From contig CM114271.1 of NCBI GenBank assembly GCA_050084515.1, forward strand, positions 13,206,001 to 13,270,000: a stretch of DNA of 64,000 nucleotides, given 5' to 3'. The DNA is from Blasia pusilla. Its lineage: Eukaryota. Below, in pieces: positions 1 through 64,000 of this stretch. A program made the position numbers and the translations under genes. Numbering within the stretch: position 1 is the first letter of the stretch; each line of letters opens with the position of its first letter. Below the pieces are notes generated by a model that saw only the letters and a program-made list of their open reading frames with translations, was not told the origin of the DNA and ran no database searches.

Positions 1-469
1 TACCCAGATCCTCCATGCTAAATGAAAAGCAACTCCTATAACTCCTGAGGAACTGATGTATCCGCCGCGGCTCTCCTCTTGTCAACTTAGGGCCCATATC
101 TAGCTCCCAAGTCTCCATCATGACTACGGTAGGACTCTCCGGTGTAGGTATTGATGGTTGCTATGGTGCAACCCCGTCTTGAACAACAACACTCAACCGC
201 TCTCCTACAGTCAAGTGCAAACTCTGATCTCCTCCACATACAGTGCCCAAAACCATGCTCGATGATGTGGCTATAATCTCCTGGCGTACCTGCAAAACAT
301 CCCAAGAAGTCCAAGGGTGTCTCTCTCGATCTTCCCTAGTGTGTAGATCTCCTCGGGTCTCATTCCTAGCCATTGCCTCCAACGTCTTGGTAGGCATGGG
401 GCTCACCAACACAACCGATGTGATGTGTCGCGATCTCATATGGCGCTGCTCAGCCACTCCCAAGTTGAG

Positions 470-820
470 GATCCATGTCAAGCACTTCAGGTCCATTACC
501 TGACCCAAGACATGGCATCGTGATGCCTCTCACACTGACGGTACTGCCATCACTCCTGTGGGAAATCCCATCGCTCGCTCTCTCTCGTCGGCGTTGGGCT
601 CCACCAACCATTGAACCTGGTCATCCCAAACCAAGCCAGGACCGGCCTCCTTATATGCATAGGAAGACACTCCACTCTTATAGGAAACTCCGAGAGGGAG
701 ACTCACAAACGTGGGCAAGGCTGCCCGTGGCCTGCCTACCCTGTTGACCACAATCAACAATGGTCGATCATCATGCCTCACTGCCTGTGATCAACGACTT
801 GGATGCATAATGGAATCCAA
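470..820 (-). pseudogene. C-terminal remnant (target-recognition region, motifs IX-X) of DNMT3-like methyltransferase
   Basis: RAALPTFVS...VEPNADERERAMGFPTGVMAVPSV...LGQVMDL matches 37940-38270; upstream motifs deleted. Confidence 0.85.
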
Positions 821-949
821 TGCCAAGTGATGGCACTGCTAAATGCTGCTAAGGTCGCCACCTCTCCTGGCCGTCGCTCGATCACTGCATCTGGAAATCG
901 AATGGGTAATGAGCTTAGGCGCCCATCACCTAACTGCCATCCTGGTCTG

Positions 950-1382
950 TAGGACGTTCACTCCTCCCAATAATCCAGGGAAAATCCCATCGGGTATAAC
1001 ACCGCTCCACCAACCAAGACGTCGTAGGACTCTGCATCAATCACTATCGCCTTGGCTCGCACCACGGACTCATCTGTAGGATGTCGCGGTTGAATCCTCA
1101 CCACGACCTCCTATCGGGTGATATACTATGTGGTACTTCGCTCCACCCAAGGATGTCGTCAGATCCGAATGGACAACCCTCCACATCGGCTCTCGTCAAG
1201 CCCAATCCTCTGAATGACGCTTTCCCCAACATCAGGGGTTGCGCTCCTAAATCCAACAAGACGCGCTGCGGACTAAAAGCTCTACCTCCGGGACTCATCA
1301 ATTGGAAGACCTCTCCTCGGTTATCGAGCAACACAACACCAAGAGAAGCTATGGCATGCTCTATCACAGGTCTAGCGGGCAT
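950..1382 (-). pseudogene. Retroelement aspartic protease
   Basis: RVLLDLGAQPLMLGK, same as 36580-36630. Confidence 0.75.
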
Positions 1383-1849
1383 CTCGCAATCCTAGCGACC
1401 ATGACCGCCATGAATCTAACGTGGACGGCCCGACCATCCGCTCCAAGGGCAGATCCATCACCTCCTCTGCAATCATCTCTGAAGGTGATGCAAGAACTGA
1501 AGTGTAGCGGCCAGCCGAAAAGCCTCGGCGGGCGAACCCCCCAATGTCATAACATCGGAAGCAGAAAATTAAGGAGCGCGGAAAACAATTGTGGCCGCCC
1601 CAACAACGTGCTCGACACATGCCCACTCCTGAACAATACGAGTCGTTGCACTTGCTTCTCCCATTGCCCTCCGTGCCTGCATACCAACAATATCACCAAC
1701 TCTCCAGGAACTCTGATCAGGACCCATCAATGGCGTCCTCATTGCCTCGGACAACGTGAAAGACTGAGGAAGCCTAGTCTGTTTCCTCACTTTCCCTCGC
1801 TATGGATCCAACTCTACGGCTGCTCCACGCCTTACAACTGCGGGTGCCT

Positions 1850-3238
1850 CCATTTGGGCAACCCCGCACATCCAACCAAGATCCTCCATATCTGCGGCTG
1901 CTCCATATGATGTCGATGCCACAGATCCGCATCGGTAATCGAATGCCATAGCGGCAACCGCTCCTCGTAGCTTATGTATCCGAGCAGACCATCCCGGCCC
2001 TCACGTCCGGCGTCTCCCTTGACGCTGGCGTCTAGATGGTAGGACTCTAGCTCCTCCACGGAAGCTCCACCACCGTGTCGGGCAACTCCATCTCCTTGTC
2101 CCCCAACTTGACCACTTGATGCACGATCTCTAGGCCCACCCGGACTGGCTACTCGCTCTAGTGCCCTCTCTGGCCCTCGGTTCGGACGTAACTCAGGATG
2201 TCAACTAAAACACCTAGCGCGTGTATGACCATACCTCTGAAAATAGTCCCATTGATAACCTCCTGGTGTAGCACCATCTCCTCCTCCATGCTAAGGCACA
2301 CGTCCATGACCTTGACGAGTGCAATTGCGCTGATGATGCGATCCACCACATGACCAACAAGTAATAGTAGGCGATTCTTCTTTGAGCCACATATGAAGGC
2401 GCAGGTCTCTGTGGCACGGCCTCCTGGTATCCTCCTTGAGCTCATGGTGCCACAGTCGACCTATCTCGGAGTCCACGTTGTTGCACAGGTGGTGCACACA
2501 GTCGCGAAAGCTCTCGCCCAATACCCATGGTGACTATGCTCTCCTCCGCCATATTTCCGTCAATATTCTCGGGGGTCCTAAAAACATCTCTCAACGTAGG
2601 GGAGGTGTTCATAAGAAGCACCCTCTCCACTTTGTGTCCGCAGGTCCGGTTCAAAGATCGCGTACCATGACTGGATAGCCTGAGCCTCTGTCGTCCCCTG
2701 AGTGACGTTGATCAACCAACGCAAGTGAGTGTAAGCCTCACTTCAACTCTCACCCGGACGCCTCTCGAAGTCGTGGATGCTCCGAAACTTCTATGTCCGT
2801 ACCCCTTGGTAGCTGGCCCTCAACTCAGCAAAGAACTCAACCACGGGGTTGAACCTGGGACACCCGACTACACGGTGTAACTGCTCCCGTGCGAGTGACC
2901 CATCCTAAAACGTCACTAGTGGAAGAGGAAGTAGCCTCTCCTCACTCCTTCTCCTCATTTGGGAACGGCTCCATCCATGACATATAATGTGGGTCATAGT
3001 AGAGCCTCCACGCCTCAATCTCACATGCTCATCTCTGAGAGAACTCATGGTAATCATCCGTGGGTGCCCCCTCTAAATGCTCAAATATACCATTCCATAT
3101 TGTAAACGGGTTAAACTCTCTAGAGTTCCTTGCCCGTTGGGAGTCGCACCAGCTCCTAAACTGTGCTATAAAATCGTGCAACTCAATCGTACCTACAGCA
3201 CCTGAAAACCTACGCGGTCCTCTACCCCGGTCGTCCAT
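1850..3238 (-). pseudogene. gag: gag of Gypsy-DNMT copy 1
   Basis: MDDRGRGPRRFSG...ELHDFIAQFRSWCD; zinc knuckle TITCWSCGGSHHQRNC. Confidence 0.85.
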
Positions 3239-5110
3239 CTCGTACGCACAACTCGTAGGACCACTCACAATGTGTGGCGATGTGCTCAAAAATCCTCTAC
3301 ACCCTCCCCCTCGTCTGACGATGACACAGAAAGAGATCGAGGTGGTCCCTCAGGTGGAGACCCTCGGAACCTCACGCCACTCCGCGTAAAACCTCAAGAG
3401 CTACTCTCGTGTTCACCACCTCGCCTCTCAAAGTCCCAAATGGATGCCGTGATGACCCTCGTGCCCCTCTCACCCGATCACTCTCGCCTCGCGAGTTATC
3501 CCTCAATCACTCATCCCAAACATGCAGCACTTGATCTACACTCTCCCTCCCCGAGACGTGTAACGTGCGGCAACAAGCGGCGTGGTGCGGCAAATCAACC
3601 ACGCTATCATCTCATCGAAAACCTGCCCTCAGCTCCGGACATCCCACACAGGTCTATGTCCCCTAAACCACATACATAAATGATGCTCTCAGCATCCACA
3701 CACCCAATATCCCCAAATAAACTACCCAAATCCTAGAATCCCTCACACGTGCAGGGTAAAGGACCATAATGGGTAACGTGAACATATATCGAGATCGCTC
3801 CTCAACAACTGCAAAATTCAACCCCAACTCGGTCTTGGAGATAACTCCTCCAATCAACAAGTCATACTCCTCCTGTACTAAGCTACTCAAAACTCCTCGA
3901 TAGACTATGTGGTTCCAACGGAACGATGCGGAATTGCAGGCCGCACGGAATGACTATGAAGGACATGGCCCTTGATGGTGGGATGCGGCACTCGGCGGCA
4001 TACCCTCCTCAATCAACAATAAACCCACACTCTGCTCCACAATGACGGTGCAGCTTCGCGATCGAGACGTTGCGATGCGGCCACAAGCGGCATAGCGCGG
4101 CAATCGACGGCACGCTGCGGCTACGGGCGTCACGGCACGGTACTGGATCGTCATCAAGCGGCTACCAATCACAACATAGCAGCATGAAATCAAAACTCAA
4201 ACACCATAATCAAAGGTCATCTGCCATCACTGGTTGATGACGAAACTGCGATGAAGGTGGCGGCCAAAACATAGTACGTGGTGGCGACGCAAGTCATAGA
4301 ATCAACGAATGTCATGGAAGATCCTCCACTCCGTAACAGCGGAAATGGCAACCAAAGGGTGGACAACGGACGGTGGACCGTTGATGGTGACGGCCGATCG
4401 GTGAGAGTGACCGTTGACCGTTGATGGTGATGTTGACCGTTGATGGTGACGGTTGACCGTCGATGGTGACGGTTGATCATCGATGGTGAAGGTTGACTGT
4501 CGACGGCAGACTATTGATGGTGACTATGACGGCAACGGCTGCCGCCGCCGTGGCGGCTGATTTAGGGTTTGAACAATTTAACCCTTAAAATCGCCTAGCA
4601 ATGGCAATTTTGCAAGATTGCTCATAACTTTTTTCTCATAATTCCAAATTTCGCACTGTTTATTGCACAACCTGCACAACTTCACGATCTACGACAAAGT
4701 CAAAAATATTTAGAATCGGAAATTCAAGTAAAAATTGACAGGGATTGTCGTTAGGCCCAATATCTCTTTCTCCTATATAAAATTTGGCATCGCTTCCGTG
4801 CTGATTTCTCCCCAAAAAAAATGTAAAACCTATAAAAATACATATCAGCAAGCTACATTGTGCTCCCGAGAGCACTGGCATGGGGCAACCCGCCCCCATA
4901 ATCAATCTCTATCAGAAATTGGGCAACCCTTCCGCTCGCCACTCTTCCACACAAAAAATCAGCAAATGCAAAGAACAATCAAAGTACCCCTTGCTCTGGT
5001 GAGCACTATCATGAGCCGTTGAACAGGGAACACGGTCCCCAATTTGCAAAAATAGCGAGTGACCAGCGAGCTCCCCCATGAAACTCTCTCACTCTCTCAT
5101 TCTCTCTTTG

Positions 5111-5624
5111 TAAAGTAAGATCCAATCTTTCTCTACACCATCTCACACCATAGCTCTCAAAGGTGTGCACTCTCTCTCATGTCAAACCAAACCCACTCTC
5201 TTAATGAAAGGCTTGGGTGAAACTCACAAGGCAAGCAAGACCATAGCTCCGCCGCCTCATGCCAAGAGGTTCAACAAAGAGAGAATGAGCTTTCAAGCTC
5301 TCTCCCTTGGAGGTATATCCCTTCCCTCTCCCAAGCCCTCTCAACGGTAACCTATGCTCGCAGGTCACCTCCTTGGCTATTGACCTATTGTAGCGGGTCA
5401 AGGGACACTTCTTAAAGTGGAAAGTCAACTATCCCTAACATGGAAACTTACCCAAAATAGTAATTTTCTCTATATGGCTCCAAATGAGCCGAAACGAAGG
5501 GGAAACCTTCTCTCTCTGGTTTCCCGGGGCTTGAACATGTCATCCTCGACTTCTTGGGCTTGTCCTCCACTACTCGTGCAAACACTTTGCTAGATCCCAT
5601 TGATCTATCCTAACAGTCGTGACA
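5111..5624 (-). repeat. Terminal repeat A of Gypsy-DNMT copy 1
   Basis: Homologous to 32289-32764 and 41998-42512; not followed by segment B. Confidence 0.88.
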
Positions 5625-7206
5625 GCGGGCATACACTATTTTCCATCCCCAAGTTTGTTGGTGAGAAAGGACAATCACCAAGAGGGTCTCTTCCGCAACC
5701 TCAGAACGCACAATCTGAGCCAGGCACACTACAGGATCAAGAATGTGATGTTCCTTGCATAGAAAATGCAGGTCCACTAGTAGAAGGTCCTGGATTAGAG
5801 GACATTGTCAATAAGGAATTTGTCTCTATTGTAGATATGGAAAGGGTATCAAGTGTAGATCACATGGAGGGTGTAAACCCGAGAATAAAGAGCGGAGTAG
5901 ACCAAGCCATGCACACGGTAAATCTTGGTAGAGTTGTATTGGATCAAAGCGACTCTCATTGCCGTGCTTGGTGCCCTTTATAGTAGTTCAAACTCTGAGG
6001 TCCACAAGGGGCCTTCTCAATAAGCCAAATTTAGCGGTAGTGAACTTGATAGTTAGCCCATGGCACGTTGCCACGACATTCCGGAAAATTCTCTGAATAA
6101 GTCTTGTGAAGGGAACTTGTTGCCTACAAAGCACTGCGATTATCGCAAAGAAGAGGAATCGAAAGTTAAAAGTGACACCAAGTGACAATAATGAGCGTCC
6201 CGGTTCATAGCATATGCGCGCTAGAAGAGTTCCACCACGTCACAAAGTTGCGTCACTGAAGAAGGCATCCTCAAAAACTTTGGCATCCTTGGCACCTAAA
6301 ACAGCAAAGGCTCCACGGTGATCCTTTAGGAGTCAAAGTTAAGTTTTGAAGCTAATGGAATTGCACTCACTCCACCACTGCAATAGTGGTGACGAACAGA
6401 TCTTTTGACATGAAACAATAATTATTGTAGCGGTGCGAGTTCACTTTGCTTGTGTTGTAGATATTTTAAACTTAATACTATCGGTGAATCTTTGTGAACT
6501 CACTAATTCTCACTTAGTTGCAGCGGTTAGGCGGAATAGGAAGTAGTGAACTTTGCAGAGGTTAAGTCTATATTTTGCAAGAGTTCTATTGGGTGATTAT
6601 TGTGAACTCACTAATTCCCAGTTAGTTGCAGCGGTTAGGAAGAATACGAGAATCATAAAACTCACTCATTCATTGTTAGTTCCTGCAAGGCCATAGTTTA
6701 AGGTTGGACATTTAAGACAGTAGGGTAACAAATCACCAATGTTATGTTTTGCAATAGCATTTTGGGGTGGACATATGAACCCTCGGACTATTCACAATGG
6801 AGTCATTTGTAGGACATGTTTTGCTCTATGGTGGTCACTATTCATGTACAAGTATTTTTCCTCCGTATTCTGGTGGTGGGTTCACCCTGGAGGATGCACA
6901 GGGTCTGAGTGTGCAATTTGGTTGGCATCTGGTTTAGGGGCCGGGGTGCTACTTGATTCTACTATGTTTAAAGTGGAAGTGTAGTTGTTTGCTTCATTTC
7001 CTTGTCTGGTTCATGTTTGGCCAACGGTACTTGAGACAACAGACCTCGAGTTGCACTCGGAAGTGGAGTATACTCAGACTTATGCATGGTAAAAATTCTT
7101 TGGCGAAGTATGAATGTTATGCGCATACTCTAAAACAATAAAGGAAACTAAGGTGAGGGTCATGTTTCATTCGCAAGAGTCTGCCCGAATGTTGCAAGGA
7201 TGAATA

Positions 7207-10200
7207 GTGGGTGTTCAAGCCTCATTCATGGACAAACCAAGACTCGATGTCGTAAACCGAATCCTAGCCACGACGAAAATCCCAATGAGGGAATTTTTAT
7301 CGTCGAGTTTGCTCAATTATGATAATCTTATGCCGTGGGATAGGGGCGACACTATGTACATTCCATGGGGAAAGCTTCATGATTTCTTAGAAGGGGAAGG
7401 TCATGGAGACGGGTCTGCAAGCACAAACTTCTGGGTGAAGAATGTCACTGTTCCATATGAGCGGCCCTCGCGGGAAAAAATGACAAAGGTCTGATGAGAG
7501 TACAAAGCTAGGGCTGCAAGTAACGAGGGGTGCTATAGAGTGTATCATTGTAGCTACGGTCTAGAGGATTATATGGGAAATCGCCAAGAAGTCAATATAA
7601 GGTGCGAGTAATTCCCACCCACATTACTTTGACCATTGAAATTTACATACAAAAATACCATATTATTTGTACTCATGCCATTATTTCCACATGCAGGGCA
7701 ATGCGTAGTTATTTTTGTGACTTGGTTGTTTATTGGATACGATAATGATCCAAGCAGAAAAGTCAGTAGGCCTCGACACCATAGGAAGGCTAGGGCTGAA
7801 AGTATAAAGAGGAGTTGTTTGTGCCATTTCACTCTCATGGAGATTCTAGTTCCACATTGCGCAAAGATTAACTACATCCATAGACCACACACAAAAAAAC
7901 TTGGTGAACCTTCTCATAGATTTGATGACATCTTCACCAAGGATGCACCAACTAACCATGCTCCCCGCTTGTCGAATGGCCGGAAGCTTTTAATAATGGA
8001 GCTGATACGCCAAGAGAAGACAAACATTGCGATTGTAAGGGATTTGGGCGAAGAAGTACACCAACGTTTGAAGGCACATTCATCAAAAAACGTTTGCCAA
8101 GATGATTTTGTGCGACTCCAAGATGTCAAAAACTTAAGACAGGATATTACGATGGAATTTTGACTTCGACATAGCAACGAGAATTAGAGCATTGCCAATT
8201 ACGTCACATTGTATCTAGAAGAAGTCTTCTTTTACGAGCCTTACGAAAGCAAGGAGAGTCCACTCTTATTGGGTTTTTGGTCAAATTGGATGGGTTCAAT
8301 GTTGGTGCAACATGGGAATTAGAATATCATTTGCATGGATTCGACATTTGGAACGAACAGGAATAAGGTCCGTTTCATTTTCGCCCTCGGTCCACTTTGT
8401 GACTTGACTAAATTATGTGTCTTAGTAAAAAAAAGTTTTATATATATGTTTGTAGCTTTGAAGGTCTAACATGCCATTCATTGTCACTGCCATGGACAAC
8501 TCCCGTTATGTACCATTAAGGTATATGATAAATTTCACAATGGCATGCCAATATCATGGGTTTTGACAAACTCGTGCAAGGAGTCTGACATTGCACCGTG
8601 GTTGGAGGCAATGAAAACAACAGATGTTAAACACCCTAGAGAAATATGTTCTCAACGCGGCCTACAAATCGAGTCACCATGGTGCCCAAGCTGCATTATG
8701 ACAAATTGCTCAGTAGTAGAGATCAATGCCCTTAGGTAGGTAACCTACTTCTCCTCATTCCCCTTGTTTTTTTTTCCTTGCCAGGAGGTATTTATTTTGT
8801 GCAGAAACACTTATGACACCCGCTCGTTACCTTATGATTACAAGCAAGTGTTTGGGGACATTCCAATCATCCTTTGCTTGTAGCATGTGCAACACGACTG
8901 GCACAAGAATTTGCGTACCAAGGTGTCCGACCGAATCAAACGATGTGAGCTAAGCACTAGATTAGGATATATAATGTACATGAAGGCAACCTCTGATGAA
9001 GTACTACCAAATGGTGGCAATGTAGCAGAGGTAACATTGGCAACAACAATGAAATCCCTAGAAGCTTTGTACGTGGACTTTTTTTATCAGAGACAAGATT
9101 CTTACATTATATAAAAATGACTTGGCAGCGGAAAGAAGGTACATGCACTGTTGCCTTTGCCTCAACAGCTATTTCTCAATATACCCTCTCATAAATTTGA
9201 AAGTACTACTGTTGGATTGTTGATCGTGTGGTGGTTTTGTAGGCATGTGGGTAAAAGGGTTTCGAACATTCAATCATTCAAACATGGATACCAATGCCTC
9301 CATTGTTGCTTATCACAGAAATATGAAATTGGTTATGAGGGAGACAAATAGTCACTTGGCAACTAGGTGTTGTGATTGGTTGATGAATGAGTTGATGCAG
9401 AAAGTGGAATCATTCTACCTCCAACAACTGTTGTGTAAAAATGTTGGTTTCTATAATAATGAACATGAGGAAAAGGTGGTTCGTGCTTCAGAGTTGAAAG
9501 GTAGATGCATTCCGGATGCGGATTGTGACATCTTGTTTTCCACAATGGCTACAATGAAAAGCCAAATGACAATTGGAATTGTATATGACATATACAACTA
9601 CAAATCAGAATATTGTACATGCGATTTCCCTTGGAGTTATAAGAGTAACATATGTAAACATCAAGTGAAGTGTTTGTTGATGTGTGGCTACATTGCAGAA
9701 GATGTTGTCAGGGCACTATGAACAAAGCGAGGAACAATGCAGGGTGGGATGAATGCTTTATTCGTGGAGAAACTAAATCGAGAGGTTCAAGATATGGAGC
9801 GTCAATCACAACCAAAGATTGATGTTGGTGATGCATTCGTAAGCCACGACTATGATCGCGTCAAAAGAGGTGGATCTCAATCTGACGAGGACAACCAAAA
9901 AAATATGGGGGTTGATTCACAGGAACCATACAACAATGACGATTATAGAGGAGATGAAGTGGAGGCAGAGAATGGAGGTATTGGTTTGGCAAATGCACAA
10001 CTCTCAAAATTGCTCTCAAAATTTAGGAACACGTGTGCTGATGATTCTGAACTTCTGTTGCTTGGTGCGAATTTAATGCGGGACTGTGTGGATCGACTAT
10101 CATGGGCTCAAGAGAATAAGCAAAGAGGAATATCATTGACCCAAAATTTGCCACTACAAGAATATACTAAAGGGTTAGCCGGGTCAAGTAACTCTATTAA

Positions 10201-10333
10201 ACGAACAACGTCGCTGGTTGAGCGGTTTCATCAGAGAGCTAAGAGAAATTCCTCTAAATTCGATATAGCCCTAGTGATAGTGCCCAAATTTCCCATAGCG
10301 CCAAAAAGACACAGACTTACTATGCAAAAATAG
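7207..10333 (+). pseudogene. Mutator-like (MULE) transposase with SWIM zinc finger, intron-containing, decayed
   Basis: YHCSYGLEDY, KRSCLCHF, HAPRLS, CMDSTFGTN (first catalytic D), YDKFHNGMPISWVL, LCL*HV, DTNASIVAYH, SWIM-like CTCDFPW...ICKH. Confidence 0.85.
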
Positions 10334-11399
10334 TTGGAGAGTAAGGGAGGTGTTCAACCCAATTGACATAATGCCAATTTAAGCTTTACCACCAACAATG
10401 AGTTGGGAATTTCAATGTCACAAAGGCAAAGACACCGGAAAAAAAAAAATGGCAGCAAACACATGGAGTTCATAGTTGACGTTAGTGATGGAATTATCCA
10501 GACTTGTGAAGACTCTTGAAGTACGAAAAATAAACTATTCTTCTAGAACATATGAACGAGGAGCATGGGGGTTGTATTACTAAAGGAAATTTTCTATTAT
10601 GTACCTTATAAGACTAAACTACCCTATTTTGTTGAGATCTTCCGCTATCCTTGAATAATTATTCGGTGTGAGAAGTATGTGTTCCAGGAGTTCTTGCATG
10701 CATGATCATGTCTTATTAAGGCATTTTCCAGATTTGAATGCAACTCTGTCAGAGAAGTTCCATGATTGATATCTCTAACATGGAAGCATGCAGCACTGCC
10801 TTGATTTTGGCCCTGATTTGCGCCTGGTCATGAATGATTACCTGTAACTTGAATGATTACATGTAAAACCTTGGAATGTGCGAAATGTAAGCTTGATGTG
10901 GCTATCGTTGCCTTTCGCCATACAGGTGTATCCATACGGGACTATAACGGGGAGGGGAGCTCGGTGTGAAAGTATACACTTACTCTAAAGTGACAGGCAT
11001 GCACTAGCATAAGAGCACTACATTAGGAAATGGAAATATGCCTTTTTATATTATGATTCTTAATTGGTATACGGACATTTATCCAATTTCGGTGAAATAA
11101 AGAGCAATCCATTGGGGCTCTACTTTTGTATATTTTTTTTAGCACAAAACAGACATTTGTTTTATTTCTATGAAATAAAGTCTTCTCCAATTACACTCTC
11201 CATTCCTTACTTCTATTGGCCCTCTGCAATGGTTGTGTCAATTTTTAGGTGCTAGTGTTTGGGGCAGTTTCATTTTTTTTCCAGAGTTGTATTACATTTC
11301 AACCTTTCCGTTGAGTGAATCCCATGCTCGTTACTTGTATAAGAGACTTGGCGTCCTTAAGATGGTTGTATTTTTTCTTTTTTCAATTTGATTGTGGTC

Positions 11400-12890
11400 T
11401 CCGAATGAGCAAGAGTTGGGTTCAAAATTTTTGGGCAAGCTATGGCATTGTACGGTAGTTCCGATACCGTCGTTTCTCTTCTTCTAACAGGTGCATCAGG
11501 AGATTGCAGATATGCCAAATTGTGGAAGGACGTTTGTGATTGTAAACACCCGGTCCTTCGGGCATCTTTCTGAATGTGCTTTTGTTTCTATACAAGGATG
11601 TTCTCTTTTGGAGCATACCCGGCATTGTGCAACGCAAGGCCGGGTATGCTCTCTCCACTTTGTGTCAACCTGCTACAATTACTTGTCTCTTTCTTGAACA
11701 TCGCGTGTTTCTTGCTCATGCTATGAATTCTCTTCTGTGAATTCCGCAGTTATGTACGTCACTCCATTTGTCCTCTCTTACAAAACATGAATCAATTTGT
11801 CCCAATCCTGAAAGTATTCTAGTGAATCAGTCCCAATGCCGCGAGAATCACCATCGGTTTTGCATGCACTTCATAGATCCCTACTCGACGAGCATTTGTA
11901 AGCCACACAACCATCTGCTCAAGAGGGTATTCATGGTAACATGGGACTATACAGAGACATGGGAACTTAAAGCCAAGAAACCAACTTACATTCATGTGGT
12001 TTCACATCACACTATGTAGCACAAAAAGGCAATATAGAGATGGCAATACAAAAACAGAAGGGAAGCAATACGATAGCGAAAGAGTGCAAAAGTTAAATGG
12101 GAAGCATCTCTGGAAGAACACACGTGTTGTCGCCATCACTTCAGAGGCAATACAGAGGCGGAAATACGAAAACAGAAGCGAAGCAACACACAAGAAGAAG
12201 GGCTCAAAAGTTGAATTAAGTATTTCTTGCAGAACACACATGAATATTGTCATCAGTTCAAAAAATAACTAGTGAGTACCACACCCATATGCAGGCTGCA
12301 GCTGCAGATTTCCTACAACTCTTCCACAGTGAGGGCATTGTGACAGATCATGTAAGTTCTCTTTTGATGAATGCCATTGTCTCCGCCTTCACCTTTGAGG
12401 ATTAAATAACATCTTAAATGCCTTTCATGGGTTTGCTTAAGCTCATGGAGATTTTTGGACAACTCTGCAAGCTCGGATAATGGCTCCTTGTCTAGTATCA
12501 TAGTAACGTCTTCATCTTCGGTAGCGAGTACATCAAATGCAACAGGTCTTGTATGACACTAAGAGAGGACACTAAGGTGTTATAAAGATTGTAAATGCAA
12601 ACACTCGTCAAGTAATAAGCATCTTGCTCTTCACTCCATTTTAACAATCGATCGCTTTCCCTCGGATAAGGGCTATATGTGCATCTTTTCCAAGTGATGT
12701 AGTTCTCATATTCTGCCAAAAGCTTAAAGGAGCCCTTATGAGTCCTTCTACATCTTGAGAATGAAGAATTGATCCTGTTGAAAGCAAGAGCAGCAAGCGC
12801 GGCAGTTTTCGGAGGCAACTGAAATGGCGGATGCGGATCACTTTCTCCATCATTGGTGATAGAGGACCTGTCAAAATTCTCCATGTTCAC
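11400..12890 (-). pseudogene. Unidentified decayed coding sequence convergent with the MULE transposase
   Basis: Protein-like frames 12313-12885 (MENFDRSS...CHNALTVEEL) and further pieces at 11440-11935; no recognisable domain. Confidence 0.3.
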
Positions 12891-15025
12891 AAGGCCATAA
12901 TAACCCGAAGTTCTAAACCTCGTCCAAAAGAAGTAAACGCGGAAACTGGCGGAAACAACGGGCACCAAGCAAAGGAAACAACAGGCGCCACCAACATTAA
13001 CAATAAACCTGCGAAATAGTAAACCTGTGAAACAAACAAATGCGCCAATGAACATGCCAGACAGACAACACGGGAAGACTCAACAGCGAGGCGACTGAAC
13101 ACGACCACTAAAACAACCATCAGAATGGCCAAAATGCCAAAATCAGACCTGTTATAATCGCTGGAAGTTGTGTCTGCCAAATAAAAAATTCAGGAATTGG
13201 CCTTGTTTTGGTGCCCCCACAAAAATTATTCAAATGCATTCAAACACGGGTCCATGCGTCCATGCATTCATGCAACCAGGGCTGGCGTCATCATGGAAAT
13301 GGACAAGATACCATCCTATCTCACATGACATCCCGTATGAACTCATCCATGCATTCATGTGGACGTGAATGCATGAAATCGATGGCGATCAATGGATCCG
13401 ATGTGGTCATATGCGCTAGGCATTCATAGTAGCCAACGCAGGGGGTACCCCCAGGTATGGAGAACCCCCAACCATATATGGCGCCACGGTATTTATTGGG
13501 CGGCCTGGTAAGGTGTTCTCCGGCCGAGATTACTAAGTTGGGTGGCGAAGAGGTGTTAATGTCGAGGCTACATTATCTAAAGCAAGGCCAAGAGCAGTAG
13601 TGTTAAAGGAAGCCACGATTACCAAAGCATACGCTCGCAAGCAAAACCACTACCAACAAAGTCATTTCATCGTTTACTTACTTTACTCATTGGCTTGTTA
13701 CCCAAATCCTCCCCCAAATAAGGACTAGCATAACCAAAATTTGCACCTAGAAATACATCATGTTAGCTCTTGTGCTTAGGTGACATGAGTAGGCACTAGA
13801 GGAGGGCAAAAAGTGTCGGTGTCAACATGGGAGGAAGGGTTCTTCAAATTCCATCCTCTTTAATTATATAGATGATATTGGTACTTTTGTGCCATCTATA
13901 CTAATAGGAGATGTGGTGGCTATCACAATTTTGAGTAGGAGACACTCATCTCTTGATAATCATTGGCAATTTTTACCATATAGGCTTGCAACCTGAATTT
14001 TCATACCTTAGGCCATTCACAGTTGGGTATGAGGGTCTCTCAAATTATTGGGTCATATATTGTAGGGTAACGTTGGATAATTTAAATCTATAATATCACT
14101 GGCAAAGCCCTCTTCCAGAGCACACACTTTGGCTTCCAACGTTTTTTAGTCAAACTTCGCTAGGTTTTGACATTTATCCCTTGCGAGTTGCAATTTAGGG
14201 TAAATCCAATTAAGTTACCGCTCTATTTGCCATAGGTAAGTTTCTTGCATTTCAATTTCAAAACCAAAATTTTTGGCAGTTATAACGTTGATGAAATCTC
14301 TATCGTTGATGTTTTGTCGCGGCCTTTGTTCTCTCTATATCGCCTTAGGGTATTTTACCAAGAGGGCCACTCAAGGGTGTATATGTAATTCACTATTAAC
14401 CTTACTAGTCGACTTATTTTTTGAAGGTGCCAGCTTTCTGACAACTCATACAAACATTACAATGTTGGTGAGGCTTGGATCTTCTTTATTAGATGCAATT
14501 CTGATCTAATAGTAGCATGGGTACTCCATAGCTAATCCATTGAGTTTTTTTTTATTACTGCATGTTGGAGTTTCTTCTTAACAATGGTCATTCGTTGAGC
14601 ATTTATAACTATTGTTCTATATCTACTCTAAGCATTTGATTACTATTGTTTTATCTATATCGTGGGCCTTTGTAAATGCTATTTGTTCTATCTGTACTCC
14701 AAGGTCTGTATAAGAGATGTAAGATGTGTGTATTTCTAACTACTGAACTATTTTGCAAAGTTTGAATTGATTCCAACTCTACTCCAAGCTCTACATCAAG
14801 GTAGGGTCCAAGCGTCACTTAGTAGCTCCTTTACAACTTCTCTATTGCTCATTGGCTGCTCCTTGCTACTTCTTTGGTGTTGCATGACATATTGCTCCTT
14901 AGTTGTTGCTACACTAGCACAGATTTCAAAAACTTAACATTGCTAAGTGCACATTACTTAGTCTGCAGATTGGAAACATGAGTAGAAAATGATGGTAAGA
15001 AGAACAACCACAAAATCAAAGGAAG

Positions 15026-15120
15026 CACTAGAAGAAAGCTTTGGTTTTATGACTAGGTTATATGACTCATACGAGTCATACTTTACATTCCACGACTCGC
15101 AATAATTGACAACTTAAGGA
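15026..15120. mobile_element. CACTA/EnSpm terminus fragment
   Basis: CACTAGAAGAAA followed by ATGACT/GAGTCAT subterminal motifs as at 25938. Confidence 0.55.
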
Positions 15121-16390
15121 AGGGGAAAGAAGTGACCATCCTTAACTCTTCCATCTTTGATAGGGAAAAACTATGGAGAAAAATCACATGATATGTTGCA
15201 TTATTATCCTAATGGTCCAGCCATCTAGCAAGACAAGATGGTGTTGTTAAGTTTGGCCCCAATCTTGAGAGAGAAAATCAACGAAGAATCAAAATGCAAA
15301 GAGACTCCAATCTAGGGAATGAGGTTAAGGTATTCTCGTTAGAGTACATCCCTTTCAAGATGCATGCAACAATTAACTACTTGAAACGGATGCTAAGATT
15401 GAGCACGTCAGTTACACTCCACTTAAAAATCCAAGATCAAACCCTAAGTATTTCTTTAGGCCTAATAGACCATCAACGAGAAAATAATTCAAACAACCAC
15501 ACTCTCATACTCCACCATACAAAGGGAGGAAGCCTAGATCAAAATTTGGGCCTAAGTGTACATCAAAAAACTGCCCAAAGGCTTGAAAGTATTACCAAAC
15601 ATGCGTCTTCAAAGGAAGAGGATGTGGAAACCCCGATTAATCCAGAAACAGAAACCAAAGCTACCCTCAAAGAAAGATGATGAAGATAGGCCAGAGACGT
15701 CGTTGCATATTAGTAAACATCTAAATTTTGGTGTAACGTGCAGCTCCACTATGAGAGCAAACGAGGAAAAATGAATGGAATTTTGATAGTGTAGTCCAAA
15801 TGCATCTCCAATCAAAAGCCCTCTATTCTTCTTATGTGCATGCAAATCTAAACTCCAAATCTATAAAGCCCCTTTCAATTCTCTTAAGGAAGCCTAAGAA
15901 ATATTTCAAGGAAGATTGGATCAGCTTTCCCACCTTGTCTACAAATTTCAGTAGATATTGCTTCTCCACCCGGTTTTGAAATTTTGGTAGATATTGCTAC
16001 TCCACCCGCCTTATAGATTAAATTGAATACAAAAACACGATTTCTCCTTCTGTACACATTGCACAATCGAGGCCACAAAAAAATTTTGATCCTCCTTGCC
16101 CATTAACACATTCCTATCCTACTTTGCCAAATGGACAAGAGCAACGATAGCCAAGATAGTGCGGTTATGGAATAGACCACGAGAGAACAACAATAGTCAA
16201 CATATTCAACAAGTTTCAAACCAAATTAGAAAAGAGTCACACATCACATGGAAAGTAAACCAACTACATGAAATCCTTCATGCAAGTTCAATAATGCCCA
16301 ATATTTGATGAGTAAGAAAGGTAAATTAGCTACACAAAATTAAATTAGCAGCACGACATCAATAGTGATCGCGATTGAGAGGACACCACC

Positions 16391-19300
16391 AGAGAGAGAG
16401 AAAGAGACTGTACTCATTAAGTAGTGCCTGTTGTAGCCTTGTGACCATAGACCCCGCGCCTTGGTTGGACGGTGCTTGAGACTGGGATGGGTGTAGAGAG
16501 AGAAGCAAGTGAAGAAGGTACCATATGAGAGGAGGGAGACACTCTCATATAGTGTGAGTGCTAACCAAACAACTTGTTTGTGCGGAGCTTCCAAGTGTCA
16601 ACCAAGAAACTCTTCACCACACAATCTACTTTACCTGATTGGGATCCCCAATAGACATTACTTACCAGTGCAGTAGCTTTGGGAAATGAATCAAGGCTAT
16701 TGAATGTGTTGAACAATTCTGGTGCTACCAGCTTAGCAATATCAGCATATGCTCTTGCTCTATGTGTTGTGAATTTTGCGCACGAGACCAAGGAATGACT
16801 AGAGGTTTCGTCCCCATTGTCACACAAGGCGCAAGAATTTAGTTGTGTTCCCATCCTGCTTTTCTTATGGTTCAAGGGGATTGCCCCGTCTTGAACTTGA
16901 ACTTGAGCCGGGTTCCCAAGAAAGGGTTCCCGCAAATAGTTCTTGATTCGCCCTCTCGGGATATACCGTCAAAAGAGAGAGGTCGAGACATTTTTGTGGC
17001 TTCCTCCATCTTTATTCTGCTTTGTGAGCGTTTGCCCACTTTGGTTTGGTTATGGTATCCACGAATGCTTTCTTATCTTGCTCCCCTTTGTTCAGGCCCC
17101 GGGAGCTTGGATGCTTGCACAACCTCTTGAACCTTTTTCGCCCAAGATTTGGCTTGCTTTACGGGTCTTCTTTGGGTCAGGTTTTCCCCATCACCTCTTT
17201 AGGATAGCGATGGGAGTCCATTGTCTCCAGCTGCCTCCGCCATTTCAACTTGGCGATGTCACGTCTATCCTCCAAGGGTTCCACACCTAGTTCGATCTCA
17301 CACCAACGCGGGTTGTTCGTGATGAAGTTGACATCATACCGAAACGCCTTGAGTTGCACGACTTCAAGCCTATCCCTTTGTTTGGTGTTGGCATCCCACA
17401 CTGCTACCCGTATTCCAGCGAGGACAAATGGTATGCAAAATGACAGAGCGCTTTACTTACGATGTGATATCTCGGCATCAGAGGAATCGGGACCAGACCG
17501 TTCACCTTCTTGTGGCCTTTCTCATTAGTCTTCTTGATGTGTGCATCCCACATGCAATCTTCCGAGAATTCTATGCCCAGATAGGTGTAGGTAGCCACAC
17601 GGGGGATCTCTTGGTCATCCTAGTACCACTGTTGGTCTTGGTCCTCCTCCTTGCCATTGAAAATCATCACACCGCACTTCAGTACATTTGCCTCCATGCC
17701 CCACATGTCACACCAGATTTTGGTCAGGGAGATCATCTCTTGGAGTTTCTCTCCTGTTTCCTCGAGGCCACCAAAGTCATCAACAAACATGAGGGAAACA
17801 ATAGAGTTGTTGCCCACCCGTATGCCTAGTCCACTATCCTCCATTTCTTCCAATAGGGAATTCACGAAAATGTTGAAGAGGGTGGGGGAGAGCGGGCATC
17901 CTTGACCCACTCCTTGCTTGATGTCGAATGTCCCACTCTTTTGGCCATTCACTAGAACTCTACTCCTTGTGTTCTGGTACATCTTCTCCACCACCCTCCA
18001 TATTTTCCCTCTCAGCCCCGCCTTCCACAGGCTATAAGAAAGTCCGTCACGCCATACAGTGTCGTATGCCTTCTTGAGGTCCAAGAAGAAGCAATAGGTG
18101 GGTTTCCCCTCTTTTTTCCTACCCAGGATGATCTGACTGAAGGTGAAGATGTGGTCTACGCATCCTCGGGCTTGCCAGAAGCCAGCCTGGCCTTCCTTGA
18201 TGACAAAATTCTCCTCCAGGTACATAGAGATCCTATTGTCGAGTATCTGACGGAGGAGGAGCTTCCGACTACACTCAAGCAATGTAATACCCTGTAGTTT
18301 CCACGGTCTTCTCGCTCACCCTTCTTGAAGAGATTCACGATGACTCCCATCCGCCATCTTTGTGGGATGACTTACGCCCCTTGAGACCAGGTTGAAGAGA
18401 CTCACTAGAGAACGAGCCATAGCAAAGATCGCCATACTTCACAAGCTCATTCACAAGCTCATCACCACCGCCTGCTTTGTGGTTCACAAGTTCTTTGATC
18501 GCTGCTCCCACCTCAGCCAGGGAGAACCAATCATTATATGGGTTGCCCAGCTCAACCTCATCATCTACCTTCTCCCGTTGTATCTTAACAAAATCCTCCA
18601 CCACCCTCTCAAGTTACGCTCTTCAAGGGATGTCCGAGAAGGCTTCTGCCTAACTCCTTGTAATGGCCTTCCAACACATGTCGGATCTGTTTAGCTGTGG
18701 TCACCATTCCACCATCTTTTCTCTTCAAGGCCTTTACGTCGTTTCTGTCCCTGGCCTTGCTCAATTTCTGCACTTCCATCCATAACTTTTTCTGATTCTT
18801 AGTGAAATTCTCATTGATGGATGAGTATGTGGCTTGGTTCATTTTCTTCTTGTGCATGCGCACGAGAAGACGGGTTTCCTTGCGTAGGAACACATACTGT
18901 GCCCACAAGGATGCATCGTCCCTGGCTTTGGCACTTGTGACATACGCTTCCCTTTGTTTGGCAATGGCTGCCTTGAGTTCCAAGGACCACCATTTGACGG
19001 CTCTGCCGCATATTATCAATTTCCTGCCGACAGCAATCTCGGCGGCATCTGTCACTCCACGCTCCCATCATGCCAGCACCATGTCCACAGTTGTTCTTGT
19101 GAACCCAAAGGTCTTGACGGTAGATTCAATGAAAGTGTCAAATGCCAAGAGATTTTCTTCCAGCTTGCCAATGTACACCTTCTTTTTGCCCTCATCTTGG
19201 AAGTCCTCTATCCTCCATTTCTTGATCACCCTCTTCACTTTGGTTTGGTCGAGCATTTTAGCCTTTCTTTGCAACTCTGTCGGACTAATGAATGATCTGA

Positions 19301-21201
19301 TCTTCCAATGTCTGTCGCATCCCATTGTGATCTTCCCACTGCGTGTGTAGAGTTCCTCATCCACGCCTATGTAGTCCACAATGGAGCTCTCATTCTCCTT
19401 GAATTTGACCCTAGTCCAAGCGGGGATCCCACCTTATGCCTATCATTAAGTGCCATCAGTTGAAGTTCCCTCAACATCGTGATCAGCCGTGTGCCATTGC
19501 CATTCACTCTCACATCTCCAAACATTCCGATCTACGGTTGGGGATCGGTGCCTTGCCCCCCCAGGTTGTTGAAGTCTCCAGCAAGACTATGTTCCCCTTT
19601 GTCCGGAACCCAAGGCAATCAGTTTTCACACTATCAAACGCCTCATTCAGTTGAAAGAAGATTCACTTGTTTGTAGGCATGTAAATACACCCGATATACA
19701 TATCCCATGAGTTGCACGGCTCGAGCTTTGACCCATATCTTTGTGTTCATACTCGAGCCCTGTGGCCGATGATCTCTGGCTGCCCACCATGAAGTCTCGA
19801 TGAAGAACCCGACACCCTTCATACCTCTGTTGTTGTTCGCCCGGGTCTTGCACATCTTTCCAAACCATGCATAGTGTGGTACATGGGGTATCTCCATTAA
19901 CTTGGTTTCCCAAGTTTCTGACCGCATATATGTATTTGATTTTTCAGCAAAACTTCAGCAACCTCCAACCGCTTCATTGCATGGGTGAGTCCACGAAGTT
20001 CAGTACCCAAACGGAGACTGTCACTAAGTGGGTTGGGATCGGCGGCACGCTTTTTGGCGTCGGTGTGGTGCTAGCGACATGGAACCTCTTCATGTGGAGG
20101 CTCTTCATCGCTGGTCCCTTGGAGAACACTAAAGACATTAGGTGTGTAGATCACCAGCGGTTTTGTGGAGATGGGCCTTTCCTTCAAGCTGGAACCACCC
20201 TCGACTACCATAGCCCTCCGTTTGTAGGCACGTCTCAAATCTTGAGACACCTGGTTTTTGTGGCAAGCCAAGTATTGGCCTCCTCGCCCTTGATAGACGC
20301 CTTGAAGATACATTGATTGCCGTTCGTCATCCGAGTAACCCCAAGAATAGCAGTGAATTCAAAGCCCAAAGCTGCGACATGATCTTAAATGAGACAAAGT
20401 CTCTTGTGGGGGCGTACACGAAAATGATCATGTGGAACCGTGGTCTCCTCCTTGAGACCAGATTGAACTCACCGCCCACGTCCGAACTCCGGGGGCCTTT
20501 GAGCGTCTCACATAAATATGCGGTATTCCCCACCCGGCTTGGGGATGTTGGGCTTTGGTATGCGCCTTTGATAGGTGAACTGATACTCCTCACAAGCTTG
20601 GGAGGACGGAGATATGTTGGACTCAAGGCCGCTGATTATATGTAGAGGTTTGGCAAACAAGCCGGGAAGATGTAGGATCTGGGAAGAATGTTTAAGCTCC
20701 TAGCCGAGAGTCCAAACAGGGACTCAGCTTCAAAAGAAGGAGAGGTCTCCATTTCTCCAACTGTCCCTTTGTGTGGAGGGGCTGCCCCAGCGGCGGGGTG
20801 CCCAAAGAGAGCCCGCTTGTTACCCCCAGAGATCATCACTACCGCCAAGGTGAACCACTGGCATTAAGGCTGCAGAGGAGGGCCCGTGAATCCGGCTTCA
20901 AAAGAAGGAGAGGTCTCCATTTCTCCAACTAAGTCCATGGACACCTTACTTGTGGCACAAGCGCCACAAGTCCCATGGATTACATGACACACTAATCCAC
21001 ACCTACCAACCAGGGAACGACATCGCAAGCTCACTACTGAGTTCCAACTACAAAAGAATGGACAACTCGGCGAGCGAGAGTATTGCTATATTGCTTGCAC
21101 GTGGTTCACTCATTATAAGCTACCCAGGAGCGGTTTTTAGAACATGTCGTCCCAACATACCAGGCTGTCGGGACTTGTAGTTTTGGGGTTTAAACCCAAC
21201 C
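16391..21201 (-). mobile_element. RTE/RTEX-like LINE copy 1, near full length
   Basis: Decayed ORF1 region, APE, RT and C-terminal Zn ribbon; short (TC)n at 3' end and long (TC)n at 5' end. Confidence 0.9.
16561..20040 (-). pseudogene. LINE ORF2 (APE endonuclease-RT-CCHC)
   Basis: ETWE, GVGFF, DYIGVD (APE); NYR, FLDLKKAYDTVWRDGL, QGCPLSPTLFNIFVN, LMFVDD (RT); CALCD..ETSSHSLVSC. Confidence 0.9.
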
Positions 21202-21420
<219 letters not shown>

Positions 21421-21799
21421 GCCTCACTAACAAGAGGTCACAAGTTGAGTTTGAGCTACCATGGAGACAACAAGTCGAGAGCTCTTGAATGCGGACTCTA
21501 CTCTACTAAGGCAAGGCTATCAAATTCTTGACGTCATTGATTAGCTAGAGTAGGATAGAAAGAATTGGATTAGCCCAATCCTACTTTTTTCCATACACCA
21601 CAGTTCCCCACAGATTAGCAAATGGCTACAAACTCAAACAAAACTCATTTTTTCCCTCATCCGCAAACCCCCCTAGTATAAGAGCATGAAAGATATTAAA
21701 GTTGATTTAAAGTGATGTATGATTGTCATCAAAACATAGCCTTAGTGGTTGCCAATACTTTTCTTCTATTGATAACTTCTCGAGATATATATGGGTATA

Positions 21800-23234
21800 C
21801 TTTCAAAAGGCCAAGCCAAAAGTATTATCAACGTTCAAAATATTCATAATTCTAGTAGAGAAGTACTAGTTGATTGGGGAATACATTCTTAAATGACGTT
21901 GTGTTAGAGGAGGAATTTATCTCTCAAAAGATTTTGATGATTACTTATGTCAAAATAGTATCCAACGACAAGTCACTTATCATTATATTCCACAACAGAA
22001 TGGAGTGGCCAAGTGGAAGAAACGACATATTGCTGAAGCGACACATGTTATGTTGAATGAGAAGAACATATCTAAGGTGGACTGGACACACGCTATAACA
22101 TGTGCAATCCTCTTATTCAACCAAACTCGAAAAGTAGGATTTCATGATAAGACTTGATTCAAAGTCCCCACAAGAAATAAACATGATTTTTCATTCTTAA
22201 AAGTCTTTGGTTACTTCTATTACGCTCGTGTCAAAAATTAGATCCCAAATATGAGAGATATATCTTCATTAGCTACGTTTATGAAATTAAGGGATATAAG
22301 TGTTATATTCCATGCTTTCTACAAGATGGAATGTAGCACTTATTTCCCTTATGGATGATATAATATAGCACTTGTATCCCTTATTATTTATCGCGATGTT
22401 ATTTTTATGAGTTGAAGTCTGGTATGCTCCATTTGAACATATTCCACCTCTAAACGTGTATGTTGAGGGGAAGAATGTGACTATAGATCAATAGATATTT
22501 CTGCAGACTTCCCCAAGTATTAGTGTGGGGTTAGAAGAAGTCCTAGAATCTTCAGTTAAATCTATTCATCCATAGTCGGATAGAGGACATATTCCTTCTT
22601 CTAACACTAGTTAGAGCTCAAGAAAGATGTGAGAGGTATCCACCTCTAAACAATAACTTCATAGATCAAGCAAAGTCACACATCTTATTCATAGATTCAT
22701 AAATAAAAAATTTCTTGCAACATATCATGCATATATAATGATTGATTTTCAAGAACATAAACTGAGTTGTTTTGAAGAAGTTGCATGTAAGGTCGAATAG
22801 ATTTAAGTTATGGAGGAAGAGATTAATACGTTAAGACATCAACAGACTTTGGAGCTAGTTGATATATCTTTCGATAAGGAAGCCATTGGTTATAAATCGG
22901 TGTACAAAGTCAAGAGCAATATACAAAGAATAGTTTGAAAGCAAAATTGCTAGCCAAGGGCTATGCACAACAATATGGCATTGAAGGAGAACTAGAAGGA
23001 GAGATTTAGCCCTATTATATAGATGGCAACTACAAGAATAGTGGTTGCAATTGTAGTGAGTAAGAAGTGGCCAATATATCACATGGACGTTAAGAATACC
23101 TTCTTGAATGGAGATCTACATGAGAGGTTCCATTTTACGTATGCAAATTAACGAAATCTATACATGAGCTTAAACAAGCTCCAAGAGCTTTGTATGGCAA
23201 GATTACCTACGTCCAATGGGAGCTTGGCTTCAGG
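21800..23234 (+). mobile_element. Ty1/Copia pol remnant (integrase to RT)
   Basis: [46 protein letters not shown]; cut at 23235 by another element. Confidence 0.85.
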
Positions 23235-25168
23235 TGTCGTGCGCCTACTCTCTTGGATCACGTTTGGGTTTTGAGTTCCAACGCCAGACTCCCGTTCCAT
23301 CCCATGCCCTCGAGACGCCGTTTGGTGCTCAAAGTGGGGTTTGTGTTCCAAGACTCCTTGGAGAGACTCCCCCTTACTAGTACTTATGGAAATCCCCGCC
23401 CTCCCCCTAACTTTAGGGAAAAACAGTCGGGCCGCTCAGATTTGGCCCTCGACTCGATTGCTCTCACAGTTGGTTTTGGCCAATATCTCAGCATGTACTT
23501 ATCCATTTTTCTGAGCTCTTTGGTGCGTTGGAAGCGTCTAGGGATAAGCTTTCCAATGCATTTTATTTCTTCCAAATGCATCTTGGAACTAAACGTTGTG
23601 GTCCAAAACATAAGCAAATTCCCCAAATGCTAGTTGTGTTCCAAAACCGGTTCTCACCTCTTTGGCAACCAACTTTCCAAGACTCAACTCATCTCATGTC
23701 TTGGTTCACGTTTGGTCTAGGTTTCCTAGTTGCTACCACTAACGCATGAAACACACAACTCTATTCCGTGATTCGTCTCTTGGACTTTTCCAAGAGACCT
23801 TTCCAAAAGCCTCTCCAAAGCGCGGTCACTGGAGGGTGAGTCCACTAGAGTTCTGATGTTCCGCTTGGCGCCTATTTCATTTTTGTTAGGTTATGAGGTT
23901 ACACTTAATCTATTGATTTGCACTCAAACACCATCTCATTAGTCTTGGTTTAAGTCAACCAGCCTCCAAACTCTCTCAGTTCTCAACTCGAGCCATTCAT
24001 CAAGCTCCATAGGTCCTAACCATTGACGTTAGGGCGGGCCCAAATGTTAGTACTTCAACACTTGGTCCTGATCTAGATGCCTTATCCAAATACAAGCTCT
24101 CACCTCAAATACTCATTGTTTCTCCTACTTAACCTACATCCTAAGCATATGAAGAACTACTCATTGCCATGCACTACCAAACTCAAAATCACAATCACTA
24201 GCATCCAATCTCCAAATTAATCCATGCATTCTTTATTGCAAAAACTAAAATTTTCTTGTTACAACGGCTTTTTGGCCCAAGCTTCCTAGTCACAAGTTAT
24301 GTCCTTTGCTTCATGATGTACTAACGTATGTGCCTATCTTGCATCCATTTAAAGTCTCGCAACGCCTCTTGCGCGTGTTCAAGATCTGACTCCGCAATCC
24401 AAGTCGCCTCTTTCACATGGTAGCCTTTACACTTGACCAAGTACTCGTACCTGGTGGCTCTATGTCTAGAACGCATAGTGGTCTCCACCTCAAACTCTGG
24501 TTCCTCATTTCTGATTATCGGTTGTGGTCTCAACACAATCCTTCATTCCACACGCACATTATCTTGAAGTCACTTCTTCAATAATCACACATGGAAAGTC
24601 GGATGAATCTTGAACTTGTTTGGCAGCTCCAAAGTATACACATCCTCAAACGGCTTTTCCTTGATCATATACGGTCCAACATACTTGGCTAATAATTTCG
24701 TGGATAATTCCTTCAGAAGAGTGAGATTCTTTACACTCAACCACACTTATTCCCCAACTTGGAAACTCACTTGTTGCCAACTTTTGTTAGCATGCTTCAA
24801 GTACCTTAATTAGTTGAGCCTTGGCAAGACTTCTTCTCGCTCGCTTGTGTCGTTCCTGCATTTCCACTAACAAACATTTCGTAGTTGCTTTACATGTGTG
24901 TGCCGATGTAGCGCCGTTTGAAAGGGCCAAGTCAAGAGCCCCTTTTGGTTCTCTTTGATACACCAGAAGAAATAGAGATTCTTCATGCTTGGTGGAGTTG
25001 TAACACTACTCATCCACACTTAGTCACTTTGCCCAATCTCGTTGGTCCGCACTAACGTAATTCCTTAAGTACTTGTTCACGACCGAGTTTACTTTTTCCG
25101 TTTGCCCATCTGTTTGAGGATGGAAGGCCGTACTAAAGCTGAGTTTGATCCTCAACCTCCTAAATAGA
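23235..25168 (-). mobile_element. 3' part of a chromovirus Gypsy (integrase end, GPY/F, chromodomain, 3' terminal region)
   Basis: [29 protein letters not shown], chromodomain EFEVE...YLVKCKGY..ATW at 24321-24536; minus-strand end ...GCGCACGACA at 23235. Confidence 0.85.
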
Positions 25169-25937
25169 TGTAATGCCCACGTTTATGAAATTTTGAGAGA
25201 AAGATCAATTTTTGTACAGAAGTCTTCGTTTAGCAAGGACTAAAGACTCAATACGGGAAGTAAAGAGTCTTACTTTATTGAAATTGTGTGAAAACCTTGA
25301 TTGAAAAAACTTTGATGAGAGGACATGAGATGTTAGAAGATCAGGGACTGTCTTGGAAGAGTGAGAATTGTGTAAAAGAAGGAAAAGATAGGGAAAGAAG
25401 TTAGAAGAGGAAGCGCAGGTGCTTCGCAAGAAAGACCGCAGTAAGAACAATGTAAAAGACTGTCAATGAAGACTGGGAAAAGCTTATTTGTAAAGAAGAA
25501 TGAAGGTAGTGTTTGTGCAAAGACTGGGTACAAAGAACGAAGAGCAAAGACTAAGAACTCAAAGAAGGAAGAGGAAGAGGTCAAAGAGTCTTCACAAAAG
25601 TGGGAAGGTGTATTAAGGATAGGAATAGAAAGATAGGAAAATGCTTTGAAGGCAGCGGATTGAAAGAAAGTATAAAGGAGGACTCTTTGCAATGACAGAA
25701 GGATAAGAGTCTTTGTGCAAAGATAGGATAGCAAAAGATAAAGACTAAAAAGATTGCGAAGAGCACGAAGACTGTGAAGACTTAATCATCGCGGTGGTTT
25801 TGAAAGCCGGAAATGGAGCGGCACAGAAGTTTAAAGGGAGCGGAAATGGAATGCCAAGACAACCAACCGTCTTGGGAAGATGGAGGGTTGGAGAATCTGA
25901 ATGGAGTAGGTTAGGATTACAGTTAGGATTCTAGATT
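25169..25937 (+). repeat. Partial LTR of the Athila-like family
   Basis: Begins TGTAATGCCCACGTTTATGAAATTTTG, matching the reverse complement of the LTR end at 59136; truncated by CACTA terminus. Confidence 0.8.
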
Positions 25938-28900
25938 CACTAGAACAAATTGCATATTATATGACTCTAATAGATGATTATGTTGAGTCATTGTTCACGA
26001 TAAATAACTCACGATGACTCATAACCATTAGAGTCATATAAACCAAGTCATATATAGGATATGACTCTCACTACCATATTGGGTAATGACTTAAGTCATT
26101 AGCTACTCAATCATTGATATATGACTAAGATGTCACGTGTGACAGACATGTCGGAGTGCCATGTTGGCGTATGACATGGCTAGAAGAAATGACATGGCAA
26201 AGTGAGAATCAAATGAAAAATTTCCACTTGTCGTACATGGGATCGCTAGATTGATTAGGCTCAATGAGACAATGACATGTGTAATGATATGAACAAATGA
26301 GTGAGTGACACGTGGTTGAAATGACTAAGTCATATGTCTTGATTGAGTCATACATACCAACCGCGTTATTTCTTATGACTATATGAGTCATTAAATATGA
26401 CTAGATTGGTTCTCAATTACGATTATTTTGGTCATCTTATGTGTGGTATAATGGTATTTCATAACTAAGTGAGACATTTTATTGATGGTTTGAGTCATTT
26501 ATCTCATGTCATTCATGACTGTACAAGTCATATTTCCTTACTATTTGAGTCATTGGGATGGTTTGAGTCATTTATCTCATGCTTTACATGACTCTACAAG
26601 TCATCTTTCCTAACCATTTGAGTCATAACGTTGACTGTATGAGTTATTATCATGACTACATTAGTCCTATTTTAACCACTAAATGATATTTTAGCCGTCT
26701 GAGCTATTTGGCATAATGTATTAGTCATTCACACAACACTATCAGCTGTGGTTTATTACTAGATCATGTATTGTTCACAGATTGCCATTGCTCCTCCTAG
26801 CGATTGTTAAATTAGAGGAGTTACTTTGGTAAGTAAGTGGTGGTCATCTAAGTAACATAATCCTCTTAATATAATTAGAGACTCTCTTAGATCAAGCAAG
26901 AAGTAATGTGTGAGCATGAATAGCATAGACAATGGTGAGGATAGACAAAATCTGAATCTGAAGATCTAGAAGAGGGACATATATCAAGCAAGTAATTCTA
27001 GGGTACATCCCAATTACAATGAATGCTGAAAACTATAGATAATCACAATCAAACCATTCTCTAATTGATGAAACCCAAAAATAGATGATTCATTGTATGT
27101 AAGAATCAAAGTATTTACATCTCAGCAAGTTGCAAAAAGGAACCAAGAGCATATGGAAACCAAACTACAAACAAATGCTCTGATGGAATCATTGTGAAAG
27201 TTTAAAAATTTATGAAAACCACCAAATCCAAAGATCCTAATGAACTAGTTTCTTAAGATTCAACTCCGGCTAGACGATTGAAGTTCCAACTACATCTCCA
27301 AGTGTTAGTTGAGCAAGTTTGTCCATTGTATTGGGCTCCCATAGTTGGTAATCTGGTTGAGAAGTATCATTAAGGTCTACTCAAACTAATCCAGGACCTA
27401 TATCCTTCCCGTGGAACTTATCTCGCCCACTCAAGCCCGAAACTGCTCCATGATCCAAAATATTCCGGCTAAGTTTTGGATGTGTGAGGTGTACTTCATC
27501 TCCCAAATGGAGCTACGCTCATACCAAATCAAAACATAAAGTTAATGGTGAATATAACAACGTCATCACAATTGATAAATTAGTATACTCTCAATCATTA
27601 CCTTGGTGAAGGTCCATCCATCTATTGGTAAAGTCCTTGAAAAGTTGACAAGCCCCACCTGGTTGGGTACCAGAATTAAGAATAAAAACACAAGAACTCA
27701 TCCATTTGTGTCACAAATCTACGAAAACACACATGAAATGTCAAGGCAAAAAGTGAAAGCCTGATTATTTTACCCTCTGTTTCTTGTTGTTTTGTACTTT
27801 CGGGCCACATTCTAACTCACTACCTATACTTGCAATCATCTTGGTGGTTGCCTTCATCTTCTTCTTGATCTTTGGTGAAGCTTGTATGTCCACTATTGCT
27901 TCACCTATAGAACATTAAACTTCAAAAATATTAATGTATGGAACATTATTATCACCTGCAAAAATTCTCACTTTCACCACTCATAAACACGGAATTTTAT
28001 TGAATTGGTTGTTGTTGTCATACATGCAGTTTGCTCCCATGCTTGACATGTATTTCAACATTCCTAGATCTCAACGAGTGCAAATATAATAATGAAAACA
28101 TGGACTAGAAAGAAAATAGAGTTGAGATATGCACCCTGGGATATTGTAGTAGTCACAAATTTAGCTTTTTCAGTACTGTTTATAAGGTGAGTATGATCAA
28201 TCTTCTCTTACATGCACAAGAGCAACAGAAAAATGCCAATAAATTTTGGTATGGTCTTAGCTAGTGAGATGAGTGAGTAATCACTCGCCATATCCAACTT
28301 GAAATTTTTCATTGCTGAAATATGGAATAGAGGTACGGAGAAATTGGAAAATGTAGGTACAAAATATGATATATGCTTAAGTGTTACCTTTGATCATTAC
28401 ACTTAAAGAGCTCTTGTTCAACACGTGGCTCACCGGATCAGCACTATGGACTTTCTCAGTTCTTGTGGAATTTTAGATATATATACATTCCAGATCATTG
28501 TATAGTTATGGTACATCTACATTAAAAATTTCCAGACATCTTGCAATCTCCGAATTTAAGTGATTAAACCTACAAGAAGATATGTCAAAGATTTTCACCT
28601 ATCAAAGTAGTCATATCTTCAAATCCAACATTCATGTGAGGCTTTGTCCTCCTTTTCTTAGGGGACTTTTTAGCCTCGGCAAGGTTCTCAACATTTTCTA
28701 TAAGCTCATGCGATTCTTAATGACGCCCACACAAGCCATACATAGAAGCAATTACATCATGATGTGGAAATGAGAAAAACTGATCAGAATTTAGAGTGCC
28801 TTAATGAAACCTAACTGGACTTATATGAGAAAAAGAAATTACTTTTTTCAGGGTTGGTGGCTTGTCTTCAAGTCCATGATCAATTGACACATTGGACGTT

Positions 28901-30160
28901 GTTTCTTTTCCACTTTGAGCTAATTTTGAGACCATGCGCAAAAGTACACTCAACTTCTCTTCAAGAAGTTGGTGACTTGCCTAAAAATCATTTCATTTAT
29001 TTTGTTGCTCCCTTTGGCCATTTTCAATTTGGGATCTCATATCATGTAGACCTTCATCCAATTTGGTCTCCACCTCATTCATGTGGGAAGTGAGATCTGA
29101 TTCGACTCCCTCTCAAGCATAACAGATAGATAATACAAGTTGTCCATGATTTCTATGACAAATTTCCATCATTTTCCTTTCTATCCATGGCATCATCACC
29201 AACCAATTTTGAAAACTTCTATGTAAGTTACCCGTGAAGCCCACTAAAATTTGTACTTGTGGGGTGTGATGATGGAACCTCTTCTCTTGCTGTTCCATGA
29301 GCAGAAATATCTCTTTTTGGAACCCCCTGAAACACATCCCACGTTGTAGGTGTCATTATGCAAACATTTGAAATCAGAAACAACTACAGGTTTAGTATAT
29401 AAGCTTATGGGAATTCCTAAATTGATAGAGTAGATACCAAAACAACACCCAAAAATTTGAAGCTATATTTTTACAAGTGAAAGTCAAAGCTCGTGTTAAG
29501 GGCTTATTGAGAAACCGTCTAAGCCTGATCAGCCGTTGTAGTTCAAAGTCTGAACATGTGATCAAGGTTTCATCATTTGCTCAGCCTTAAATTTCCCTGA
29601 TTTTGACATCCAATAGTCGACCATTCGTTCCCGCTCCACGACCGTTGCTTCAAGGTGGCAAGGGACTTCTCTATGGCTTGCATTCTTGAGCCAATAGGTC
29701 TTTAAAGTTGACCTCTCAATTTTTAAGAGTTGGGCAATTTTCTTTCTTAAAAACTCAAGATCCAAAACAAGTGCACCAACATAGATATAGGATTCATTTA
29801 TATAGTTGGTAACCATTGCCATACTCACATGGTTATGTCTACTTATCTCGATACATGACAAATTGAGCTAACACATGGCTGTACTTTGAGATCACTCAAC
29901 CAAGGCTCATAAACATGAACCTTGGTTTTAGAACACCTGTTTGGCATTAATTAGCAAGGAGGTTACAAATTGAGATCCGTGCGTTGATTTACTTCATTTG
30001 TCCATACATCACGCTTGGATCTAATTGCCCTACCCCCTGCATAAGTAGTAAAAATGGGACAATGTGGAAATCTGAGCAAATAAAATCACAAAATAAGCAA
30101 AACTTCAAGTGCACTTTAGCCAAGTGGGATCCCCAAACAATACAATTGACTGGAAAGTGT
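25938..30160 (-). mobile_element. CACTA/EnSpm element 3' part with decayed TnpA/Tnp1-like gene
   Basis: TIR CACTAGAACAAA at 25938, dense subterminal repeats to ~26680; minus frame 27240-27510 KFHGKDIGPGLV*VD...TLGDVVGTSIV*P resembles Tnp1/En/Spm C-terminal domain. Confidence 0.7.
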
Positions 30161-30168
30161 GAGAGAGA

Positions 30169-30259
<91 letters not shown>
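30161..30259. repeat. (GA)n microsatellite
   Basis: Direct observation; abuts LINE 3' end. Confidence 0.99.
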
Positions 30260-30261
<2 letters not shown>

Positions 30262-32288
30262 TAAACTCATTAAGTAGTGCTTGTCGTAGCCTTGCTACCA
30301 TAGACCCCGGGCCCTGGTTGGACGGTGCTTGAGACTGGGATGGGTGTAGAGAGAGAAGCAAGTGAAGAAGGTACCATATGAGAGGAGGGAGACACTCTCA
30401 TATAGTGTGAGTGCTAACCAAACAACGTGTTTGTGCGGAGCTTCCAAGTGTCAACCAAGAAACTCTTCACCACACAATCTACTTTACCTGATTGGGATCC
30501 CCAATAGACATTACTTACCAGTGAAGCAGCTTTGGGCAATGAATCAAGGCTATTGAATGTGTTGAAAAATTTTGGTGCTACCAGCTTAGCAATATCAGCA
30601 TATGCTCTTGCTCTGTGTGTTGTGAATTTTGCGCAGGAGACCAAGTAATGACTAGAGGTTTCGTCCCCATCGTCACACAAGGCGCAAGAGTTTAGTTGTG
30701 TTCCCATCCTGCTTTTCTTATGGTTCAAGTGGATTGCCCCCATCCTGAACTTGAACTTGAGCCGGGTTCCCAAGAAAGGGGTTCCCCGCAAACAGTTCTT
30801 CAGTTTTGCCTTCTCGGGATATACCATCAAGAGAGAGAGGTCAAACATTTTCATGGCTTCCTCCATGCTGTTCTACTGTGAGCGTTTGCCCACTACTTTG
30901 GTTATCCACGAATGCTTTCTCATCTTGCTCCCACAGTTTAGGCCTTGCTAGGAGCTTGGAAGCTTGCACAATCTCTTGAACCTTTTTCGTCCAAGATTTG
31001 GCCTGCTTTACGGGTCTTTTTTGGGTCCAGGTTTTCCCCATCATCTCTTTAGGATAGCGATGGGAGTCTATTGTCTCCAGATCCTCCGCCATTTTAACTT
31101 GGCAATATCACGTCTATCCTCCAAGTGTTTCAAACCTAGTTCTGATCTCACACCAACTCGGGCTGTTCGTGATGAGGTTGACATCATACCCCGAAACGCC
31201 TTCAGCTGTATAGCTTCAAGCCTCTCCCTTGGTTTGGTGTTGGCATCCCACACTGCTGCCCCGTATTCCAGCGAGGGACAAATGGTATGCAAAATGACAG
31301 AGCGCTTTACTTCTTATGTGATATCCCGGCAGTGTAGGAATCTAGACAGATCGTTCACCTTCTTGTGGCCTTTCTCAGTAGTCTTCTTGATGTGTGCATC
31401 CCATATGAAATATTCCGAGAATTCTATGCCCAGATAGGTGTATGTAGCCATACGGGGGATCTCTTGTTTGCCCTAGTACCACTGTTGGTCTTGGTCCTCC
31501 TCCTTGCCATTGAAAATCATCACACCGCACTTCAATACATTTGCCTTCATTTCCCACATGTCACACCAGATTTTGGTCAGGGAGATCATCTCTTGGAGTT
31601 TCTCTCCTATTTCCTCGAGGCCACCAAAGTCATCAGCAAACATTAGGGCAACAACAAAGTTGTTGTCTACCCATAGTCCACTATCCTCCATTTCTTCCAA
31701 TAGGAAATTCACGAAAATGTTGAAGAGAGTGGGGGAGAGCGGGCATCCTTGACCCATTCCTTGCTTGATGTCGAATGTCCCACTCTTTTGGCCATTCACC
31801 AGAACTCTACTCCTTGTGTTCTGGTACATCTTCTCCACCACCCTCCATATTTTCCCTCTCAGCCCCGCCTTCCACAAGCTATAAGATAGCCCGTCACGCC
31901 ATACAGTGTCATATGCCTTCTTGAGGTCCAAGAAGAAGCAATAGGTGGATTTCCCCTCTTTCTTCCTACCCTAGATAATTTGACTAAAGGTGAAGATGTG
32001 ATCCATGCATCCTCGGGCTTGCCTGGCCCTCCTTGATGACAGAATTCTCCTCCAAGTACACAGAGATCCTATTGTTGAGTATACGGCAAAGGAGCTTCCC
32101 GACTACACTCAACAATGTAATACCCCTGTAGTTTCTAGGGTCTTCTCGCTCACCCTTCTTGAAGAGGTTCACGATGATTCCCACCCGCCATCTTTGTGGG
32201 ATGACTTTTGCCTACTAGATCAGATTGAAGAGACTCACTAGAGAACGAGCCATAGCAGCATCACCATACTTCAACATCTCATTCACAA

Positions 32289-32764
32289 TGTCACGTCCTT
32301 TAGAATAGATCGGTGAGATCTAGTAGAGCGTCTTCAAGAGTAGTGGAGGACAGGCCTAGGAGGTCAAGGATGACCTACTGAGGCCTCGGGAAACCTAAGA
32401 GAGCAGGTTTCCCCTTCGTTTTGGCTCATTTGGAGCCATATTGAGGAACTTACTATTTTAGGTAAGTACCATTTTGAGTATATGATCACCTTTCTATTTT
32501 TGTTAAGTGGCCCTTGACCTCCTACATCAGGTCAAGAGCCGAAGAGGTGACTTGGGAGAATAGGTTACCATGGAGAGAGCTTGAGAGCTCATTCTCTCTT
32601 TGTTGAACCTCTTGGCATGAGGCGGCGGAGCTATGGTCCCTTGCCTTGTGAGTGTAACCCAAGCCTTTCATTAGGGGAGTGGGTTTGGTTTGACATGAGA
32701 GATAGTGCACACCTTTGAGAGCTATGGTGTGAGATTATGTAGAGAGAGATTGGATCGTACTTTA
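32289..32764 (+). repeat. Terminal repeat A1
   Basis: Near-identical to 41998-42512 apart from a ~39-bp deletion. Confidence 0.93.
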
Positions 32765-33379
32765 CAAAGAGAGAATGAGAGAATGAGAGAATGAGAGAAT
32801 GCGAGAATGAGAGAGTGAGATAGTGAGAGAGCTTCATGGGGGAGCTCGCTGGTCACTCGCTGTTTTTGCAGGTTGGGGACCGTGTTCCCCGTTCAACGGC
32901 TCATGGGAGTGCTCATCGGAGCAAGGGTTGCTTGGATTGTTCCTTGCATTAATTTGCCGATTTTTCGTGTGGAAGAGTGGCGCGCGGAAGCGCTACCCAA
33001 TTTCTAATAGGGATTGAGTATGGGGGCGGGTTGCCCCATGTCGGTGCTTTTGGGAGCACCATGTCGCTTGCTGATTTGCATTTTTACAGGTTTTACATTT
33101 TTGTTGGGAGGAATCAGCGCGGAAGCTTTGCCGAATGTTGGGTAGAAGAAAGAGACATTGGGCTTTACGACAGTCCCCGTCAGTGTTTACTGGAATCTCC
33201 GATTTCAAATTTTTTTATGTTGGCGTAGATCGTGAAGCTGTACATGCTGTGCAACAAACAATGTGCAATTTGGAGTTGCGAGCAAAACGTTATGGTCAAT
33301 CTTGCAAAACTGCCATTGCTAGGCGATTTTTAAGGTTAAATTGTGCAAACCCTAAACCAGCCGCCATACCGGCGGCGGC

Positions 33380-33500
33380 CGTCACCGACATAGTCACCGT
33401 CAACCATCAACGGTCAACCGTCACCAACGACGGTCAACCATCACCATCACCGTTCGTCCGTCACCATCAACGGTCAATCGTCACCGTCAATGGTCCACCG
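33380..33500 (+). repeat. Degenerate ~21-bp tandem repeats (CCGTCACCATCAACGGTCAA-like) in 5' UTR
   Basis: Direct observation; expanded version at 4370-4530 in copy 1. Confidence 0.75.
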
Positions 33501-34586
33501 TACGTTGTCCACCCTTGGTTGCCATTGCCGCCGCTGCGGAGTGGAGGGTCTTCCACAACGTTCGTTGATTCTCGGACTTGCGTCGCCATCACGTCATCAA
33601 CCTGTAATGGCATATGACCTCCTGTTATAGTGTTTGAGCTTTGATTTCCTGCTGCTATGTTGTGATTGGTAGCCGCTCAACGACGATCATGTGCCATGCC
33701 GTGACGCCCGTAGCCGCAACGCGTCGCCGATTGCCACACCGTGCCACTCATGGCCACACCACATCGTCTTGATCACAGAGCCGCTCCAGCATTGTGGAGC
33801 AGAGTGTGGGTTTATTGTTGATTGAGGAGGGTATGGGGCTAAATGCCGCATCCCATCATCGAGGGCCGTGCCGTTCGTAGCCGTTCCGTGCCGTCTGCAA
33901 CGCCGCACCGTTTCGCTGGAACTGCACCGTCTATCGAGGAGTTTTGAGTAACGTCAGTATGACTTGCTGATTGGAGGAGTTGTCTCCACGACCGAGTTGG
34001 GGTCGAGATTCGTAGTTGTTGAGGAGCGACATCGACATGTGTTCAAGTTACCCATTCTGGTCCTTTACCCTGCACGTGTGAGGGATTCTGGGATTCGGGT
34101 AGTTTATTTGAGGATATTGGGTGTGTGGATGCTGAGAGCATCATTTATGTATGTGATTTAGGGGACATAGACCTGTATGGGATGTCCAGAGTTGAGGGTA
34201 GGTTGTCGATGAGATGATAGCCTGGTCAATTTGCCGCACCACGCCGCTTATTGCCGCACATTACATGTCTCGGGGAAGGAGAGTGTAGATCGAGTGCCGC
34301 ATGTTTGGGATGAGTGATTGAGGGATTACTCGCGAGGCAAGAGTGATCGGGTGAGAAAGGCACGAGGGTCATCACGGCGTCCGTTCGGGACTTTGAGAGG
34401 CGAGGTGGTAAACCTGAGAGTAGCTCTAGAGGTTTTACGCGGAGTGGCGTGAGGTTCCGAGGGTCTTCACTTCAGGGACTACCTCGACCTCCTTCTGTGT
34501 CATCGTCAGACAAGGGGGAGGGTGTAGAGGAATTTGTGAGCACATCTCCACACATTGTGAGTGGTCCTACCAGTTAGGCGTACGAG

Positions 34587-35990
34587 ATGGACGATTGGGG
34601 TAGAGGACCGCATAGGTTTTCAGGTGGAGTAGGTACGATTGAGTTGCACGATTTCATAGCAGAGTTTAGGAGTTGGTGCGACTCCCAGCGGGCCAGGAAC
34701 TCTAGAGAGTTCAACCTGTTTACAGCATGGAACGATATGTTCCAGCATTTAGAGGGGGCATCCATGGACGATTACCATGAGTTTTCCCACATATATGCCC
34801 AGGAGATTGAGGCATGGCAACTCTACTACGACCCACACTATATGTCATGGACGGAGCCATTCCCAGATGAGGAGGAGGAGTCAGGAGAGGCTACTTCCTC
34901 TTCCACTAGTGATGTTTTAGGAGGGGTCACTCGCACTGGAGGAGTTGCACCGTCTAGTCGGGTTCGTCCCAGGTTCAACCTCGTGGTTGAGTTCTTTGCT
35001 GAGTTGAGGGCAAGCTAGCAAGGGGTATAGACGGAAAAGTTGCGGAGCATCCACAACTTCCAAAGGCGCCCGTGTGAGAGTTTACGTGAGGCTTACACTC
35101 GCTTGCGTCGGTTGATCAACGTCACTCAGGGGGTGATAGAGGCTCAGGCTATCCACTCATGGTACGCGATGCTGGACCAGACCCTACGGCCATGGGTGCA
35201 GGAGGGGGTACTTCTTATGATCACCTCCCCAACGTTGAGAGATGTTTTTAGGACCGCCGAGAACATTGAGCGCAACATGGCGGAGGAGAGCGTAGCCACC
35301 AGGGATTATGGGCGAGAGCAGTCGCGATTGGCTACACCACCTATGCAGCAACGTGGACTCCAAGATAGGTCAACTGTGGCACCACGAGCTCAGGGAGGAT
35401 ACCGGGAGCCCGTCGCACAGAGACTTGCGCCTTCATATGCGGCTCAACAGCAGCCGCCTACTATTACTTGTTGGTCATATGGTGGAGCCCATCATCAGCG
35501 CCATTGCACTCGTGAGGGTCATGGACGTATGCCTGAGCATGGAGGAGGAGATGGTGCTGCACCAAGAGGTTATCAGTGTGACTATTGTCAAAGGTATGGT
35601 CATACACGGGCCAGGTGTTTCAGTTTACATCCTGAGTTACGTTTGGACTGAGGGCCAAAGAGGACACTAGAGCGAGTAGCCGGTCCGAGTGGGCTACAGA
35701 TCGTGCACCAGGTGGTCCTGTTGGGGGACGAGGAGCTGGAGTTGCTCGACATGGTGGTGGAGCTGCCCGTGGAGGAGGTAGAGTACCACCACCTAGATGC
35801 GCCGAGGGAGACGCCGGATGTGAGGCTGGAATGGCTGCTCACATACAGCAGCTAGAGGAGTAGATTGCCGCTATGGCATTGAGGTTACCCGATGCCGGAT
35901 CCGTGGCATCGACATCATATGGAGCAGCTAAAGATCTACATGATCCTGGTTGGATGTGCGGGGTTGTTGAGATGGAGGCCGCCGCAGTTG
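34587..35990 (+). pseudogene. gag: gag with two CCHC knuckles
   Basis: FQRRPCESLREAYTRLRRL; TITCWSYGGAHHQRHC; YQCDYCQRYGHTRARC. Confidence 0.88.
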
Positions 35991-36519
35991 TGACGCGTGG
36001 AGCAGCCGTAGAGTTGGATCCATAGCGAGGGGAAGCCAGAAAACAAACTAGGCTTCCTCAGTCTTTCACTTTGTTTGAAGCGATGAGGACCCCATCGATG
36101 GGTCCTCATCAAAGTTCCTTAAGAGTTGGTGATGTTGTTGGTGTGCAGGCACGGAGGGTGATGGGAGAAGCGAGTACGACGACTCCTATTGTTGATGCTC
36201 ATGAGGGGCATGTGTTGACCACATTGTTGGGGGCGGCCACCATTGTGTACCGCACTCCTTTATTTTCTGCTTCCGATGTTATGACGTTGGGGGGTACGCC
36301 CGCCGAGGCTCTTCAGCTGGCCGCGTCACTTTGTGAGCCCGGAGTTGGAGTTCCTGCATCACGTTCAGAGGTGATTGCAGAGGAGGTAATCGACTTGCCC
36401 TTGGAGCGGATGCTCGGACTGTCCAAGTCAGATTCATGGCAGGCTGCGGCTGCTAGAATGGCGGAGATGCCCGCTAGACCCGCGATAGAGCGTGCCATGG
36501 CTTCTCCTGGTGTTGTGTT

Positions 36520-36900
36520 GCTGGATAACCGAGGAGAGGTCTTCTTGTTGGTACGTCCGGGAGGTAGAGCTTTTAGTCCGCAACGCGTCTTGTTGGACTT
36601 AGGAGCGCAACCCCTGATGTTGGGGAAAGCGTAATTCAGAGGATTGGGCTTGACGAGAGCCGATGTGGAGCGTTGTCCATTCCGGATACAGACATTCTTG
36701 GGTGGAGCGAGTACCACACAATATATCACCCGACAAGAGGTCGTGGTGAGGATTCGCCCGGGATATCCTACAGATGAGTCCATGGTGCGCGCCAAGGCGA
36801 TAGTGATTGATGCAGAGTCCTACGACGTCTTGGTTGGTGGAGCAGTGTTATACCCGATGGGTTTTTCCCTGGATTACTGGGAGGAGTCAGCGTCTATAGA
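36520..36900 (+). pseudogene. Aspartic protease
   Basis: RVLLDLGAQPLMLG ... YDVLVG. Confidence 0.8.
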
Positions 36901-37308
36901 CCAAGATGGCAGGTAGGTGATGGGTGCCTTAGCTCATTACCCGTTTGATTCACAGGTGCAGTGATCGAGCAACGGCCAGAAGAGATGGCGACCTTAGCAG
37001 CATTTACCAGTGCCATCACTTGGCCAAGTGATTTGATTGAGGGACATGTCCATGCAGAGGATACTCTTGTTCCTGACATTTCTATGGAGAGGAGTATTAT
37101 GGTAGCTGCATCATTCCGTGGAGGAGAGGTGCCGTTGTGAGGCTCGACTTAGGAGCTTCAACGATTGGCAGATGAGCACGTGCAGACCACGTGGAGCGAA
37201 GCGTTTGCACCAGAGCGTGACAGGTCTGAGGAACTCGAGGTAGCAAGGAGTGCTACAATGACACCCTTGGATACCACACCCATTATGTGGTGTATCCCGG
37301 GGGAGGGT

Positions 37309-38270
37309 ATTCGAGTGTTAGATCCCTTTGGAGGGATTAGCACCGGGTTAGCTGCTGTTTTGCAGACATGAGTGCGAGTACAACAGTACCTATATGTGGA
37401 GAGTGATGATGTTGCAAGGCGCGTCTCACTATGACATGTGGCGCAGTTATGCCTACGTTGTCCCGACTTATTGTCTGCGTCCGCAGTACATGGGTACTAG
37501 AGTTCCCTACCGAGGGATATTTCGTTGTTGGGGGCGCAAGACTTAGAGCGGGTAGGGACCATTGATTTGGTCATTTCCGGTTGGCCATGTCAGGGCCAAT
37601 CAAGTGCTGGACGAGGCAACGGGTTGGCTGACACTCGGTCCATGTTATTTTGGGAGATGTTGAGGGTCTTACGGCAGTTGCAGGAGCATCTGTCTCGTTC
37701 TCCAGCCTACATTCTGGAGAATGTGCCGATCTTAGGAGGCACGCACCTGATGAGCACTCATCACGAGTGGTGACGAGTGCTCATCAGGTGCGTGCCTAGA
37801 TTGGCCTAGCAGTGTTCTTGGATGCGGCGAGTGTAGGTTCTAGAGTCCATCGCATGCGTCTATGGTGGAACAACTTGGTGCCCCATGCGGTGTTACGCAG
37901 GGCGTATGCAAGAGTGGAGCGCCCCTCCCATTTATTAGTGGATTCCATTCTCGGTCCAAGTCGTCAATCACAGGCAGTGAGGCACGATGATCGACCACCG
38001 TTGACTGTGGTCAAAAGGGTAGGCAGGCCGCGGGCAGCCTTGCCCACGTTTGTGAGTTTTCCCGCTTCCTATGCATACAAGGAGGCTGGTCCTGGCTTGG
38101 TTTGGGATGACCAGGTTCAGCGGTTGGTGGAGCCCAACGCCCATGAGAGAGAGCGAGCGATGGGATTTCCCATAGGAGTGACGGCAGTACCGTCAGTGTC
38201 AGAGGCATCACGACGCCATGTCTTGGGTTAGGCGATGGACCTGAACTGCTTGACATGGATCCTCAGCTTG
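37309..38270 (+). pseudogene. DNMT3-like C5 cytosine DNA methyltransferase domain within pol
   Basis: Motif I IRVLDPFGGISTG, II YLYVE, III RDI, IV DLVISGWPCQG, VI YILENV, VIII LDAASVGSRVHRMRLWWNNL, IX ERERAMGFP, X RRHVLG*AM, in canonical order. Confidence 0.93.
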
Positions 38271-38612
38271 GGAGTGGCTGAGCAACGTCGTATGAGATGG
38301 CGACAGATCACAACGGTTGCGTTGGTGAGCCCCATGCCTACCGAGACGGTGGAGGCAGCGGCTGGGGGCGAGACCCGAGGAGATCTACGCACCAGGGGAG
38401 ATCGGGAGAGACACCCTTGGACTTCTTGGGATATTTTGCAGGTATGCAAGGAGATGATAGCCACAACATCGAGCATGGTTTCGGGCACAACACGTGGAGG
38501 AGATAAGAGTTTGCAGTTGGCTGCAGGAAAGCGAACGAGTGTTGTTGTTTGAGACAGGGTTGCACCATAGCAACCACCGATACCCGCGCCGGGGAGTCCT
38601 ACCGTAGTCACG

Positions 38613-39400
38613 ATGGAGACTTGGGAGTCAGATATGGGCCCTAAGTTGAAACGAGGAGAGTGGCGCCGAATACATCAGTTCCTCAGGAGTTATAGGAGCT
38701 ACTTTGCATTTAGCATGGAGGATTTGGGTACGCTGAAGGGCCCGGGGATCCGCATTGAGTTGTCGAGTGATACGACGATCTTCCGAAAACCCTACAAGTA
38801 TAGAGATATGGAGAGGGCTCTGATTCAGAGTAGGAGCCAGGACTTGGTCAGAGCAGAACTAGTGGAGATGTCGCATGGGGAGTATGCATTTGCCACTGTC
38901 ATGCCCTCCAAGAAGGATGTGCATGGCAACTGGACGGATAGGCGCATGTGTGGGGATTACCGACCTATCAATCGGCAGACGAAGTCCGATAGGTATGCCA
39001 TGCCCACCCCTGAGGAGATCTTTGATGCGATTGGTCACGCAAAGGTCTTCAATTCATTGGATTTGCGAGCCGGATACCATCAGCTGCCTATCAGATTGGA
39101 GGACATGCAGAAGACGGCATTTTGGGGCATCGATCCTCACGGGAAGGATTTTTTGTACCAGTGGCGGTTCTTACCATTTGGGTTAAAGAACGCCCCGGCT
39201 GAGTTTCAAAGGGTCATGGATAGGATCTTGGCTGGTCTGGATTTTTCTAGGTGTTATATTGATGACATCGTAGTCTTTAGCGCCACGGTTGAGGAGCATG
39301 AGCGACATCTAGAGGAGGTGTTTCGACGATTGCAATAAATGGGCTGAAGCTACATCCAGGCAAGTGCAAGTTCTTCTACGACCAGATTGAGTACTTGGGT
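38613..39400 (+). pseudogene. pol: Gypsy reverse transcriptase
   Basis: RMCGDYRPIN, LDLRAGYHQ, PFGLKNAPAEFQ, YIDDIVVFS. Confidence 0.96.
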
Positions 39401-40066
39401 CATACGATATACCCTGGGGGCCTTGGTGTTCAACAAACGAAGGTAGAGGCTATCTCATGCATTCCACGCCCTACAGATGTGAGCCGTGTTCGCGCATTCA
39501 TGGGATTGGCGAACTTCTATCGGCGATACGTCAAGGGATTCAGTTTGATTGCAAAGCCATTGACCTTGCTGACCAAGGTGGATCACGAGTGGCACTGGGG
39601 GGATGAGCAGGAGCAAGCATTTCAGTTGCTCAAGGACAGGTTGACGTCTGCGCCCATCTTGAGGAGACCGATCAGGGGGCGTCCTTTCCAGTTGCACACA
39701 GATTGGAGCATGTTGGGGCTTGGAGCGGTGCTCACCCAGCATGATGATGAGGGTAGAGAGTTCGTGGTGGCTTACGCTAGCCGCTCGAACAACGCTGCAG
39801 AGGCAAAGTACAGCTCGTATGAGGGTGAGTGCTTCGCTACGGTGTGGACTGTCACGCATTTCAGGTGTTACTTATTCGGCAACCCCTTTACCATCATCAT
39901 TGATCATCAACCCCTGAAGTGGTTGATGGAGTCCGAGAAGCTTATAGGGAAGCTTGCAAGATGGGCTCTGTTGTTGCAAGAGTGTGATTTTCAAGTGGTA
40001 CATAGATCTGGGACGCTCAACCAAGATGCAGATGGGTTGAGGCGTAATCCATACTCGAGTCAGTGA
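39395..40066 (+). pseudogene. pol: RT connection and RNase H
   Basis: QLHTDWSMLGLGAVL, VAYASR, YSSYEGE, DHQPLKWL, ADGL. Confidence 0.94.
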
Positions 40067-40429
40067 GATGCGACTAGAGCTCTATGGCATGGAGAGAGTG
40101 ATGAGGAGTCGGTGCCAGGATGGCACGCGTCGGTCTATTTAGGCATGTTGGCTATGGAGAGCCAGAGTGTGGAGACTTCGATGGCGAGGTCTAGTGGAGA
40201 GTCCTTGGATCTCGAGGCCAGTGAGGAGACGACAAGTGGTAGAGATATTCATGATGATGGAGTAGTCTTGGAGTACCTTCGTACTGGCAGCGTTGCAAGC
40301 ACAATGGGTGCTAGAGAGCAAGATCGGATCCTACAACGGGCCAGACGGTTCCGTTGGGAGGGGACACATGTTTTGAGGGTTTGGGAGGATGGCAGAGTAC
40401 GCGTAGTGCCGCATCCTTCACATAGAGCA

Positions 40430-41500
40430 CGACTAGTGCAACATGCCCACCAGGAGTTGGGTCACTTTCGGGTGAAGCGGACGTACAGCTTGCTCCAGAT
40501 TCAGTATTGGTGGCGAGGCATGCAGACTGACATTCAGCAGTTTGTTGCCAATTGCATGGTGTGTGATCAGGTCCGAGCATCGTTCAATGCTCCAACTCCA
40601 CAGTTGCATCCATTACCAATCATGGGCTTAGGGTATAGATGGAGTTTGGATTTTGCAGGACCTTTGCCTTTGACAGAGCGTCACAGTCGTTATGTTTTGG
40701 TGATGGTCGAGCACTTCTCAAAGTGGATCGAGTTGGTTGCATTGCTTGAAAAAGCGAGTGAGGGAGTAGCTTATGCCTTCCTTGATAGAGTGCTGAGTCA
40801 TTATGGCGCACCGGCTGAGGTGTTGACAAACCAGGGTACCGAGTTTCAGGGTGAGTTCCAAGCCTTGTGTGATCTAGCGTTGATCGACCACCGCGACGAC
40901 CGGCGAGATCATCCTAAGGCGGATGGATTGGCGGAGAGAGTTGTGCAGACGGTGAAGAGGGGTTTACGCAAGTATGGATTGCAGAGAGGTCACCTAGGAG
41001 ACTAGGACCTTCCATTTTCCATGGTTGGCGATGGGATACAGATTCAGCAAGCAGGCGTCTTTTTCACCGTACTTGCTACTTTATGGCCGAGAGCCAGATT
41101 TACCTACGGCCATTTACCATCGTCGAGATGCTGGTGAGGTGCTGGACCTTGATGACCCAGATGTATGGGTGCGAGCATGTTCTCAGAGGGCTAAGTTATT
41201 TCAGTGAGTGATGCCCATGGCGTTCGAGAACTTGGCGATTCCGCAACATCGGGATACGTTGAGGTATGCGACTATTCGGGGTGGTGGTTATCGACCAACT
41301 ATCCAGAGGTTTCATCAGGGAGATTATGTCTACTTGCAGCAGATGGCACCAACGACGTTGGATGTGACTGCAGGGCGCACTATCTTGAGAGTGCGTGACT
41401 TTTTGCCATCCGGTGTTCTCTTGCTCGAGGGACGCGATGGTATGGTATGGAAGGACCATGTGCATAATTGTGCACCATGTCACCTTCCTAACATTGATAT
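40430..41500 (+). pseudogene. pol: DDE integrase (HHCC + rve core)
   Basis: HQELGH...YWW...CMVC; WSLDFAGPL; VLTNQGTEF; ADGLAERVVQTVK. Confidence 0.94.
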
Positions 41501-41543
41501 TACATTGGATCCGAGCTTAGCAATAGTTTTTGCAGGCTTGCGT

Positions 41544-41681
41544 TGTATGTTGTGTGGTTACGCCGTAGTGCGCCACGATGCGATCTGTGATGGTTGTTCG
41601 AGAGGTTGGCATATGGCATGTCTGACACCACCTCTCACTAGGGTTCCTAGGGGACGATGGATGTGTCCCAGATGTACATAG
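41544..41681 (+). pseudogene. PHD finger at integrase C-terminus
   Basis: C4HC3: CMLC...[28 protein letters not shown]. Confidence 0.92.
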
Positions 41682-41858
41682 AGGAGATACTAGGTAAATT
41701 TCGATCCCGACTTTTTCTCTGACATGGATGACAGGAAGGCGACTAACGATGGGGCCACATGAGCACCAGGCCTTCTTGCTCTTAGCGTCCGAGAGATGTA
41801 TGTCATGGTAGGTAGGGATAGATGGCTATCTGGAGTTAGAGGGACCTAACCACCATCT

Positions 41859-41867
41859 AGGGGGGCG
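41859..41867 (+). other. Putative polypurine tract
   Basis: AGGGGGGCG immediately before repeat B1. Confidence 0.5.
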
Positions 41868-41995
41868 ATTGGAGATATTTTGGTACTTCTTGTCTTGTTG
41901 TTTGGATGCCATGAGTTAGCATAGGATCGTGCGTGTTTTTGTGTGTGTTCAGTGATAGCGATGTATGTTGTGTAGCGATGTGTATGCGCACGACA
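41868..41995 (+). repeat. Repeat B1
   Basis: ATTGGAGAT...GCGCACGACA, repeated at 42512-42624. Confidence 0.92.
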
Positions 41996-41997
41996 AC

Positions 41998-42512
41998 TGT
42001 CACGTCTTTTAGAATAGATCGGTGAGATCTAGTAGAGCGTCTTCAAGAGTAGTGGAGGACATGCCTAGGTGGTTGAGGATGACCTGCTGAGGCCCCGGGA
42101 AACCTGAGAGAGTAGGTTTCCCCTTTGTTTTGGCTCATTTGGAGCCATATTGAGGAACTTGCTATTTTAGGTAAGTACCATTTTGAGTATATGATCAACT
42201 TTCTATTTTTGTTAAGTGGCCCTTGACCTCCTACATCAGGTCAAGAGCCAAAGAGGTGACTTGGGAGAATAGGTTACCATGGAGAGGACTTGGGAGAGGG
42301 AGGGTATATATCCCAAAAGAGAGAGAGCTTGAGAGCTCATTCTCTCTTTGTTGAACCTCTTGGCATGAGGCGGCGGAGCTATGGCCCCTTGCCTTGTGAG
42401 TGTAACCCAAGCCTCTCATTAGGAGAGTGGGTTTGGTTTGACATGAGAGAGAGTGCACACCTTTGAGAGCTATGGTGTGAGATTGTGTAGAGAGAGATTG
42501 GATCTTACTTTA
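41998..42512 (+). repeat. Repeat A2 (contains TATATA at ~42305)
   Basis: TGTCACGTC...CTTACTTTA, copy of A1. Confidence 0.93.
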
Positions 42513-42624
42513 TTGGAGATATATTTTGGTACTTCTTGTCTCGTTGTTTGGATGCCATGAGTTAGCATGGGATCGTGCGTGTTTGTGTGTGTATTCAGTG
42601 ATAGCGATGTGTATGCGCACGACA
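42512..42624 (+). repeat. Repeat B2 (element 3' terminus)
   Basis: Copy of B1, followed by ACAA and resumption of LINE sequence. Confidence 0.92.
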
Positions 42625-44479
42625 ACAAGCTCATCACCACCGCCTGTTTTGTGGTTCACAAGTTCTTTGATCGTTGCTCCCACCTTAGCTAGGGAGAACC
42701 AATCGTTATATGGGTTGCCCAGCTCAACCTCATCATCTACCTTCTCCCGTTGTATCTTAACAAAATCCTCCACTACCCTCTCAAAGTTCTGCTCTTCAAG
42801 GGATATCCGAGCGGGCTTCCTGCCTAACTCCTTGTAATAGTCTTCCAACACATGTCGGATCTGTTTAGCCGTGGTCACCATTCCATCGTCTTTTCTCTTC
42901 AAGGCCTTTACGTCGTTTTTGTCTCTGGCCTTGCTCAATTTCTGCACTTCCATCCAGAACTTCTTCTAATTCTCAGTGAAATTCTCATTGATGGATGAGT
43001 ATGTCACTTGGTTCAATTTCTTCTTGTGCATGCGCACGAGAAGACGGGTTTCCTTGCGTAGGGCCACATACTCTGCCCACAAGGATGCATCGTCCCTTGC
43101 TTTGGCACTTGTTACATACGCTTCCATTCGTTTGGCAATGGCTGCCTTGAGTTCCAAGGATCACCATTTGACGGCTCTGCCGCATATTTTCAATTTCTTG
43201 CCGACAGCAATCTCGGCGGCATCTATCACTCCACGCTCCCACCATGCCAGCACCATGTCCACAGTTGCTCTTGTGAACCCAAAGGTCTTGACGGTAGATG
43301 CAATGAAAGTGTCAAATGCCAAGAGATTTTCTTCGAGCTTGCCAATGTACACCTTCTTGTTGCCCTCATCTTGGAAGTCCTCTATCCTCCATTTCTTAAT
43401 CACTCTCTTCACTGGTTTGGTCGAGCATTTTAGCCTTTGCTGCAACTCTGTCCAAACCAATGAATGATCTGATCTTCCAATGTCTGTCGCATCCATTGTG
43501 ATCTTCCCACTACGTGTGTAGAGTTCCTCATCCACAGCTATGTAGTCCACAATGGAGCTTTCATTCTCCTTGAAGTTGACCCTAGTCGAAGCCGGGGAAC
43601 CCACCTTATGCCTATCATTCAATGCCATCACTTGAAGTTCCCTCAACATCGTGATCAGCCGTGTGCCATTGCCATTCACTCTCACATCTCCAAACATCCC
43701 AATCTCCGCTTGGGAATCGGTGCCTTGCCCCACCTAGCTATTGAAGTCTCCCAACAAGACTATGTTTCCCTTTGTCAGGAACCCAAGGCAATCCGTTTTC
43801 ACACTATGCTGATGATCTCACACCTGTGCTGATGATCTCACACCTGTCCACCCCTGTGCTGATGATCTCACACCTGTCCACCATGAAGTCTCTGATGAAG
43901 AACCCGACACCCTTCATACCTCTGTTGTTGTCCGCCTGGGTGCTCCACATCTTTCCAAACCATGCATAGTGCAAGACATGGGGTATCTCCATTAACTTGG
44001 TTTCCCAAGTTTCGACCACCGCATATATGTATTTGATTTTTCAGCAAAACTTCAGCAACCTCAGTGCTTCATTGCATGGGTCAGTCCACAGAAGTTCTAG
44101 GTACCCAAACGGAGACCTGTCACTAAGTGGGTTGGGGGTCGGCGGGCACGCTTTTGGCGTCGGTGTGGCTGCTAGCGACATGGAACCTCTTCATGTGCAA
44201 GCTCTTCATCGCTGGTCCCTTGGAGAACACTAAAGACATTAGGTGTGTAGATCACCAACCGTTTTGTGGAGATGGGCCTTTCCTTCAAGCTGGAACCACC
44301 CTCGACTACCATAGCCCTCCAATTATAGGCACGTCTCAATTCTTGAGACACCAGTGGCCTCCTCTGCCCTTGATGGACACCTTGAAGATACATTGACGGC
44401 CATTCATCATCCGAGTAACTCCAGTAGTAGCGAGGAATTCAAAGCCCAAAGTTGCGCACATGATCTTAAACATTAAACA

Positions 44480-45155
44480 TAGTAAGGCAAGATGCTTTCA
44501 AGCAAGTAGTGTTGGCAATAACAAAGGGGAAGGATTACTTAAGTCCTAGTTACAATTCGTCGCGTACCACTCTACTTGAGAAACATATCGGAAAGGTGAA
44601 GGAAAAGGTGAATGGCATATTGGATAATCTATGTTTGGGGGCCACGATCATCACAGATTTTTGGACCAATGTGAGAAGTGTTACTTTAGTGAACATCATG
44701 GTCTTGTGTCCACAAGGTGAGAAAGGATGCATGTAGACAAAGTACGTGTCCACGGACATGTCGATATCCGTGGACTTACGTCCGTCTTATGAAAGGACTT
44801 GTCCATTTGGGCCCTACTTTCCTTTTCTTTCTCATCTTCCCCCCACTTACTACCTCGTTCCATACTTTCCCGTTTCTCCTTCCTTCCATCCCTACTTCCT
44901 CCTCCCTTATTGCCCCACTCACCCTTGCCTTATCTTCCATCATGAAGTATAAGTGTGGGCCCCATCTCTTGCAATCCATGTCTGTGTACATGTCTAGGCT
45001 TGTCCATTTTTGTGCAACCATGAAGGTTAGGTCATGATTGAGTTGATAGACACCAAGGGGGAATCCCAAAGGGTTGAATGGTTGGCAGGTCACATAGAGA
45101 AGACTATCATGCGTACAGGCCCAAAGAATGTGTTGCAACTTGTGACAGACAACGG
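44480..45155 (+). pseudogene. hAT transposase fragment (DUF659-like) with probable GT-AG intron 44717-45030
   Basis: PSYNSSRTTLL...GATIITDFWTN...VNIMVLCPQG / IDTKGE...GPKNVLQLVTDN. Confidence 0.8.
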
Positions 45156-45540
45156 TGTCACATCTGAGTAGCCAATAGGTAGGGATCGATCGCGGCGATG
45201 ACATAGAGAGCCAACAGAGTATTGTGAGTATAAATTCGTCCTAAGGTGTTGGATGGAGTTGAGGATAGTTCCGTTGTGTCACGAACGTCATTTCTGATGA
45301 CTTTCCTTTCGGCATTTTTCACAACCGTGTGACTTTTTAGCAGTCACCGCCTCTAGTAACATGTGAAAGTTACGGGAGAGTTGCTATTTTAGGGGAGGAG
45401 CCATATGGGTATTCCCACACCTATATAGAGGAGAGAGATGGATTTCTCAAGCCATCTTTCTCATGTTGGGGCGTTGGAGCACCATTCTTGCTCGTGTGTG
45501 TGAGTTAAGACCAAGGTGTTAGCGTCCGAATTTCCTGACA
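45156..45540. repeat. Probable LTR of an unidentified family
   Basis: TGTCA...TGACA ends, CTATATA at 45421, interrupts hAT frame; no TSD seen. Confidence 0.5.
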
Positions 45541-45569
45541 GCACAGGGTGGACGAGGCTCGATATGCCG

Positions 45570-46650
45570 ATGGTAAATGGTAAATAGATCAAGCCCGTAG
45601 GAACCAAAGGGTCAAAAGGCTAAAAAACACATTACAAGTCATTCATTCACTGACCCGGAAAAAGATCCTAAAGACCTTCTCCTAGCTATTTTCTAGAGCA
45701 CTTGAGCGATGAATAATGACATCCCTAATGTAGACTGAGGAGTGGAGTTTTAGGCCGGGTATGCCATTTTTACTCTTAATTTTACATGAGAAAGATGCAA
45801 AGGGGTAGGGGGAATTTGTTGTTTGCACGAAGGCAAGCGAGTTGCCTCAACGGGGAGCCTCTGGAGATGCTAGTTGGCATTTGCGTTGTCAGTTTTTTGT
45901 TTGGAAGGCCGTGCGCGGAAGCGGTGTCCATTTTTCGTGAATATTTCCGGTGCAGATTGATAAGAGAAAACAATAGAGTGTAGCATGGAGTGTGGCGGAA
46001 AGGGTAGCGTCATCGAATAACGGGATTGTTATGAGTATTGAGAAGGAGAAGCTGTTCTTACAGCCGACGTTGGAGCTCAAGTAAGAGCACAGCAGCGCTC
46101 GGAGGTTGGAGACAAGCCTTGAGAGGAAGAAAATTTTTTTGGGCTGCTTACAGGGGCTGCGGAGGTAGCATCGCCTTAAGAACCGAAAGTACTCATGGGC
46201 TCATACGACTGCATGGCTAGAGCGCCGTAGAGGCCGGGAAAGAATTAAGGCGCGATTGGGCAAGAGTTAGTCGTGAAGCGAATGTACGCGGGATTTAGGA
46301 GATAGGTGTAGTACGGGGCGTATAAGGGAGCCACACACTAGAACCGTAGGGACCTCCCACACGTTAAGTGTAAAAGTAGAACTGTCCCTTCATAGGGACA
46401 CGGGTAAGGAATTCCACCAAGAGAGCCCCATGCGCTCATTAAAGGCGGGGGGAGCTATTATAGAGCGATGTACCTTAAGACATAGGAAATAAGGAGTTGA
46501 TGGAGGGGTGTGTAGGGAAGTTGCGCCATAGGAACGCGAGCCATCCTATTCGAAAGGAAGGAGAGAGAGAGGTTCAAGTCGTAAACATGGAGCCGCGTCC
46601 ATAGGGACACATGCACAAATGGCAGATCGGGGTTAACAAGGGATCGAGGC
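45570..46650 (-). mobile_element. Decayed non-LTR element 3' end with (TTTACCA)n tail
   Basis: Tail at 45570-45585; last ~140 bp recur inverted at 47712-47851 and as a stub at ~47090-47121; weak YGSSVW motif. Confidence 0.45.
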
Positions 46651-46654
46651 TCCG

Positions 46655-48055
46655 TTGCTTCTTTGAAGCCCAACTTATAGCTGCGCTACCCAAAGTAAAT
46701 GAATAACCATATGTGGAGTGTTGATCAGACATGCTTCTTGCCCAATCAGCATCTGTGAATCCTTGTAATTGAAAACTCGGAGAAGGTTCAAATTGAAGCC
46801 CGAATTGAATAGAGAAATTCACATATCGCATAATCCTCCTCACAGCATCAAGGTGAGGTTTTCAAGGTGCTTGCATAAATTGGCTCACTAGGCCTATAGC
46901 ATAGCTCAAATCTGGTCTGGTTATAGTTAGATAGATCAAACTTCCAACCATGCGCCCGTACATATTAGAATCTGCAAGCAGCTCTGCGTCATCCACTCTT
47001 AGCTTCACGCTCTGGTCCAACGGTGTAGAGATTGGCTTACAAGGCGTCATACCATATTTTGAAAGAAAATGAAGAACATATTGTCGTTGTAAATGGTAAA
47101 TGGTAAATAGATCAAGCCCGCATGCTCTCTCCAACCTTGATAAACTCAATACCAAGGAAGTACTTGAGTTCTCCCAAGTCCTTCATATCAAATTCTGCTT
47201 GTAACTTAAGCTTGACTTGTTGTACCATTTCTTCAGTACTCCTAGTAATCAAGAGATCGTCAACCTACAACACAATGAGAACTGTATGATCTTGTCCTCT
47301 CAAGACATATAACAAGGAGTCAAAATCACATACCTAAAACCCAACTCTTGTAGGACGTATGTAATCTTGCCATACCAAGCTCTTGGAGCTTGTTTGAGCC
47401 CGTATAGAGCTTTCTTTAACATGCATACGTGAAATGGAAACTTGGGATGCTCGTATCTAGGTGGTTGAGTCATATATACCTCCTTGTATAGATCTCCATT
47501 CAAGAAGGCATTCTTGACGTTCATGTGATGTAATCTCTACTTCTTACTTATTGCAACTGCAACCACTCTTCTCGTAGTCGCCATCTTTGCAACACGGCTA
47601 AATGTTTCCTTATAATCAATACCATATTGTTGTGCATAGCCCTTAGCCACCAATCTTGCTTTGTATCTGTTTACTACAGCTAGTGCCTTATGATTTAGGT
47701 TTTTATATTATGGACGTCATTATTCATCGCTCAAGTGCTCTAGGCTATAGCTAGGAGAAAGTCTTTAGGATCTTTTTCTGGGTCAGTGAATGAATGAATT
47801 GTAATGTGTTTTTTAGCCTTTTGACCCTTTGGGTCCCACAGGCTTGATCTACTTCTTCAAAACAACTCGGCTCCTGCTCTTGAAGGGTAGTCATCATATA
47901 TGCATGATGTGTTGCAAGGAAACCTTCATTTATGAATCTATGAACTGGACGTGTACCTCTACTTGATCTACAAAGTTTTTTTCAAAGGTAGATGCTTCTG
48001 ACACCTGACTCGAGCTCTGACTAGTGTCAACAGACTGAATATCTAGATACCCACT
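46655..48055 (-). mobile_element. Ty1/Copia RT-RNase H remnant (same family as 21800-23234)
   Basis: NVKNAFLNGDL, LYGLKQAPRAW, TRPDLSYA, GFTDADWA, AAISWASKKQ. Confidence 0.92.
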
Positions 48056-48059
48056 ATGA

Positions 48060-51000
48060 TAGGAGGGATGCTATTTCTACTAGACTATCTTGTCCTTCAG
48101 CCTTTGACCATCACAGGTTACCTCTTACTCATTGGAAGGCCGTGGGTAATGTAAGGGGCCCAGTCTATACATATTGGAAAAGATGAAGATTCACTTTAGT
48201 AGGGCCATCAAGTACTTCCAAGAAGTTGGTGAAGTTGTCTTGGAAGTCTCGGCTGTCTCTGGGAGAGACACCTCCCACGGAAGAGGGGTATACCTTGGAT
48301 CAAGACCGGGAAGTTGACACAGAGTCCTCGTCCTATGTGTGATATCTGGAGTGTTATGAGATAGATGAAGAATTTCTACAATCAGACCGAAGCATGTCCT
48401 GTCCAAGGGAGGAGCCATCTGGGCTCACTACCTATCAATTCACGGAGAAGATGGTGGAGGAGAAGGACTACCAAGAAGTCTTGATCAGCGATACTAAAGC
48501 CTTGCGTCTATTTGCAGACTTGTCTTCATTTGAACTTTCACTATATTAACCTTTGCTTTCGAAGTACCTGGATGTGTTTGCCTACACCATGGATGAGATG
48601 AAAGGAATACCAACCAAATATGGGGAGCATAGAATTGATCTGAAGTTTGGGGCAATCCCTGTATGAATGCGGCAGTATAGATTGAATCCAAAGTATTCCT
48701 TAATGGTCAAAGATGTAATTGATCAGATGTTGGAAGCAGGAGTCATTTATCTGGTACTTAGTAGTGAGCAAGTATCTCCCATAGTCATTATTTCAAGGAA
48801 GCTGACGGGTAAGATGAGGGTATATCAAGACTATAGGAAGCTAAATGCGGCCATCCTCAAGGATCATCACCCCTTGCCCTTTACTGATACTATATTAGAT
48901 AAAGTGGCTGGTCATAAACGAAATCCCTTCTTGGATGGATATTCACGTTACAATCAAGTGTCCATAAGAGAAAAGGACCATTTTGCGCTTATGCCTTGGT
49001 GGTCAAAGCAAATTTGTCAGGCAGGATTTCCTGGTGGATTCTCTTGCTACAAGAGTTCACATTTGACGTGGTAACAAGAGCGGGGGAAATCCACACAAAT
49101 GCGGATATCCTATCATGGTTGAGGACGCCAAAGGTCGACCTCACAAAGACCCTGGAAGATGATTTTCTAGACAAGGAGTTGTTCTTGATAAGGGAAGAGA
49201 CCTTGAGAAGATCTTCATACGAGGACATTTTGTGGTTCCTCGTCACTTTCAGATTGCCAGACCCTATGACAGCAAAAGAACGGGCAATGTTTTTACATAA
49301 GGTAGGGCCTTATGAGCTCTTCCAGGAGGTGTTATTCAAGCTTGGCGTGGATGAAGAATACCGGAGATGCTTGGAGAAGGAAGAAGTACCTCGAGTGATT
49401 GCTGCTATGCACTCGGAGAATGCATGAGGGCATTATGCAATTAAGAATATGGTCAAGAAGATCGTGGCCGCACGCTATTGGTGGCCCACAATGTATCGGG
49501 ATGTCAAGTTCTTAATACAAAAGTGTGATGCTTGTCAAAGAGCGGGAAGGCCTACAATGATCTCCCGCTGGCCTCTGGTACCTATTCTTCCCTTAGCACC
49601 TTTTGAGAACTGGGGTATTGATTTCGTGGGACATATCTCACCTGCCACTCGACAGACCCGCAGGAAGTATATTTTAATTGCTACGGATTATTGCACCAAG
49701 ATGGTAGAAGAAGTCGCTACTAGAAAGGATGACAGTAAGGCAGCGGCTAAAATTTTATATGAAATGATCATTACTAGATATGGCTATCCTTTGGAATTAG
49801 CGGCATGGGGACTAATTTCCTCAACCAGACGGTCGAAGCTTTGACCGACCATTTCCTGATCAAGCACAGGAAGACCACCCCATACAATCCCAAAGCCAAT
49901 GGGTTAACTCAAAAGTCCAATGGGCTTATTTGTAGGATCTTGAACCGCCTGATTGTCACTTATTCATATGATTGGGATACCAAGATTCCTTTTGCCCTCT
50001 GGGCATACCAAACAGCGGAGAAAATCACTACCAAGTACACACCATTCTATCTGGCATACGAAATACAACCCCTTGTTCCAATTGAATGGGATGTGCCCAC
50101 CTATCGAATTTTAGAACAGGAGAGGGAGGAAGAAGAGTCGGCTACCACCTCCAAGAGGAACGAAGATCTGGTAGCGGTGGAGGACACAAGACATCTTGGC
50201 CTTGGACATACAAAGACTGACCAAGCACAAAGGAAGAGACGCTATGACAAGAATATAAGGCCACAATCAATAAGAGAAGGAGACTTGGTGCTACTTTTTG
50301 ACAACCGTCGTCTAAAGTTTCCAAGGAAGCTGAAGTTAAACTAGATGGGGCCTTCCCGGGTTCTGGAGATTTTTGAAAATGGTTCTATACAATTGGAAAC
50401 GTTGAAAGGAGAAGCATTGCCAACAAGGGTGAATGACATGCATGTGCGAAGATATTATACATCGGACTAAGGACTGAGGGAGGGGGTAAAGAACGTAGGC
50501 ACAGGACCCGACGCTAAACATTTCATACCGGGTGAAGTAAGGACTCCCAGGACTCGCAAAGACTTAGGAAAGACAAGGGATGGTGGTCTTTGCCTCCGGT
50601 CTTTTCCTTCTATGTCTTCGTAGTCTTTGTCTTTTCCAGCATACTCTTTATCCTCGTGTTCTTTGCACTAGATCTCGAAGAGTGCCAAGAGGCCGTTATG
50701 GAAGGGGCGGCCATTACGTAAGATCGGAAGTTATCAGGCGCAGAGTAGTGAGACCGGGGGCGCGAGTTTGCTCATTTCTCATGGCAAGAGCACTTGGAAC
50801 CGTCAAGAGTCAACCAAAGAGGGCCTTGTAGAGATCTCGCAAGAACTGTCAGAAGCAGACAGATCAGAGTAGCAAGGAAGACATGGCGCTCATTAATTGT
50901 GGGGTGTACCCATCGTTAGGGATTTTGAGTGAACTACGTAAAGCCTTGGAGGAAAGGTCTTTGTGGCAGTTTTGAAGCAGATTGGTCGCAATCTTGGGTG

Positions 51001-51383
51001 GCGTTACTCACGGAGCTACATTCAAGCTCTAGGGTGATTGAATTTGGTAAGAAGGGATACAAGTATCGCAGCGACCAAACAATTGGACCACCGACTTGTA
51101 TGGTCAATACGAGTTGCTCGTGGCCCGAGACAAGGAATCGCACAGACGCTCTTGTCCAACAGGAGGAGCTTGAAGAGTTGGGGTGCGTCGAGTAGAGCGA
51201 TTAGAAAGGAATGGCTACAAGCGCAAATGTTGAGCCCTCCTCTATTTGCAGAATTTTGTAAATTGTACCAGGTTTTGTTCAATCCGAGTAGGACCTATTA
51301 TATGAGGAATAAGCTTGTAAAGCAATGTAACACTCTTTGGAATATGCATCTACCGCCCAAAGAGCCAGGAGTAGATTTTTCGG
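48060..51383 (+). mobile_element. Athila-like (non-chromovirus) Gypsy fragment: PR end, partial RT/RH, integrase, extra ORF
   Basis: KDHHPLPFTD, FLDGYSRYNQV, WGIDFVG, TPYNPKANG; RT-RH internal deletion at ~48980. Confidence 0.9.
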
Positions 51384-54300
51384 GAAATCTCCTTGAGATG
51401 GACGAAAAGACAAATCAAGAAGGGAGAGAGATAAGACTTCTCTCCTGACGTCAAAGATCCTACAAATTGATGACATAGGCATGTACAAGCCCCGCAAAAT
51501 CTACTCCTTGCTCTTTAGGATGCAGATGCATGTTCCAAAGAGTGTAACACTACTTCACAAGCTTATTGCTCATGTAGTACATTCTACCAGGGTTGAACAA
51601 GACCTGGTACAACTTGCAGAATTGCGCTAATAGGGGAGGGCTCAACATCTGCGGCTTGTAGCCGTTCCTTCCTAAGCGCTCTGTTGTCACATACCCGAGT
51701 TCTTCAAGATCTTCCTCTCGGAGGAGGGCATCAAAGTCAAGTTCATCTTCAAGGGCCGTAGGTGATCCATACGCGAGGCGCCACAGATCGGCGGACCAAT
51801 TATCCGGCTCGTCCCAATACTTTTACCCCTTCTTGACGAATTCGTTCACCTTGGAACTTGAATGCAGCTCTGCAAGTAACGCCACCAAACATCTGCCATA
51901 AAGACCTATCCTCCAAGGCTTCACGAATCTCACTCAAAATACCTAAGGCCACGTATACTGTGCACTTCATAAGAGCCATGGCCGCACCTCGCGCCATCAC
52001 CTCCCGCTTCCGTATGTGTTTGCGAGTTTTCTGAAGAGTTTGCTTAGGTCGGCTCTTGGCGGTCCCTCGACCTCTTGTTATGTGAAGTGAGTGGATTTGC
52101 CTCCATACTTTGGCTTCCATGGGCCTGATAACCGCTAGTCTTACGTAACGGCTACTCCTTCCATAACGGCCTCTTGGCACTCTTCGCGATCAAGTGCAAA
52201 GACTCTGAAGACAAAGAAGTCAAAGACCGAGAAGGCGACGACAACGAAGACAAATATGACCAAGATAAAAAACACAAAGACCAAGAAAATAGTCTTTGCC
52301 AGCTTGGCCAAGGATACTCCGGAGTCTTTAGATGTGTCTTTAACGCACTTTGCACGGAAAGGGACTGGTGAACCTATTCCCCCTCCCTCAGCCCTTAGTT
52401 GGGTACATGATATGAACATGCATGCCATTTACTCATGTTGGCAATGCTTCCCCCCTCAATGTTTCCAATTTTAAAGAACCAATACTCATTAAGGTCCCAT
52501 CCAATTTAACTTCAGCTTCACCGAGAACTTCAAACGGCGATTGTCAAAAAGTAGTACCAAATCTCCTTCTCGAATTGACTATGGGCGCATATTCTTGTCA
52601 TAGAGTCTCTTTCTTTGTGCTTGGATTATCTTTGTATGGCCAAGATCAAGATGTCTTGCCTACTCTACGGCTACCAAGTCTTTTTTCCTCTTTGTGGTGA
52701 TAGCTAGCCAAATCTTCTTCGTTCCTTTCCTCTTCCAGAATCCGGTAGGTGGGCATATCCTATTCAATTGGAATCAAGGGTTGAATCCCATACATCAGGT
52801 AGAATAGTGTGTACTTGGTAGTGACCTTTTCCGCTATTCACTAGGCCCAGGGATCTTGATGCAGCAGGGATCTTGGTATCCCAGTCATAGGAATAAGTGA
52901 CAGTTAGGCGATTCAAAATCCTGCAAATAAGCCCATTGGACTTTTCTGTCAACCCATTGGCTTTAGGATTGTAGGGTGTAGTCTTCCTATGCTTGATCAA
53001 GAAGTGATTCGTCAACATTTTGACCATTTTGTTGAGGAAATGGGTCCCTCGATCGCTTGCAAGTTCCAGCGGACAACCGTATCTGGTAATTATCATCTCA
53101 TATAAGAACTTGGCCATTGCCATACTGTCATCTTTCCGAGTAGCTCTGTTTCCACTATCTTGGTACAATAATCAGAACAATTAAGATATATTTCCGTGGT
53201 CTGCTGGTGGTCTGGTGAAATAGGTCCCACTTAAATCAATACCCCACTTCTCAAAAGGGGCCAAAGGGAGAATAGGAACCAAAGGCCAGCCAGAGGTCAT
53301 TGTCAACCTCCCGCTCTTTGACAAGCATCACACTTCTAGATGATGAACTGGACATCCCAATACATTGTGGGCCACCAATAGCGCGTGTGTCAGGATCTTC
53401 TTGACATTATTCTTGATCGCATAATGTCCTCCTTCATCCTCCAAATGCATAGCAAAGCAATCATTGGAGGAACTTGCTCCTCCTCCAAGCACCTTCAGAT
53501 TCTTCGTCTCACGCCGAGCTTGAATAACACATCTTGGCAGAGCTCATAGGGCCCTACCTTATGTAGAAACAAAGGTCCGTTCTTCTCATTTATATGGGTG
53601 GGAAATTTGAGAGTGACGAAGAATTGTAGAATCTCTTTGTACGAAGAACTTTTCAGGGACTCTTTGCTAATCAAGAATAGATCTTCATCTGGAAAGTTGT
53701 CTTCTAGGATCTTCGTGAGATCGGTCTTGCGCCCTCAAGCACGATAGAAAGTCGCGTTGGTGTGGACCTTCCCGCTCTTGTTACCACGTCTAATGTGAAT
53801 TCTTGTAACAAGAGAATCCACCAAGCAATCCTCCCTGACAAATCTTCTTTGACCACTAAGGCACGAAGCGCAAAATGGTCAACATGAAAAACAAACAGGT
53901 ACCCCAACAAGTAATGCCGGAACTTCTTGCAGGCAAAGACCATTCCTAAGGCCTCTCTCTCCGTTATAGTGTACTTTTGCTCCGCAACTGAGAGTTGTCG
54001 ACCTGCATAGTAGACGGGGTAAATTTTCTTCTTCTCATCCAACTCACTTAGTACCACTCCAATCGCAAGCGAAGAGGTGTCTACATACACCTCGAAGTCT
54101 TTGTCTATTCAGGAGGGCGAAGCACCGAAGACGTCATGAGCGCCCGCTTCAACTCTTCAAATGCAGCTTGACAAGTTGGAGACCACTCCCATTCCTCGGT
54201 CTTCTTCGGGGTAGTCAAAGGCTTCGCCTTTAGTGCATAATCTTTAATGAATCGGCGGTAATACCTACATGCCCCAAGAATCCTCTCACCACGAAGACTC

Positions 54301-57300
54301 GTGGGAGATTCCAACTCTAAAATTATCTCCACCTTAGCCTTATCCACTTTGATACCAAGACGAGGATACTTGATGCCCCAACAGATATCTGCTTCATTGC
54401 AATGTAAGATTTCTCCAGGTGCAAAGACAACTAAACTTCTCAGCACCGAGCAAAGGTTAGCTCTAACTTCTATAAATGCTCGGCTGCTAAGCTGAAGACA
54501 CAAAAGTCATCCAGGAAGATCACTATGAATCTTCCCAAGTACTCTTGAAAGATATAAATCATCATTCTTTGAAAGTTGGTTGGTGCGTTGCAAAGCCCAA
54601 AAGAAATATCTCGATAAGCAAAAGTGCCCCAATCCGTAGTGAAGGTAGTCAGGGCCTGGTCCTTCTCTCTAATGGACACTTGATTGTAACCTGAATATCC
54701 GTGTAAGAATGTAAAGTGCTCATGACCGGGCATTTTATCTAAGATAGTATCTATAAAGGGCAGTGGGTGATGATCCTTCATGGTGGCTACATTCAGCTTC
54801 TAGTAGTCTTGACAAACCCTGATCTTTCCCGACTACTTCTTTGGTACAATGAAAATGGGGACACTCATTCACTTCTCAAGACAAGATATATGACTCCCCT
54901 CACGCCAACCGTCAATCTCATCCTTAACCATTAAAGAATACTTCAGATTCAGCCTATACGGACGCATCCGCACTGGAACTGTATCGGGCTTAAGATTGAT
55001 CCTATGTCCCCCATACTTGGCTGGCACTCCTTTCATCTCATCCATGGTGTAGGCAAACACGTCAAGGTACTATGCAAGTAAGGTCTTATATTGTGAAAGT
55101 TCAGAAGTAGACAAATCTGTAGACAGATGCAAGGCCTTAGTGTCTGAGATAAAGACTTCTTGATAGTCTTTCTTCTGCACCTCTGTGGAAGGACTTACTC
55201 TGCTCTAGCTATGAGAACTCTTCATCTATCTCATAACATTTACGGGAAGATTCTGCAATAGTGGAAAGTGGGACACAAGAAGAAGATAGGAGAAAAGAAG
55301 CTCCCATTGGTGGATCTATTCCACATAGAAGTTGAAGACCTTGGAGCCTCGGAGGTGGAAGTGGAAATTGAGGGGCATACCATCAAGAAGGTCCCTATTG
55401 ATTTCGGAAGCAGGATCAACATCATGACAGAGCAAACCGCTCAAGCCTTGGGTTACACTAAGTATGAGCCCACAGATAAGTACTTACGCTTTGCAAACCG
55501 ATCTTGTAAGCGACTATTGGGGCAACTTACTTAGATAGGAGGAGTGCTATTCTTACTGGACTATCTTTTCCTTCAGCCTTTGACAGTCACAAGGTACCCC
55601 TACTAATCGGAAGACCTTGGCTCTATGGGGATCAAGTCAAAAGGGATTGGAAAAGACAAAGATTCACTTTCCAAGCTCCATCAAATACTCCAAAGAAGCT
55701 GGTGAAGTTGTCTTGGAAGTCTCGGCCTTCTCAAGGAGAGACACCCGCTACGGATGAGGGGTATACTTTGGATCAAGGCTCGGAAGTCGCCATAGAGTCC
55801 TCGTCCTATGTGTGCTATCTGTTGGACTGGCTGCCAAATCCTTCAGCAAGTCATAGGCTTCTATCACCAGCGAGGAAGCCACTGAGGTCTCCACCGTGGG
55901 TTCTTCTTGCTTGGTCAAGGACTCTTCAGGTAAGGCTGCACTTATTTGCTCCTCATAGACTTGGCTGTGGACATGCTTATCCACCTCATGATGGAAGTAC
56001 TTCGGATGATTTCGATCAAACTCCGAGTCCACATCGCCTTTTAAAATATCCTTCCTTGCTCAAAATGTCTCAAGTGCTTTCTTCATAGCCGGTTTTCTTC
56101 GTGAAGATGAAGACTCTTGGTGTTTGCCCGGTAGTGTTCCTAGTCTTTGCCCTGGTTTCCACTTTGAAGACCTCGTTGAGGATGTCTTCGGGCCAATCAG
56201 AGGACTCTTCCTCAATCTTCCTTGCAAGTTCTTCATCCTTAATGGTCGCCCTCCTTGTCTCCCTTGGTGAAGTGACATCTTCTACGCGTGCTAGTTGCAC
56301 ATTAACATCATTTTTGGCTTTTGTCGGCGTGGGTGGGGTAGTTACATATTTGACGAAGAGTCTTGGAACTTGAGGCTACGGGCACTCCACCGCAGTGTGT
56401 CCTCCCTTCTTGCAATTGCCACAGAGGGGATTCAGCCCCACTAGTCTCTTTGGGTTTGGACAATTGTTTGCCCAGAGATTGGCTGTCCCACAATTATAGC
56501 AAACAATCTCTCTTGATTGGTGGGGTGAATGTTATGGTCCCATGATATGCCGTAAAGGCCTCCGCTCTCCATACTCGGGAGGTACGTATTTGGGAATCCA
56601 GTTGCGAGGAGTATTGGCTCCGGGAACTGCTTGGATTGCATAGCATCCCACGGATCTGCTTGATACCATCCCTCCTCCATAGATGGGTCTTCTTGGACCT
56701 AACGTAACTCTCGTTGAAGCGGGCACTCTCGCACTGTATGCCTTTGAGTCCCTCAAGAACTGCACCATATATTAGGCCGCATAGGTCGTAGCCTTCTTCT
56801 AGGATCCTTTTGGGCCACTAGGTGTACCTTTAGTTTGGCCATCTGCTTCGTCAATTTGCTGATGGCGGACTTCTCCCCATCCTTCTTAGTCTTGTGGGCG
56901 GGACTCACAGATTTGCGGATCTCTGTCTTCACGCTCTTGTCCTTACGCCCTTTCCCTGTGGACCATTTTGGGCATCTTTCTTTCTTCTTGCCTTTGCCCT
57001 TGGAGTCTTCCTTAGACTCTGAGTCTTCGCTGGTACTGCGTGACAAGGTATCCAAAGACAAAGACTCTTCAGACAAAGAGCTTGTCCGCTTCCTTTGATG
57101 TCTTTTCTTCCGAGTCCTCCTGGACTTCTCCTAGGCCTCGTAGGCTTTTGTTGAGGTGATGACCATTGCTAAGGAGTCTCTTTGCCCTCTGTGACATAAC
57201 CATCCATCTCCTAGGATAGACCCGACACATACCAATCCACCAATTGTGACATATTGGTGCGCTCGAGCTTGCCAACCAAGCTGCAAAATCTTTTATTGTA

Positions 57301-57851
57301 CTCTCTCAAAGTCTCTTTCGTCCTCCTCTTGAGATCACAAAGCTTTGTAAGTAAGCGATCGTCAAATTCTAGGTCTCGGAACTCATGAAGGAATGTCTTA
57401 AGCAAGGTTTTCCAAGTTTCTAGGTGTTTTGCTTCTATTCCCTCATACCACTGACTAGCACGCTTCTATAAGAGTCCAGGAAAGACTCTAAGAAGATCTT
57501 CCTCCGATCCTTCTCCATTCGCTTTTGCTACATGGTTAAACTCCAAAATAAAGTCATCCGCATCATCCCGCTTGCTTCCAACAAAGGTGGGGAACCTCAA
57601 CACCAATTTGCGTGGTTGTGCCATCGGCGCTTTGCTGCCTTCGCTACTGGGAGGACTTCCGCCACTTGATGGGGAAGGCAAGTCCCTTATGGTACTGTTA
57701 TCCTTCTCTTTTTCCGAGTTTTGTGGTCGACCGATCCCACTCCTCTTTTGGGTCTGTCTTCACTAGTGAATCAGGAGGCGTAGGTGACTTCCTCCTTTCT
57801 CGTCTTTGCCCATGAGGCTTTGGACGAAGAGGGGAACGGTTCTTTGTAGGT

Positions 57852-57868
57852 GTCCCTGGCGGTCTCCA
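57852..57868 (-). other. Putative primer binding site (tRNA-Arg-like, degenerate)
   Basis: TGGAGACCGCCAGGGAC just inside LTR; resembles TGGCGAC..GGGAC PBS type. Confidence 0.5.
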
Positions 57869-57875
57869 ACTACAC

Positions 57876-59136
57876 TGTCTTTACAAGTAAAAAAGAATAA
57901 AAGGATTTTCTTCCCTCTTAGAAAAGACTCTTCTCAAGTATAGACAAAGACTCTTGCGAATCTTGGATAACAAAGCTCCAACGAAGACCTCAAAGAAACC
58001 TCAAGAATGAACGGCTCATCCTACTCTCAGAAGTGAATCTGTCATGGCAAGTTACTCATTGTCTAATAGCGTTCCTACGCTCTTTCTGATTATCTTCTGG
58101 AATTCCGAAATCACAAGACTCAACACTCATCCCTACTGCAGCCCAATAAGGTTTTACACTCAACTCCGCACATCAGAAAGCATATATGAGAGAAGACTCT
58201 TCTTCTGCATCAAAGAGTGGAAAGAACTAGAATGTATTGCAAGCTTTAGAAATGATAAGACTCTTTGGCTTGGATCATCCCCAAGGAACTCATTACACAA
58301 TCCACCAAGACTACTGGTAAACTCAAGATACAAGGGACTAATTCTAACCAACAAAGATCGGGAATTCAAGACACAAGGGAATAATCCCTTCTTCTTCTTC
58401 TAATTTACTCTTCAAATAGTCTCTTACAATCCCTGATTGATCTTCCTATTCTACTCTATATTTCTAATTGGTAATCCTAACCTCCTTGGTTTAAATTCTC
58501 CAACCCTCCAGCTTCTTAAGACGGTTGTTTGCCCTGGCGATTCTTTTTTTTTTTTCCTTTTTAAATTGTTGCGCCTCTTTATTTCCGGCTTCCGAAACCA
58601 CCGCGATGGCGCTTAGCGCTCTTCGGAGTCCTATATTTGTGATCCTTTCTTTGAAATCCTATCTTTGCAAAGACTCTTATCCTTCTGTCGCCGCGAAGAG
58701 TTCTCCTTGCGATTTCCTTTCAGTCCCCTTTCTTCAAAAATATTCTTTCTATTTCCTATTCTTTATACACCTTTCCACTTTGTCAAGACTCTTTGCTTCC
58801 TCTTCCTTATTAGAGTTCTTAGTCTTTGCTCTTGGGTCTTTGATCTTTATTCTTTGTACCCAGTTTTCCCACAAAGAGCACCTTCAGTCTTCTTTTACAA
58901 AGAAGCTTTTTCCAATCTTTTCCTACTTTTACACAATTCTCACTCTTCCAAGACAATCCTTAATCTCTTACTATCTCTTGTCCTCTCATCAGAGTTCTAT
59001 CAGTCAATATTTTCACAGAATTTTGGTAAAGTATGCCTCTTTTTTTTCCGGAATTGAGTCTTTAGTCTTCACTCAAGGAAGACTTTTCTACAAAAAATGC
59101 TCTTTCTGTCAAAATTTCAAAAACGTGGGCACTACA
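57876..59136 (-). repeat. 5' LTR of Athila-like element
   Basis: Starts TGTAGTGCCCACG; homologous to 25169-25937; inner boundary approximate. Confidence 0.8.
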
Positions 59137-59844
59137 ATAACCTTGGAATAGGCATGCATGGAAGATGTGGGCTAGTATTGTGGCTGATTTCATGAGTGTA
59201 CTGGAGGTCGTTGAAAGTGGAAGATGCAAAAGAGCCAAATAAAAAAAAAAACCCAAAAAATGAAACGATCAGAAGGCAATCAGATTGGGAGCCAATCAAC
59301 CTGAGTCATGCAATCTGTTGGATGCTGACAAGTGATAGGAATTCTACAAGTTTCAGAAATAACGTGTTAGAAAATAATGGTTTGAAGATAATGGGGGAAG
59401 GAGGAGAAAGTGAAGAAGCCTGCCAAAATGCCTGAAAGGATGGACAAAGAGAAAAGCAGCCACTCAAGCGTACCAACTTTGAATCCGACAGGTTGCATGA
59501 CTAGATGACACAAAATGGAGATAAAAAAATAGGTCGCAAGAGAGTCATGTTGTAACTTCGTCAACCTGGTCTACACATATCACAAGACACGAGTCACGAG
59601 TCATGTTGTAACTTTGTCAACCTAGTCTACAAATATCACAAGACATGAGTTTGTCATCCATATCTTTACTGATTCAAGTTCCATTTTTGGTAGAGTAACC
59701 TATCTTCGTTTGACGGTTTCAAAAAAACAAAATCACGCGCGGTAAGAGGAGAGGAAGAGAGGAAGACCATTCTAGTCAATGAGGAAAATATTACAGACAT
59801 GCCCTAGAGGGGAGAAATATAGAGAGAAGAAATAATGTCAACTC

Positions 59845-61315
59845 TTACAACCTGTCAGAATCAGACAAGTTGCAAACCTGGTCCAAGACCGAAACTTGTC
59901 GGAATCCGATAAGTTGCAAACTTGGTCTCTGGTTTTCAATCCATCGGAAATTGACTAGTTGCAAACCTGGTCCAAGACATCCAACTTGTCAGAATCCGAC
60001 AGGTTGCAAATTGGTCCCTGGTTTGCAACCCATCGGAATTCGACAGGTTGCGAACTTGGGCCTTGGATGAAACCCGTCGAACTTCGATAGGTTGCAAACT
60101 TAGGCCCTGGTTTGAAACCCGTCGGAATCCGACAACTTGCAAAATTTGTCTTGGTTTGCAACTTGTTGGAAGACCATCCAGTAGACACATCAAGACATAA
60201 TCAAGAATGAGCTCGATCAGACACAAAAGCACAACAATTCAGCAAACTCTTCAGAAACCATCAATGTGGAAAAATTGTATGTCCTTTAGGGAAACTCAAA
60301 AATTTACATTTGATCTAGTCTATGATTTCTTCAGCCTCGTCATCTACAAATTTACTCCTAACTCTCTTAGGTTCTTGTACAAAAGGAATGTCTTGGGATA
60401 TAAGGTGCTCATCTGGCCGATTGTAGATGGGGATTGAGAATGTAGGGGAATTCGAGAGCCTTGCCCCCCTCCCTTAGGTGCACCATATTGGTCCCATGTG
60501 TGATGATTTGAGTCCCAATGCCTTACCTTGCAGAAAATCTTGCATGCTCTGCAAGGTGACACCCATCTAGTACCAATATGTGCTCCGCCGTTTGAAACCA
60601 CTAAATCCCAACTCCAAAACGCTTCAATCGATTGAACCCGATAAATCTTTGAGCTCACTCGTCATGGTCCCAGAGCTCTTCCAGAATTATTGTCGGTTTT
60701 GTCCTCCTGATTTTTGGAATTTCCGGAAGTGACGATGGTGTCACTACCAATGGTGGCTCTGGAGCTTTAGCAATACTCTCACCAGCCTCTCTAATGCGCT
60801 TTACGCCCCTCGCAAAGGTCGAAAAGTTTAGACCTTCCTCAAGGCAGAGAATGTTCGTGCCGAGGAGTGGTAGGGGAGAGGAAGAGAGGAAGGAAGGAGA
60901 AAAAGAGAGGAAGAGAGGAGAGAGGAAAATATTGGAAACCCCTAGGGTTCTCTTGGTTTGAAGAGAGTTTCCAACATGTTGAGAGAGGAAAGTTTTGACA
61001 AGTTGAAAGGAATTTTTTTCCAAAAAATTGGCGGTGATTTTTTTTTGAATTTTTTTACCTTTTCAACCCGTAGGAACGACGGGTTGAAAAGGTTTAGGTT
61101 GCAATTTTTTTTTTGCTTTTTATTTTTAATGAAAATTTTGCATTTTTGGGGTTTATTAACAATTGCAACCCGTTGGACTCGACGAGTCGCCATGATGCCT
61201 AGAAAGCAACCCGTCGGACTCGACGGGTTGCAAAGGTAAAAACCAAAAAAATGATTTTTTTCCTTAACAAAAAAAAAAAAAATTGCAAACCCATTGGTAT
61301 CCGACGGGTTGCACT
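59845..61315. repeat. Two clusters (59845-60170, 61060-61315) of palindromic GCAACC(C/T)GTCG-N4-CGAC(G/A)GGTTGC units
   Basis: Perfect 11-bp stem at 61206-61231; about a dozen degenerate copies. Confidence 0.75.
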
Positions 61316-61494
61316 AAGTTTCCTCTCTTGAAAAAAATCTCCAAAAATATTACTCACTTATAATCCATAATCTTCATATTTTTTGAAGAGAGTTTCAATT
61401 TTTTTTTTTCCCTTTTGTGCCTTTTTTTTTTTTTCTAAAAGAGACTCTCTCTCTTCCTCTCCTCTCATCCTCTCTCTTGCCAAAATTCCAGCCC

Positions 61495-61820
61495 GTTCCG
61501 CCACTCGCTGCAGACGCCTCAAATACTTGCGCTGAAAGGCCTACCAAATCAAAGACCAAGTCACACGGCCTCGAGTAGAGCTCCATGAGTGTCTTCATCA
61601 GGCAGGTGTGACTTCTCCCTTCCTCCAAGTAAGGATGTCCCTTCTTGCATGAAAATTTCTGGGAATTATAAAGACTATCTAAGGTGTATCCATCGAACAT
61701 GGATCCACTGGATCCGGATCTGGAACACCTCAAAGTTATGCCCGGTCTCACAAAAAAGAGACAAATGAGTGGTCCATTTGTGAAGAAGCCAGTGCCAAAC
61801 GATGTCAAGATAAACAAAAG
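61495..61820 (-). pseudogene. Possible N4/N6-type (beta-class-like) DNA methyltransferase SAM-binding remnant
   Basis: GHPY.(GGREKS in adjacent frame)..LMKTLMELYSRPCDLVFDL.....VFEASAASG. Confidence 0.4.
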
Positions 61821-61949
61821 GTAGTAGTGTAATGTACAAGGATATTAGAAAGTAATCATTTTGGGAGTATTTATGGAGTTCGATCCCCAAGAAGATCACT
61901 ATTATTCGAAAAGAGAGCTTTAAGGTATGTTGTTTATATGAAGATGATA

Positions 61950-62690
61950 ATTATGTTTATACAAAAAAAATTCAATCATTCATCCGATCATTCTCCTTCT
62001 CAAAAGTACCAAGGTTTCCTTTCTTCTGTTCTCTCGAGTGGTGTAGAGCAAACTCTCGGGCATATGCTTCCTTACACACAAGAACCTCACAGAGATCTCA
62101 ATTGCTCGATGGCTTCTCCTACTCTCAGAATTGAATCCGTCTCGGTAGGTTACTCTCTATCAAACAGATTTCCTACATCTATCAATTGATTATCCTTTTA
62201 GTGCAAGTGTCTCTCCCAATCTATTCTCACTCCGCAGACCCAATAAGATCTCTCAAACATATGCATCGCACATCAGAAGGAAGGATTGAGGTCTGTACTA
62301 TTCCATCAAGAGCAAAAAGGCTGCAAAGTGGTTACAAGCACAAGAAGGTACTACTCTCTAGCTCGGATAATTCCTACATCATATGGACGTCACAATAGAA
62401 TGATACTAAAGACTCCTTTGATAATCTTTAGATAGTCCCTTAACCGACGTCAGTAGCAAAGATCTAGAGCGTTTCTTTAGAGTAGAGAGCTCTTGGGATC
62501 GTTTAACTACTTAAATCTACGTTTCGCTTAGCTTTTCCTATGATCCCTAGGAATTTTCTGGTTATAAGTGTTCTAACTTCTTATTTGCTCTGAAAAGTCA
62601 CGCCTCCTCCTAACCTAACCACTCTGACATTGTACCGCTTGAAATCACAGACAATCTTCTCTTTATTGCGAAGTCAGGACCTCTTCCTCT
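61950..62690 (-). repeat. Diverged LTR fragment related to 57876-58500
   Basis: Shared blocks CCTACTCTCAGAA.TGAATC, CCCAATAAG, CGCACATCAGAA. Confidence 0.6.
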
Positions 62691-62694
62691 TCAA

Positions 62695-63462
<768 letters not shown>

Positions 63463-64000
63463 GTCCACAACCTCTAGAGCGGCTTTCCAAATTTGCAATG
63501 CTCCAATTATTTTCAAACTGCACCTCTGCTTTTTGAGCCCATGTGCTGTCTGTCTCTCTCCCGCTCTTGCCCAATGTCGATGCTCTTTGCCTCTCTTCGC
63601 GCTCTTGGCCAACATCGACGCTCTTGCCTCTCTTTGATGTCTTTTTTATCGTTCAGACTCTCTCTCCCGCTTTAGTGCATCTCCCGCGCCTTGGGATCCC
63701 TTTCATGTTCGTGAATCAAAACCCTAACAAAAGAATTAAGCAAACTACAATACAAGAAAAAGAAAGCTCTAGAACAAGATAAGGTCGTAGGTCTTCAGCC
63801 CAATTCCTCTATTGTGGCCGTGGAAACCAGGGATCGAATCTGAGGAGGGGCACTTGCGACTTCTAAAGCTTAAGGTGTTAACTCTCTTTTTAGAACTATC
63901 AACACCACGTCCATACGCGTAAAAGGGTGTCATTTATTTTGTTCTAATTTTAAAGTTATTACTTTTTATAGTTTTTGGTTAGGATTTTACGAATTTTTTC

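Follow-up and report, generated by a model that had tools for sequence, protein, structure and literature searches.

Split A...B-A-B direct repeats in a family of integrase-bearing Gypsy-type retrotransposons represented in Blasia pusilla

Split direct repeats, in which a segment A opens an element and the series B-A-B closes it, are used as a hallmark of tyrosine-recombinase retroelements. An element in a 64,000-nt stretch of Blasia pusilla DNA (contig CM114271.1, positions 13,206,001 to 13,270,000; hereafter the window, meaning the whole stretch analysed) carries this layout around a Gypsy-type pol with a DDE integrase, which raises the question of how such an element comes to end in B-A-B and by what route it integrates. 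A first-pass annotation, made from the letters of the window, had delimited the repeat segments and the AC spacer, and repeat comparison bears out each of these boundaries (Table 1). A1 and A2 are 88.7% identical in a gapped alignment and 95–97% identical over two ungapped blocks, with A1 lacking a 39-bp stretch that in A2 carries a TATA-like box, and B1 and B2 share about 94% identity. Base 42512 can be assigned to either A2 or B2, hence their overlapping coordinates. The element begins with TG at 32289 and ends with CA at 42624; these ends and the ACAA duplication, previously inferred, are proved by a paralogous copy of the host repeat that is free of the insertion. Flanks of 1 kb on either side align to this one uninterrupted repeat, at 17435–18456 and 18453–19447, with an overlap of exactly 4 bases. 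The empty form with both flanks joined (32284 to 42625, 4 letters shared) occurs in one contig each from DNA runs X1 and X2, as well as in 48 (X22) and 39 (X23) RNA reads. The internal B1/A2 junction, read earlier as the 3' end of the element joined to its own 5' end, does consist of the two ends abutted as CA-NN-TG.

Table 1 Features of the element and related sites in the window
Feature	Position	Strand	Remarks
Copy 1 of the element's family	1..5624	-	A from 5624 to 5111, then primer site and UTR; leaves the window
Empty site	18453..18456	+	Matching 4 bases in uninterrupted paralogous host repeat
Left target-site duplication	32285..32288	+	ACAA, 4 bp
A1	32289..32764	+	5' terminal repeat, begins TG
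Putative self-primer, 5' end of R	32588..32603	+	16-nt exact reverse complement of post-A1 bases
Putative self-priming primer-binding site	32764..32779	+	Begins at last base of A1
8-bp tandem array	32769..32830	+	7.8 copies; extends 3' part of primer site; shorter in other copies
Gag-like frames (predicted)	34578..35651	+	Translation, stop-broken; CCHC-type zinc knuckle near end, weak Pfam zinc-finger match
Probable aspartic protease region	36026..36916	+	D-L-G-A motif seen by eye in translation
C5 cytosine DNA methyltransferase region in pol	37153..38231	+	Over shifted frames; PF00145, E 2e-12
Reverse transcriptase	38571..39338	+	PF00078 (RVT_1), E 1e-21
RNase H	39302..40066	+	PF17917, PF17919
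DDE integrase	40067..41005	+	H2C2 zinc-binding (PF17921, E 3e-16) and rve core (PF00665, E 2e-9)
C-terminal frame	41208..41681	+	PHD finger at end; PF00628, E 3e-7
Polypurine tract	41859..41867	+	A, six G, CG; adjoins B1; conserved in related loci
B1	41868..41995	+	Terminates in CA
Spacer	41996..41997	+	AC, 2 nt, from B end to A start; integrase ends abutted as CA-NN-TG
A2	41998..42512	+	TATA-like box 42305–42311; self-primer stretch 42336–42351
B2	42512..42624	+	Terminates in CA; A2/B2 joint at 42511/42512
Right target-site duplication	42625..42628	+	ACAA, 4 bp

The coding content runs in the order gag-like frames, probable protease, C5 DNA methyltransferase, reverse transcriptase, RNase H, DDE integrase and PHD finger, and RVT_1, RT_RNaseH, Integrase_H2C2 and rve follow one another as in Ty3/Gypsy elements. 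A Pfam search of the probable protease region yielded no protease match. The PF00145 match itself (37501–37773) lies between the protease region and the reverse transcriptase and is to generic C5 methylases only, the matches in the PDB being bacterial C5 methylases. The initial reading of an rve integrase accompanied by no visible tyrosine recombinase holds: both integrase domains are matched in Pfam, and a six-frame search (X at stops, E ≤ 0.01) returned no Phage_integrase match, although Pfam alone might miss a very divergent recombinase. All copies examined are degenerate, with longest stop-free frames of 125–545 aa.

The layout is already in print for a Gypsy element with a DNA methyltransferase: A-coding-B-A-B is given for KnitGypsy-Dnmt3 of Klebsormidium nitens by de Mendoza et al. 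2018 (PMC5890265), where the legend of Fig. 4c describes DIRS-type repeats and Gypsy domains in this element. The first-pass annotation set the layout against the presence of an rve integrase but missed this record (PMC5890265); it was also silent on the methyltransferase, on the putative site of self-priming and on A-internal-B, a frequent form discussed below. Like KnitGypsy-Dnmt3, the Blasia element combines A...B-A-B repeats with a Gypsy pol that contains a C5 methyltransferase domain. The relationship is distant: a K. nitens protein with PF00145, reverse transcriptase, RNase H and rve is 45% identical to the window integrase, whereas proteins of liverworts reach 66–73% and one from a moss reaches 75%, the latter over part of the query. 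For KnitGypsy-Dnmt3, the accessible text of PMC5890265 describes neither terminal bases and target duplications nor a primer site or polypurine tract; it offers no analysis of the joint, no A-internal-B form and no mechanism, and the term PHD finger has 0 occurrences there. To judge from that text, the layout of a Gypsy-DNMT element is in print and a mechanism for it is not.

Is the arrangement peculiar to this locus? The window holds one complete copy, which is old and degenerate, as might be expected if a conventional element with A+B LTRs had lost its 5' B, or if tandem or nested insertion or misassembly had produced the repeats. We consulted 80 related loci collected via the integrase, whose metagenome contigs are short-read assemblies. 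P-B-A-B was found in 17 of these, corresponding to 12 unique sites after removal of 5 same-flank pairs, in addition to L050 and the window; the 12 sites lie in other assemblies, each with flanks and duplications of its own. Every one of the 17 unique 5' ends (15 metagenomic, 2 from the window) passes from flank into A and then UTR, and B-A or A-B-A was seen at 0 of the 17. The second end from the window is copy 1, whose A runs directly into the UTR with no B, as noted earlier, through a junction identical to that of the element at 32289 and of the metagenomic 5' ends. (An 8-mer resembling the B end just upstream of copy 1 is a chance match, since 243 of 500 shuffles score equally.) Among 12 full-length elements, 9 have perfect 4-bp duplications that differ between elements, and the remaining three show 3/4 matching bases, 2/4 matching bases and a damaged 5' tip, respectively. 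The B/A spacer is always 2 nt (AC, GC, AT or GT). Together with the independent description from Klebsormidium (PMC5890265), the recurrence at 12 unique sites and the uniform 5' ends refute a local artefact, to which we assign a negligible probability. This confirms a real family of integrase-bearing Gypsy-type retrotransposons with A...B-A-B repeats, so the layout first noticed at one locus is a family trait. A-internal-B is a second, common form, present at 21 unique sites, some of which short-read assembly may have collapsed into it. The family shares TG..CA termini, a short target-site duplication, pol order, DDE integrase, polypurine tract and a repeat-adjoining primer site with conventional Ty3/Gypsy elements; unlike these, it has no identical LTRs at its two ends, the 5' end being A only and the 3' end B-A-B, and its [B-A] repeat is out of register with the [A..B] integration unit.

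The polypurine tract stands directly before B1 in 13 of the 13 class I loci listed, in L050 and in the window. At the other boundary, the bases following A form an exact complement to a stretch that lies ~177 nt upstream of where A ends, behind the TATA-like box. The two window copies share a complement of 16 nt and L010/L012 one of 17 nt, and its sequence differs between the two lineages, which amounts to covariation. It spans 8–12 nt in 9 further loci, at the matching position in 7 of them, whereas a complement of at least 8 nt was absent in 6 of the 19 entries compared. RNA folds pair the primer site with the A stretch (z = −4.1 and −4.9); for 32764–32779 and 32588–32603 the pairing appears in both minimum-energy and centroid folds, with z = −4.1. 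DNA joints from 32772, 32778 and 32780 to 32822 fall within the tandem-array region. Judged from sequence, complementarity and covariation suggest self-priming of the Tf1 kind. Tf1/sushi elements and Tcn1 have ordinary identical LTRs and a chromodomain; the Blasia element differs in its permuted repeats, PHD finger and methyltransferase. What it shares with Tf1/sushi and plant Tcn1 is the lack of a tRNA-type primer site and the complementarity of post-repeat bases to the predicted transcript start, self-priming having been described for both (PMC6317226).

RNA of the element is sense-strand, and the junction from A to UTR is crossed by 14 and 23 reads. A single "begin" signal was seen, with 7 molecules at 32580; as this position borders the 39-bp deletion of A1, the signal may be an alignment artefact. 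Inside B2, RNA depth at 42519 is 24 and 18, which leaves room for some RNA to cross the A2/B2 joint; if it does, the joint could pass from copy to copy through the RNA instead of being formed anew every cycle.

With a polypurine tract before B and a primer site after A, [B-A] would be the unit of reverse transcription. The A2/B2 joint consists, in three lineages, of the U5 end followed by the bases that come after the GGGGGGCG of the tract, which are the right and left ends predicted for the cDNA, placed end to end. It is canonical at 10 of 12 unique sites; the joint of L003 has 1 extra tract-side base, and that of L020/L024 has 2 extra tract bases and a 17-nt filler copying nearby U5. Such variants are what end-joining of cDNA would give, and inheritance would also explain the near-constancy.

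On this basis we propose, with a probability of about 0.55, that the family is of Ty3/Gypsy type with its reverse-transcription repeat out of register with its integrase ends, and that joined cDNA ends are cut and inserted. Observation supplies the anatomy of the element, the independence of the duplications and the sequences of the joints; the transcription start, self-priming and the joining of ends are steps that we infer. Transcription would begin behind the TATA-like box in A. As in Tf1, the 5'-terminal bases of the RNA would fold back onto the site following A and serve as primer for the minus strand, and the polypurine tract before B would prime the plus strand. From these two positions the ordinary cDNA product would be [B-A]-internal-[B-A]. 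The integrase ends, TGTCA/TGTCAT... where A starts and ...GACA where B stops, would lie abutted inside each [B-A] as CA-NN-TG. Joining of the right cDNA end to the left one would create the A2/B2 joint, either through a ligated two-repeat circle or through end-to-end template switching by reverse transcriptase, so that a circular intermediate may be involved; cutting of the left unit on both sides of NN and insertion with a 4-bp duplication would then leave A-internal-B-A-B. Identical cuts on unjoined cDNA or a one-repeat circle would give A-internal-B copies, which would be non-replicating; alternatively, these could stem from later deletions between B1 and B2.

Retroviral circle junctions are made by circularisation and have 4 bases between CA and TG. 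In the Blasia element, by contrast, each repeat unit already contains the junction, CA and TG being 2 bases apart, and the circle-type A/B joint is kept in the insertion. Precedent for the cutting step exists in reports that integrases of retroviruses cleave circles where LTR ends abut; for the two-LTR circles of foamy virus and HIV-1, this involves both strands at CA in a near-palindromic junction (PMC1905944, PMC1180852).

The first-pass annotation had seen in the layout a circle with two [B-A] units opened at an internal CA/TG site. The inserted form is indeed a permutation of two such units, the A2/B2 joint resembles a circle junction, and the near-palindrome around CA-NN-TG would suit a single integrase complex (in L012, GC is flanked by CATGACA at the end of B1 and TGTCATG at the start of A2); one-repeat circles cut likewise would also yield the common A-internal-B form. 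A symmetric two-repeat circle, however, predicts the sister product A-B-A-internal-B. The 17 unique 5' ends include 0 of this kind, although unique 3' ends with B-A-B number 12 to 14, so that some directional step is missing from our preferred model as well. As the sister product should be no more harmful than A-internal-B, selection after insertion fails to explain its absence. An obligatory ligated circle opened at either CA-NN-TG without preference is thus unlikely.

A further possibility is a route like that of PAT and Ngaro elements, in which the integrase has replaced the tyrosine recombinase: in an RNA from A1 into B2, the internal B1-A2 stretch would act as bridge or template, allowing the incomplete cDNA ends to be restored and linked into a circle; the circle would be opened at B/A, and the A2/B2 joint would be inherited via RNA. 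PAT and Ngaro elements, as well as the DIRS elements of Symbiodinium that carry a methyltransferase, are described with an identical repeat layout (PMC4157794, PMC5890265), and in PAT-like, Ngaro and DIRS elements the internal B1/A2 junction of A1-internal-B1-A2-B2 likewise abuts the two element ends (PMC4157794, PMC7192593). The near-constancy of the joint and the RNA depth inside B2 agree with this route. Against it, a polypurine tract and a self-complementary primer site exactly at the B start and A end are the arrangement of ordinary LTR-type reverse transcription, and the extra tract-derived bases at two aberrant joints fit fresh joining of plus-strand 5' ends better than template copying. 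PAT-like, Ngaro and DIRS elements moreover encode a tyrosine recombinase and no DDE integrase, and to our knowledge they lack TG..CA ends and integrase-type target duplications, whereas the Blasia element has rve, TG..CA and 4-bp duplications. We regard this route as quite improbable.

Joined-end DNA has long been held to be a dead end for retroviruses. Extending our preferred reading of out-of-register repeats and joined cDNA ends, we tentatively suggest, at somewhat less than even odds, a green-plant clade of DDE-integrase elements whose integrase ends have moved inside U3, in which linear cDNA would be non-productive, every replicating copy would arise via joined cDNA ends and keep the A2/B2 joint, and unjoined cDNA would give dead A-internal-B. 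If true, joined-end DNA would be an obligatory intermediate of a natural integrase-bearing family, and the PAT/Ngaro layout would have arisen independently, by convergence.

New here are the adjoining polypurine tract, the covarying self-primer complement, the reading of the A2/B2 joint and the A-internal-B form. As the family combines split repeats with a DDE integrase, TG..CA termini and duplicated target sites, an element cannot be classified by its repeat layout alone, and LTR-finding software that expects identical LTRs will mis-delimit this family, taking A1/A2 as LTRs, B1 as internal and B2 as flank. With liverworts and mosses as the closest named relatives, the Klebsormidium report is extended to land plants. 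The family is a natural system for asking if internal ends that abut can serve an integrase as substrate and if the joining of cDNA ends can lead to productive insertion, two questions that date to early circle-junction models of retroviral integration.

The A...B-A-B layout is confirmed as a trait of the whole family of Gypsy-type retrotransposons to which the element at window positions 32289-42624 belongs. In the window itself, a direct-repeat search and direct reading of the sequence bore out the split direct repeats described in the first-pass annotation (see table). The element starts with TG, finishes with CA and has ACAA on both flanks. Its 1-kb flanks match one uninterrupted paralogous repeat (17435-18456 and 18453-19447) with an overlap of exactly four bases, and the empty site, in which 32284 meets 42625 with four letters in common, occurs in one contig from each of two DNA runs and also in RNA, where 48 and 39 reads carry the joint. 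Flank mapping and empty-site joints thus uphold the TG..CA ends and the ACAA duplication, which had been deduced from the uninterrupted copy at ~18450. In a second copy of the element (5624 to 1, minus strand), A passes directly into the same UTR as A1, again as first described; an 8-mer upstream of this copy that resembles the end of B was dismissed as chance. The element sits in a multi-copy host repeat (window 31473-31931, minus strand, and 17435-19447) whose minus strand codes for a reverse transcriptase and which is transcribed from both strands at similar depth.

Repeats and Pfam domain matches of the element (window coordinates)
Feature	Position	Strand	Remark
A1	32289-32764	+	direct repeat of A2; without a 39-bp stretch
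C5 DNA methyltransferase	37501-37773		Pfam match
Integrase zinc domain and rve core	40067-41005		Pfam match
PHD finger	41544-41675		Pfam match; C terminus of pol
B1	41868-41995	+	~94% like B2
Spacer	between B1 and A2		two bases, AC
A2	41998-42512	+	88.7% match to A1, gaps included
B2	42512-42624	+	~94% like B1

For a family survey, metagenome contigs were scanned with the integrase, and the resulting 80 loci (50-81% identity) were annotated with A, B, UTR-start and pre-B sequences from five full elements, pre-B being the sequence before B1. A pre-B/B/A/B 3' end occurs at 17 loci, which represent 12 unique sites once five same-flank pairs are removed, and at one more locus (L050) of a lineage nearer that of the window. 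A second form, A-internal-B, in which unrelated flank begins right after pre-B/B, was found at 26 loci, or 21 unique sites. The first-pass annotation had proposed to test whether the 3' end is always B-A-B: the 12 unique sites and L050 have it, the 21 unique A-internal-B sites do not. The independent target duplications that it had also proposed to look for were found: nine of 12 full-length elements (five A..BAB and seven A..B) have perfect, different 4-bp duplications (ACAA, AAGG, TCTC, AATC, TACA, ATTA, TACA, TGTG and TTCA), while the other three elements have, respectively, a match at 3 of 4 bases, a match at 2 of 4, and a damaged 5' tip whose AATG lies five bases away. All seven full A..B elements are old (longest open frames of 125-344 aa), which makes collapse of identical repeats in these short-read assemblies an unlikely source of the form. 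The A-internal-B copies may stem from integration or, equally, from later B1/B2 deletions, as flanks and duplications would be the same either way.

Signals for reverse transcription lie next to the repeats. B1 is directly preceded by a polypurine tract of six G followed by CG; this is so for the window element, L050 and 13/13 class I metagenome loci shown, with five or four G in two degenerate loci. Priming by a tRNA was set aside, as the window contains no tRNA genes and A is not followed by a TGG-type site. The bases directly after A form a perfect reverse complement to a stretch that lies ~177 nt before A ends and 25-31 nt behind a TATA-like box. In the two window copies this complement measures 16 nt, and in the related loci L010/L012 it is 17 nt long; its sequence differs from one lineage to the other, which means that the two sides have changed together. 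It spans 8-12 nt in nine more loci (at the same place in A for 7/9) and is lost in 6/19 entries. When the RNA from this putative self-primer stretch to the putative primer site is folded, the two pair with each other in the minimum-energy and centroid structures (z-scores of -4.1 and -4.9; 0/200 shuffles as good). The arrangement resembles that of Tf1/sushi and plant Tcn1, which are described as self-primed (PMC6317226).

A near copy of the primer-site sequence is found just upstream of the self-primer stretch (L012 1836-1860, window 42312-42351), so that a local hairpin can also arise from the leader's first bases and may regulate priming. An 8-bp tandem array of 7.8 copies (window 32769-32830) extends the putative primer site from its 3' part, and this segment is 41-49 bases shorter in other genomic copies. 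A1 lacks the 39-bp stretch with the TATA-like box that A2 carries (42282-42320, compared with 32573-32587 in A1), and this copy of the element has therefore probably lost its own promoter.

Given a primer site after A and a polypurine tract before B, ordinary reverse transcription would give [B-A]-internal-[B-A]. The ends used for insertion are different ones, at the point where A starts and the point where B stops. These two form a 7-base imperfect inverted repeat and abut in every [B-A] unit as CA-NN-TG, with NN always two bases (AC, GC, AT or GT). If each CA were followed by a nick, the two being on opposite strands with a 2-base offset, both ends would be like processed integrase substrates; the integrases of foamy virus and HIV-1 are reported to cleave LTR ends that abut in circles (PMC1180852, PMC1905944). 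The A2|B2 joint at 42511/42512 consists of the predicted right cDNA end (the base before the primer site) and the predicted left end (the bases after GGGGGGCG), and this canonical form recurs in three lineages at 10/12 unique sites. The exceptions are L003, with one additional tract-side base, and L020/L024, with two additional tract bases and a 17-nt filler copied from nearby U5 that looks like a template-switch scar. Extra-base variants of this kind are typical of freshly joined cDNA ends, as seen in work on retroviral circle junctions. Within the filler joint (L020 2669-2691, L024 10837-10859), an 11-nt string repeats one found ~25 nt farther upstream in U5, and four tract-end bases come after it. 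Since the joint consists of abutted predicted cDNA ends, the inserted A-internal-B-A-B would be cDNA whose ends had been linked and which was then opened at the left unit's CA-NN-TG, with a circle as a putative intermediate.

The first-pass annotation had proposed a circle of two [B-A] units opened internally, and the abutted ends at 10 of the 12 joints are as this predicts. However, a two-repeat circle opened at either CA-NN-TG should yield A-B-A-internal-B as often as A-internal-B-A-B. Among the unique 5' ends, A runs into the UTR in 17/17 (15 metagenome loci and 2 in the window), and B before A, or A-B-A, occurs in 0/17. The simple circle therefore does not fit, and either cutting favours one site or the joined molecule lacks the symmetry of such a circle. 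One could speculate that a linear cDNA has its right end extended by a short end-to-end template switch and that integrase uses the outermost sites, in which case unextended cDNA would yield A-internal-B too.

The element encodes the domains listed in the table, together with Pfam matches to reverse transcriptase and RNase H; gag shows a CCHC knuckle in the translation, and protease was read by eye as a motif only. Six frames of the internal region (stops read as X) gave no Pfam match to a tyrosine recombinase, in keeping with the initial description of an rve integrase without a visible one. The window copy is degenerate (longest stop-free frame, 312 aa). Its closest named integrase relatives come from liverworts and mosses (Riccia sorocarpa, 73%; Calypogeia fissa, 68%), with a Sphagnum fallax match of 75% over 43% of the query, and a Klebsormidium nitens protein with methyltransferase, reverse transcriptase and integrase domains matches the integrase at 45%. 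A PDB sequence search gave no assignment of the methyltransferase to Dnmt3. The methyltransferase domain (window 37153-38231) lies between the protease region and reverse transcriptase, and the PHD finger after integrase; this pair, absent from the first-pass annotation, also occurs in many related metagenome proteins. Two related loci (L042 and L044) carry a complete A copy in the internal region (8937-9272), ~1 kb upstream of the integrase and without adjacent B, which may have arisen by rearrangement or represent a nested fragment.

RNA reads, mapped such that A1 and A2 share reads, are sense-strand, and 14 and 23 of them cross the A-to-UTR junction; the joints and loose ends given here are the best supported, with 260 joints and 4520 loose ends ranking below them. 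No joint between the end of B and the UTR is among those given, which, with so many left below the cut, does not count against such a joint. Loose ends at 41868 (50 and 102 reads) reflect expressed copies with divergent B. These relatives keep the pre-B region and polypurine tract, followed by a different B sequence, so B diverges faster than its surroundings between subfamilies. A search of sequencing runs listed no RNA run that contains this exact copy. An RNA joint (38735-39806) skips 1070 bases in reverse transcriptase/RNase H (14 reads in run X22, 25 in X23); its ends, AA..CA, are not intron-like, it is absent among the DNA joints listed, and an expressed deletion derivative may be its source.

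Split direct repeats are otherwise taken as a feature of tyrosine-recombinase elements (PMC4157794, PMC7192593). The bare A...B-A-B layout is already published for a distant relative, KnitGypsy-Dnmt3 of Klebsormidium, whose figure legend gives it repeats as in DIRS elements and domains of Gypsy; section 9 and the Fig. 4 legend of that account give neither terminal sequences nor duplications, and no primer sites or mechanism either (de Mendoza et al. 2018, PMC5890265). The literature searched, with subscription journals and supplements outside it, contains the name in no other paper and no account of a mechanism for an integrase-bearing Gypsy element with split direct repeats. As far as these searches reach, the offset of the reverse-transcription repeat against the integrase ends, the putative self-priming site and the end-to-end joint are new, as are the independent target duplications, the occurrence of A-internal-B and the lack of the mirror form. 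With the anatomy of the element worked out, its mechanism becomes testable.

What the first reader, a model, noticed from the sequence alone, without database searches (positions are those of the whole stretch)
36520..39400. Gypsy retrotransposon with a DNMT3-like cytosine methyltransferase built into its polyprotein
Seen: C5-MTase motifs I (FGGISTG), II, III, IV (PCQ), VI (ENV), VIII (HRMRLWWNNL), IX (ERAMGFP) and X lie in order between protease and RT on the coding strand. The C-terminal half is in the same frame as RT. The second copy (1-5624) has the same C-terminal half at the same position, so this is a family trait rather than a one-off capture. Known: motif wording resembles animal/basal-plant DNMT3 (e.g. 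HRARYFWGNL, ERVFGFP) and is not circularly permuted like DRM; DNMT-bearing retrotransposons have been reported in dinoflagellates and charophyte algae. Inference: the enzyme could be packaged and methylate the cDNA or insertion site; presence in a land-plant-like genome would extend the known range.
Basis: partly seen in the sequence, partly recalled or inferred. Interest (0 to 1): 0.92.

Follow-up and report, generated by a model that had tools for sequence, protein, structure and literature searches.

The report
Dead bryophyte-type Gypsy element carrying DNMT3-like methyltransferase
This is a decayed copy of a jumping gene whose own protein includes a DNA-methylating enzyme of the DNMT3 type, a kind of element described so far only in a freshwater alga but here found to be a whole family in liverworts and mosses.

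Summary
Window 32289-42624 (+) is a 10.3-kb Ty3/Gypsy-type retrotransposon: gag, protease, a C5-cytosine methyltransferase domain (37279-38290), RT, RNase H, integrase and a PHD finger.

The domain is collinear (motifs I to X, not DRM-permuted) and DNMT3-like. A family profile hits DNMT3A/B/C at 1e-15, the next class at 3e-7. A modelled intact relative matches only DNMT3 chains in the listed Foldseek rows.

This copy is dead: four in-frame stops, one frame change at a private 28-nt-arm palindrome. The second copy (1-5625, -) has lost motifs I-VIII through a 914-bp deletion.

The domain is a family trait. All 38 related metagenome loci spanning protease to RT carry it, with dN/dS 0.12-0.17. Named relatives are Marchantia, Calypogeia, Sphagnum and Closterium.

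New details:
- The DNMT ends ORF1 (gag-PR-DNMT), in front of a conserved TAG-CAA-CCA stop that matches the plant-virus read-through motif.
- The repeats are A-coding-B-A-B, as published for Klebsormidium KnitGypsy-Dnmt3.
- Other copies are transcribed in sense.
- Chlorophyte relatives place the DNMT between RNase H and integrase.

Verdict: a new member of a known kind. The range extension to land plants was not found in print. The enzyme's function is untested.

The parts
32285..32288 (.). Left target-site duplication, ACAA
   Evidence: The uninterrupted sister copy of the host element (17827-18726) is continuous across the insertion point, and its 4 bases 18453-18456 align to both flanks. Flanks were read.
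32289..32764 (+). Terminal repeat A1; begins with TG
   Evidence: 94-97% identical to A2.
34578..35651 (+). gag with two CCHC knuckles (35469-35507, 35577-35618); frame 0
   Evidence: Homologous to the gag part of the Marchantia and metagenome relatives. Knuckles located. No Pfam hit above cut-off.
36026..36916 (+). Aspartic protease region, frame 2. The active-site stretch reads LLDLGAQ at 36590-36610, where the family consensus reads DSG.
   Evidence: Aligns to the PR part of relatives. Relative P0010 hits Asp_protease_2 at E=3.6e-5. Consensus. The window pieces themselves gave no Pfam hit.
37153..37773 (+). DNMT N-terminal half, motifs I-VI, frame 1; in-frame stops at 37369, 37432 and 37498
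   Evidence: PF00145 at E=2.1e-12. Best solved-structure match is DNMT3A at 5.6e-5. Frames and stops.
37737..37797 (.). Inverted repeat with 28-nt arms (96% complementary, 5-nt loop), at the place where the reading frame changes from 1 to 0
   Evidence: Nothing longer than 6 nt in the homologous stretch of the 2 intact relatives examined, L045 and L054 (the script stopped with an error at the third).
37800..38300 (+). DNMT C-terminal half, motifs VIII-X, frame 0; stop at 38229 inside motif X
   Evidence: 66-68% identical to Marchantia proteins. Motifs VIII and IX align to DNMT3A, though not significantly on their own (E about 0.8). Coordinates.
38568..38576 (+). TAG CAA CCA: conserved in-frame stop ending ORF1 (gag-PR-DNMT), in a UAG-CAR-YYA context; RT follows in the same frame
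   Evidence: The same stop sits at the homologous place in copy 2. It is also there in 15 of 30 related loci with an RT hit (13 TAG, 2 TAA), and all 15 are followed by CAR. Motif as described in PMC3542737.
38571..39338 (+). Reverse transcriptase, frame 0 (YIDD at 39255-39278)
   Evidence: PF00078 at E=1.1e-21.
39302..40066 (+). RNase H, frame 2
   Evidence: PF17917 at E=2.1e-34 and PF17919 at 1.9e-33.
40067..41005 (+). Integrase (H2C2 zinc finger plus DDE core), frame 2
   Evidence: PF17921 at 3.1e-16 and PF00665 at 1.6e-9.
41208..41681 (+). C-terminal extension of integrase with a PHD finger (41544-41678), frame 0
   Evidence: PF00628 at E=2.7e-7. The same domain follows integrase in relatives.
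41869..41997 (+). Repeat B1, directly upstream of A2
   Evidence: Aligns to B2. The B1-A2 junction reads ..CA-AC-TG...
41998..42512 (+). Repeat A2
42513..42624 (+). Repeat B2; the element ends in CA
42625..42628 (.). Right target-site duplication, ACAA
1..5625 (-). Second copy of the same family, cut off by the window edge inside RT. It is 79-94% identical to copy 1 and has a 914-bp deletion covering DNMT motifs I-VIII (copy 1 positions 37025-37938). It keeps TAG CAA CCA at about 163-155.

Best explanation
Window 36520-39400 is the middle of one decayed copy (32289-42624, + strand) of a Ty3/Gypsy-type retrotransposon family. The family's polyprotein carries a DNMT3-like C5-cytosine methyltransferase.

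Family design, read from this copy together with intact relatives:
- 5'-TG, repeat A.
- ORF1 = gag (CCHC), protease, DNMT.
- A conserved UAG in a CAR-YYA context.
- ORF2 in the same frame = RT, RNase H, integrase, PHD finger.
- Repeats B-A-B, ending in CA-3', with a 4-bp target duplication.

Shown:
- The domain order, the DNMT3-like sequence and fold, and conserved catalytic motifs.
- Purifying selection on the domain in relatives.
- Sense transcription of other family copies in the same species label.
- Both copies in this window are dead.

Inferred: most ribosomes stop at the UAG, so Gag-PR-DNMT is made in bulk. A minority read through to give Gag-PR-DNMT-RT-RH-IN-PHD. After protease cleavage the methyltransferase sits in the particle beside the cDNA and methylates it, or methylates the new insertion. 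The PHD finger steers integration by reading histone tails. Whether the enzyme works on DNA is untested.
For: Domains and their order:
- PF00145 at 2.1e-12, RVT_1 at 1.1e-21, RT_RNaseH at 2.1e-34, Integrase_H2C2 at 3.1e-16, rve at 1.6e-9, PHD at 2.7e-7.

DNMT3-likeness:
- A profile of 16 family proteins hits 29 DNMT3A/B/C sequences at 1.2e-15 to 7.5e-12. Next come M.HaeIII at 3.1e-7 and DRM and M.HhaI at 4.9e-5. The alignment is collinear from motif I to VIII.
- An AlphaFold model of the intact relative L001:12500-13846 has pLDDT 81.9 and pTM 0.80. Every listed Foldseek row is DNMT3A, 3B or 3C; the best is 6f57_D at E=2.4e-18, TM 0.82.
- PC-Q, ENV, the motif VIII H/R residues and the motif I glycines are invariant in 16 of 16 aligned family proteins.

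Family trait:
- 38 of 38 related loci spanning PR to RT hold both DNMT halves. Their PR-to-RT spacing is mostly 1625-1741 nt (1655 in the window); three are about 2.5 kb and two are shorter.
- The same order is seen in Marchantia, Calypogeia, Sphagnum and Closterium proteins.

Selection:
- L045/L058: dN 0.037, dS 0.24, ratio 0.155.
- L045/L054: ratio 0.12.
- L001/L010: ratio 0.17.

Leaky-stop design:
- In intact L045, ORF1 (976-5082) is gag-PR-DNMT and ORF2 (5086-8226) is RT-RH-IN-PHD in the same frame, one TAG apart.
- The stop is at the homologous place in 15 of 30 loci with an RT hit, and all 15 are followed by CAR.
- Both window copies share TAG CAA CCA, while their other stops are private.
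- The motif is as defined in PMC3542737.

Integration: TG..CA ends and 4-bp duplications, ACAA here and AATC in L022.

Transcription: three stranded RNA runs of the same species label cover the whole coding region including the DNMT. The first mate lies on the minus strand far more often than on the plus strand, roughly 7- to 95-fold over the whole stretch depending on the run. 2088-2518 of 2429-2876 laid reads per run are only 90-95% alike, so they come from other copies.
Against: - No enzymatic evidence exists. The DNMT domain of the closest published element (KnitGypsy-Dnmt3) gave no de novo methylation in yeast; the authors call this inconclusive because human DNMT3B also failed.
- Both window copies are pseudogenes. 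The copy 1 versus copy 2 dN/dS on the shared DNMT part is 0.47 over 116 codons, against 0.63-0.65 in the two wrong frames, so nothing can be concluded inside the window.
- In 11 of the 15 loci the context is CAA CCC, which misses the last A of CARYYA.
- Some type-A relatives (P0264, P0260, P0273, P0275, P0144) run from DNMT into RT with no stop. Read-through is therefore a sub-lineage design and is not demonstrated.
- Depth over the DNMT N-half is about half that of the PR and RT bins, both in DNA contigs and in RNA. Part of the copies in that species may lack it, as copy 2 does, or the region may simply be more diverged.
- No named host DNMT3, DRM or Klebsormidium sequence could be put in a tree. 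'DNMT3-like' rests on profile and fold ranking, not on phylogeny.
- No tRNA-type primer-binding site (TGG...) follows A1 and no purine tract precedes A2, read by eye only.
Confidence: 0.8

Rival explanations
1. The domain is kept by selection but does not methylate the element's own cDNA. It might methylate RNA (the genomic RNA or tRNA), act on host chromatin in trans, or mark the new insertion so that the element silences itself and limits its copy number.
For: KnitGypsy-Dnmt3 DNMT showed no DNA methylation in yeast. The same paper raises RNA methylation as an option for its LINE-borne DNMT. Placing the domain in the abundant ORF1 product together with gag would suit a nucleic-acid-binding or chaperone-like role as well as a DNA role.
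Against: Sequence and fold rank with the DNA enzymes DNMT3A/B/C. The RNA enzyme DNMT2 ranks far lower (E about 0.03, absent). All DNA-methyltransferase catalytic motifs are invariant in 16 of 16 family proteins.
Confidence: 0.15
2. The methyltransferase stretch is a one-off event: a host DNMT3 fragment captured by this copy, a nested insertion, or an assembly chimera.
For: The copy sits in a nest of transposons. The domain is in another frame than its neighbours.
Against: The same order and spacing are present in 38 of 38 related loci and in named proteins of four streptophyte genera. The two halves group with those relatives in an 18-row clade with SH-aLRT 100. The frame change is explained by a private palindrome.
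Confidence: 0.02
3. The Marchantia-type gag-PR-DNMT proteins are domesticated host genes, and the window holds pseudogenes of such a gene rather than a mobile element.
For: Marchantia gene models end after the DNMT (P0006, P0008) and are filed as ordinary hypothetical proteins.
Against: The window copy has terminal repeats, TG..CA ends, a 4-bp target duplication and a full RT-RH-IN-PHD behind the stop. Fifteen Marchantia models of 82-100% identity and thousands of laid contigs show a multicopy family. The models' end coincides with the conserved UAG.
Confidence: 0.03

Closest known systems
KnitGypsy-Dnmt3 of Klebsormidium nitens (de Mendoza et al. 2018, PMC5890265; passages and section 10 read)
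   Same: A non-permuted Dnmt3-like domain inside the polyprotein of an element with Gypsy domain content. The repeat arrangement is 'as in DIRS' (A-coding-B-A-B). Ka/Ks is below 0.2 on the domain. The host is a streptophyte.
   Different: Here the hosts of named relatives are land plants (liverworts, a moss) and Closterium. The position of the domain at the end of ORF1 before a UAG-CAR-YYA stop, the PHD finger, the TG..CA ends and the 4-bp duplication are not in the passages I read. Direct sequence relationship was not tested, because no Klebsormidium sequence surfaced by name. The paper's figures and supplements were not seen.
SymbioDIRS-Dnmt3 of Symbiodinium (same paper)
   Same: A Dnmt3-like domain in Pol and A-coding-B-A-B repeats. 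Its domain methylates CG de novo in yeast.
   Different: It is a DIRS element with a tyrosine recombinase. The present family has a DDE integrase with an H2C2 finger, Gypsy-type RT and RNase H, and target-site duplications.
Cellular DNMT3A/3B/3C (solved structures such as 6f57, 5yx2, 6u8p, 8tci)
   Same: Best sequence-profile and fold matches, the same motif order I-X, and a short region between motifs VIII and IX.
   Different: Only 19-23% identity. No PWWP or ADD domain. The domain is embedded between a retroelement protease and RT.
Plant DRM2 / NtDRM (4onj, 7l4c)
   Same: A related catalytic domain.
   Different: DRM is circularly permuted. Here motifs run I to X collinearly, and DRM scores about ten orders of magnitude worse than DNMT3A with the family profile.
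Chromoviruses (Ty3/Gypsy elements with a chromodomain after integrase; role as stated in the 2026 bioRxiv preprint 10.64898/2026.05.21.726589, passages read)
   Same: A chromatin-reader module at the C-terminus of integrase.
Type I leaky stop of tobamoviruses, UAG-CAR-YYA (Firth and Brierley 2012, PMC3542737, one passage read); gag-pol read-through of gammaretroviruses (recalled)
   Same: An in-frame UAG followed by CAA CCA, with the polymerase downstream in the zero frame.
   Different: Here the stop follows protease and DNMT, not gag or a replicase core. Read-through has not been measured.
EpiLTRs of Cymbomonas and Euglena (same 2026 preprint, passages read)
   Same: LTR elements that carry a cytosine DNMT plus a chromatin reader.
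   Different: Their DNMT is sister to DNMT4, is appended at the 3' end of pol, and is combined with a Dam-like adenine methyltransferase.

Membership tests
C5-cytosine DNA methyltransferase (PF00145) | Pfam model hit above the gathering score | tested here: met
   47.6 bits against a cut-off of 22, E=2.1e-12, on window 37501-37773. Relatives score 27-37 bits.
C5-cytosine DNA methyltransferase (PF00145) | Catalytic motifs IV (PC) and VI (ENV) and SAM motif I (FxGxG) present | tested here: met
   FGGISTG, GWPCQGQS and ILENVP are in the window and invariant in 16 of 16 relatives. The open reading frame of this copy is broken, so this copy encodes no enzyme.
DNMT3 class | Closer to DNMT3 than to DNMT1/CMT, DNMT2, DRM or bacterial enzymes by sequence profile | tested here: met
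   DNMT3A/B/C at 1.2e-15 to 7.5e-12, then M.HaeIII at 3.1e-7 and DRM at 4.9e-5. DNMT1 and DNMT2 do not appear at E<=0.001.
DNMT3 class | DNMT3-like fold | tested here: met
   The model of relative L001 (pLDDT 81.9) has only DNMT3A/B/C chains in the listed Foldseek rows, with TM 0.80-0.84 to catalytic-domain chains. The model is of a relative about 65% identical, not of the broken window copy.
DNMT3 class | Placement inside the DNMT3 clade in a tree with named DNMT3, DRM and other references | not tested
   No named reference sequences could be obtained. The tree holds only element-borne domains.
DRM (domains-rearranged methyltransferases) | Circular permutation: motifs VI-X precede I-V | tested here: not met
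   Motifs lie in the order I, II, IV, VI, VIII, IX, X along the strand. The profile aligns collinearly to DNMT3A.
Ty3/Gypsy LTR retrotransposon | Domain order PR-RT-RNase H-IN with Gypsy-type RNase H and an H2C2 plus DDE integrase | tested here: met
   PF00078, PF17917/PF17919, PF17921 and PF00665, in that order.
Ty3/Gypsy LTR retrotransposon | Two identical-at-insertion LTRs, TG..CA ends, short target duplication | tested here: met
   A1 and A2 are 94-97% identical, with TG..CA ends and a 4-bp ACAA duplication. The arrangement is A-coding-B-A-B rather than a plain LTR pair.
Ty3/Gypsy LTR retrotransposon | tRNA primer-binding site after the 5' LTR and a polypurine tract before the 3' LTR | tested here: inconclusive
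   Read by eye only. A (GAGAATGA)n run follows A1, no TGG start is seen, and B1 ends GCGCACGACA. No tRNA comparison was made.
KnitGypsy-Dnmt3-like elements | Dnmt3-like domain in the polyprotein of an element with Gypsy domains and DIRS-like A-coding-B-A-B repeats | tested here: met
   compared with the figure legends of PMC5890265. The same repeats are seen in L022 and L040.
KnitGypsy-Dnmt3-like elements | Sequence relationship to the Klebsormidium elements | not tested
   No Klebsormidium-labelled protein appeared. The paper's sequences are in supplements that were not available.
Type I programmed stop-codon read-through | UAG followed by CAR-YYA, with an essential zero-frame ORF downstream | tested here: met
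   Window 38568-38576 reads TAG CAA CCA, followed by RT. Conserved in copy 2. Full motif in 4 of 15 loci and CAA CCC in the other 11.
Type I programmed stop-codon read-through | Measured read-through | not testable with these tools
   Needs a reporter assay or ribosome profiling.
Chromovirus | Chromodomain after integrase | tested here: not met
   Pfam finds a PHD finger (E=2.7e-7) and no chromodomain in 41208-41681.

The most novel reading that the evidence does not exclude
PHD-bearing Gypsy elements that carry a DNMT3-like enzyme form an old, Viridiplantae-wide lineage with two fixed designs. Named chlorophytes place the DNMT between RNase H and integrase. Named streptophytes, including living liverworts and mosses, place it between protease and RT. 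In the bryophyte branch the enzyme sits upstream of a leaky UAG and is therefore made in Gag-like amounts. It would be an active de novo methyltransferase that methylates the element's cDNA, and possibly host DNA. That would make it an element-encoded contributor to land-plant methylomes.
Probability: 0.3. Interest if true: 0.75.

Novelty: new member of a known kind. Interest (0 to 1): 0.5.

Why it matters
Transposons that carry their own cytosine methyltransferase turn the usual picture around, in which the host methylates the transposon. The only described Gypsy case is in one charophyte alga, and its enzyme's activity was left open.

- **Better test systems.** The same kind of element is multicopy and transcribed in bryophyte-type genomes. 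Intact relatives lie in Marchantia gene models filed as 'hypothetical protein'. This gives experimentally tractable land-plant systems in which to ask what such an enzyme does.
- **A caution for gene counts.** DNMT3 copy counts in bryophyte annotations include transposon genes.
- **Testable features.** The enzyme's placement before a plant-virus-type leaky stop, and the two alternative positions of the domain in green algae versus streptophytes, are concrete features that can be tested.

Tried and rejected
- **Whole-genome search of the source assembly:** no genome is held. A copy census and the share of intact copies in the source species could therefore not be made.
- **Earlier notes of the scan:** nothing by place or by sequence. 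By words, one note on another genome.
- **Host identification:** ORFs of 130 aa or more outside the two copies looked like transposon debris only, with no host gene to place the organism. Run and organism names are coded. I name no species for the window.
- **RNA holders in the run index:** no RNA holder was listed. Expression evidence comes only from the raw reads laid.
- **In-window dN/dS:** inconclusive.
- **ESM Atlas look-up of the Marchantia domain:** only generic 'C-5 methylase' clusters, scores 0.89-0.90, nothing added.
- **CpG observed/expected:** 0.75 in the element against 0.53-0.58 in the rest of the window. Not informative about methylation history.
- **Literature:** no paper in the searchable library mentions the Marchantia gene identifiers or combines Marchantia, LTR, DNMT and polyprotein. 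Hits for bryophyte plus 'DNA methyltransferase domain' were irrelevant. Supplements of PMC5890265 and PMC12344493, which may list land-plant transposon DNMT3s, could not be seen.
- **One-off capture or chimera, and a domesticated host gene:** both considered and rejected (see rival explanations).
- **Stops at the PR/DNMT border in L010 and L058:** considered as a second programmed stop. Rejected because L045, 93% identical to L058 in the DNMT domain, has none.
Full report
**1. What is at the coordinates**

Reading the + strand from stop to stop shows the usual train of retroelement ORFs. Pfam confirms them:
- gag: 34578-35651.
- Protease-like ORFs: 36026-36916.
- C5-cytosine methyltransferase (PF00145): E=2.1e-12, 47.6 bits against a cut-off of 22, on 37501-37773.
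- Reverse transcriptase: 38571-39338, E=1.1e-21.
- Gypsy-type RNase H: 39302-40066, E=2.1e-34.
- Integrase with H2C2 finger and DDE core: 40067-41005.
- PHD finger: 41544-41678, E=2.7e-7.

- I, FGGISTG: 37327-37347.
- II-like, YVESDD: 37393-37410.
- IV, GWPCQGQS: 37579-37602.
- VI, ILENVP: 37711-37728.
- VIII, HRMRLWWNNL: 37848-37877.
- IX, ERAMGFP: 38151-38171.
- X: 38220-38246.

The C-terminal piece alone hits no Pfam model. On its own it aligns to DNMT3A only at E about 0.8. Its identity rests on its relatives.

**2. This copy is dead, and so is the other one**

Motifs I-VI lie in frame 1, with in-frame stops at 37369, 37432 and 37498. Motifs VIII-X lie in frame 0, with a stop at 38229 inside motif X.

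The frame changes at a private inverted repeat with 28-nt arms, 37737-37797. Two intact relatives have nothing longer than 6 nt in the homologous stretch (the script stopped at the third).

Further frame changes separate gag, PR, RT, RNase H, IN and the PHD part.

The second copy (1-5625, minus strand) is 79-94% identical and collinear up to 37024. It then jumps to 37939, a 914-bp deletion that removes motifs I-VIII. It keeps the region from there to the window edge, with private stops of its own.

**3. Limits and ends of the element**

- Repeat A1 (32289-32764) matches A2 (41998-42512) at 94-97%.
- The 112 bases after A2 (B2, 42513-42624) repeat the 129 bases before A2 (B1, 41869-41997). The arrangement is therefore A-coding-B-A-B.
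- The element is inserted in another repeat whose uninterrupted sister copy (17827-18726) runs straight across the insertion point and shares 4 bases with both flanks.
- The element thus starts with TG at 32289, ends with CA at 42624, and is flanked by ACAA on both sides.
- The same A..B-A-B arrangement is present in the related loci L022 and L040. L022 has TG..CA ends and a 4-bp AATC duplication.
- PMC5890265 describes 'A-coding region-B-A-B' for its DIRS elements. [quoted passage not shown]
- How an element with a DDE integrase maintains this arrangement is not explained by anything I did.

**4. What kind of methyltransferase**

- The N-terminal half, read through with X at its stops, finds DNMT3A best among solved structures (5.6e-5). 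DRM and a bacterial enzyme follow closely at 2.6e-4.
- A profile of 16 family proteins separates the classes. Twenty-nine DNMT3A/3B/3C sequences score 1.2e-15 to 7.5e-12. M.HaeIII scores 3.1e-7, and DRM and M.HhaI 4.9e-5. The alignment is collinear.
- An AlphaFold model of the nearest intact relative (L001:12500-13846; pLDDT 81.9, pTM 0.80) returns only DNMT3A/B/C chains in the listed Foldseek rows. The best is E=2.4e-18, TM 0.82, 23% identity.
- The domain is therefore DNMT3-like and not permuted like DRM.
- A tree with named DNMT3, DRM and Klebsormidium references could not be made.

**5. Family trait**

*Named proteins with the window's domain order*
- The C-terminal half finds 12 long proteins: 6 of Marchantia polymorpha at 66-68% identity, 1 of Sphagnum fallax, and 5 unnamed.
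- A search with the Marchantia domain finds 54 proteins. Fifteen are Marchantia models and one is from Calypogeia fissa.
- Mapping the window's own pieces on these proteins gives gag-PR-DNMT, with RT following in some models.

*Wider searches*
- An exhaustive HMMER search with the N-terminal half gives 2095 cluster representatives at E<=0.001 and 345 at E<=1e-10.

*Related metagenome loci*
- One metagenome scan gave 79 related loci, about 70% identical in DNA to the window element.
- All 38 that span protease to RT hold both DNMT halves. The PR-to-RT spacing is mostly 1625-1741 nt, against 1655 in the window. The retrieval patterns were one DNMT motif and one protease motif, so this set is partly biased towards presence.
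- Most of these loci are decayed. By my criteria six have the whole domain in one ORF: L045, L054, L001, L010, L058 and the type-B L068.

*Selection*
- Among them dN/dS on the domain is 0.155 (L045/L058, dS 0.24), 0.12 (L045/L054) and 0.17 (L001/L010). Three pairs had saturated dS.
- Motif IV PC-Q, motif VI ENV and the motif VIII H/R residues are invariant in 16 of 16 aligned proteins.
- Inside the window the copy 1/copy 2 comparison is uninformative: 0.47 against 0.63-0.65 in the wrong frames.

**6. A conserved stop between DNMT and RT**

- In intact L045, ORF1 (gag-PR-DNMT, 976-5082) and ORF2 (RT-RH-IN-PHD, 5086-8226) are in the same frame, one TAG apart. L054, L010, L058, L001, L004 and L033 show the same.
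- Of 30 loci with an RT hit, 15 have the ORF-opening stop at the homologous place: 13 TAG and 2 TAA. All 15 are followed by CAA or CAG. Four have the full CAR-YYA and 11 have CAA CCC. In the other 15 a later stop opens the ORF, so the place could not be scored this way.
- The window reads TAG CAA CCA at 38568-38576, and copy 2 has the same nine bases. Copy 1's stops at 38229 and 38550 are sense codons in copy 2, and copy 2 has other private stops.
- UAG-CAR-YYA is the type I read-through motif of tobamoviruses and other plant viruses (PMC3542737, one passage read).
- This explains why the Marchantia models end shortly after the DNMT.
- Some more distant type-A proteins run from DNMT into RT without a stop (P0144, P0260, P0264, P0273, P0275). 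The stop is therefore a sub-lineage design.
- Read-through itself is an inference.

**7. Transcription**

- Three stranded RNA-seq runs carrying the same species label as the best DNA holders cover all 30 bins of 34400-41800.
- First mates lie on the minus strand far more often than on the plus strand, roughly 7- to 95-fold over the whole stretch depending on the run. In most stranded libraries this means sense RNA.
- Between 2088 and 2518 of the 2429-2876 laid reads per run are only 90-95% alike, and 4-6 reads per run reach 99% or more. The RNA therefore comes from other family copies.
- At two places where this copy changes frame (39335-39338 and 41010), a large share of reads carry an indel relative to it.
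- Depth over the DNMT N-half is about half that of the PR and RT bins, in RNA and in the DNA contigs. Some copies may lack it, as copy 2 does, or the region may be more diverged.
- In the DNA contigs the family reads G or C where this copy has A or T at 247 places, against 78 the other way. This fits G/C-to-A/T decay of this copy.

**8. Wider relatives**

- A profile search for long proteins gave 83 hits.
- Mapping the window's pieces on the 59 new proteins with hits gives 42 with RT-RH-DNMT-IN-PHD. The rest mostly have PR-DNMT-RT....
- All three named chlorophyte proteins have the DNMT between RNase H and integrase: Scenedesmus sp. PABB004, Monoraphidium neglectum and Chlamydomonas eustigma.
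- Named streptophyte proteins (Closterium NIES-53/54, Marchantia, Calypogeia, Sphagnum) have it between protease and RT.
- In a quick maximum-likelihood tree of 121 domain rows, the window's two halves, entered separately, sit together in an 18-row clade with the Marchantia and Calypogeia rows (SH-aLRT 100).
- One side of a branch with support 97 holds 47 of 47 type-A rows and 1 of 49 type-B rows.
- The tree has no outgroup, so one capture followed by a move and two captures from related donors cannot be told apart.

**9. Comparison with what is known, and novelty**

- DNMT-bearing retrotransposons were described in Symbiodinium and in Klebsormidium nitens (PMC5890265).
- Later papers of the same group speak of 'streptophytes (Gypsy-DNMT3)', citing that work (PMC12344493 and the 2026 preprint, passages read).
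- I found no paper in the searchable library that reports such elements in liverworts, mosses or any land plant. The supplements of those papers, which I could not see, may list them.
- The Klebsormidium domain did not methylate DNA in yeast, an outcome the authors call inconclusive.
- The finding is a real, correctly read member of a known kind. It extends the named host range to land plants and adds anatomical detail: ORF1 placement before a leaky-type stop, the PHD finger, TG..CA ends with a 4-bp duplication, and two domain positions in the green lineage.
- The copy in the window is itself a fossil.

**10. Scores**

- Identity of the feature: about 0.95.
- The whole best explanation, including the read-through design: 0.8.
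- The self-methylation function alone: about 0.35.
- Interest: 0.5.

Noticed in passing
Proteins P0013, P0014, P0035, P0044, P0097, P0226, P0276 and others (no window coordinates): A second design of DNMT-bearing, PHD-bearing Gypsy polyprotein, RT-RH-DNMT-IN-PHD, is common in metagenome assemblies: 42 of 59 new proteins with hits. All three named chlorophyte proteins have it (Scenedesmus sp. PABB004, Monoraphidium neglectum, Chlamydomonas eustigma). Named streptophytes have PR-DNMT-RT.
   Followed up: partly
window 32289-32764, 41869-42624; L022 1326-1664 and 11785-12353; L040 7652-7979 and 16049-16617: The terminal repeats are arranged A-coding-B-A-B, yet the element has a DDE integrase, TG..CA ends and a 4-bp target duplication. 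The internal B1-A2 junction reads ..CA-AC-TG.., like a joined pair of element ends. How such an element replicates is unexplained.
   Followed up: partly
window 32765-32830: A (GAGAATGA)n-like short tandem run lies directly after repeat A1, where a tRNA primer-binding site would be expected. No TGG start was seen by eye.
   Followed up: no
window 37737-37797: A near-perfect palindrome (28-nt arms, 5-nt loop) lies inside the DNMT coding region, exactly at the frame change. It is private to this copy among those looked at and looks like a small inverted duplication.
   Followed up: partly
window 16391-20251 and 30244-32288 plus 42629-44352: Two copies (90-96% identical) of another repeat. Its minus-strand ORFs look like a non-LTR (LINE-type) reverse transcriptase and endonuclease, judged by eye from recalled motifs with no Pfam run. 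The second copy is split by the Gypsy-DNMT insertion.
   Followed up: partly
window 48453-50354 and 52491-55181: Two copies of a different Gypsy-like element (RT, RNase H and integrase ORFs) lie in inverted orientation, 73-83% complementary.
   Followed up: no
window 21110-21520 and 30065-30307: Arrays of a short unit (period 8-10 bases, 59 overlapping register copies reported) occur at two places about 8.7 kb apart.
   Followed up: no
window 34400-41800 (read-laying table 1): Against the family's DNA contigs this copy has A or T where they have G or C at 247 places, and the reverse at 78. This is a one-sided G/C-to-A/T decay, as expected for a methylated, silenced copy. The sequence context of the changes was not examined.
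   Followed up: no
Protein P0224: A protein labelled 'MAG: Spirochaetia bacterium' carries the integrase, PHD finger and part of the DNMT of this eukaryotic element family (E=7.6e-12). It is probably eukaryotic DNA binned into a bacterial genome.
   Followed up: no
Marchantia polymorpha proteins P0004-P0009, P0181-P0191, P0210: Fifteen Marchantia gene models annotated as hypothetical proteins are ORF1 (gag-PR-DNMT) of this element family; one is titled 'DNA (cytosine-5...' in UniRef. Counts of DNMT3 genes taken from such annotations would be inflated.
   Followed up: partly
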